32,000 bases of DNA from Candidatus Saccharimonadota bacterium (GTDB lineage: Archaea > Micrarchaeota > Micrarchaeia > Micrarchaeales > Micrarchaeaceae), in NCBI RefSeq assembly GCF_002214165.1, contig NZ_CP019964.1, positions 390,001 through 422,000 of the forward strand, in the 5' to 3' direction. The notes under the pieces were generated by a model that worked only from the letters and a program-made list of their open reading frames with translations, was not told where the DNA came from and ran no database searches. Positions 1 through 32,000 of the stretch are shown one piece after another (position 1 is the first letter of the stretch; the number at the start of each line of letters is the position of its first letter). A program made the position numbers and the translations under genes.

Positions 1-579
1 TGAGAAGTTTATTAGTTCCGCTTCATTGACATTTGCAATCCTGAAAGGTATGGTGGCTTCCTGGTGCCATCCCTCCCCTTCCTTGCCCTCCATTGCATTG
101 GAAGCCGTATAATAAGACAGGTCCGCGTCTCCGCTGCTGTCAACAAATTCTTTGCCTGATACCTCGTGCGTGCCATCTTTACCGACAACCGTGACAGAAG
201 TTATCCTATTGCCTGACAACTTGCATCCAATCACAAGCGAGTTGAAATACGTGCTTATCCCGTATTTGTCAGCTAAATGAGACACTGCCAATTTCATTTC
301 ATCCGGCCTGAAAGGGATGAAATTTCCTACTTTTCCCTTGGTTCCACCAAACCCTTTTAAGGTCTCAACTATCTCGTCAACGATACCTCCAACAATTTTC
401 TCTGACCCGTCATAGGTATAAACTCCAAGAATAGATACTACGTAGCTATGAGTCCAATTGCCACCAAGCATCGGATTCCTCTCGATTATTGCAGTTTTTA
501 ATCCATTCTTTGCTCCAGCCAATGCCGCTCCAAGGCCTGCTGGCCCACCACCAACAATTACCAAATCATACGAATCCAT
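1..579 (-). CDS. FAD-dependent oxidoreductase, N-terminal 193 codons (gene runs off the left edge)
   Basis: Absent from the ORF track because no stop lies in the window. My translation from ATG (579..577): MDSYDLVIVGGGPAGLGAALAGAKNGLKTAIIERNPMLGGN... This gives a GxGxxG dinucleotide-binding motif followed by an acidic residue (..AIIE). The frame stays open to base 1. Confidence 0.7.
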   Translation of the reverse strand, partial: MDSYDLVIVGGGPAGLGAALAGAKNGLKTAIIERNPMLGGNWTHSYVVSILGVYTYDGSEKIVGGIVDEIVETLKGFGGTKGKVGNFIPFRPDEMKLAVSHLADKYGISTYFNSLVIGCKLSGNRITSVTVVGKDGTHEVSGKEFVDSSGDADLSYYTASNAMEGKEGEGWHQEATIPFRIANVNEAELINFS

Positions 580-805
580 GAAATCCACATTATAAATATC
601 TCATGCAGGTTTTTATTATTTGACAAAAAATTTTATTATTTAAATAATTTAAAAGAAGCAGTTTACATCAAAACCTCGGCTTTACAAAAGGTTAGCGGAT
701 TAATAATAAGCCAGCATCATTTCAAGTGAATTTATCCTCTAAATTTATAATATGCATTTTTAAGCTTATACTCTTAATTAATAAGAGAAAATTAAATGTA
801 ATGGT

Positions 806-2026
806 GTGGATATGAATAAGTGGACGAAACTTCTTCCGTATTGGTTTTTGCTGTTTACGATAGGGTTTGGGTGGTTTATACTTGCGCCTCTTGTGCCTGT
901 CTTAAGCACATCGTTAGGCGTAGGGACTGCTTCCATACTTCTATTAGTGAGCATGTATGGTTATACTATGGTAGTGCTCGGCCTTCTCGCCGGGTGGATA
1001 TCGGCTAAATTCACAGTTAAAACTGCGATATACGTTGCCGCGGCCCTTTCAATAATAGGGTTGATAGGCAGGAGCCTGTTCTTGACAAATTATGCAGGAT
1101 TCCTTGTATTCCAGATAATAGCTGCAGCCGCATACCCGCTTGCACTTGCCCCTGTTGGAAGCGTTGCTGACTCAATATACAAGGAGCACGCACATTCAAT
1201 AGTGGGAATCAGCGTGGGTATACTTTTCTTCGGCCTCGCGATAGGCGCATTCTTTGCGTCAAGCATAGCAGCGGCAATAAGTACCGTAGGGCTTCTGTGG
1301 TTCACGGCGATACTTGCGATAATAGCCGCAATATGGGTAGTGCCAGGAATAAAGAATTATCCTACAAACTACAAAGGCAAGTCCCTTAAGGGCGTGTTCA
1401 AGGTAGGAATGATAAAGAACTGGTGGGTTGGATTCTCTATAGCATCAATGTCAGTTATGTTTGGAGGAATCGCATCAACTATGCTTCTTCACTTCCACTT
1501 TGCATTAGGAGAAGCTCTTACATATGGAGGGCTTTTGGGAGGATTGGCATTCTTGGGGTCCGCACTGGGAGCAATAATACTGCCTCCAATATTTGAGAGA
1601 TATAACCAGATAAGGGCAGGGCTTATTTCAACATCCCTGCTGTCTCTTATATCGGTGTCTCTCCTTGCGTACTCATTGGGATTCGGCCCTAACCTGGGAT
1701 TGCTGGTAGCTGCATTCTTCCTGTTTGGGTTCTTCGGAAATGCGTTCTGGTCAATGGCACTTACTTCGACAACGAATTATGTGTCGGATCCGGCGCAGTC
1801 GGGATTTGCAACATCAATGTATAGCGTCATAACTAACTTGGGTGTTGCATTCGTCCCTGTATTCCTTGGGCCTGAATTTGCTGTCGATGCAACAATAGCT
1901 GTCATTGTGGTATTCGTGATAGAATTCATAGCATTCATATTGTCTCCAATGCTGAAGACAAAGAATGATGCAGAAAGCCAGCAGCCTCCAAAGGCTGCAG
2001 CAGCCAAGGCAGCAGCAAAGGCTTGA
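806..2026 (+). CDS. Polytopic membrane transporter, probably major facilitator superfamily
   Basis: 406 aa with roughly 12 hydrophobic helices, Gly/Ala/Leu-rich, and a short Ala/Lys tail. GTG at 806 with ATG at 812 as an alternative start. G+C is high relative to the islands. Confidence 0.65.
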   Translation: MDMNKWTKLLPYWFLLFTIGFGWFILAPLVPVLSTSLGVGTASILLLVSMYGYTMVVLGLLAGWISAKFTVKTAIYVAAALSIIGLIGRSLFLTNYAGFLVFQIIAAAAYPLALAPVGSVADSIYKEHAHSIVGISVGILFFGLAIGAFFASSIAAAISTVGLLWFTAILAIIAAIWVVPGIKNYPTNYKGKSLKGVFKVGMIKNWWVGFSIASMSVMFGGIASTMLLHFHFALGEALTYGGLLGGLAFLGSALGAIILPPIFERYNQIRAGLISTSLLSLISVSLLAYSLGFGPNLGLLVAAFFLFGFFGNAFWSMALTSTTNYVSDPAQSGFATSMYSVITNLGVAFVPVFLGPEFAVDATIAVIVVFVIEFIAFILSPMLKTKNDAESQQPPKAAAAKAAAKA

Positions 2027-2028
2027 AT

Positions 2029-2070
2029 TCTTCTTTTTCTTTTCTTTATCCTTTATTTATTCTTATTTTG
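2029..2070 (+). terminator. Pyrimidine/oligo-T tract directly after the transporter stop (archaeal-type termination signal candidate)
   Basis: TTCTTCTTTTTCTTTTCTTTATCCTTTATTTATTCTTATTTTG begins 3 nt after the TGA (2024-2026). Archaeal termination commonly uses oligo-T runs. No experimental support. Confidence 0.3.
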
Positions 2071-2107
2071 TCTGAACCTTAAGTGCAGTTCTTGAATTAA
2101 ATGGCAA

Positions 2108-2117
2108 TTTATAAAAA
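2108..2117 (+). promoter_or_regulatory. TATA-like box upstream of the chorismate mutase/prephenate dehydrogenase gene
   Basis: TTTATAAAAA lies about 33-42 nt upstream of ATG 2150. GGTGG lies 5-9 nt upstream of the ATG as a possible ribosome-binding site. Confidence 0.3.
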
Positions 2118-2149
2118 TATAAGAAGCTAAAAATCCTTATGGTGGATTT

Positions 2150-3169
2150 ATGGATGATCTAAATTCTTACAGGAAGCAGATAGACGAAGCCGACGAAGGG
2201 ATAATAAAGCTCATAAAAAAGAGGTTTGACATTGTAAAGGCAGTAGGGGAATTCAAGAGAGCGCAAGGAATGCCTTTGAAGGACAACAGCAGGGAAGATG
2301 CGCTTAAAATCAAGTGGAAGCAGATGGCGGAAGAAAATGGTGTGGATGGAAATTTAGGATTGAGCGTGATAACCGACATACTTAGATTCTCCAAGGAGCA
2401 GGAAATGCCCAAGAACGAGAACCGCTTGCTGGTTATAGGGTACGGTGGCATGGGCCTTTCAATCGCCAGCTATTTCCACAAGCACAATTTCAGCAATGTC
2501 TATGTAACCGGAAGGCATGTGGACAAGATGGAAAGCGGCATTGCAGATGCAGGATGCATTCCGATAAAAGATCCCAGTGCCAAAGACTTTGACACGATTA
2601 TAATGGCAACGCCGCCAGAATCGGTAAACTCCGATATTGTTGAAGGAATATTGCAGGATGCAGAAGGCAAACTGGTGATGGATATATTCTCTGTGAAAAC
2701 AGATGCGTACAAGAAACTTTTGGATTATTCGAAAAAACTCAATTTCAAATATGTAAGCGTGCATCCTCTTTTTGGACCCAACCAGCTTGAGGATATAAAG
2801 AAAATTGCAGTCATCACCGATGGAGTTGACGAAAAGCTTTTGGCGGATGCTGAAGGAATATGGTCCTATGCGGGATTTACAACGATTAGGACAACATTAG
2901 ACGAGCATGAGAAGGCGATGGCTATAGTCCAGGTATTAAGGATGCTCGACTTCGTAGCTTTGAAGAACAGCATAGGGGATCTCAAGGGAAGCCTGAACGT
3001 GGATTACTCAAAGCTCGCAACGGTAAGCTTCGAGAAAGTGGAGGAATTAATAGACAACCTATCAGATGATAACGATTTGATACACGAGATAGTAAGCTCG
3101 AACAGATACTCAAAGCAGGCGATTGAGGCATTAGCTAAAGGAATAGAAAGCATAAAATCGGAAGTATAA
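2150..3169 (+). CDS. tyrA: Bifunctional chorismate mutase / prephenate dehydrogenase
   Basis: 339 aa. The N-terminal ~85 aa look like a helical AroQ-type chorismate mutase (LNSYRKQIDEADEGIIKLIKKRFDIVKAVGEFKRAQGMPLKD). Then comes a Rossmann motif, LLVIGYGGMGLSIA (GxGxxG), and a prephenate-dehydrogenase-like body (..VSVHPLFGP..). Confidence 0.75.
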   Translation: MDDLNSYRKQIDEADEGIIKLIKKRFDIVKAVGEFKRAQGMPLKDNSREDALKIKWKQMAEENGVDGNLGLSVITDILRFSKEQEMPKNENRLLVIGYGGMGLSIASYFHKHNFSNVYVTGRHVDKMESGIADAGCIPIKDPSAKDFDTIIMATPPESVNSDIVEGILQDAEGKLVMDIFSVKTDAYKKLLDYSKKLNFKYVSVHPLFGPNQLEDIKKIAVITDGVDEKLLADAEGIWSYAGFTTIRTTLDEHEKAMAIVQVLRMLDFVALKNSIGDLKGSLNVDYSKLATVSFEKVEELIDNLSDDNDLIHEIVSSNRYSKQAIEALAKGIESIKSEV

Positions 3170-3249
3170 AGCGGTAAGGCATTATTCCATTTTCTTTGAT
3201 TTTTGTCTTAAACATTAAAATATTTGATTTTAAAAATTCGGATGACACT

Positions 3250-4023
3250 ATGAGAATGATATCGCTTAACCTTTGGGGTGGAAGGGCCTTTGAAGGCCTT
3301 AAGGCATTTCTAAATAAGGAGAAGGGGAGAACAGACATATTCTGCTTTCAGGAGACGCTTCAATACTCATTAGGCAGGCCGGATAATGATTCCCTAAAAG
3401 CGAAGACGATGCACCAGCCAAAGGAGTTTTCGGAAAGAGAGAATCTTTATGCGGATCTTGAAGGGATCCTGGACGGCTACAAAGGTTTCCTTACCGATCC
3501 ATATAGCTCGGGAAAGGAAAGGCTATCGATGTTCATCAAAGATGGGATAAGCGCAAGCGAAGATGCCAATAGGGTAGTAAATGATGTAGGAGTGACGGTG
3601 GACAATTTGCCATATAAAGTGGGGTGCATAATGCAGCATGCATCGGTAACGTTTGAAAATAAAACCTATGATATATGCAATACTCATGGCTTGTGGCAGC
3701 ACAGCAGCAAGGAAGATACGCCGGAGAGGCTTCAGCAATCAGAAAATATCATAAAGCTTATGTCGAAGATGGGTCCAAGACGGGTGCTTGCAGGAGACTT
3801 TAATTTGCTGCCTGACACAAGAAGCATAAAGATGCTTGAGGATAGCGGTATGAGGAACCTCATAAAAGAGTACAATATAACAGATACGAGAGGGAAGCTG
3901 TACACCAAAAAGATACGCCATGCGGATTACACATTTGTTTCCAATGCGGTTGATGTCAAAGGGTTTAGGGTATTGCCAGTCGAAGCTTCGGATCATCTCC
4001 CTATGGCACTTGAGTTCAATTGA
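3250..4023 (+). CDS. Endonuclease/exonuclease/phosphatase (EEP) family protein
   Basis: Contains MRMISLNLWGG, CFQE, LAGDFNLLPD (GDFN motif) and a C-terminal SDHLPMALEF (SDH motif). I prefer ATG 3250 to the track's TTG 3196, whose extra 18 aa look non-protein-like. Confidence 0.75.
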   Translation: MRMISLNLWGGRAFEGLKAFLNKEKGRTDIFCFQETLQYSLGRPDNDSLKAKTMHQPKEFSERENLYADLEGILDGYKGFLTDPYSSGKERLSMFIKDGISASEDANRVVNDVGVTVDNLPYKVGCIMQHASVTFENKTYDICNTHGLWQHSSKEDTPERLQQSENIIKLMSKMGPRRVLAGDFNLLPDTRSIKMLEDSGMRNLIKEYNITDTRGKLYTKKIRHADYTFVSNAVDVKGFRVLPVEASDHLPMALEFN

Positions 4024-4083
4024 TTTTGTTTTAGAGGATCCTTTTACTATAAAGGAATAGGCATATTTATTTTAACTATCATA

Positions 4084-4599
4084 ATGATTTCGATGCGCAA
4101 ATACCATTCAGTAAAATTTGATGTTGTAGAGGAAAAGGTTAAGTTGCCAAATGGAACCGAATATATCTCTTCTATAGTAGTCCACAAGCCGGTAGCGGTA
4201 ATAATACCCGTGCTCAACGGCAAGATATTGATTGAGAGGCAATATAGGCATTCTCCCGGCGGATGGATGTACGAGCTGCCAGCAGGCTTCCTTCAAGGAA
4301 AAATAACGCTTGAAGGGCTGGCGAAGAAAGAGCTTCACGAAGAGACAGGTTATATTGCAGACAAGTTAACTTTCCTCTTCAAGGCTTATGCGGCTCCGGG
4401 GACAAGCACGGAAATGTACTACTATTACCTTGCTGAAAACTTTAGGAAAGAAAAGCAGCATCTTGAGAAATACGAGATAATAAAGACAAGATGGACAAGC
4501 ATTGAGCAATTGCTTAATATGATAAAGAAGAATAGAATAACAGATGGCAAGACTATAATAGGAATACTTTATTATTACAATTTTTGCAAAGTGGAATAA
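4084..4599 (+). CDS. Nudix hydrolase (ADP-ribose pyrophosphatase-like)
   Basis: 171 aa. The Nudix-box core is GKITLEGLAKKELHEETGY (a shortened box with K in place of the canonical R). Confidence 0.75.
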   Translation: MISMRKYHSVKFDVVEEKVKLPNGTEYISSIVVHKPVAVIIPVLNGKILIERQYRHSPGGWMYELPAGFLQGKITLEGLAKKELHEETGYIADKLTFLFKAYAAPGTSTEMYYYYLAENFRKEKQHLEKYEIIKTRWTSIEQLLNMIKKNRITDGKTIIGILYYYNFCKVE

Positions 4600-4610
4600 G
4601 AGGAAATAAC

Positions 4611-5120
4611 ATGGGAAAAGCATTACTGGTAATAGATATGCAGGAAGGATTCAGGCACAAAGCATCTGAAGCCATTATAGACAAGATAGCAGAATTGGTA
4701 AAAGGATTTGACGGCAAAGTGGTATTCACGCTTTTTGTCGATGAACCCGGCTCTATGTTCGATACAGAGCTGCATTGGCCCAAGTTCCAGTCAAAGGATA
4801 TGCAGAAGCTTTTAAAAGAATTGGAGCCGGTTGCAAAAGGCAAACTTGAGGCAGAGCATAAGGGCTATACTGTGCTTACGGATGGGCTTAGCAGAATGCT
4901 TAAGGAAAATGGCATTGATACTGTTTATCTTTCAGGGGTATATACAGATGTCTGTGTTGTAAAAGCGACGATGGACCTGTTTGACAAGGGCTTCAAGACA
5001 AAAGTGGTTGCCGATGCCTGCGCTTCGCTTCATGGTGACAATAACCACAAGTATGCCATAGATAGCTTGAAGCACATAATAGGAAGGGGCAATGTCATAG
5101 AAACAAGCGAAGTGAATTAG
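4611..5120 (+). CDS. Isochorismatase-family cysteine hydrolase
   Basis: Contains MGKALLVIDMQEGF and LSGVYTDVCV (catalytic Cys context). ATG 4611 is preceded by GAGGAAATAAC. The track's start at 4584 would overlap the upstream gene. Confidence 0.8.
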   Translation: MGKALLVIDMQEGFRHKASEAIIDKIAELVKGFDGKVVFTLFVDEPGSMFDTELHWPKFQSKDMQKLLKELEPVAKGKLEAEHKGYTVLTDGLSRMLKENGIDTVYLSGVYTDVCVVKATMDLFDKGFKTKVVADACASLHGDNNHKYAIDSLKHIIGRGNVIETSEVN

Positions 5121-5339
5121 GATTACCTATAAACTTTTAAAATCCATTCCAAGTATCTATAAGCAGTAACAAAATTTTTTAAAATATTTTAATTAAGAAA
5201 CATTTTTAATGTTAAGTTACCAAATCAATTTGTATCTGTAATTGGTTAATATCAAATCAAAGTACTTAAATAAAAATAAAATTAATTTAATTTATACTAA
5301 TTATATGCTTATAACCTGTGAATTATAAACGGTGAGTTT

Positions 5340-6191
5340 ATGCAATTTAAAGAATTAGGATATACATCTGAAGAATCGTATTTTGAGGATTTCTTTAGTA
5401 ATTTATTGTCTACTAATAGGACTTCTCAATTTTTTGTAAACTGGGAAAAAGTTTATAGAAATATAAAAACCCATATTGATGAAATATCCTTAATAAACGG
5501 TTTAATAAACATTCATGATTTGAATGAAAGGAAAAACCACTTAAAACAGATATTAGAGAAATATCCGAAAACCAGACTAATCTTGCCCCTTATGATAGCT
5601 ACTAGAGATAATAAATTGGATCTTTTGGTAATTAATGAAAAAGATGATATTACCTATTTGGATATAGATTTTGGCAATAGTGATATTGAAAAAATAATAA
5701 AATTTTGTGACGAAACCCATATAATAGAACTTTTGGGTAACATAAAAGATTTATATTCATATCTTTTAGGGGTAGAAGTCGGTACAGATACAAATGCAAG
5801 AAAGAATAGATCTGGATCCATGTTTGAAAAAATGGTATTAGAAGAGCTTAAAGCTAAAGGGTTAGATGTAAGAAAAGCAGATAAAAAGTACCAGATAGGA
5901 GGAAGGTTAAAGAAGCCAGATCTATTACTTTATAAAAACCAAAAAGAATTTGCAATTATAGAAGTTAACTTTTTCAATGAACTCGGTAGCAAGCCTTTGG
6001 AAACCATACAAAGCTTTATAAATTTACAGAAGGATATAAAGGCATTGGGGTTGAAATTTATACTAATAACCGATGGTCCAGCATGGAAAACTGGAAAAAG
6101 CGAACGTATAAAGGGATTTGAGCAGTTAGATTATCCACTTAATTTAACCCTTGCAGTAAAACTTATGCCAAGGTGGATAAATGGACAATGA
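5340..6191 (+). CDS. Type II restriction endonuclease, DpnII/MboI family (predicted GATC specificity)
   Basis: 283 aa. LLGVEVGTDTNARKNRSGSMFEKMV and IIEVNFFNELGSKPLET..ITDGPAWK match my recollection of the conserved DpnII-family core (not verified by alignment). The gene overlaps the downstream methyltransferase by 11 nt. Confidence 0.75.
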   Translation: MQFKELGYTSEESYFEDFFSNLLSTNRTSQFFVNWEKVYRNIKTHIDEISLINGLINIHDLNERKNHLKQILEKYPKTRLILPLMIATRDNKLDLLVINEKDDITYLDIDFGNSDIEKIIKFCDETHIIELLGNIKDLYSYLLGVEVGTDTNARKNRSGSMFEKMVLEELKAKGLDVRKADKKYQIGGRLKKPDLLLYKNQKEFAIIEVNFFNELGSKPLETIQSFINLQKDIKALGLKFILITDGPAWKTGKSERIKGFEQLDYPLNLTLAVKLMPRWINGQ

Positions 6192-7173
6192 CTATATAAA
6201 AATGCAAGAGATAACACAGGAGGACTACGAAAAATTTATAATTGATTATAAAAAAGTTACAATAGAAGATACTGAATTAGAGATAGGAGGAAATCATAAG
6301 ATAAATTCTTTGCAGCCCGAAGATTTTAAATTAGAAACAACTACAGTTTGGAGTTTCCCTAAAAGAGGAAAATGGGCTACTCATTATCTTAATGCCAAGT
6401 ATAGGGGGAATTGGGCTCCTCAAGTGGCCCGAAATCTAATTCTGAGATACTCAAAAGAAGGAGATACCGTTCTTGATGCGTTTGCAGGTTCTGGCACTAC
6501 TATAATAGAATGTAAGATTACAGATAGAAAGGGAATAGCTGTAGATATAAACAAGGAGGCTATAATGGTTGTTAGGGATAGGCTAAATTTCAACACCTTA
6601 AAAAGCGATTTTCAGGAGCAAAAAACCTTTTTGGGAGATGCAAGAAACCTAAATCTTATAAGTAATAATAGCATTGACCTTATTGCTGCCCACCCACCTT
6701 ATGCTAATATAATTTCTTATACTAAAAATTCAAATCACAAGTCTAATGGAGATTTATCAAAGGTATCCTCAATAGATGAATTTTGTTATCAGATGGGAAA
6801 TGTTGCAAGCGAGTTCTTTAGAGTTTTAAAGCAAGGAGGTTATTGCGCTATATTAATAGGAGATACAAGAAGACATAAGCATCAAGTTCCTATATCCTTT
6901 AGAGTGATGCAATCCTTTTTAGATAAAGGGTTTGTGTTAAAAGAGAGTATAATAAAAGTACAGCATAATACAAAGACCGCAGGGCTTTGGGCTAATCTAT
7001 CAGTAAAAAATAACTTTTTGTTATTAATGCATGAGCATCTATTTGTATTCAGAAAGCCATTTGAAACCGAAAAACAGAAAGATTTAATAGATAGCTCTAA
7101 GTGGTGGAAAAATAATGGTATAAATTATCCAAAGGATAAATTACAACCTGATGAAGCATTAGGGATAAAATAA
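6181..7173 (+). CDS. DNA methyltransferase (amino-MTase; motif I before motif IV)
   Basis: 330 aa. Motif I is VLDAFAGSGTT. Motif IV is DLIAAHPPYANI (HPPY at 6691-6702). It is translationally linked to the DpnII-like gene. Confidence 0.8.
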   Translation: MDNDYIKMQEITQEDYEKFIIDYKKVTIEDTELEIGGNHKINSLQPEDFKLETTTVWSFPKRGKWATHYLNAKYRGNWAPQVARNLILRYSKEGDTVLDAFAGSGTTIIECKITDRKGIAVDINKEAIMVVRDRLNFNTLKSDFQEQKTFLGDARNLNLISNNSIDLIAAHPPYANIISYTKNSNHKSNGDLSKVSSIDEFCYQMGNVASEFFRVLKQGGYCAILIGDTRRHKHQVPISFRVMQSFLDKGFVLKESIIKVQHNTKTAGLWANLSVKNNFLLLMHEHLFVFRKPFETEKQKDLIDSSKWWKNNGINYPKDKLQPDEALGIK

Positions 7174-7195
7174 TAACTAAATAGCAATTTATAAG

Positions 7196-7215
7196 ATTTG
7201 TAATATATTACAAAT
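7196..7215. repeat. Perfect 20-bp palindrome ATTTGTAATATATTACAAAT
   Basis: I verified the self-reverse-complement base by base. It lies between convergent genes (MTase stop 7173; minus-strand gene stop 7364). Confidence 0.95.
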
Positions 7216-7220
7216 TATTC

Positions 7221-7246
7221 TAAATATGTATTATAATACATATTTA
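7221..7246. repeat. Perfect 26-bp palindrome TAAATATGTATTATAATACATATTTA
   Basis: I verified the self-reverse-complement. It lies 5 bp from the first palindrome and shares the TGTA(A/T)TA half-site core. Confidence 0.95.
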
Positions 7247-7363
7247 AGTTTCATAGCTTTAAATATATAATTTGAGCGTTGAGGATATTTGATGGATTAG
7301 TAGAAAAGTTTACACGTTACCCTGAGTTTAGCTGTGAATGGTATTTTCATTTAATTTCAAAAA

Positions 7364-8440
7364 TCACACAAACTTATATAATAAAATCACAATTATTACA
7401 ATAATAATTATTAACACCCACATAATATTTTTACTAAGTGATAAAGGTTTTGATACTTTATTTATATACTTACCATTTGTATTAGTGAAATATTTTTCGT
7501 AATTGAAATTTATAAAATCATTGTACCTATTTTTAAGTTCTGCTTCATGTTTCTTATTCCAGATAATTGTGTATGCAGGACAGGGGTGCCCATCCGTCCT
7601 TTTCCAGTCTTTTGTATACTTTTCATATTTTTCAGGGTCTGATTTCCTTATCTGATTTAAACTCCAAACCTCCTGTGTAGACATAACCAATACAGGATCT
7701 TTATGTTCTTCACAAAATGCTTCATTGCAGTATTTGCATTTTGCAACTGCCTTCTTATTGCACCCATTCCTTTGGCAAATTATAATGTCATCAAAAGAAT
7801 TAGCAGTGCCATTTTCCATATTTAGCCCAGTTTTTATCCTTGATTCGCCAATTCCTGCTTCATCTATTTTACTATGATTTGTTTTATTATATGCTTTCTT
7901 TGTTTCCTGATAATCTGTATCCTCTATTCTGCTATCATCAGTTTCGAGTTCTTTTGTCGGAGTTCTCTCTTTGGTGGTTTGTTTGTCTGATGCTTTGCCC
8001 TCCAGGAATTTTACAAGGTCGCTGTCCTCATTTACCTTGGCATATTCTTCTGGATCATTCCTAATTTGATTGCTCTGCTCATTTATTGTATATCCATCAA
8101 TAAATTGAATGCCTGAGCTTTTTGGTGGTTTCCAACCCTTTAGGATTAGTTGATTTTTGACTTTTTCAAACTCTTTTCCATGCTCTATCATTCCAATTAA
8201 ATGAGTCATCTCATGGTTTGCAGTTTCTTTTAAACCTGCTGAGTCTTGCAGTTTCAATTGCCTCTCGGAAATGCAAATTTTATATAAATCCGGATGGGAG
8301 TGGGCAAGTTCATTGGGATTATTATCATCATCTCCGCTAAAATTAATTTCAGGCACTGGCAGATGAAGAGCATCGCAAGCATCCATAACCGCTTCTGTAA
8401 AGACGCGCTTTTTAGCCTCAATTATAATTGGATTGTCCAT
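7364..8440 (-). CDS. Membrane-anchored protein with HExxH metalloprotease-like motif and Cys-rich (AN1-like) zinc finger
   Basis: 358 aa. ANHEMTHLIGMIEH (HEMTH encoded at 8201-8215). An acidic low-complexity linker follows. Then CQRNGCNKKAVAKCKYCNEAFCEEH (C-x4-C-x7-C-x2-C-x4-C-x2-H) and a later GHPC. A C-terminal hydrophobic helix reads IMWVLIIIIVIIVILLY. Confidence 0.5.
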   Translation of the reverse strand: MDNPIIIEAKKRVFTEAVMDACDALHLPVPEINFSGDDDNNPNELAHSHPDLYKICISERQLKLQDSAGLKETANHEMTHLIGMIEHGKEFEKVKNQLILKGWKPPKSSGIQFIDGYTINEQSNQIRNDPEEYAKVNEDSDLVKFLEGKASDKQTTKERTPTKELETDDSRIEDTDYQETKKAYNKTNHSKIDEAGIGESRIKTGLNMENGTANSFDDIIICQRNGCNKKAVAKCKYCNEAFCEEHKDPVLVMSTQEVWSLNQIRKSDPEKYEKYTKDWKRTDGHPCPAYTIIWNKKHEAELKNRYNDFINFNYEKYFTNTNGKYINKVSKPLSLSKNIMWVLIIIIVIIVILLYKFV

Positions 8441-8660
8441 AGCAAGCCACGACGTTTTGATGCGCTATATTACTTTTATAATATTTGAACATGCCTAATA
8501 ACTATATTATTTATAAGAGATTATATATAAGCTTTTAAAGGCTTTTAATTGTGTAAAATTGTTTTGATTATTGAAAATCAAATCGAAATCTAATCATAAA
8601 TAGATTAGGGATTTACCACAATTATTATAAAATTTGATAAATAAAAAATAGGTAAAATGA

Positions 8661-10757
8661 ATGATACAGGAAATGCATATAAACTTAAATTCTGGTGCTA
8701 AAGCACCGATTGACCTAGTTGGAGGTAAAGGAAGCTCATTGCTTAAGCTTTCATCTAAATTTATGGTTCCTAAAGGTTTTATTATTACAACATTTGCATT
8801 TGACGCATTCATTCAGGAAAATGGCATAAATAAACTTCTGATAATTGACGATAAATCCACCCATTTAAATTTGGGTAAAGTTAGAAGCAGGTGCAAAACC
8901 TCCAAGCTTCCTAAAGTATTATTAAGGGATATTAAAAAGCTTTTAAAGGAAAACGGCATCTCAAATGTGCCCCTGATAATTAGAAGCTCTGCCACTATAG
9001 AGGATTCAGGCAAAGCTAGCTTTGCTGGAAGGTTCAGAACAGTAATAAATGTAAAAGGGATGCGCAATATAGAAAATGCCATAAAAGAGGTTTATGCGTC
9101 GGCGTTCACCAAGGATGTCCTGTCTTATTTTAATGGTATCGATAAAGGAATTGAAAGAATAAAGATGGCAATAGTAATCCAGGAGCTTATAATAGGAGAA
9201 GTATCTGGAGTCATGTTCACTAGAGATCCAAATACATCTGATGAAAAGACATTGATTGAAGCAGTTGTTGGCCTCAATGAAGGATTAGTATCAGGAAAGA
9301 TTACACCTAGCAAGTTTGTTTACGATAATAATAGGTACACCGTTGAGAACGCTGAATACATAAAGCAGCCTAATGCTTTTGCCATTAAAAAGGCAGGGAT
9401 TAGGATTATAGAAAACAGTAGAGATATAAGAGATTTCCTGAATAGTAAGAAGATTAAGGAAATAGGGCAGTTAGGGCAAAAGATAGCGGAGATTTTTGGA
9501 GCACCGCAGGATATAGAATGGACAATGAGCGATGGGAAGATATACATATTGCAGAGCAGGCCAATCACAACATATAAATCCATCTATGTCGACCAGACAC
9601 AAGTGAGCAATGCTACGGATGTGTTTAAGGGCTATGCCGCATCCAAAGGGGTTGCAAAGGGCAAAGTAAAATTAGTGAAAAGTCCAAGGGACTGGATACC
9701 AAAAGGCTCTATATTGGTCGCGGATGTACTGGAGACAGATTACCCTATTGATACTATAAAGAAGGCAAGTGCAATAATAACAGAAGATGGAGGCATTTTA
9801 TCTCATGCTGCTATAGTTGCTAGGGAGCTGAGAATACCGTGCGTTATAAGCGTAAAAAACGCTATGAAGAGCCTAAAGGATGGCGACTATGTTGTTGTAG
9901 ACGGTTCAGCCGGAGTCGTCTATAAAGGGGAAAATTCGTCAATGGCCTTTGATACCGTCAGATCCATCGATTATTCATTTATATACGATTTTAGCAGGAT
10001 GTCAAAACTTGGCGGTACTGGTGCGTATTACGAGGAGTTTGACAAGCTAATCATATATTATGCGGAAAAGGAGATAAGGACCTCAGAGCTAGAAAGTAAC
10101 CTCAAAGGCGGATTTAAAGGCAAAAAGATAATCTTTGGAAGCGGGCCCAAGTATTTTATCTACAAAATGTTCTTGCTAAATAATAAAGATCCTGAGATGT
10201 ATAAGCTATCAATTGGCGCGATAAAGGCTTCAAACTCGTTCAATGCCAAAAAGTTTGATTCATTCTCGGATATCCTCTTAGCAGAGGCAGAGCATTATTT
10301 GGAGGATAGCAAAAAATTTTCAAATAATAAAACAACCACAGGCAAGAGAAAGGCGCTCCTGAATCTTATGAGGGCAGGATGGTGCTATACATTATTGAAC
10401 TCTATAATGTGCGAGGGGTATGCTATAACAGCAATATATAAAAGATTGCAGTACACGTTTAAAGGTAACGAAAGTGAAATATTGGATTTTCTTTCTGATC
10501 TTGATTCTGGAGAGGCTTATGAAAATGATAAGCTTGGTCTAAGGCAAAAGTCCAGATTAGAGAAGGTAAAGGAGTTCTATGCCGCTGTAAGAAAATGGAG
10601 GCTAAATTCATATCCAATGTTTAAGGACAGGGGCGCAACAGGGGAATTATATTATAAAAAGCTAAATAAGCTTATAGAAGAATTATCAAAACCTAAAGAG
10701 ACCATGGATAAAGTAAGGGAAGAAGCTATAGCTTTCTCCAATCCAAAAAGCAATTAG
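8661..10757 (+). CDS. PEP-utilising enzyme family protein (PPDK_N ATP-grasp + phosphohistidine swivel domain, no PEP/pyruvate domain)
   Basis: 698 aa. Contains DLVGGKGSSLLKL, IIRSSATIEDS, QDIEWTMSDGKIYILQSRPIT, then ITEDGGILSHAAIVARELRIPCVISV. The last ~270 aa carry no motif I recognise. Confidence 0.75.
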   Translation: MIQEMHINLNSGAKAPIDLVGGKGSSLLKLSSKFMVPKGFIITTFAFDAFIQENGINKLLIIDDKSTHLNLGKVRSRCKTSKLPKVLLRDIKKLLKENGISNVPLIIRSSATIEDSGKASFAGRFRTVINVKGMRNIENAIKEVYASAFTKDVLSYFNGIDKGIERIKMAIVIQELIIGEVSGVMFTRDPNTSDEKTLIEAVVGLNEGLVSGKITPSKFVYDNNRYTVENAEYIKQPNAFAIKKAGIRIIENSRDIRDFLNSKKIKEIGQLGQKIAEIFGAPQDIEWTMSDGKIYILQSRPITTYKSIYVDQTQVSNATDVFKGYAASKGVAKGKVKLVKSPRDWIPKGSILVADVLETDYPIDTIKKASAIITEDGGILSHAAIVARELRIPCVISVKNAMKSLKDGDYVVVDGSAGVVYKGENSSMAFDTVRSIDYSFIYDFSRMSKLGGTGAYYEEFDKLIIYYAEKEIRTSELESNLKGGFKGKKIIFGSGPKYFIYKMFLLNNKDPEMYKLSIGAIKASNSFNAKKFDSFSDILLAEAEHYLEDSKKFSNNKTTTGKRKALLNLMRAGWCYTLLNSIMCEGYAITAIYKRLQYTFKGNESEILDFLSDLDSGEAYENDKLGLRQKSRLEKVKEFYAAVRKWRLNSYPMFKDRGATGELYYKKLNKLIEELSKPKETMDKVREEAIAFSNPKSN

Positions 10758-10869
10758 AAATATTTAAATTATTTAAATTTAGTAGGGTTATTTTTAAATT
10801 AATTTAAAAATAGCAGGGTTATTTTAAAATAGATTTAAATATTACGTGTATTATATAATAATTGATATT

Positions 10870-12135
10870 ATGGCTGCTAAGGAAAGGTTCTTTTATAGGG
10901 ATATTGAGGATAGGATTGTCCCTTTTATAAGCAGAGATGAAATTATAATAATAAGAGGGCCAAGGCAAGCTGGAAAAACAACGCTGATGAAGCTAATTTC
11001 AGATAAAATAAAAGATAAAAAAGAATTTGTAAATTTTGATATACCAAGCAATAGGAGCAACATTTCCGAATCACCGATAGATTATGTGAGAAAAATTGCA
11101 GATGGCAATAAAATTACACTTTTCCTTGACGAAGTACAAAGGCTCGATAATGCCGGTGAAATATTAAAGATAATATACGATACGTTTAAAGGGGAGGTTA
11201 AGATATTTGCATCCGGATCGTCTTCGCTTGAAATACGGCAGAAAGTGCTTGGGTTTTTAGTTGGGAGAGCCATAATATTTGATCTCTATACATTCAGCTT
11301 TGGAGAATTTATCCGTTCAAAAGATACTGGATTATACAATATATTCAAGGAAAGAAATGACTCCCTAATAAACTTTATTGAGAATGGCGAAGAGGTATTG
11401 CACACAGCATTTTCAGAGGATCTACTTAAGATGTGGAAGGAATATGTTGTTTATGGAGGGTACCCAGAGGTTGTAAAAGCAGATAATTTTGACATGAAAA
11501 AATCCTTGCTCTTGAATCTGGTGAACCTTTACATAGAGAAGGACATAATATCATTTTTCAAAATTGAAGATACAAAGGAGTTTGAGAATTTTTTAAGGAT
11601 CCTTTCGTTCAACGATTCTCAGATGCTGACAATCTCCAATGTAGCCAATGATTCCGGGCTTAGTTTTTACAAGGCAAATTCGTATTTAGAGATAATAGAA
11701 AACACCTATATTGCAAGCAGGGTTTATCCATACTATAATAACATGTCCAGCTCAATAAAGAAAACCCCAAAGGTATATTTTTTTGATCTTGGGCTAAGGA
11801 ATGCAGTGCTAGATAACCTATTGCCTTACGAAAAAAGGGATGATATCGGAAAGTTAGCGGAAAACTTTGTTTTCGGAGAGCTTGTAAGACTGGGGAAAAA
11901 GGTTAGATACTGGAGGACAAAGGCTGGAGCCGAAATGGACTTTGTAATAGAATATAATAATGAGGTTATACCTGTAGAAGTAAAACTTGGTGGTTCCAAG
12001 GCAATAGGAAAAAGCTTTTACAGTTTCCTGGAGGTATATAAGCCTAAGATGGCATTGGTTATAACTCTGGATGAATTCTCAAAAAAGGAGGTTAATGGCA
12101 CTCTGATATACTATGTACCAATTTTCTACTTGTAA
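10870..12135 (+). CDS. AAA-type ATPase of the AAA_14/DUF4143 family with C-terminal PD-(D/E)xK-like module
   Basis: Walker A is GPRQAGKTT and Walker B is LFLDEVQ. The C-terminus reads GAEMDFVIEYNNEVIPVEVKLGG (D...EVK). I prefer ATG 10870 to the track's GTG 10846. Confidence 0.8.
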   Translation: MAAKERFFYRDIEDRIVPFISRDEIIIIRGPRQAGKTTLMKLISDKIKDKKEFVNFDIPSNRSNISESPIDYVRKIADGNKITLFLDEVQRLDNAGEILKIIYDTFKGEVKIFASGSSSLEIRQKVLGFLVGRAIIFDLYTFSFGEFIRSKDTGLYNIFKERNDSLINFIENGEEVLHTAFSEDLLKMWKEYVVYGGYPEVVKADNFDMKKSLLLNLVNLYIEKDIISFFKIEDTKEFENFLRILSFNDSQMLTISNVANDSGLSFYKANSYLEIIENTYIASRVYPYYNNMSSSIKKTPKVYFFDLGLRNAVLDNLLPYEKRDDIGKLAENFVFGELVRLGKKVRYWRTKAGAEMDFVIEYNNEVIPVEVKLGGSKAIGKSFYSFLEVYKPKMALVITLDEFSKKEVNGTLIYYVPIFYL

Positions 12136-12219
12136 ATAACTATGAAATTACGCTTCTTAATAAGATTAAACAAAACAAAAGTATATACAGATATAGATAT
12201 GTATATATTTGGTGTTAGT

Positions 12220-12408
12220 ATGGCTAAGCAAATAATGGTATCAAATGAGGTTTATAGATTATTATCAAAAAATAAAAAGAATAAAAGTTTCTCAGACGTT
12301 ATAAAAATGCTTTTAAAATCTAAAGAGCAAAAAAGGCCAAAGGCATCCTCTTTAGCAGGGTTGCTAAAAAACGATAAAAAGTTATTAAAACTAAAAAAAA
12401 AGCCATAG
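12220..12408 (+). CDS. vapB: VapB-like antitoxin (small, basic)
   Basis: MAKQIMVSNEVYRLLSKNKKNKSFSDVIKMLL... is typical of small archaeal antitoxins encoded upstream of PIN toxins. I moved the start to ATG 12220 because the track's first 26 aa look spurious. Confidence 0.55.
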   Translation: MAKQIMVSNEVYRLLSKNKKNKSFSDVIKMLLKSKEQKRPKASSLAGLLKNDKKLLKLKKKP

Positions 12409-12454
12409 AAAAAGAGAGAGAATAACGTAAGTAGAACTTTCGAAAAGTGGTAAT

Positions 12455-12832
12455 TTGGTAATTCTAGATACAAGTATAATTATAGATTTATTATATGGAG
12501 TCGAAAGTATTGAGAAAAAAATAAAGCAATACGAGGAGGATCATGAAGAAATGAATATAACATCTATAAAGGCTTATGAATTACTAAGGCACCCCAAAGA
12601 GATTAAGCGTACTACAGCAAATTCTATATTAAAAGTCTTTTCAGTGTATAGTTTTGATAAGAGGGCATCAGAGAAGGCAGCTGATGTATATAGAGAACTA
12701 ATGGCTAAAGGTGAACAAATAAATGAAAATGATGTCTTAATCATTGGAATTGCCATTTCTAAAGGTGAAAAGCTTTTAACAAGAGATAATAAATTTGCTT
12801 TTATTGATGATTCTAAAATAGAGATAGTATAA
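12455..12832 (+). CDS. vapC: PIN-domain ribonuclease toxin VapC
   Basis: 125 aa. (M)VILDTSIIIDLL supplies the first acidic residue, with ..LLTRDNKF.. near the C-terminus. The start is TTG at 12455, immediately after an in-frame TAA. Confidence 0.8.
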   Translation: MVILDTSIIIDLLYGVESIEKKIKQYEEDHEEMNITSIKAYELLRHPKEIKRTTANSILKVFSVYSFDKRASEKAADVYRELMAKGEQINENDVLIIGIAISKGEKLLTRDNKFAFIDDSKIEIV

Positions 12833-13045
12833 ATTATTCAACAATTAAGACATTTAAATATTTTTTGCTCATATAAAATAGGGTTTTAATTATAAATTAA
12901 TTAGCTAGTTGCTTAGTAAATTATTTGAATTTATAAATTGGACAAAATTAATTAATATAAAATTTATCATTTTTATGCACATCTTTTATAATTTATCGTT
13001 AAATAAGATACAGATGTTAAATTGTTTTAATATCTTAGTGAGTTT

Positions 13046-14047
13046 ATGAAACTGAATTTTGATCCAAAAAGCAATATTAGAAGTTCTGACTATAGTTTAA
13101 TTAAGCTAAATAAAGTAAATAAGATAAAAGATCTTCTAAAAGTACGATCAATAGTTAAAAATTGGCCAACAGTTCTTGCTTTCAGAACAGGGTTAAAGAA
13201 TGCAAATTTTATAATGGAGCTACGTAATGGAATAAAAGTTAAAATAACCAATCCAAATGATTATTTTTCGTGGTGGGAAACAATACAGGCACAAAATTCC
13301 ATTCTCCAACAAGCAGGTCTAGATAAAGCAATACAGATTGATAAGAATAAAAAGATAATAAAATTTAAATTTAAAAGCAAACCTGTGCATTTATTTTATG
13401 ATTCAGATAAGCAACTTAGCAACACTATAGGTATGGTGAGAGAGCAATTTTTAGAGGAGCAATATAAATGGCTAAATGTTAAAGGTAAGGATGTAATTGA
13501 TATAGGGGCCAATATAGGTGATAGTGCTATATATTTTGCATTGAATGGGGCAAAGCATGTTTATGCTTTCGAGCCATATCCGTATTCATATAAAGTAGCT
13601 AGTAATAATATAAAATTAAATAAATTAAATAAGAGGATAACGCTACTTAATGAAGGCTGCAGTGATAAAGAGGGCGGTATTAATATAAAAACGGATTACC
13701 AAAACTTTGGAGGTACTGATTTAAAGGAATTTAATAAGGAAACTAAAATAAATTTAACAACACTAAAAGGTATTATAAATAGATTTAATATTAAATCTCC
13801 AGCTATTTTAAAAATTGATTGTGAAGGCTGCGAATATAGTGTTTTGCTCAATGCCAATAATTCAGATCTTAAAAAATTCGAGCAGATACAAATTGAATAT
13901 CATTATGGATATTTGAATCTAAAGAAAAAATTAATTGATGCAGGATTTGAAGTAAAAAATAACAATCCAAAACAGACCTTTAATAAGTTAGCGGATAATA
14001 AGGAACTCTTTATTGGCCTTATTTATGCAAAAAAGAATTCAGAATGA
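13046..14047 (+). CDS. FkbM-family SAM-dependent methyltransferase with unassigned ~140-aa N-terminal extension
   Basis: Contains GKDVIDIGANIGDSAIYFALNGAKHVYAFEP (motif I region typical of the FkbM family) and ..ILKIDCEGCEY... Very AT-rich. Confidence 0.7.
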   Translation: MKLNFDPKSNIRSSDYSLIKLNKVNKIKDLLKVRSIVKNWPTVLAFRTGLKNANFIMELRNGIKVKITNPNDYFSWWETIQAQNSILQQAGLDKAIQIDKNKKIIKFKFKSKPVHLFYDSDKQLSNTIGMVREQFLEEQYKWLNVKGKDVIDIGANIGDSAIYFALNGAKHVYAFEPYPYSYKVASNNIKLNKLNKRITLLNEGCSDKEGGINIKTDYQNFGGTDLKEFNKETKINLTTLKGIINRFNIKSPAILKIDCEGCEYSVLLNANNSDLKKFEQIQIEYHYGYLNLKKKLIDAGFEVKNNNPKQTFNKLADNKELFIGLIYAKKNSE

Positions 14048-14856
14048 TAATATAAGATATTATTAGAATAACTAAAATATTATTGGAATTTAATAGTTTA
14101 TCATGTTTAAAATGCTTAAACCATTATAAAACTAAAATATAGTTAGAATAACTAATAATATTTAAGAATTATTATAAAATAAAAATTTAGGTTCAAAATA
14201 TTCCATATATATGAAAAATCTGTAAAGCAATTGATCTAAATTTAAGATTCCATAAAAATGAAATAAAAATTAAAGCAAACAAAAGTTGTTCTTTCAAATT
14301 TATGGAAAATATGCCATTTTGGTTAAACAAGTCATATTGTTTGCTAAAAGTACCTGCAAAAATGGGATCCTTCCTCGAGAAGCAGTTTTCGGCTCAAAAT
14401 TATGAAAAATATTTTGTGAATTCCATAATAATGAAATTTAAATAATTGCCTTGGCCTGCATAAAATATATCAACGATAATTTAAAAAATCCATTTTCGAG
14501 GGAAAAGATTTGCGTTTAAATCGCCTATATCAAACGATTTAAACCATTACTATATAATTAATCATTAAGCTTAGCAAAGCCTTTAAAATCAAAATAAATG
14601 CAAAGTTTATTAGTTTCTAATATAATATTAGATTAACTAATAAGTTATTAGAATTATATATTATTTAATTTAATAAATTGGATGTCTTTTTTATTAAATG
14701 AATTTATTTTAATAGGGTTTTTAAAGATATATAATTAAATCTTTTAAAAAATTATATTTTATCTACTTTAGGATTTATCAGTAAGCTTTAATTAAGTAAC
14801 CACCTTATCGTTTTATTTGAATAATTAAAGATAGAAAATTCTTATTAATATAGAAA

Positions 14857-15741
14857 TTATAAAGGAGGAATTTTTTTGTTTGAAAATAAAATTTCATACA
14901 CTACTCTTTTATGTGATGAAATTAGATATTGCTTGGGCAAATAAATATTTTGGTTAGATAAAACTTTATCATTAAATACTCCTTTATTAGAGTATAAATT
15001 TTTAATAAATTCATTATTATCATAAGATACAAGCCAAGGGCTAATAATCTTATTAGAAAGTAAAGTAGCAAGTTTTTTATGATCTTCCCGGTTAAAATAA
15101 AAACTATATAAATCTTTTCCAGCTTTAAAATATGGTGGATCTATATACAATAAGCTATTGCTATGTTTATTAGAAAAATTTTTTATAAACCTAAGTCCAT
15201 CTAAATTTGACAAAACTACCTGTTTTTTAAATTTATATAAATATTTTATTTTATTAACTATATTACTATCTCTAAATCTACAATATATTTTGTATTTAGA
15301 TTCTTGGTTTCTACCTCCAAGTGGCCCTCCTTTAATTATTCCTGAATAAGAAGTTCTATTTAAAAATAAAAAAGTGGATGCATATTTGAGCATGTCTTTA
15401 TCTCCATATTTTACTTTTGAATTCATAAATATTTTATAAAATTTTTTAAATTCATAATATTTTTCTATTGTAATATTTGTCGACATTTCTTCTATTTTTT
15501 CTATAAACTCCTGATTCAAATTAAATACTGAATACCAAAATGCATAAATCATAAAATCCTTATCATTGATGTAAGCTTTATTAACAATACCCATTTCTAA
15601 TAAACTAATAGATATGGAAGCACTTCCACCATATGGTTCTGCAATACTTCTATCCAATTTATGGTAAGTTATAAAATTTTCTACATAATTAACCAGCCAT
15701 CTTTTATTACCTGGAAACCTTAACGGTGTTAAATTCTTCAT
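14857..15741 (-). CDS. D12-class (Dam-family) N6-adenine DNA methyltransferase
   Basis: 294 aa. Contains LRFPGNKRWL, motif I EPYGGSASISI, FLFLNRTSYSGI and motif IV LLYIDPPYF. It lies 31 nt downstream of the ParB-like gene on the same strand. Confidence 0.85.
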   Translation of the reverse strand: MKNLTPLRFPGNKRWLVNYVENFITYHKLDRSIAEPYGGSASISISLLEMGIVNKAYINDKDFMIYAFWYSVFNLNQEFIEKIEEMSTNITIEKYYEFKKFYKIFMNSKVKYGDKDMLKYASTFLFLNRTSYSGIIKGGPLGGRNQESKYKIYCRFRDSNIVNKIKYLYKFKKQVVLSNLDGLRFIKNFSNKHSNSLLYIDPPYFKAGKDLYSFYFNREDHKKLATLLSNKIISPWLVSYDNNEFIKNLYSNKGVFNDKVLSNQNIYLPKQYLISSHKRVVYEILFSNKKIPPL

Positions 15742-15772
15742 ATTATTGTATCCCTTAAAAAATATACAGTAT

Positions 15773-17290
15773 TTAATCTTCTTTAAGTAATATCTTTTGT
15801 ATTAATATTCTTACACTATCTGCTATTAATTGAACATGTTCAGGTGAAGGATTTATAAAGGATTCATGTACCATATCATTTAAATATTTACGTATCCCAT
15901 CTTTACTCTGCTGTATTTTTTCCATAGCCTCTTTGGCATTTTTTCTATACGCTTCATTTGTAAATAATTTTTGAACATTATTTATACTATATTTAACAAT
16001 ATCATCTAAATTATATAATCTAGCAATACCCCTCAAAGCATTTGATTTTAAAAAATCTTTCCATAATCCCTTATCTTCAATCCTATAAATTAAAGAATTT
16101 TCTATTAAGGTTCTTGTTAAAATTAATGTGGCTAGTGGATAATTCTTAACATCTATACTCGATATCTCCTTTGCTATATGTTCTAGTTTACTATTATTTA
16201 AACTCTTGCTAACAGTAAGATTACTAAAATATTTTGGTTGGCTTTCAGGTTTCTTTCCTTTTTCTGGCAATTTTTTATTAAGTAATTCAATATTATTGTT
16301 ATTATCTCTTTTAATTTTTAAATCCATAAGTTGCCCTGATCTTTGTCCAATTTTAGTTTGATTATATGCTTCAATCCATTTTTCAATAAGCTCTTTAATT
16401 TGTGTTTTATTTGTACGAGTAGTTATAGTTGGATCCTTACCTAAAAACATTGAACGTGTTAATTCAATCATAACATATCTAAATTCATTTTTATCCATTT
16501 TAGTTTGGAGGTTAAATTCATTATCAAAATTTATACTTAACATCTCCTGGATTTCAGATGACATATGGTAAGGAAGAACTGAAACCTTAAGATTATTATT
16601 AGATAATTTATACCTTTCTTGATCTGTCCAATCTGATAGATCTAATATATATCTAATAAAAGAGTAGTTTTTTAGATTATTCTCAATTAATTTAGGGTCT
16701 TCACCCAATATTTTACTCATTTTAGTGATATTTTTAATCTTCTGGAATTGGATGTAATCTCTTCTCCATTTCGAAATGTAAGACCATTTCTTTATCTGAT
16801 ACTGTGTATGTCTTGCAGTTATAATCTTTTGAATTGATTCTCTGTTTGGTCCAATTATAACATTAAAATATTCTATTTTATCTAAATTGATATCTGAATT
16901 AAGTTCTTTAATTTGCAATTGGTATTTACTTGGTGCAAGATCTGGATTAAGCATGCATTTTGCAGCGCATACTCTCCTATTCCCTTCAAGAACTTTGTAT
17001 TTATTATTCTCCTCTTTAATTACTATAATATTTTCACTAGGATAGAAACCAGAATTCTCAATTATAGATTCTATTAACTCTATTATCTCTTCCTGTTTAA
17101 AAAGTTCCCGTATTATATCACTTTGGCTTGCATCAGGTTTAAGATTAAGTCTCGGATTTTCAGGATCTAATAGAATATCTGAGGTTTTTACTTTTTTCCT
17201 TGACCATTCGTTATTATCAAAATCTGGGGTTTCAATTTCTTTCACTTCATCTTCATTAAGTTCCTTATTCTGATCCATATTATTTACCAA
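15773..17290 (-). CDS. ParB/Srx-fold N-terminal domain protein with ~370-aa unassigned helical remainder
   Basis: 505 aa. ..SDILLDPENPRLN.. and ..NKYKVLEGNRRVCAAKCM.. (GxRR box) are the two signature boxes of ParB N-terminal domains. TTG at 17290, with ATG at 17278 as an alternative start. Confidence 0.7.
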   Translation of the reverse strand: MVNNMDQNKELNEDEVKEIETPDFDNNEWSRKKVKTSDILLDPENPRLNLKPDASQSDIIRELFKQEEIIELIESIIENSGFYPSENIIVIKEENNKYKVLEGNRRVCAAKCMLNPDLAPSKYQLQIKELNSDINLDKIEYFNVIIGPNRESIQKIITARHTQYQIKKWSYISKWRRDYIQFQKIKNITKMSKILGEDPKLIENNLKNYSFIRYILDLSDWTDQERYKLSNNNLKVSVLPYHMSSEIQEMLSINFDNEFNLQTKMDKNEFRYVMIELTRSMFLGKDPTITTRTNKTQIKELIEKWIEAYNQTKIGQRSGQLMDLKIKRDNNNNIELLNKKLPEKGKKPESQPKYFSNLTVSKSLNNSKLEHIAKEISSIDVKNYPLATLILTRTLIENSLIYRIEDKGLWKDFLKSNALRGIARLYNLDDIVKYSINNVQKLFTNEAYRKNAKEAMEKIQQSKDGIRKYLNDMVHESFINPSPEHVQLIADSVRILIQKILLKED

Positions 17291-17859
17291 GTACCTTTTA
17301 ATTTTTATAAATATAAAAATGTTTGGTTATTTTTGACTTTGGGACAAAAGTTATTGATCATCTTTTACAGTCAAATAAAATATTTTACTATACTATTTTG
17401 GACCATATACTTTTACTTTATTACTTAATTTTATTAGGGTTCTACTAAAAAACCATTAACTCATCTTATGATAATTTTTATTTTATGTGACATTTATTTA
17501 TTAATGGCTGATTACAGTTGACTTTTGTCTTAAAGTCTTTCTTTTCATTTAATATTTAATAAAAGACACTTTTCAATTTCAAATTTAATATTAGTTAAAT
17601 ATACTGAAATGATTTTTAGGGATAACTATAATTTTCTAATTTGATTTATCCCCAACCTAAGGAACATATATTTTTATATAAAACATTAAATAATTTATAT
17701 CGTATATAATATTCAAAAAGCTTATTATCTTAATAATAACTTATTCAATGTTCCTAATTATTGTAAATTTTATACCTTGATAAATTTCTTGTAATTAGTT
17801 GGGTTAAAAATCTAGAACCTCTAATTATATATGGATTAAAAGTTAAAAGGTGCTATAAA

Positions 17860-18717
17860 TTGGAAAAAGTCATCGAAAAGGTAATACCCGGAAAGAGTAC
17901 GCATGATGGTGCAGGAGTAAAGCTGTTCAGGGTATTCTCAAATATACCTGATCTTACTGATCCTTTCCTTCTGCTAGACAACTTTGGCTCATCAGATATA
18001 AAAGATTACATAGAAGGTTTCCCCTGGCATCCGCACAGGGGAATAGAGACTGTAACTTATGTGATAAAAGGCAAGGTGGACCACAGGGACAGCGAGGATA
18101 ACCAAGGAACCATATATCCTGGAGACCTACAGTGGATGAGTGCTGGAAGCGGCATATTCCACGAGGAAATGCCAAAATATATCGAGGAGAAAAATAAGAT
18201 ATATCCAGACATGGTCGGATTCCAGTTATGGATAAACCTGCCTGCAAACAGGAAGATGTCAACTCCTGTATACAGATCAATAAAAGGCAAAGATGTGCCT
18301 TCAATAAGATTGGGAAGCAGTGAGATAAAGCTTATAGCCGGAAGGTTTGGAAATGACTATGGCGCATATGACGGAGGCACGCAAGATGTCACCTATATGC
18401 ACGTAAAGCTTAATGATGACAGGATAGCTTTCAGCATAAAGGAATTATACAGGGCTATAATATACGTGTTTGAAGGATATGCAAAAGTTGGCAACAGCGT
18501 ATACAGCAAAGGCCAAGCTATTATATTCAGCGAAGCTGGAAACTCCATATCTGTAAGCGGCAAAGGGGAGCTGATGTTCATGAGCGGAAGGCCATTGAAA
18601 GAGCCTGTTGCATGGTACGGCCCCATAGTGATGAATAATTACGATCAGATAAAGCAGGCACTCCTTGAATTGCAGCATAATGCATTTGTAAAGGACAGGA
18701 AGCCATTATTCGAATAA
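17860..18717 (+). CDS. Pirin family protein
   Basis: 285 aa. FPWHPHRGIETVTYVIKG and ..LQWMSAGSGIFHEE.. are cupin/pirin signatures. The start is TTG. G+C is about 48% on a sampled line. Confidence 0.9.
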   Translation: MEKVIEKVIPGKSTHDGAGVKLFRVFSNIPDLTDPFLLLDNFGSSDIKDYIEGFPWHPHRGIETVTYVIKGKVDHRDSEDNQGTIYPGDLQWMSAGSGIFHEEMPKYIEEKNKIYPDMVGFQLWINLPANRKMSTPVYRSIKGKDVPSIRLGSSEIKLIAGRFGNDYGAYDGGTQDVTYMHVKLNDDRIAFSIKELYRAIIYVFEGYAKVGNSVYSKGQAIIFSEAGNSISVSGKGELMFMSGRPLKEPVAWYGPIVMNNYDQIKQALLELQHNAFVKDRKPLFE

Positions 18718-18750
18718 GATAAAATATAATTAATAAGAATAAAGTTTTTA

Positions 18751-19353
18751 TCATTGAAGTTCCTCTAGCATTTTCTCAAACTTTTCGTTATACTCATTAA
18801 TCATTTCCTTATAATCTATATTAAACATTTTATAATACTCTTCATTGGATACCGCAATGCTTGGTGCTAATGTTCCAGATTTCAAATTTAATCTTTTATA
18901 AAATTCTTTTATACTCTCCTCTGAAGGACCCTCTACCTCCATCTTGTAAGGCAACTTAGGCCATTTATCTATAACTATATCCAGATTATTTTCTTTATAA
19001 CGATAATCAATTCTGCTTTTTTCTATATAACTATACTTTGCATCAGGCAACATTTTAAGTATTATTTTAGCGGTTGTTATGAAATCGCTCGTTTCTACTT
19101 CATACTCTAATCTTTTGTTTATATCTGTTCCGTACTGCTCCTTCAAAGTAAGGGTCGTTTTCTTTCCATCGCTCCTTACACGTGCCCATTTGGTATAATA
19201 TTCTTCGCTTTCTATGTTTCCTCTATTTTCTATTTCAATGTTTAAAATCTTGTAATTGTAAGTCCCTACATAATTGGCTTCTAATTCTTGCAGTCTTTCT
19301 TTAGCCTCTTCTAAATTTATATTGGTGACACTTATCTCAATTTCGTGTAGCAT
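18751..19353 (-). CDS. CYTH-domain protein (CyaB/triphosphate tunnel metalloenzyme-like), tentative
   Basis: 200 aa. There is an N-terminal HEIEISV (ExExK-like start), alternating charged beta-strand pattern, and ..YKMEVEGPSEESIKEFYKRLNL... The size fits class IV cyclase/CYTH proteins. The call rests on motifs only. Confidence 0.45.
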   Translation of the reverse strand: MLHEIEISVTNINLEEAKERLQELEANYVGTYNYKILNIEIENRGNIESEEYYTKWARVRSDGKKTTLTLKEQYGTDINKRLEYEVETSDFITTAKIILKMLPDAKYSYIEKSRIDYRYKENNLDIVIDKWPKLPYKMEVEGPSEESIKEFYKRLNLKSGTLAPSIAVSNEEYYKMFNIDYKEMINEYNEKFEKMLEELQ

Positions 19354-19495
19354 ATTATCACTTTAAATATAATTAAATTTTTATAATTAAATTTTATTAA
19401 TACTTTTTATCTAATTTATTTATCAATATTTTCCATTAAGCCTATTTAGGATATAGCTATCTAGCTAGAATACCATTTCATTAATTAATAATATT

Positions 19496-19732
19496 CTATT
19501 TATTCAATATATTATCATCTATCTCTATTACCTTTCTTTTGCTTAAACTTCCTTTCACTATAGTTATGGATGATTTAGGTACATTGAAGTAATCAGATAG
19601 TATAGTTATAAGCCTTGAATTCGCTTTACCTTCAACAGGAGGAGCATCCACTTTTACTTTAAATGAAGAATCAGATATCTTTATTACTTCTGACTTTCTT
19701 GAATTTGGGATTACCGAAACTAAGATTTTCAT
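19496..19732 (-). CDS. DUF167 (YggU/UPF0235) family small protein
   Basis: 78 aa. ..VKVDAPPVEGKANSRLITILSDYFNVPKSSITIVKGSLSKRKVIEI matches the conserved P-x-x-G-K-A-N...G..S..K pattern of this family. Confidence 0.75.
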   Translation of the reverse strand: MKILVSVIPNSRKSEVIKISDSSFKVKVDAPPVEGKANSRLITILSDYFNVPKSSITIVKGSLSKRKVIEIDDNILNK

Positions 19733-19750
19733 ATAATCAAAATAATTTTA

Positions 19751-20569
19751 TTAATTCATTTGTAAAGCGGATTTCGAAAACTTAAATTCAACACTTTTAT
19801 TATTTATGTTGCCTTTTAAAGTTGGCATTTTTCCATTATTTTCTTTAATTCCTTTTTCCATATCATTTATCTCTTTCAATGAGATATAAATATCAAAGTC
19901 AATTTGTTTAAAATTATTTGATATTATCTTATAGTAAATTTTTGTAACTTTATTGGGATCATTGTTATAATCATTATCAAATTTAAAATAATTAGTAATT
20001 TGATATGACAAATTTTTCACTGGATAAAAAATATTATTTTCTTTAATTGTTCTCACTTTTGCAATAACAAAAGCATCAAATCTTAATATTCCATTATCCT
20101 GTAAAATATCTGAGCTAACCGAATCAAAACTTATGCCATTGCCTAATATTGAACATCTTGGATTGGTATAATTATAATCTGGTGATTCTCTTAAATTTTT
20201 TGTGAATTTTTGGATTTTATCCCCAAAAAATTCAATTTTATCAATTATTATTTGACAATTTGTAACATTTTCTTTTTTACTATAATTTTTGATACTAAAA
20301 ACCATTAAATATGGAGTGGTTGCACCTTCTATGTCAAAATTTTTACATGGAGAATAAAAATAGTATGATTCTAAATTAATTTTATCATTTTTAATAGAAA
20401 TTATGAATGAATAAAAGCCTAGAAGGATAGCTACTAAGCTAATTAGGATACTTATAATGCTATTGTTAAATAATTTAATCCATACAGCAACCGCTATAAA
20501 TATAATAAGTATCGGCATAATTATAATTTCTAAATTAATTAAATTATCCTTATTTACATATTTTCCCAT
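19751..20569 (-). CDS. Hypothetical membrane protein (two N-terminal TM helices + ~190-aa soluble domain)
   Basis: 272 aa. The TM segments are IIIMPILIIFIAVAVWIKLF and IISILISLVAILLGFYSFIISI. The rest is Asn/Lys/Ile-rich with no motif I recognise. It lies 85 nt downstream of res and 18 nt upstream of DUF167. Confidence 0.5.
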   Translation of the reverse strand: MGKYVNKDNLINLEIIIMPILIIFIAVAVWIKLFNNSIISILISLVAILLGFYSFIISIKNDKINLESYYFYSPCKNFDIEGATTPYLMVFSIKNYSKKENVTNCQIIIDKIEFFGDKIQKFTKNLRESPDYNYTNPRCSILGNGISFDSVSSDILQDNGILRFDAFVIAKVRTIKENNIFYPVKNLSYQITNYFKFDNDYNNDPNKVTKIYYKIISNNFKQIDFDIYISLKEINDMEKGIKENNGKMPTLKGNINNKSVEFKFSKSALQMN

Positions 20570-20654
20570 ATATTCATCAATTTATTTTTATCACATATTT
20601 TAAAAAAGATCTAAATAAAATATAAAAATTAATAATTTAAGCAAGAGGAATTAA

Positions 20655-23207
20655 TTATTTAAGATCTAAGTCTTTAGCATATTTAGATGTAAAGAATTGA
20701 ATCATATTTTCAAAATTGTCAAAATGATATTTATCAAATCCATTTTCATTAATCCTAACATATACCCATTTGTCTCCGGTAACTCTTTCAGCATCTTCAC
20801 ACCATAATATAGCTCTCTTATCCTTAAATTTTACATCTATATCCTCTTCCCCTTTTGTCTCTGCAATAACATACTTATTCTGCATTTTTATAATAAAATC
20901 AGGAATATAATGCCTTAGGTTTCCTTCAGAATCCCTATACTCTATAGAAAATCCTATTTTTTGAACAATTTTTGAAAATGCAATAACGTCTTCTGTAGAA
21001 TCTAGAAAACGCGAAAAATTGACCTCAAGATTATTATCACAGGGCACATAATTAAAAATGCATTTATTAGCTTGATATACATCTTTAGTCCATGGAAAAG
21101 GTGATGTTTCTGATATTAAAATCCTATCAGATTTATCTACCTCTCTATTAATAAACGCAAGATTCTTCATGCTTTCTCCAAATGCTTTTATTATTTTTTC
21201 TTCTACTTCTGGCTGGCTTATCTGAAATAAAACTCTTGGGTCATTTATATTAACCTCTTGATCAAACAATTTCTTTTCTATATACTCTTTTACAATTGGG
21301 TATAAATCAGCAAACATATTGGTAAGTTTGATTTCATTTAATATTTTACCTGTGTAATATGCTATTACACTTTTTACATCTTGTGGCACCGGTAAATCCC
21401 AACTTCTCTCAACTTGAACTGCTCCAGTTACCATATCAAAAGCTTTATAATTTGTTTTGAAAATCTTATTTTCAAGTTTTATAGAAAGTGAAGGTATTTT
21501 ATCTAGTATACCTTCGTTAATTTCAAATTCTCTAACTATAATTGATGGAGTAAGAATTGGAATTTCTATATCTAAGTTCTTTTTATCTAAATCAACAGAT
21601 ATTGCTACTATATTAATTGGATTTTCTAATTTTGTAGTTCCAAATTTTATATTTTCATCCTTTTCTAATTCCTCTATAATTTGCATAAGACCTGGGGATC
21701 CTATAACTTCTAATATATTTATAAAGTCCTTTATGCTAGCATTTTCATCTGGAAACATCTTTCTAAGACCTCTTCCTATTACTTGCTCTGGAAGTACATT
21801 TCTTTCTGATGTATAAGATCTTAAACCAACTATAACATTTACATTACGTACATCCCAACCTTCATTTAGCATCATAGTACTTACTATAACTCTATAATTG
21901 TTATTATCGCTATCAATAGATTGGGCAGATTTTCTTGCCTCTTCGATATCAGATTTTGCTACTTCTCCAGTACTGTCTGTATGAATTAATAGAACTTTTT
22001 TAGAGAATTGAGGTAATGTTTCAAGATATTCCTTTAATTGATCCGCTTGTTTATTATCGGGACATTGGAAAAATAATATTGGCTTCTTATTTAGTTTTGC
22101 TAATGCCTCATTATATTCCTGCCATCTTCTTATACCTGCATCAATCCATGCCTTATAACGTTCAACAACATTAGTTGATGTTACCTCAGTAGCATTTTGA
22201 ACTATACCTTTCAAAGGCCTTTTTACTATATTCATTTCTATAGCTTCCTTTAATGTGAAATCAACTATTAGCCAAGGAAATAGAACTCCATTTTCAGCTC
22301 TTGGAGTAGCTGAAAAGTCTAGTTCCATATTAAAGCCTTTTCCATACTCTGACTTTAAAGCTCTATGGAGATCTATTAGTATCTGTTTCCATTTCTTTTC
22401 GTAATTATATATATGGTGGGCTTCATCCTTTAGTATCATTATATTAGGTATTTTCTCAAGCACTTCTTTTATTCTGTTATCTTGGGCAATGTTTGTTCTA
22501 TTAACTTCCTTTAAATCTAAAACTTTATCAATAAATTCATCTGCTTCCTTTTTCCTATTAGCTTTATCCTGTAGTTGCTGAACATTTGTAAGAAATAGCA
22601 CTGAATCGGGTATATCATTTATAGGATCTTCTTTTAAGATAACCTTAATATTAAATTCATCTATCCATTCGGGTGGAATTAATGGTATTTCATGAAAAAT
22701 TTTACCATTTTCGTAATCTCTTTTAAGACGATCATAGATGACATTTTTTTCACCTGCAATCAAAAGAAATTTTGATGTATAATCATCATTACTTTCAAAC
22801 TTATGATTAAAGTATTGCCATACAATAGATAATGCCATAACATACGTTTTTCCAGAACCTGTAGCCATTTTAAATCCATAGAGTGGATAGATGTCTGTAC
22901 TTGGATCAAATACTTGTGGTTTATCCCCAAAATTTGCCATCAGATCTAAAAACTTCCTTATTTTCATAACTTCGTAAATATAGATTAAAGTTTCAATAGA
23001 TTCTCTTTGGGCATACCAAAATTCAAATTTTTCATTGTTTATTATATGATCCTCATTAAACCAGAAATTTAGAAGTCTTTTAGTAGTATTTGTTACATTT
23101 GGATATCCAGAATCTCTCCATACTTTAATAGCGGGTCTTAATTTATTTACTAGATACGCTTTGCTTTCATCTCTGTCCTGTGGTAATAAGATATCTGATG
23201 GGTTCAT
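20655..23207 (-). CDS. res: Type III restriction enzyme, Res subunit (helicase-nuclease)
   Basis: 850 aa. Helicase motif I is MATGSGKTY and motif II is LKDEAHH. The C-terminal nuclease motif is YIPDFIIKMQNKYVIAETKG (PD...ExK). The ATG overlaps the mod stop (ATGA, 23204-23207). Confidence 0.9.
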   Translation of the reverse strand: MNPSDILLPQDRDESKAYLVNKLRPAIKVWRDSGYPNVTNTTKRLLNFWFNEDHIINNEKFEFWYAQRESIETLIYIYEVMKIRKFLDLMANFGDKPQVFDPSTDIYPLYGFKMATGSGKTYVMALSIVWQYFNHKFESNDDYTSKFLLIAGEKNVIYDRLKRDYENGKIFHEIPLIPPEWIDEFNIKVILKEDPINDIPDSVLFLTNVQQLQDKANRKKEADEFIDKVLDLKEVNRTNIAQDNRIKEVLEKIPNIMILKDEAHHIYNYEKKWKQILIDLHRALKSEYGKGFNMELDFSATPRAENGVLFPWLIVDFTLKEAIEMNIVKRPLKGIVQNATEVTSTNVVERYKAWIDAGIRRWQEYNEALAKLNKKPILFFQCPDNKQADQLKEYLETLPQFSKKVLLIHTDSTGEVAKSDIEEARKSAQSIDSDNNNYRVIVSTMMLNEGWDVRNVNVIVGLRSYTSERNVLPEQVIGRGLRKMFPDENASIKDFINILEVIGSPGLMQIIEELEKDENIKFGTTKLENPINIVAISVDLDKKNLDIEIPILTPSIIVREFEINEGILDKIPSLSIKLENKIFKTNYKAFDMVTGAVQVERSWDLPVPQDVKSVIAYYTGKILNEIKLTNMFADLYPIVKEYIEKKLFDQEVNINDPRVLFQISQPEVEEKIIKAFGESMKNLAFINREVDKSDRILISETSPFPWTKDVYQANKCIFNYVPCDNNLEVNFSRFLDSTEDVIAFSKIVQKIGFSIEYRDSEGNLRHYIPDFIIKMQNKYVIAETKGEEDIDVKFKDKRAILWCEDAERVTGDKWVYVRINENGFDKYHFDNFENMIQFFTSKYAKDLDLK

Positions 23208-25246
23208 ATTTTCACCTTTATAATTTTATTGGTATCATTACCAAAGACATCCACAACTTTTACCATTACTTGGTATTCTCCTTTTTCTTCGTATTTGTGG
23301 TTTGCTTCATATTCGACTTTTAGATCTTTCTTTGTTCTGTAGCTTTGCCATTGATTATGGAATGTATCCCCTTTAAAATCCCAATCAACAGCCCAATAGT
23401 CAATAAGTTGTCTTGAATCTTTTAAATTTTTAAGTGCTTCTAGAACATCTGGGCTAGGATTAAGATTGAAATCTTCGATTTTCAAAGTTAACTCTTTATC
23501 CGATATAACCTTTGAAATTCCTAAGTAAGCAAGTTCATTGAATTTTACTGATGGAATAAGATTTTTCTTAATTACTTGGTCAGGTATCTTTAAAAGTTTA
23601 AGATCAAAGTCACTATCTGCTAAAACAGATTTTAACTCATTCACATTTGGTATCTGAATCAATCTAAGGTCTAATCCTTCTTTTTCTGCTAATTTTTTTG
23701 CTAAATCATTAACTTCATAGTTCCATTCCCATCCTAGAACATCTGCTTCCTTAAAGTTGTTATTTATGCACTCTGTGATAAAATTCCTGATCTCGTCCAT
23801 TGAAACTGGTGAATTACTTGAACCTATGTGAACAGCTCTTGGACCTTTCGAAGCATGTATATAGCGGAATCCATTGAGAGGATTTGCCTCATACAGTTTA
23901 ATCATAAATGATAAGTAATCCTGCGGATTTTCCTTCCAGTATGCAAGCTCATAGTTTCCAATGTTCCAGAGCTCAAATGGTCTTGCAGGTTTGCCATATT
24001 TGTCTTTCTTCTCATCCATTAAATCCTTTGAATTATGAATATCAAGTAACCTCTTTCTTGTAACCTGAATAGCATATTTAGATAGATCTGAGCCTATCCA
24101 TCTTCTTCCTAATTTTTCTGCAACTGCAAGAGTTGTGCCAGAACCGCAGAAGAAGTCTGCTACTAAATCTCCAGGACTAGAGGAAGATAGAATTATCCTT
24201 TTAAGTAACGACTCGGGCTTTTGAGTGTCGAATTGTAAAAATTCTTGCGATTGGCCTTGTAGCGGATTTACTTCTTTATCCACCCAGATGTCCGAAACTA
24301 TTTGACCATGTGTATCTTTTAAGTATACCTTTAATCTATATCCTCCGTTTTTTGTTTTGTAGATTTTTCCTTCATTCCAGAACATTTCTAAATTTTCTTG
24401 AGAATATAACCAAGGCGCGGTTATGCCCCTAAATTCAAACACTTTGCGTCCAACTGTCCTTTGTGTCCCTCCAGCAATCAGTGCAGTAGTTTGGTATGGA
24501 CCTTTCCCGTCACCGTCATCATAAACAAAACTCCTCAGATAATCTTCATTAGGGGTTTTATAAACAGGATTAATATTGATTAATTGTTTATTTTTACCAT
24601 AAATGAAAATCATATCATATTGATTCCCAAACCCAATTGATTGAGCTTTAGGGCTGTTTGTTTTTCTCCACACAATTTGATTAATGTAATTATCATATCC
24701 AAAAATCTCATCCATCATAACCTTAACGTAATGTCCGATGTGTTCATCTAGATGGATCCATATTGTGCCATTTTCTACTAATAACTCTTTCATTAAGGAT
24801 AACCTGTTATACATGTACTTCAAGTATGATGCGATTCCCCCACTCCAGGTATCATTATAAGCCCTCTTTTCAATTATTGATGGTTCTTTTTCAATTTCTG
24901 AATCATCAACTTTGGTTTTAAAGGAAAAATTTGAACCTGTGTAGAATGGTGGGTCTATATAAATCAGATTTATCTTTCCCGCCCATCCCTGTTTTAAGAG
25001 TGAAGACATCACGAGCTTGTTATCTCCCCAGATAAGTTTATTCCTCCAGTCCTTAGGATAGTTTTCTGGCCATTTATCCTCAGGAAATAGGGATGCATTT
25101 ACACCACCCTTGGATCTTGGTTTGTTGACTGTTTCAACTACCTGAAACGGTAGATTTGGGTAATCGATCGGAGTCATATGGCTAATTTCCATTTTTTTAT
25201 ACTTATCATGCCATAGTAGCTCCACATATTTCTCGTCCTTTTCCAT
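23204..25246 (-). CDS. mod: Type III restriction-modification methyltransferase, Mod subunit
   Basis: 680 aa. Motif IV (LIYIDPPFYTGSNF) precedes motif I (VADFFCGSGTT). This beta-class order is typical of type III Mod proteins. Confidence 0.9.
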   Translation of the reverse strand: MEKDEKYVELLWHDKYKKMEISHMTPIDYPNLPFQVVETVNKPRSKGGVNASLFPEDKWPENYPKDWRNKLIWGDNKLVMSSLLKQGWAGKINLIYIDPPFYTGSNFSFKTKVDDSEIEKEPSIIEKRAYNDTWSGGIASYLKYMYNRLSLMKELLVENGTIWIHLDEHIGHYVKVMMDEIFGYDNYINQIVWRKTNSPKAQSIGFGNQYDMIFIYGKNKQLININPVYKTPNEDYLRSFVYDDGDGKGPYQTTALIAGGTQRTVGRKVFEFRGITAPWLYSQENLEMFWNEGKIYKTKNGGYRLKVYLKDTHGQIVSDIWVDKEVNPLQGQSQEFLQFDTQKPESLLKRIILSSSSPGDLVADFFCGSGTTLAVAEKLGRRWIGSDLSKYAIQVTRKRLLDIHNSKDLMDEKKDKYGKPARPFELWNIGNYELAYWKENPQDYLSFMIKLYEANPLNGFRYIHASKGPRAVHIGSSNSPVSMDEIRNFITECINNNFKEADVLGWEWNYEVNDLAKKLAEKEGLDLRLIQIPNVNELKSVLADSDFDLKLLKIPDQVIKKNLIPSVKFNELAYLGISKVISDKELTLKIEDFNLNPSPDVLEALKNLKDSRQLIDYWAVDWDFKGDTFHNQWQSYRTKKDLKVEYEANHKYEEKGEYQVMVKVVDVFGNDTNKIIKVKI

Positions 25247-25248
25247 AT

Positions 25249-25554
<306 letters not shown>

Positions 25555-25782
25555 TTTTCATAAAGTATTATTTAAATAAACTTAAATAGATTGTCTTAGT
25601 ATATTATTTTTAGATATAATATTATTTATATATACTAAAATAGTAATGGAAAAATTAGAAAAATTTGGTATATTAATATTTTGATATTTTGTTTAGTATG
25701 CAATAAAACGAAAGTTCATAATTATATAAGATAAAACGTAATATATTTAAAATATCTTAAACTAATTATACGTGGTGTTAAA

Positions 25783-26244
25783 ATGGAAGATTGTATACCT
25801 AATAGATATAGTGAATTATATAAAAGTTTAAATAATGAAATAAATAATATTATAGAGTACAGTTTAAAAACTCAAGATCAAGAATTGGATTGTATAAATA
25901 AAGAGATTCAGAATGCTGAAAATATGGAAGATTTAAATTTGGTTTTTGATAATTTAAAATTATTTAGATTAAAACTCATAAAGGATGTTGAACGAAAGCT
26001 AAGACAAGAAAAAGCAAAAGAAATAGACTATGAAATGCACTATGAAATGTTTTCATATAGAAAAATAAGTGCTCTATTACTATCATTGATAGAAACCAAT
26101 GTAGATAAGGCTATTGAATCATTATTTAAAATAGATACCAACGTAATAGGATCGGTCGAAAAAATTGCAAAAAAGCTAGGAGCTAAAGGATTTTCAATTA
26201 CACTAGGTTTACCCCTTAATTTAACAGTTACATTAAATTACTAA
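25783..26244 (+). CDS. Hypothetical protein, helical/coiled-coil-like
   Basis: 153 aa with ATG start and no motif I recognise. It is the only sizeable ORF between the two 82-bp repeat copies. Confidence 0.5.
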   Translation: MEDCIPNRYSELYKSLNNEINNIIEYSLKTQDQELDCINKEIQNAENMEDLNLVFDNLKLFRLKLIKDVERKLRQEKAKEIDYEMHYEMFSYRKISALLLSLIETNVDKAIESLFKIDTNVIGSVEKIAKKLGAKGFSITLGLPLNLTVTLNY

Positions 26245-26540
26245 GTTAAATTAACATAAATAGACAAAATTAATAAAATTTACTAAGTAATAAAAAATAA
26301 ACATTTTGTTATTCAGTTCATCTAATAACCTGATAGATAAAGTCATCGTAAAAAAGGATTCTGATAAACTTATAAGTACTGAACTGTTTTTCTTTACAAG
26401 CGCTAAACACTCGTGCAATACAATATTTGCATCTATTATAAGCTCAAGATCATATTACCTAAACTATATAAAGTTTTTTCAAAGAAATCTTTATATTGAG
26501 TTTTAACTTCTTCAAACGTATTTATAATAACAAATATATC

Positions 26541-26622
26541 CACCAATAGCCTTTCTTATATAGCGTTGAGCTAAAACGCATTTTTCATAAGGTATTATTT
26601 AAATAAACTTAAATAGATTGTC
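26541..26622. repeat. Direct repeat copy 2 (82 bp)
   Basis: CACCAATAGCCTTTCTTATATAGCGTTGAGCTAAAACGCATTTTTCATAAGGTATTATTTAAATAAACTTAAATAGATTGTC. Here the duplicated minus-strand start gives only MRFSSTLYKKGYWWIYLLL* (19 codons). Confidence 0.9.
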
Positions 26623-26726
26623 CCGTTGTACCATTTTTGTATACCTGCTCAATGAGCATTATTAAAAAATTTTTATTAAAAGAAACATTTAAATTCTTTT
26701 TAATTATTTTATATAAATGCGTTTAA

Positions 26727-27020
26727 ATGAATGGATTAAAAGAGAGAACCCAAGAGATAATTTTTAATAAAGACGGTATCATTGTAACCGAAACTGTAGA
26801 TGATCTAGTTAATAAAACTAACGGGATCAGACTAACAAGGTATGATTCACTTACTGAGTTATATACCAAATTTCAGGGACCAATAGTATTAAAATCTATA
26901 AAGATTGAGATGTCAGCTGATGTATTAATGTCTTTGACTTTGGTAGTTTACAATGAAGATGATTGTTATGATGAAAATCCAAAAATGGTTCTCTATTTTG
27001 AAAGAGCAGATAAAAATTAA
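26727..27020 (+). CDS. Hypothetical small protein
   Basis: 97 aa with ATG start, 104 nt downstream of repeat copy 2. No motif I recognise. Confidence 0.45.
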   Translation: MNGLKERTQEIIFNKDGIIVTETVDDLVNKTNGIRLTRYDSLTELYTKFQGPIVLKSIKIEMSADVLMSLTLVVYNEDDCYDENPKMVLYFERADKN

Positions 27021-27286
27021 GAATTCGTATTAGATTGTAAAGAGCATAAAACAAAGGATTAATATAGAATCCTTGAAAAACCTGCGAATTTCTTATAAAA
27101 GAAGGAAAACTAACTCAAAATCTCATACCAATAGAATTAGAGCATTCTAGAGTAATAGAATTTATATTGAGATATTAATAGTTATGAAATAGCCATTAAA
27201 ATTCCATATTAGTTCTTTAAAAGTTTGAATATCCTGAAAGCATAGGTAAAAGAATAACTATTTATATATGATGATAATAATATAAA

Positions 27287-28334
27287 TTGATTTATATGGA
27301 CAATAATGAAAATCGATCAAAAGATCAAAATAATGGTATACAAGTTTGGGTAAATAAGATAAAATTAGATAAAGAAGATGAAGAAGATAAAGATAAAGAA
27401 GATAGAAGAGACAGAAAATGGTATACTAGCTCTTCTGAGTATTGCATAAAAGAGGGATATGTAGCTATTGGTTATGGTGTACGTGAGTATCCTTTAGATT
27501 GGGAAATCTATAAAGAGGAAGTAAAAAAAGGATATGGAAAAAATAAATTTCACGGAAAATTTAAAAATGATTTAGAAAATGTAATAATACCATTTCATGA
27601 TTTAGTTAAAAAAATGATCTATGTTGGGCTAGAACAGAAGATAGAAATTATTGGCTAGGTAAAATAACAGATGGTGTATGGCATTATATAGAAGGTACTG
27701 GATTTGATATACATAATGTAAAGAAATGTAATTGGATTAAAATCGGTGAAGAAATAGATAATATTCCTTTAGAGGTAATAAAGAGCCTTGGTCGTGGAAA
27801 AAAGAAATACATGATACAAGCAGAAGAAGAAGAAACTAAAATATTATCTGAATATTTATGGTCTAAAAATAATGGCGAAAATCTTAGTAAATATAATCTT
27901 GAATTAAAAGGTATGGATATATCAAAATTAATTTCAACATGGGATTATGAAGATATAATAGGGATTTATTTACAAAAGAAATGTGGCTATTATATAATAC
28001 CATCAACAAGAGGACCAAATACCCCAAAATATGAATACAATCTGTAAAAGAGGATAATGGAAAAACAAAACGCGCATTTATTCAGGTAAAAACAGGTAAA
28101 TCAGGAATAAATTTAAAGGATTATACTGATAAAAATGAATATTATTTATTTTCTGAAGGAAGTCATTATTATAATGACAAAAAAGAACTAAACAATACAG
28201 AATTGGATGAATTTTTGAAAGAAAATAAAAATTTTCATATATTAAACAGAGATGAACTTATTAAATTTATATATGATAATAAGGGGATTTTACCTGAAAG
28301 AGTGACTAATTTACTTAATTTATGTGCAAAATAA
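27287..28334 (+). pseudogene. Frameshifted gene for a PD-(D/E)xK (restriction-endonuclease-fold) protein, three frame segments
   Basis: Frame A runs 27287-27613 and frame B to 28044 (the track's ORF 27811..28047 is its tail). Frame C runs 28044-28334 and is absent from the track because it has no start. My joined reading: ..FHDLVKK/NDLCWARTEDRNYWLGKITDGVWHY...STWDYEDIIGIYLQKKCGYYIIPSTRGPNTPKYEYN/VKEDNGKTKRAFIQVKTGKSG...LLNLCAK*. The D...QVK pattern spans the second break. Confidence 0.65.
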
Positions 28335-28676
28335 GAAAATTAACTTTTAATTATTTTATCTGTATTTTTAATATTTATGCTAAGTAAATCCTATAAAATT
28401 ATCTTTATGACTGTCCAAGAATGATTGGTTTCAGCTTTAAACATCCTTTTTCTTTCCTCATCTGAATCATGAACTAATATATCTCTATCCATTCTGAACT
28501 TCATTAAGATATTTTAATATATCCTCTTTATCCAATATACGATTTATACGTTTTAATAAGTCTACCAATAACTATGGATTTTAGTATCAGAAAATAAACA
28601 TTTAAGAATTCAACAACTTAAGAATTATAATAATAATAACTAATAAGAATATGATTATATATAAATTAATAAAAAG

Positions 28677-29810
28677 ATGGTTTTGGTGAATTTTGGGTTG
28701 AGTAAAGTAGAGACTCTTAAAGAAATGAAAGAAGAAATGCAAAATTATTTAGTAAAATATACAGATGAAATCGAAAATTACGATAATAAATCTCAGAAAA
28801 CAAATGATAAAAAAATCAAAACTTATATAATTGAATCTAATAATCCAAAACCTGAAGATGTTATTTGGCCTGAAAATATAAATCTTATTCCAACAAAAGA
28901 TCGGAATTTAAAATTGATAAAAACAAAAATAAGTAATAATCAGGGAATAAGTTATTTGGATTGTTCAGATCCCAGGTTTTGGTATTTACATACGAATATA
29001 GATTCTAATAATACAAAAAAAATTATAAATGATCTAGTTAATCATAATAAAAGTAAGCTTGATTTTTGTTGGTATTCCTCCAATTTTCTTGAAAAAAAAG
29101 TAGGTTTTGGAAAGAGTGAAGGATTTAATATAAAATTTAGGAACGAATTCTTAACAAAAAAAGAGAAAAATGAAGAAAACAGTGTTAAAGAATTTTCTAT
29201 GCTTCTATTTGGTGGCGGAGCAAAAGAAGTCCTAGATAGTTTAAGGCAAAAGGGAAATCCATTAATATCTAATGTAACTTTAACACAGATTAAGCAAACA
29301 TTTAATTCTGATTCTGGCTTTGTTAAAGAATCAATTGGTTATAAGGGTAGTTTTACATTAAACAAGGGAGATTCAATAATTAATCATTTTAATACATTAG
29401 ATTCTGTAAAAAATAAATATTTTAATATTATAAATAGACTAGAAAATGAGTATAGGATAAAATTTAGCGGAAATGAAAGTGGAATAAAAATTGATGGTAT
29501 GTATAGTTTAATAGAATTTAATAAAGAAATAGAAGATCTTAACTTATTTATAGATAGGATTTTTTCTACTAAGAAACCATTTAGACTTTGGGGAATTCCA
29601 CAATATTTAGAAAAGGATTTCGTAAGGGTTTTAGCTGTGGATTTGCATACTTTTGATAAGTTTACCTTAGAGATAACTCCAAATTATATGCGCATATTTT
29701 TATCTGAAAATAGTTGTGGTAACGTTATAGTTAGATTATTTACAAATCTTCAACTTTTTTTTGATTCACAAATAAAATTAAAGGGTTATGATGATGAACA
29801 ATTTATCTAA
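28677..29810 (+). CDS. Hypothetical protein, first gene of overlapping two-gene operon
   Basis: 377 aa with ATG start. No catalytic or NTP-binding motif found. Distinctive segments are ISYLDCSDPRFWYLHTN, LDFCWYSSNFLEKK and PFRLWGIPQYLEKDFVRVLAVDLH. Confidence 0.65.
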   Translation: MVLVNFGLSKVETLKEMKEEMQNYLVKYTDEIENYDNKSQKTNDKKIKTYIIESNNPKPEDVIWPENINLIPTKDRNLKLIKTKISNNQGISYLDCSDPRFWYLHTNIDSNNTKKIINDLVNHNKSKLDFCWYSSNFLEKKVGFGKSEGFNIKFRNEFLTKKEKNEENSVKEFSMLLFGGGAKEVLDSLRQKGNPLISNVTLTQIKQTFNSDSGFVKESIGYKGSFTLNKGDSIINHFNTLDSVKNKYFNIINRLENEYRIKFSGNESGIKIDGMYSLIEFNKEIEDLNLFIDRIFSTKKPFRLWGIPQYLEKDFVRVLAVDLHTFDKFTLEITPNYMRIFLSENSCGNVIVRLFTNLQLFFDSQIKLKGYDDEQFI

Positions 29811-30672
29811 AAGTACTATTATTATAAATTTGATAGTCGACCTATCAACTAAAACCCCAAAATTTCCACACGTTCTTTATGATAAGGGTTTTCATTTAGA
29901 TATGTTAGAACCAAGATTTATATTACCTCAAAACAAACAGAATTCTTCTGCAAAGGAAGTTGCTCCCGATATAGAAATAAATAAAAATAACGAGTATTTA
30001 TTATTTTTTGAATGCAAATATGGTAGTGCATCAAAAGATCAACTTGATAGATACAAACTTCTTACTAAGGATGATATAAAACGTAGCCATACAATAGAGT
30101 TAGCTTCTAATGAATTTGACTTTGATATATCGTATATTGGAATGACGGATAAGGAGCAAAAACTTAATATAAGTTTAGAAGATTCTATAGATAGATTTCC
30201 ATTACTCATATTAGGTAATAACTCTGTATACTTTTCACAAAACTCTTGTAAATTTAAAATGGAGGAGCTAAATGAAATATTTAGTAATCTAAAAATTCCG
30301 AATGATTTTCCTAGAAGTTTTATCCCATTCACAGTGGATGATAATGAAGAAATAATTTTAGAAGATATAATTCAACACTTTACGACAAAAACTGGTTATG
30401 ACTTTAAACCATACGACCTTCTAAAAGAACTCTTACCTTCTATGTATAATTATTATTCACAGGAGGGTCAAAAAAGTTTAATAGGTCGTATAAAAAATAT
30501 ATTGGATAAACTAATAATGGACGAAGATTTTAAGGAATTTATTACATTTACTAATGGAAAATACAGATTAGATGTAAATGAAAAAATTAAAAAATTTCAC
30601 AAAGTGTGTTATAAATTTATAAATAAATATGAGAAAAATAAGAATCAGGTACCTCTAGAAGAATTTTTATGA
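29788..30672 (+). CDS. Hypothetical protein with PD-(D/E)xK nuclease motif
   Basis: 294 aa. It begins at one of three tandem ATGs (29788-29796) inside the last codons of the upstream gene, a 23-nt overlap. ..EVAPD61IEINKNNEYLLFFE75CK77YG.. (D at 29968-29970; ExK at 30010-30018). Confidence 0.6.
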   Translation: MMMNNLSKSTIIINLIVDLSTKTPKFPHVLYDKGFHLDMLEPRFILPQNKQNSSAKEVAPDIEINKNNEYLLFFECKYGSASKDQLDRYKLLTKDDIKRSHTIELASNEFDFDISYIGMTDKEQKLNISLEDSIDRFPLLILGNNSVYFSQNSCKFKMEELNEIFSNLKIPNDFPRSFIPFTVDDNEEIILEDIIQHFTTKTGYDFKPYDLLKELLPSMYNYYSQEGQKSLIGRIKNILDKLIMDEDFKEFITFTNGKYRLDVNEKIKKFHKVCYKFINKYEKNKNQVPLEEFL

Positions 30673-30864
30673 TATACTTCTATATCATTTAGATAGATTT
30701 TTAGAGATAATTTTTAAATCATTTTGGTATATCCTCTTAATTCAATCTAATTCTCATAAAGTAAGAATAAAAAAGAGAAATTTTATTTAAATTCGATCTT
30801 ATTTTTTATTTTTGGCAACAATATATCGTTTATCATATCAGATATAATTTTATTTTCCTCTTCA

Positions 30865-31590
30865 TTGAATCTGACTGATGAAGATTGCCATTCAGGTGCA
30901 ATATGTAATTTTGGCGTTCATTTCTATCAGGGAATGTCTTACCACGAGGTATATCCTCCGCCCTCATCAATACTAGAAACCCCAAACAGCGCAACACCGC
31001 CAACCCCAAATACCGCTTATCAAACATTAAATTCAACTCTATACGTATTTTCCCCACAAAACATAGTATTAAATTATAGTTATTACATACCTATATATGT
31101 CGGAGGAAATGCTAATTATAGCGGCTATTGCGATGGCGGATATTATAATGCTTCATATAGCACATTAAATAGCTCCTTAGAAAATGCGGGTTCTGGAATA
31201 AAAGATAATGTTTATAACGTTAGTTGTTATGATCCAGATCTTGACCTTAACATAACTGGCAAAGGTCACTCCATATTAAACGTGGACTGGTTCAACGTTA
31301 AAAGCGAATCATCCACATTTATAGTAACCGATTCGCCTGTAGAATATACCGAAACAAAAATTATAGATACACCGTCTTATGATGAAGTACCTGGAGACCA
31401 ACCAGTAAATTACACTTATTATAATCTTTATAATAGCCCAGATCGTTTCACCAACAACCCGCTTATAGCCGATGATGGGTCAAGTCTTGAAAATCCGTTT
31501 CAAAATGGATATACAATAACAGCATTATATCCATCATCATCTTCTGTTAATGGATATGTATTTTATGAGTATGATAAAAATCCAAAATAA
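30865..31590 (+). CDS. Sequon-rich putative extracellular/surface glycoprotein; start uncertain
   Basis: 241 aa from TTG 30865. About nine N-x-S/T sequons (NLT, NST, NYS x2, NAS, NSS, NVS, NIT, NYT) in a Tyr/Asn/Ser/Pro-rich sequence. The frame is open upstream to 30760 and encodes a hydrophobic stretch there, but with no ATG/GTG/TTG. Confidence 0.5.
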   Translation: MNLTDEDCHSGAICNFGVHFYQGMSYHEVYPPPSSILETPNSATPPTPNTAYQTLNSTLYVFSPQNIVLNYSYYIPIYVGGNANYSGYCDGGYYNASYSTLNSSLENAGSGIKDNVYNVSCYDPDLDLNITGKGHSILNVDWFNVKSESSTFIVTDSPVEYTETKIIDTPSYDEVPGDQPVNYTYYNLYNSPDRFTNNPLIADDGSSLENPFQNGYTITALYPSSSSVNGYVFYEYDKNPK

Positions 31591-31593
31591 TAA

Positions 31594-31977
31594 TTAACGA
31601 GCAGGGAACAGAATTTCTGTGCCATTATAATATATACCAATTACTCCAGAGATGCCTTTATTAAATATTGTATTGTTTGCATCAAGAATGTTTATTGCAG
31701 TAGAATTTGGTATTCCGGTTGCTTGAGTTAAATACCACGATACATCTGCTCTATCTATTGTTTCTGATTGGACTTTATATGGAATTTGTAATGTACTGTT
31801 ATTATAATTAGAATCTACAAATTCAACATAAACGACTTTACCAAGAAGTGATGGTAAATAACTTGAACCATTAAAATACTCATCTGAAATATTTTCATAT
31901 GTTGGAACATAGAAACCACCATATTTTATAACATAAACACTTGACCCTTGAACTGAAAATTCTTCTTCTGCACTCAT
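31594..31977 (-). CDS. Sequon-rich putative secreted/surface protein (may extend beyond the right window edge)
   Basis: 127 aa from ATG 31977. Seven N-x-S/T sequons (NIS, NGS, NNS, NST x2, NNT, NGT). The frame remains open upstream to base 32000 (..SSNKAIE-M..), so the true start may lie outside the window. Confidence 0.5.
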   Translation of the reverse strand: MSAEEEFSVQGSSVYVIKYGGFYVPTYENISDEYFNGSSYLPSLLGKVVYVEFVDSNYNNSTLQIPYKVQSETIDRADVSWYLTQATGIPNSTAINILDANNTIFNKGISGVIGIYYNGTEILFPAR

Positions 31978-32000
31978 TTCTATTGCTTTATTTGAGGAAT

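Follow-up and report, generated by a model that had tools for sequence, protein, structure and literature searches.

A probable archaeal PD-λ-5 system, a ParB-like protein paired with a Dam-family methyltransferase, in a DPANN defence island

The gene pair and its surroundings

The window analysed here, 32,000 nucleotides of contig NZ_CP019964.1 (positions 390,001 to 422,000 of the forward strand), very probably comes from the DPANN archaeon 'Ca. Mancarchaeum acidiphilum' Mia14. As an earlier note on this DNA had described, it holds two co-directional genes on the minus strand, 31 nt apart, and both reading frames are intact.

14857 to 15741, minus strand: gene B of the PD-λ-5 pair, 294 aa from an ATG, a D12-class (Dam-family) N6-adenine DNA methyltransferase
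15130 to 15141, 15616 to 15639 and 15697 to 15717, minus strand: the gene B motifs DPPY, EPYGGSAS and FPGNKRW, respectively
15742 to 15772, minus strand: the 31-nt spacer between A and B
15773 to 17278, minus strand: gene A of the PD-λ-5 pair, 501 aa, a ParB-like/HEPN-like protein, with its stop codon at 15773 to 15775
15773 to 17290, minus strand: the mechanical open reading frame of gene A, 505 aa from a TTG at 17290
17279 to 17330, minus strand: putative archaeal promoter region, read from the sequence, with the TATA-like element TTTTTATATTTATAAAAA upstream of the ATG at 17278

The frame that opens at the TTG does encode the 505 aa first given for gene A, but the ATG at 17278 is the likelier start, because public gene calls use it and because the TATA-like element of the putative archaeal promoter lies just upstream. 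The short spacer is taken to mean that A and B are probably co-transcribed; in homologous loci, too, A precedes B, the two genes being a short distance apart or slightly overlapping. The pair measures 25.7% G+C (27.0% for gene A, 23.6% for gene B) rather than the roughly 22% previously read from one sampled line, against 20% for the spacers and 42% for housekeeping DNA at positions 1 to 5120. Long open reading frames in DNA of 25% G+C, together with profile matches at E-values of 1e-34 and 1e-72, are far beyond chance.

The pair is set apart by spacers of 809 bp (14048 to 14856) and 569 bp (17291 to 17859), the lengths originally noted, and neither contains an open reading frame longer than 47 aa. 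A degraded third gene was sought in both by tblastn with the neighbours of archaeal homologous loci and by blastn of the spacers themselves, and nothing was found. Att-like direct repeats around the cassette amounted to short AT-rich matches of doubtful meaning, and the window gave no Rfam or tRNA match. A scan for bacterial promoters and terminators returned 34 sites where 34.6 were expected; its models are bacterial and the host is an archaeon, hence the result is uninformative. The window as a whole is a defence island, and the Mia14 paper speaks of islands carrying genes of toxin-antitoxin and of type III restriction-modification (R-M) systems.

Family membership and coupling to the methylase

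Both genes match the PADLOC profiles for PD-λ-5. The match of gene A to PD-Lambda-5_A is full-length (E 2.2e-34); example alignments pair residues 31-500 with positions 4-463 (of 466) in the model, and residues 25-489 with positions 5-452 (of 473). Gene B matches PD-Lambda-5_B at E 1e-72 and 243 bits, above every generic MTase_II model, and Pfam MethyltransfD12 at E 1.3e-16. Its DPPY and FxGxG-type motifs are intact, which bears out the initial description of a complete D12-class m6A methyltransferase, and every motif quoted at that time (LLDPENPRL, LEGNRRVCAAK, FPGNKRW, EPYGGSAS and IDPPYF) was recovered. On these profile matches the pair very likely belongs to the PD-λ-5 family, the link to the E. 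coli ECOR7 prototype running solely through the PADLOC models, and we consider it probable that the pair is an archaeal (DPANN) member of this two-gene, methylation-linked anti-virus system. The orthologous pair of Thermoplasma likewise matches both PADLOC profiles, and the closest named relative of gene A is a Thermoplasma protein. As a separate observation, the organism with which Mia14 is co-cultured as its host is a member of the Thermoplasmatales, the order that includes Thermoplasma.

PD-λ-5, listed by PADLOC and DefenseFinder as 'PD-Lambda-5', was described in E. coli ECOR7 (proteins RCQ13837.1 and RCQ13838.1), where the cloned system protected E. coli from the 10 phages tested with a single exception (Vassallo et al. 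2022, Nat Microbiol). Cloning required a Δmrr host (Vassallo et al. 2022), which indicates that the methylase is active. The prototype has the same layout as the window pair, a protein A that carries a ParB N-domain and measures about 500 aa, followed by a D12-class methyltransferase B, in an operon of 2461 bp compared with 2434 bp here, and both lie in a mobile or defence context. They differ in that the prototype resides in an E. coli prophage, whereas the window pair, at 25.7% G+C and with putative archaeal promoter features, occupies a chromosomal island of a DPANN archaeon, and the window shows no prophage genes. No E. coli member was among the 34 proteins found with a 33-sequence profile, and we found no mechanistic study of PD-λ-5 in the literature searched.

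The kind of system is therefore not new, since PD-λ-5 is already catalogued, and the non-canonical novelty first proposed for the pair was overstated. Anantharaman et al. (2013, Biol Direct) had described fusions of ParB and HEPN (the Saro_3948 type) as well as operons of the MAE_28990 type, which encode a ParB nuclease, a DNA methylase and an HEPN protein, and saw in such ParB/methylase/HEPN sets an R-M system joined to an RNase. The component set of these types, a ParB-fold protein, a DNA methylase and an HEPN-type domain, is that of the window pair.

How tightly the two genes travel together was measured in 80 loci fetched from GTDB species-representative genomes, after a genome scan for relatives with an alignment of the 13 closest sequences. 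A D12 methyltransferase adjoins gene A in 35 of 35 loci that encode the long form, compared with 3 of 45 loci whose short forms have no C-terminal domain. The same pairing was present in every other inspected long-form locus that reached far enough downstream: in Thermoplasma, a Dehalococcoides integrative element, Schinkia, one bacterial genome of 6.5 Mb, metagenomic (ENA) contigs with close homologues, and Marinobacter phage AS1. The short-form relatives match PD-Lambda-5_A only at model positions of about 1-160 and occur in Pbe/Dnd-like loci, where their neighbours are PbeC/DndD and DndE/DndH-like ATPases. P2-like phage proteins (Wphi gp98) share only the ParB N-domain and are not the long form, as judged by tblastn against phage records. 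The C-terminal domain itself defines 2151 protein clusters, and among the best 150 of these it is always C-terminal; a standalone or otherwise fused version was sought in the same 150, and the short matches there are N-terminally truncated PD-λ-5A fragments.

These counts, the match of both genes to PD-λ-5, and a window that also holds a DpnII-type R-M system, a type III R-M system, VapBC and PDC-S01 support the R-M-like reading of the earlier note, in which the ParB-fold protein stands in for the endonuclease or sensor. The strict coupling in 35 of 35 long-form loci would also be expected of a selfish addiction module that acts by R-M-type post-segregational killing, with virus defence at most a side effect. 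Loss of the methylase would then expose the demethylated host genome to attack by A, and the island or mobile element would be stabilised. Homologues that adjoin integrases, transposases and resolvases, and the foreign composition of the cassette, are in keeping with such a module. However, the cloned E. coli prototype gives broad phage protection and the neighbourhood is rich in defence genes, so that we regard addiction as the main role as unlikely; the two roles are in any case compatible, and type II R-M systems are a well-established example of this. We dropped a methylation-dependent (type IV-like) reading, under which the host, with its methylase obligately linked, would be attacking itself. 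An R-M-like logic of self and non-self recognition is the reading we favor, and we judge it reasonably probable.

Domain architecture of the ParB-like protein

Past its ParB boxes, gene A had been described as some 370 aa with no recognisable domain. AlphaFold and Foldseek divide this stretch into a helical DNA-binding-like region, a disordered linker and a C-terminal bundle. The features of the whole protein are as follows.

17150 to 17158, minus strand: NPR motif within LLDPENPRL, residues 41-43, with N41 and R43 invariant
16973 to 16987, minus strand: EGNRR box, residues 98-102, aligned with the canonical ParB GERR box
16784 to 16810, minus strand: invariant H157 and W165, identified from alignments in the segment after the ParB N-domain
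16349 to 17206, minus strand: N-terminal module, residues ~25-310, in which a ParB/Srx N-domain precedes a helical, ParB-type DNA-binding-like region
16244 to 16348, minus strand: predicted disordered linker, residues 311-345, rich in Lys and Asn (pLDDT below 50)
15776 to 16243, minus strand: C-terminal helical bundle, residues 346-501, HEPN-like

The N-terminal module is modelled with pLDDT values mostly between 81 and 97. It matches TIGR00180 (E 7.7e-6) and Pfam ParB_N (E 8.7e-4, at 19.7 bits below the curated cut-off of 26.3 bits), and PDB sequence searches with the full protein and with a profile of its C-terminal part gave only marginal ParB matches and noise. Foldseek matches the module over 220-290 columns to the ParB-CDP structure 6sdk, Noc 7ol9 and KorB 8qa9 (E 3e-4 to 5e-3; probability 1.0 at E 3e-4). 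These CTP-dependent clamps are the best structural matches to gene A, across both the N-domain and the helical DNA-binding region, and its NPR motif and GxRR box align with the ParB boxes; the HMMER alignment to M. xanthus ParB 7bnr places VLEGNRR opposite IIAGERR. The Glu of GERR is catalytic in canonical ParB and is needed for CTP hydrolysis. In its place gene A has Asn, as do all 33 diverse long-form members, so NTP hydrolysis in the manner of canonical ParB is not to be assumed. Across the same 33 members N41, R43, EGNRR, H157, W165 and H471 are invariant, and at least 90% of long-form members also have R389 and E393. Gene A departs from the ParB/Noc/KorB clamps in this GNRR box, in having no ParA, parS or ParB C-terminal dimerisation domain, in its fusion to an HEPN-like bundle and in its coupling to a methylase.

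A ParB fold, an HTH-like region and relatives on temperate phages and integrative elements are compatible with a plasmid or virus remnant, and the earlier note had offered a stranded partition protein with an anti-restriction methylase as one of its two readings. The same note had seen no parA or centromere-like repeats nearby, and this held: the ParA Walker-A motif KGGxxK[ST] is absent from every frame of the window and from the 4 kb on either side of 28 non-redundant long-form loci, Pfam ParA has no match in the window or in the inspected gene tables of homologous loci, and no repeat array or parS-like array adjoins the pair. The C-terminal domain, moreover, is not a ParB dimerisation domain, and strict pairing with a methylase, chromosomal sites included, is unexpected for partition genes. 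We consider a remnant of this kind barely credible.

KorB, a transcriptional repressor, is among the best structural matches together with further ParB proteins that bind DNA, and this raises another alternative, that gene A is a KorB- or C-protein-like regulator of an epigenetic or orphan Dam-type methylase and not an effector. In agreement with the earlier description, gene A has no known restriction endonuclease fold (PD-(D/E)xK, HNH, GIY-YIG and PLD were looked for as the classical type II nucleases), and the absence of a classical nuclease fold would suit a regulator. A regulator, however, would have no need of an additional conserved domain at the C-terminus in which a His is invariant; the prototype defends against phages; and the short forms, which have in common with gene A only the N-terminal ParB module, are Dnd/Pbe-like defence components and not regulators. 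This alternative is accordingly very unlikely in our view, and we favor a model in which gene A is an effector.

The linker coincides with a gap-rich region of the alignment and differs in length among homologues. For the bundle behind it (pLDDT 83.9, pTM 0.82) we applied the HEPN criteria of Anantharaman et al. (2013). The model is an all-α up-down bundle with a near-invariant R389-x3-E393 motif in its long helix, E393 lying in this second helix and R389 before it, and the alignment between helices is gap-rich and variable, so that the predicted structure has the acidic residue in helix 2 and the variable insert between helices 2 and 3 that are expected of HEPN domains. The invariant H471, in an N-x3-H context with the Asn at -4, coincides with the end of the penultimate helix as assigned by DSSP in the model. 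HEPN proteins head the lists for the bundle by TM-score or rank (2q00_B, TM 0.48/0.60; 7ae6_B; 7bxo_G), and a viral 'HEPN domain-containing protein' ranks first in a non-significant BFVD search. No profile or structure match reached significance: the best Foldseek E-values are 0.78 (PDB) and 1.6 (BFVD), Pfam HEPN_Swt1 matches 1 of 16 members (E 0.008) and DUF4145 2 of 34 (E about 0.1; 0.095). The predicted bundle fits an HEPN topology, then, without statistical support.

The HEPN criteria place an Rx4-6H motif where helix 3 runs out into the loop to helix 4; in gene A H471 is present, and a hydrophobic residue stands in place of the canonical Arg. The protein differs in this respect from the Saro_3948 and MAE_28990 types, having (L)N-x3-H in place of Rx4-6H and a conserved R-x3-E in an earlier helix; the PaREP1 HEPN family, to which the top TM-score match 2q00 belongs, likewise has no such Arg. 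The prototype was annotated 'ParB/HEPN, methyltransferase' (Vassallo et al. 2022), with HHpred matches to the HEPN clan at residues 388-418 and 469-498 (probabilities 35.6% and 8%), the positions of R389/E393 and of H471 in the window protein. For the prototype, the HEPN assignment in print is thus as weak as that for the window protein, and the evidence behind the HEPN label of PD-λ-5 is weak, although the literature repeats it.

A proposed mechanism and its significance

We envision a scenario in which the cassette was acquired horizontally, into a DPANN defence island, and in which gene B, a D12-class m6A methyltransferase, would mark host DNA as self. The ParB-like protein is presumed to be both sensor and killer, with its ParB/Srx domain and helical region engaging DNA. 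On unmethylated incoming DNA the ParB-fold domain might nick or cleave, or the HEPN-like domain might be switched on, or both, after which RNA cleavage that depends on the histidine would halt the infected cell. This particular way of dividing the work between the ParB and HEPN-like domains is one we propose only tentatively.

ParB-fold modules have a place in other DNA-modification immunity, in DndB, the Pbe/Dnd-like ParB proteins, the DUF262 domains of GmrSD and SspE, and DpdB. Those systems use phosphorothioate or deazaguanine, or sense modified DNA, and have other effectors (HNH, DndFGH), whereas the window pair would use m6A placed by a Dam-class enzyme and has its presumed effector domain fused to the ParB module. 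A pairing of R-M with abortive infection is reportedly found in EcoprrI-PrrC, in which PrrC is a separate ABC-ATPase/HEPN protein that guards a type I R-M system. The likeness lies in the concept of a DNA-methylation-based system backed by an HEPN RNase; unlike EcoprrI-PrrC, the window pair carries everything but the methylase on one polypeptide and has no classical restriction nuclease.

A more specific possibility, which we find doubtful, is that PD-λ-5A is a nucleotide-gated DNA clamp of the ParB type. Its GNRR box would bind NTP and barely hydrolyse it, the protein would load onto or slide along DNA that lacks the m6A placed by its partner, and the clamp would allosterically activate the fused, arginine-less HEPN-type RNase. 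If this were true, the ParB 'CTP-switch' would be an innate-immune sensor common to bacteria, phages, and DPANN and Thermoplasmatales archaea.

The locus, as a probable PD-λ-5 member, extends an experimentally validated defence system into the archaea, in a DPANN symbiont with a genome of roughly 1 Mb. Because the cassette stands beside two other methylation-based systems, the island is a small, naturally occurring example in which R-M-type immunity is stacked. The coupling of C-terminal domain and methylase, without exception in the loci examined, sharpens the questions to be asked of PD-λ-5, and for PD-λ-5A these can now be directed at a small invariant set: NPR, EGNRR, H157, W165 and H471.

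Identity and genomic setting of the pair

Profile comparisons place the two genes in PD-λ-5, an already catalogued two-gene anti-phage defence system that was recovered from E. coli ECOR7 through functional selection (Vassallo et al. 2022). The pair comprises the following, separated by a gap of 31 nt:

14857-15741, minus strand: B, the smaller ORF, a D12 methyltransferase gene (294 aa in the ORF listing)
15773-17290, minus strand: A, the larger ORF, a ParB-like gene (505 aa from a TTG start in the ORF listing)

Pfam gives a clear match for B (MethyltransfD12, E 1.3e-16) and for A a sub-threshold match to ParB_N only (E 8.7e-4). PADLOC, in turn, matches B to PD-Lambda-5_B (E 1e-72) and A to 20 PD-Lambda-5_A sub-models, with a best E of 2.2e-34 and several alignments running end to end. 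The prototype operon spans 2461 bp, compared with 2434 bp for the window pair, and gave protection against nine of the ten phages tried; its cloning required a Δmrr host, and it is listed as 'ParB/HEPN, methyltransferase'.

Every motif quoted from these genes in the earlier note was recovered in the window translations. Public gene calls (protein record P0001) place the start codon of A, an ATG, at 17278, which makes the protein 501 aa long, and the sequence has a TATA-like element directly upstream of this codon. In the flanks of the pair (809 bp and 569 bp), no ORF exceeds 47 aa, and a search of both for Rfam families and tRNAs returned none. The G+C content is 25.7% in the pair and 20% in the spacers, compared with 42% in the housekeeping genes at 1-5120 and 43% in the neighbouring pirin gene. 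A 38-nt AT-rich direct repeat occurs in three copies, 74-82% identical, at 14053-14655 in the 809-bp gene-free stretch 3' of the methylase; given DNA of 20% G+C, the copies may be chance matches.

The window as a whole is a mosaic defence island, with these features:

5340-6191, plus strand: DpnII-family endonuclease (Pfam E 1e-59)
6181-7173, plus strand: N6_N4 methylase
10763-10842: 31-nt tandem repeat (2.6 copies), preceding the PDC-S01-type ATPase
10846-12135: PDC-S01-type ATPase (AAA_14 and DUF4143, PADLOC E 6.5e-83)
12142-12832: VapBC, a VapB/VapC (PIN) pair following the ATPase
13046-14047: FkbM methyltransferase
14857-17290, minus strand: PD-λ-5 pair
17860-18717, plus strand: pirin gene (42.7% G+C), between two low-G+C blocks
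20655-25246, minus strand: res/mod genes of a type III-like R-M system

The DpnII-family endonuclease and N6_N4 methyltransferase genes overlap by 11 nt and form a complete type II R-M system (5340-7173, plus strand), so that the island carries three methylation-based systems. In the type III-like system, the res product (850 aa) has ResIII/helicase and endonuclease domains and a BPTD_3080-family match, the mod product has 680 aa, and a 101-aa ORF with no family match lies upstream, the whole unit spanning 20655-25554 (minus strand). ORFs at 18751-19353 and 19751-20569 have no Pfam match, nor do any of the six ORFs (123-377 aa) in a low-G+C block at 25783-31977 (25.9%). Because the high-G+C pirin gene sits between low-G+C blocks, the island looks like separate insertions rather than one acquired segment. 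A paper on Mia14 ('Ca. Mancarchaeum acidiphilum', 39.4% G+C) mentions small islands that carry toxin-antitoxin and type III R-M genes, as well as gene transfer between Mia14 and its Thermoplasmatales host.

Predicted architecture of protein A

An AlphaFold model of A (input alignment of 22 sequences, mean pLDDT 82.7) predicts three parts: residues ~25-310 are structured, 311-345 form a disordered linker, and 346-501 fold into a helical bundle at the C-terminus. In a Foldseek search, the full model matches ParB bound to CDP or CTPγS, as well as Noc and KorB (E 3e-4 to 5e-3), over 220-290 aligned columns, and the match thus spans the ParB N-domain and the helical DNA-binding region after it. HMMER aligns the EGNRR of the A family with the canonical GERR box of M. 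xanthus ParB, so the Glu of GERR is replaced by an invariant Asn. Among 33 diverse long-form members, those with the C-terminal bundle, N41, R43, E98-G99-N100-R101-R102, H157, W165 and H471 are invariant, and D38, R146, R389 and E393 are kept in at least 90%.

Modelled separately, the C-terminal domain (pLDDT 83.9, pTM 0.82) has no significant structural neighbour by Foldseek (best E 0.78). HEPN proteins stand out among its weak matches: the top TM-score belongs to the PaREP1-type HEPN protein 2q00_B (0.48/0.60), the HEPN toxins 7ae6_B and 7bxo_G are also present, and a protein annotated as 'HEPN domain-containing protein' ranks first in the search of viral models (E 1.6). Pfam scans of individual members gave only stray HEPN-clan matches. 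We compared the domain with the published HEPN definition. In the model, an invariant His, preceded four residues earlier by Asn, appears to end the penultimate helix, at the site of the HEPN Rx4-6H motif; the long second helix would hold a conserved Glu, and a variable insert is predicted between helices 2 and 3, both as in the definition. The canonical Arg of Rx4-6H is absent, as is likewise reported for the PaREP1 family. HHpred on the PD-λ-5 prototype gives DUF4145 at 35.6% (residues 388-418) and HEPN_RiboL-PSP at 8% (469-498), regions that correspond to R389/E393 and H471 of the window protein, and the HEPN evidence for the prototype is therefore no stronger than for A. Since the definition is partly matched, the Arg is missing and the prototype is equally weak, we call the domain HEPN-like, a probable but unproven designation. 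With a cut-off of E <= 1e-3 it defines 2151 protein clusters, a number that drops to 774 with E <= 1e-10; the 150 top-ranked clusters all carry it at the C-terminus, and the short matches among them are truncated PD-λ-5A fragments.

Relatives and coupling to the methyltransferase

The nearest named homologue of A, from Thermoplasma sp. Kam2015 (48% identity), is followed directly by a D12 methyltransferase gene, as are homologues in a Dehalococcoides integrative element, Schinkia, a 6.5-Mb bacterial genome, Marinobacter phage AS1 and other metagenomic (ENA) contigs with close homologues. When one genome per GTDB species was scanned, 240 stretches proved to encode a relative, and the best 80, all bacterial, were fetched and classed with local HMMs into long forms (at least 430 aa) and short forms (typically ~365 aa, C-terminal bundle undetectable). 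Among these 80, a D12 methyltransferase adjoins A in 35/35 long forms versus 3/45 short forms; the long forms are partly non-independent, since a single near-identical actinobacterial element accounts for eight of them. The co-occurrence check proposed in the earlier note bears out an obligate pairing in these long forms.

A potentially self-toxic effector working in an R-M-like manner would be expected to depend on the methylase this strictly. Two rival readings of the same pairing are that it constitutes an addiction module, or that A regulates an orphan methylase. A partition remnant is effectively excluded; the window lacks any ParA-type Walker-A motif, as do the surroundings of 28 non-redundant long-form loci, and no centromere-like array is present, in line with what the earlier note had stated of parA and centromere-like repeats near the pair.

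The actinobacterial element carries long-form A and a convergent D12 methylase on ~7.6 kb that is 99.8% identical across species representatives of six lineages (Microlunatus, Haematomicrobium, a Nanopelagicales MAG, Nocardia, Brevibacterium and Microbacterium; L037, L038, L040, L042, L043 and L044), with L073 at 98% and L053 at 96%. Such near-identity suggests either that the element moved between genera very recently or that the assemblies share a contaminant. Archaeal homologous loci have extra genes after the pair (L004 3018-3902; L011 7828-8373; L012 4560-5309), that of Thermoplasma being a 294-aa ORF with no family match, and the window spacer holds no comparable remnant. After the pair, two metagenomic contigs carry a further D12 methyltransferase gene in convergent orientation.

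The short forms (L028, L031, L033 and ~35 other GTDB loci) have the ParB N-domain and helical region and lack the methylase; a conserved ~336-aa partner lies downstream in 35/38 loci, and many adjoin PbeC/DndD-like and DndE/DndH-like ATPases. These neighbours identify the short forms as the ParB-like part of Pbe/Dnd-type systems. The short forms align to PD-Lambda-5_A profiles over model positions ~1-160 only, a partial match that could produce false PD-λ-5 calls. In P2-like coliphages, ~400-aa proteins such as Wphi gp98 (L013) share only the ParB N-domain with the A family; gp96 and a cytosine methylase adjoin gp98, and the arrangement resembles a separate ParB-plus-methylase cassette within a variable region of these phages.

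Proposed action and place in the family

We envision an R-M-like scenario in which B would methylate host adenines as a self mark and A would read DNA via its ParB-type module and act on unmethylated DNA, by nicking, by activation of the HEPN-like domain, or both. According to published work, ParB/Srx proteins can nick DNA in a nucleotide-controlled way.

The component logic of ParB, methylase and HEPN has had a bioinformatic description since 2013, and in the literature searched we found neither a mechanistic study of PD-λ-5 nor a discussion of archaeal members. As the system is catalogued and its logic described, the window pair is a new archaeal, DPANN representative of a known system. It would not surprise a specialist, and is of moderate use as a comparative data point.

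Follow-up and report, generated by a model that had tools for sequence, protein, structure and literature searches.

A sporadic two-gene cassette of archaea and bacteria pairs a predicted PD-(D/E)xK nuclease with a partner of predicted TBP-like modules and is a candidate defence system

Analysis of a 32,000-nucleotide stretch of DNA from the DPANN archaeon Candidatus Mancarchaeum acidiphilum (the window; contig NZ_CP019964.1) showed two overlapping genes, A and B, whose association recurs far outside this genome. Across ~45 loci in archaea and at least five bacterial phyla, B always lay directly downstream of A and usually overlapped it. These data suggest that A and B together make up a conflict cassette that is autonomous and spreads horizontally. 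Its most likely role is innate defence against invading DNA, a reading that we hold with roughly even confidence. The original prediction, of a nuclease and a partner acting together in defence, was partly supported, by the coupled unit, the predicted PD-(D/E)xK protein B, the co-occurrence of the two genes and the island context; the defence role itself is one that we infer from that context.

The two open reading frames, of 377 and 294 aa, were found exactly at the coordinates first claimed for them (Table 1), and the start of B (ATGATGATG) falls within the final 8 codons of A. GenBank places the start of A at a TTG at position 28698, giving 370 aa, and that of B at the third ATG, giving 292 aa; under either annotation the genes overlap by 17–23 nt. 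The 23-nt overlap implies that A and B form a translationally coupled two-gene unit. Other details read from the letters also held good. Residues P60, D61, E75, C76 and K77 of B are present as described, the three aromatic blocks of A are located at residues 98, 128 and 301, and regular-expression checks of both proteins gave no match to Walker A, HExxH or DEAD/H. The extreme AT-richness was likewise confirmed, G+C being 15% at 29401–29460, 25% for A and 26% for B, against 42% at the start of the window.

Table 1. Coordinates of the gene pair, its predicted protein features and its surroundings in the window
Feature	Position	Strand	Description
Type III res	20655–23207		PADLOC model match
Type III mod	23204–25246		PADLOC model match; ends 3.4 kb before A
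Decayed PDC-S02	27287–27658 and 27811–28047		Two out-of-frame fragments; PADLOC candidate, E = 1e-4 and 7e-17
Direct repeat, left copy	28504–28539	+	36 nt, imperfect, core TATATCCTCTT; 138 nt upstream of A
Gene A	28677–29810	+	377 aa; ORF list; Pfam PF25924 'MJECL33'
A module 1 (residues 47–122)	28815–29042	+	Five strands and a helix (model)
A module 2 (residues 128–258)	29058–29450	+	TBP-like S1-H1-S2-S3-S4-H2 pattern (model)
A module 3 (residues 262–369)	29460–29783	+	Complete TBP-like S1-H1-S2-S3-S4-S5-H2 topology (model)
A/B overlap	29788–29810	+	23 nt, or 17 nt if B starts where GenBank places it
Gene B (Mia14_0456)	29788–30672	+	294 aa; ORF list; Pfam PF27326 'MJECL32'
B motif P60-D61-x13-E75-C-K77	29965–30018	+	β2-hairpin-β3 of PD-(D/E)xK core; strands 62–66 and 70–76
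B motif Q85-L-D-R-Y89 (QxxxY)	30040–30054	+	Helix 83–90
B C-terminal region (residues 187–285)	30346–30642	+	Helix-strand-helix-helix-hairpin (model)
Direct repeat, right copy	30714–30749	+	42 nt downstream of B stop codon

Neither protein had been matched to a named family at first, and in this the prediction fell: A belongs to PF25924 (MJECL33) and B to PF27326 (MJECL32). A is 100% identical to a protein of Ca. Mancarchaeum acidiphilum (P0001) that carries the precomputed PF25924 assignment, and B is 100% identical to one (P0113) that carries the PF27326 assignment. The family names derive from adjacent ORFs on the large plasmid (ECE) of Methanocaldococcus jannaschii. These are true homologues, with the same gene order and a 20-nt overlap, and their neighbourhood is also rich in defence and toxin-antitoxin (TA) genes. 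MJECL32 shares the PD...ExK...QxxxY motif of B but is longer, at 438 aa as against 294 aa. The families are thus already catalogued, though uncharacterised, and any novelty would lie in their function. A literature search for PF25924, PF27326, MJECL32/33, Mia14_0455/0456 and the RefSeq accessions found no paper mentioning them.

The co-occurrence check set for the pair gave strict A+B pairing in archaea and bacteria outside this genome. In each of the 28 reference-genome loci that had room for one, a B-like ORF came straight after A on the same strand. The A-then-B order was found in 15 further contexts, and the reverse test placed an A upstream of both distant B members examined (2/2). Overlap or abutment of the two genes is kept in related loci. 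Since the A-then-B order recurs in every related locus examined, the pairing is far beyond chance. The 102 genes immediately adjoining the pair in the genome loci included no third conserved gene; other BLAST clusters of neighbours proved to be antisense shadow ORFs or clade-local synteny. The A-family proteins are all single-domain (343–394 aa), with no domain fusion of A among 141 matches, and B-family proteins reach at most 459 aa among the matches listed, with no A-B fusions.

The distribution is very sporadic: the patterns used picked out 31 loci among 185,579 species genomes. Carriers include DPANN, Thermococcales, Methanococcales, haloarchaea and Thaumarchaeota among the archaea, and Acidobacteriota, Chloroflexota, Planctomycetota, Gemmatimonadota and Bacillota among the bacteria. 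Some copies are decayed or split by transposases. Homologues of A and B were absent from 50,697 phage records, a result that is neutral as to defence.

The AF2 model of B was of high confidence (pLDDT 93.9, pTM 0.90) and set the PD...ExK motif on a β-hairpin. Family-wide conservation of the D/E/K residues, on which the original prediction depended, was borne out: K77, Q85 and Y89 are each shared by 90% or more of 119 B-family members, and a D/E...E/D-x-K signature occurs in ~26 of 32 locus-derived members. The QxxxY motif is like that of RecB/Cas4-type nucleases. Pfam matches to the PD-(D/E)xK clan were found in 15 of the 119 members, all of them weak (HSDR_N_2 in 11; VRR_NUC, NERD and YhcG_C in single members). 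PD-(D/E)xK enzymes dominated the Foldseek list, with XisH, McrC, NucS, Hjc, SduA, Can2 and ACE1 at the top and RecU also weakly similar, though every E value was 0.04 or above, TM-scores were 0.15–0.44 and no match was individually significant. Taken together, motif and model make B a predicted PD-(D/E)xK nuclease whose QxxxY motif is of the RecB/Cas4 kind, in agreement with its first assignment.

Partial Foldseek matches of the C-terminal region of B to MukE/F, CAP and Scc1 winged-helix modules suggest, tentatively, that this region is probably a winged helix. TnsA has an N-terminal restriction-endonuclease-like domain and a C-terminal winged helix in ~270–290 aa, and the two-domain architecture proposed for B would resemble that of TnsA of Tn7. 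However, B has no Pfam TnsA_N or TnsA_C match, no TnsB/TnsC-type genes are conserved nearby, and TnsA was absent from the top 50 fold matches of B. Hjc, a fold match at E = 0.15, is a stand-alone, vertically inherited protein of ~120–140 aa, whereas B has 294 aa, is paired with A, and is patchy and plasmid-borne.

The model of A was equally confident (pLDDT 93.8, pTM 0.92) and fits a stand-alone protein of three predicted TBP-like α/β modules. Invariant residues in module 1 are K48, E53, D95, D98, R100, W102 and H105. Module 2, with conserved D129, W132, G231, S233, H237, Y248 and E256, gave weak Foldseek matches to the N-terminal domains of RnlA and to TBP. Module 3, with conserved R303, D322, H324, E332, C347-G-N349, R353, N357 and Q359, matched giant-virus TBP/TFIID and an RNase LS-like protein in BFVD (E = 1e-5 to 1e-3). 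Against PDB folds, Foldseek gave nothing for A at E ≤ 1e-3; RnlA was matched with a probability of 0.94, but at E = 4e-3 and TM = 0.15. An hhalign search for internal repeats in A found none (probabilities ~1%). A HEPN reading of A was rejected, as its Rx4-6H strings (R100–H105, R317–H324) sit in β-strands and there is no HEPN Pfam match. A is without a characterised relative.

TBP-like modules attached to defence nucleases have precedents in RnlA (PMC8266594) and the prokaryotic Schlafens (PMC13056530). The anti-phage toxin RnlA/LsoA combines two TBP-like N-terminal domains with a HEPN RNase and has the antitoxin RnlB/LsoB. The A-B pair would resemble it in joining predicted tandem TBP-like modules to a putative nuclease effector, in what may likewise be a phage-defence setting, and RnlA and the viral RNase LS-like protein recur among the structural matches of A. 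In contrast to RnlA/LsoA, A has no HEPN domain, the putative nuclease is a separate PD-(D/E)xK protein of DNase type, nothing like the antitoxin RnlB accompanies the pair, and the sequences are not similar.

Scans of A and B against Pfam (the set searched being without PF25924 and PF27326), NCBIfam and PADLOC returned noise only, and profile-versus-PDB sequence searches gave nothing meaningful. Extending the scans to 107 A-family and 119 B-family proteins yielded, beyond noise, no more than the weak PD-(D/E)xK-clan matches of B. None of the 5027 system-protein models of PADLOC-DB v2.0 matched A or B, and the same models against 119 B and 107 A family members gave isolated noise-level matches (E ≥ 9e-5). 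The pair is matched by no model of a known defence system, TnsA, Hjc, or a type II/IV enzyme, as had been anticipated. B shares its predicted catalytic fold, its motif logic and its setting in defence islands with PD-(D/E)xK defence effectors that act alone or in two-gene systems, namely Shedu SduA, Hachiman HamA, McrC, Cap4/Can2 and ACE1. Unlike the partners in those systems, A is not a helicase, ATPase or cyclic-nucleotide sensor, and their PADLOC models miss B.

The pair was also predicted to lack a methyltransferase, and none is conserved beside it in 28 loci; the nearest in the window is the type III mod, 3.4 kb off and with its own res. Hence a cognate host methylation mark that the pair itself encodes cannot be what tells self from non-self. 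No Pfam domain of the SRA, EVE/YTH, Mrr_N, McrB-N or GTPase/AAA motor type was found in A, B or 226 family members. It is conceivable, all the same, that the predicted TBP-like modules of A read modified bases.

The surroundings of the pair in the window are those of a defence island, comprising PDC-S01, PIN, PD-Lambda-5, the type III restriction-modification (RM) genes and a decayed PDC-S02. Both neighbours named in the original prediction proved real: the mod-res genes ~3.4 kb away matched PADLOC models, and the decayed gene upstream of A consists of two out-of-frame pieces matching PDC-S02. An imperfect 36-nt direct repeat (family D3), its copies 78% identical, brackets the pair and is possibly a cassette boundary or a common regulatory site. 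Its core 11-mer, picked post hoc, is present at 3 places in the window, where 0.07 would be expected.

Elsewhere, the M. jannaschii ECE copy adjoins an OLD endonuclease, EVE, PIN and VapBC. Other copies lie near a BREX-like cluster, near a type IIG RM system with PLD-SNF2, near Mrr, OLD and transposases, or near MazE-PIN. The proposed location in defence islands thus stands as a qualitative association, extended to mobile elements; several loci lie among housekeeping genes.

If A-B is a defence cassette, the overlapping genes would be co-translated and their products would form a complex. B would be the effector, a Mg2+-dependent PD-(D/E)xK endonuclease (D61/E75/K77, QxxxY) that may cleave DNA and that carries a probable winged-helix DNA-binding domain. 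A would recognise a trigger, which could be some feature of nucleic acid or a ligand that arises on invasion, and would license or target B, perhaps contributing a second activity. Self/non-self discrimination would then be modification-dependent (type IV-like) or infection-triggered (abortive). A fuller version, to which we give somewhat less than even credence, is an unrecognised immune or conflict system of Archaea and Bacteria in which A is a novel three-TBP-module specificity subunit, with an enzyme-like invariant polar site, that controls a RecB/Cas4-like nuclease. A would sense invading nucleic acid, or make or bind a signal; in Longimicrobiales and Natrialbaceae the nuclease would have been inactivated and the complex exapted.

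Addiction or maintenance of a mobile genetic element (MGE), by a selfish cassette of TA-like or restriction-like kind, fits nearly as well as defence, given that A and B are carried on plasmids and make up most of the cargo of a 3.7-kb integrase element. B would then be a DNase toxin restrained by co-translated A, and loss of the element would free B to kill or arrest the cell, so that the element is retained. The mini-element integrates into a tRNA gene and consists solely of A, B, an integrase gene and an Endo VII-like gene. A 12-bp direct repeat lies on either side of it, one copy being the 3′ end of the tRNA. At the locus L002 junction, the intron-containing tRNA was found by Rfam and missed by ARAGORN. 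Plasmid copies occur on the M. jannaschii ECE and on haloarchaeal and Bacillales megaplasmids, and the T. kodakarensis copy sits in the integrated plasmid TKV3. The order proposed here, an upstream regulator followed by an overlapping downstream nuclease, is that of many type II TA operons, and VapBC, MazE-PIN or PIN genes often adjoin the pair. However, A differs from typical labile antitoxins in its size (377 aa) and in having a core of invariant polar residues like that of an enzyme. Many copies are chromosomal with no MGE hallmark within 10 kb, and clades with a dead B motif keep both genes. On balance we consider an addiction module unlikely, if the most serious of the alternatives.

The conservation of A raises the question of which protein is the principal one. 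Between Micrarchaeota and Acidobacteriota, whose A proteins have ~25% overall identity, some 25 polar or glycine residues never vary, and these are more conserved than the catalytic triad of B. The catalytic residues of B are lost in Longimicrobiales and degenerate in Natrialbaceae, with D61, K77 and Q85 gone in clades that keep the core of A, so nuclease activity is not always required. Co-degeneration of A residues D129, W132, H324 and C347 with those of B was considered as a general feature and rejected, being seen in Longimicrobiales but not in Natrialbaceae, where B is degenerate and A intact. Because its invariant polar residues outlast a triad that two clades no longer keep intact, A is probably not a passive sensor, and its original casting as a sensing or targeting partner needs qualifying.

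It could be argued from these residues that A is the principal enzyme, its TBP-like scaffold supporting a new activity that is either catalytic or ligand-processing, and that B is mainly a DNA-binding or targeting subunit whose nuclease site is auxiliary. The conserved chromosomal synteny of the pair in Longimicrobiales suggests a retained non-nuclease function and would agree with this. Yet Pfam, PADLOC, PDB sequence and PDB fold searches of A yielded no known enzyme class, nor was a catalytic motif of any such class found. TBP-like domains are usually binding modules, and a ligand pocket or the contact surface between A and B would account for the invariant residues equally well. We regard this arrangement as quite improbable.

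Very doubtful, too, is a role as a recombination or excision accessory of integrative elements, in the manner of XisH/XisI, whereby the pair would assist or direct a site-specific recombinase or process element ends. In cyanobacterial fdxN elements xisH and xisI are adjacent and act with such a recombinase; XisH is the best PDB fold match of B, and some A-B copies are operonic with an integrase. In loci L002–L004, integrase, A and B overlap head to tail as a 3.0-kb block found in two contexts at 98% identity, and in L004 an attP-like junction falls exactly at the 3′ end of B. Phage_integrase is the commonest Pfam family among genome-locus neighbours (4/102), and an integrase adjoins the pair in Natronorubrum and Lysinibacillus. 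However, universal linkage was rejected: an iterated HMM seeded with the L001 and L002 integrases matched only L001–L004 and was empty in the remaining genome loci, and an integrase neighbours the pair in only a minority of loci. The XisH match is weak (E = 0.04) and reflects the shared PD-(D/E)xK core only, XisH having ~130 aa, and A resembles neither XisI nor known directionality factors.

A housekeeping DNA repair or recombination nuclease, such as a Holliday-junction resolvase or a NucS-like enzyme with a cofactor, is highly improbable, since what speaks for it, a weak likeness in structure between B and Hjc, NucS/EndoMS and RecU, is opposed by the patchy, horizontal-transfer-type distribution, the plasmid or island location with G+C low relative to the host, the decayed or transposase-interrupted copies and the lack of a conserved repair gene among the neighbours.

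Outside CRISPR and RM, archaeal immunity has so far been mapped only sparsely. If A-B is a defence system, it would be a compact immune module spanning both domains, with a sensor fold that has no characterised relative, and two Pfam families currently without a function would be assigned one. It would also be a further case of TBP-like modules working with nucleases, a theme that recurs in RnlA and the prokaryotic Schlafens. Tractable hosts are at hand, T. kodakarensis natively through TKV3, and haloarchaea and Bacillus through close relatives. If the pair is instead an addiction module, it would help to explain the persistence of minimal integrase elements and archaeal plasmids.

Genes A and B form an obligate, translationally coupled two-gene unit. 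Their coordinates (see the table) agreed with the original reading, and ATGATGATG, the start of B, lies within the final codons of A to give an overlap of 23 nt. GenBank starts in the same genome differ from the ORF starts (a TTG at 28698 for A, the third ATG for B), so that the overlap is given as 17–23 nt. In B, P60, D61, E75, C76 and K77 stand where they had been placed; A has its aromatic blocks and indeed lacks Walker A, HExxH and DEAD/H motifs, and G+C falls to 15% at 29401. Matches at 100% identity assign the window to Candidatus Mancarchaeum acidiphilum.

A pattern scan covered 185,579 species genomes and yielded 31 A-encoding loci, both archaeal (Thaumarchaeota, Methanoregulaceae, Halosimplex) and bacterial (Terriglobales/Acidobacteriota, Chloroflexota, Pirellulales, Longimicrobiales). 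With HMMs built here, a B-family ORF was identified on the same strand, overlapping or abutting A, in every locus with downstream sequence; the B genes of the most divergent clades were detected after one HMM iteration. The pairing, first noted in a single genome, thus extends well outside it. A followed by B was also observed on the large extrachromosomal element (ECE) of Methanocaldococcus jannaschii, Halobacterium hubeiense plasmid pSTJ001, a Lysinibacillus megaplasmid and eleven more metagenomic or genomic contexts, and in the reverse check both of two distant B-family representatives had an overlapping A gene upstream. An exhaustive HMMER search gave 351 representative clusters for the B family (nearly all of the 150 listed were 270–320 aa), and a profile search 141 for the A family (the 120 listed were all 343–394 aa and single-domain). 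There were no A–B fusions among the matches listed, no third conserved gene among 102 immediate neighbours at 28 loci, and no A or B in 50,697 phage records.

Local Pfam, NCBIfam and PADLOC libraries produced zero matches to either protein. Precomputed Pfam assignments in a large protein collection, by comparison, placed PF25924 on all 112 A homologues and PF27326 on all B homologues; the original reading had matched neither protein to a named family. The pair is a member of these families, named 'MJECL33' and 'MJECL32' in gene tables after two adjacent ORFs of the M. jannaschii ECE, where the same A-then-B pair overlaps by 20 nt. No paper naming the families, accessions or locus tags was found in the library searched. 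Named in Pfam and absent from that library, they are catalogued but functionally undescribed, and it is improbable that a recent screen has already named the pair under another label.

The surroundings of the pair in the window are a dense defence island. G+C is ~27% over ~12–31 kb, A–B included, versus 42% at the window start (1–5 kb); this low-G+C stretch (~12000–31000), home of all the defence genes, is consistent with a horizontally acquired island.

Defence-related features and the A–B pair in the window
Feature	Position	Strand	Details
PDC-S01 homologue, AAA_14/DUF4143 ATPase	10846–12135	+	PADLOC single-gene candidate, E = 6.5e-83
PIN-domain gene, after PDC-S01 homologue	12455–12832		
PD-Lambda-5_B match, D12-class methyltransferase	14857–15741	-	294 aa, E = 1e-72
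PD-Lambda-5_A match	15773–17290	-	505 aa, weak ParB_N match, E = 2e-34
Type III res and mod	20655–25246		
PDC-S02-like fragment 1	27287–27658	+	profile positions 15–62 of 299, E = 1e-4
PDC-S02-like fragment 2, out of frame with fragment 1	27811–28047	+	profile positions 142–215 of 299, E = 7e-17
Gene A	28677–29810	+	ORF, 377 aa
Gene B	29788–30672	+	ORF, 294 aa

By the profile matches, both genes of a PD-Lambda-5-like system are present at 14857–17290; the system was defined in E. coli, and this would be an instance of it in an archaeon (DPANN). The decayed gene noted just upstream of A–B resolved into the two PDC-S02-like fragments, the remains of a candidate defence gene, and in the ~630 nt from the last fragment to A the longest ORFs do not exceed 46 aa. 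The scanned parts of the window contained neither an integrase nor a tRNA. Between type III mod and the next ORF, a 101-aa ORF on the minus strand (25249–25554), with a run of 13 asparagines, overlies an (ATT)n-type simple repeat (~25395–25460) and is probably non-coding low-complexity DNA. The pair is flanked by an imperfect direct repeat of 36 nt (28504–28539 and 30714–30749, 78% identity), with the left copy 138 nt before A and the right copy 42 nt after B. Its exact core, TATATCCTCTT, occurs three times in the window against 0.07 expected, the core having been selected post hoc. The repeat may mark the boundary of the cassette or act as a shared regulatory site, its significance being uncertain because it was discovered post hoc in AT-rich DNA.

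Across its hosts the A–B unit is horizontally mobile, carried on mobile genetic elements and in defence/TA-rich islands. The clearest case is L002, a related locus in which a 12-bp direct repeat, TGGGGTTGCCGG, occurs at 6434 and 10101, the second copy being the 3′ end of an intron-containing tRNA gene (10101–10241, minus strand; Rfam tRNA 47.7 bits, E = 4e-9; missed by ARAGORN). The only genes in the ~3.7 kb between the repeats are A, B, an Endo VII-like gene and one for a tyrosine integrase. This is an integrative mini-element inserted in the tRNA 3′ end (6434–10241 with the tRNA gene). At locus L004, a different context, the integrase-A-B block was found again at 98% identity, and an attP-like junction falls exactly at the 3′ end of B. 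Since the L002 stop codon of B lies inside the tRNA/att region, the last B residues of the integrated form are not those of the L004 junction form. Haloarchaeal and Bacillales megaplasmids also carry the cassette, and the Lysinibacillus copy adjoins two integrases, a transposase and a DEAD-box helicase. The T. kodakarensis copy (~508.8–511.3 kb) lies within TKV3 (499,284–526,865), an integrated pT26-2-family plasmid (PMC6972569). Such mini-element and plasmid locations favour the main rival to a defence role, that A–B is an addiction or stabilisation module of mobile elements, which we nevertheless consider unlikely.

On the M. jannaschii ECE the cassette adjoins an OLD-family ATP-dependent endonuclease, upstream of the pair, an EVE protein, PIN proteins and VapBC. 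Other copies adjoin, one each, a DUF499/PglZ/DUF1156-methylase (BREX-like) cluster; an MmeI-type RM with a PLD-SNF2 helicase; PIN, KilA-N and an rve integrase; MazE-PIN; and, at the bacterial chromosomal locus L041, Mrr, ResIII helicase, OLD and transposases. Phage_integrase was the commonest neighbour Pfam (4 of the 102), alongside scattered TIR, Cas1, RM and other PADLOC matches. A few copies sit among housekeeping genes. A part in housekeeping repair seems very improbable.

Several loci carry unusual arrangements. L041 (10001–16182) has two A-family genes 5 kb apart. The B gene of the first copy is broken, with a DDE transposase splitting and following it; after the second A comes an OLD-like TOPRIM/AAA_21 nuclease. 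L006, a Methanoregulaceae contig, bears two copies in opposite orientation (4113–6115, minus; 10275–11904, plus), one with a frameshifted A and the other with B in fragments, suggesting that the cassette turns over and decays. In two Natrialbaceae, Natronorubrum (L001, 6383–10011) and Natrinema (L047, 8382–12011), the gene for a ~505-aa pentapeptide-repeat protein is conserved upstream, in divergent orientation to the pair; in both, the motif of B is degenerate and B has no precomputed PF27326 assignment.

B is of the PD-(D/E)xK type, and its catalytic signature is conserved. In its AlphaFold2 model (119-sequence alignment; pLDDT 93.9, pTM 0.90), D61 opens strand 62–66 and E75-x-K77 closes strand 70–76, a classical PD-(D/E)xK hairpin, and Q85-x-x-x-Y89 lies on helix 83–90. 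This QxxxY arrangement is typical of RecB/Cas4-type nucleases. Of the 119 family members, 90% or more keep P60, K77, Q85 and Y89. Foldseek against the PDB gave no significant match (best E = 0.04), with almost all of the top of the list being PD-(D/E)xK enzymes (XisH, McrC, NucS/EndoMS, Hjc, SduA, Can2, ACE1, RecU, N.BspD6I) and with partial, non-significant matches of the C-terminal part to winged-helix modules (MukE/F, CAP, Scc1). HSDR_N_2 weakly matched 11 of the 119 members, and HSDR_N, VRR_NUC, NERD and YhcG_C a single member each; all five families being PD-(D/E)xK, these provide independent sequence-level support. Conservation of the predicted D/E/K residues held for most copies, including M. 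jannaschii, T. kodakarensis, Halobacterium and most bacteria, and failed in Longimicrobiales (P-V...E-x-A/T/C, with R replacing Q85) and Natrialbaceae (P-E...[DN]-C-[RE]). The B proteins of M. jannaschii (L036, 8061–9377; 438 aa) and T. kodakarensis (L045, 6001–7380; 459 aa) far exceed the ~290 aa norm and match the profile in two stretches, implying an inserted or appended domain.

The model of A (pLDDT 93.8, pTM 0.92) comprises an N-terminal helix and three β-sheet-plus-helix modules, and in the last of these (residues 277–361) strands and helices follow the complete TBP-like order S1-H1-S2-S3-S4-S5-H2. No PDB match reached E ≤ 1e-3; RnlA N-terminal domains, TBP and Iml3 recurred as weak matches, and a viral structure library returned giant-virus TATA-binding proteins/TFIID and an 'RNase LS-like' protein (E = 1e-5 to 1e-3). 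With TM-scores this low (0.15–0.2), tandem TBP-like modules have moderate support as a description and are no family assignment. No internal sequence repeat was detectable. A was rejected as a HEPN protein because its only Rx4-6H strings sit in β-strands. Between archaeal and bacterial A proteins, which share ~25% identity, approximately 25 polar or glycine residues vary little or not at all, in the N-terminal part (K48, E53, D95, D98, R100, W102, H105, D129, W132), the middle (G231, S233, H237, Y248, E256, G274) and the C-terminal part (R303, G306, D322, H324, E332, C347, G348, N349, R353, N357, Q359, S364). Their conservation suggests either an active site or a binding pocket of some specificity. 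That A is the real enzyme is less probable than addiction. A is in any case a new protein under strong constraint, built of modules whose description as TBP-like has moderate support.

The core of A is kept in both clades with decayed B catalytic residues. In Longimicrobiales (L025, L027, L029, L030, L032, L034; ~8000–12100 each) the pair lies in conserved chromosomal synteny, and B is without D61, K77 and Q85. Of its invariant residues, A there lacks D129, W132, H324 and C347 and retains the rest. The pair of this clade has probably been exapted, with its nuclease dead. Natrialbaceae A kept these four residues, so no general co-degeneration of A and B can be claimed.

Among known systems, A–B belongs to none in PADLOC v2.0. 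RM was ruled out, there being no cognate methylase; Tn7 TnsA, as B has no TnsA profile match and TnsB/TnsC neighbours are absent; XisH/XisI, with no XisI-like partner beside B; Hjc, by B's size, pairing with A and distribution; and RnlA, as A has no HEPN domain. A role as recombination-accessory factors ranks behind A as enzyme in our estimate and ahead of repair. Defence nucleases joined to TBP-like modules have precedents: in RnlA two such domains precede the HEPN RNase (PMC8266594), and among prokaryotic Schlafen defence nucleases ~1.5% carry a fusion to TBP-like domains (PMC13056530).

We give a defence role for A–B even chances. The products would form a complex in which B would cut DNA and A would sense or license; with no methyltransferase accompanying the pair, discrimination would need to be modification-dependent or infection-triggered. 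The defence, addiction, recombination-accessory, A-as-enzyme and repair readings are partly compatible and not all mutually exclusive. The original observation is confirmed, and its interpretation, a nuclease with its partner in a defence-type system, has partial support. A–B is a real two-gene nuclease cassette, both conserved and mobile, and credible as a candidate conflict system. In its working it would come closest to the wide class of defence modules that join a PD-(D/E)xK effector to a specificity partner, save that A as partner is unprecedented.
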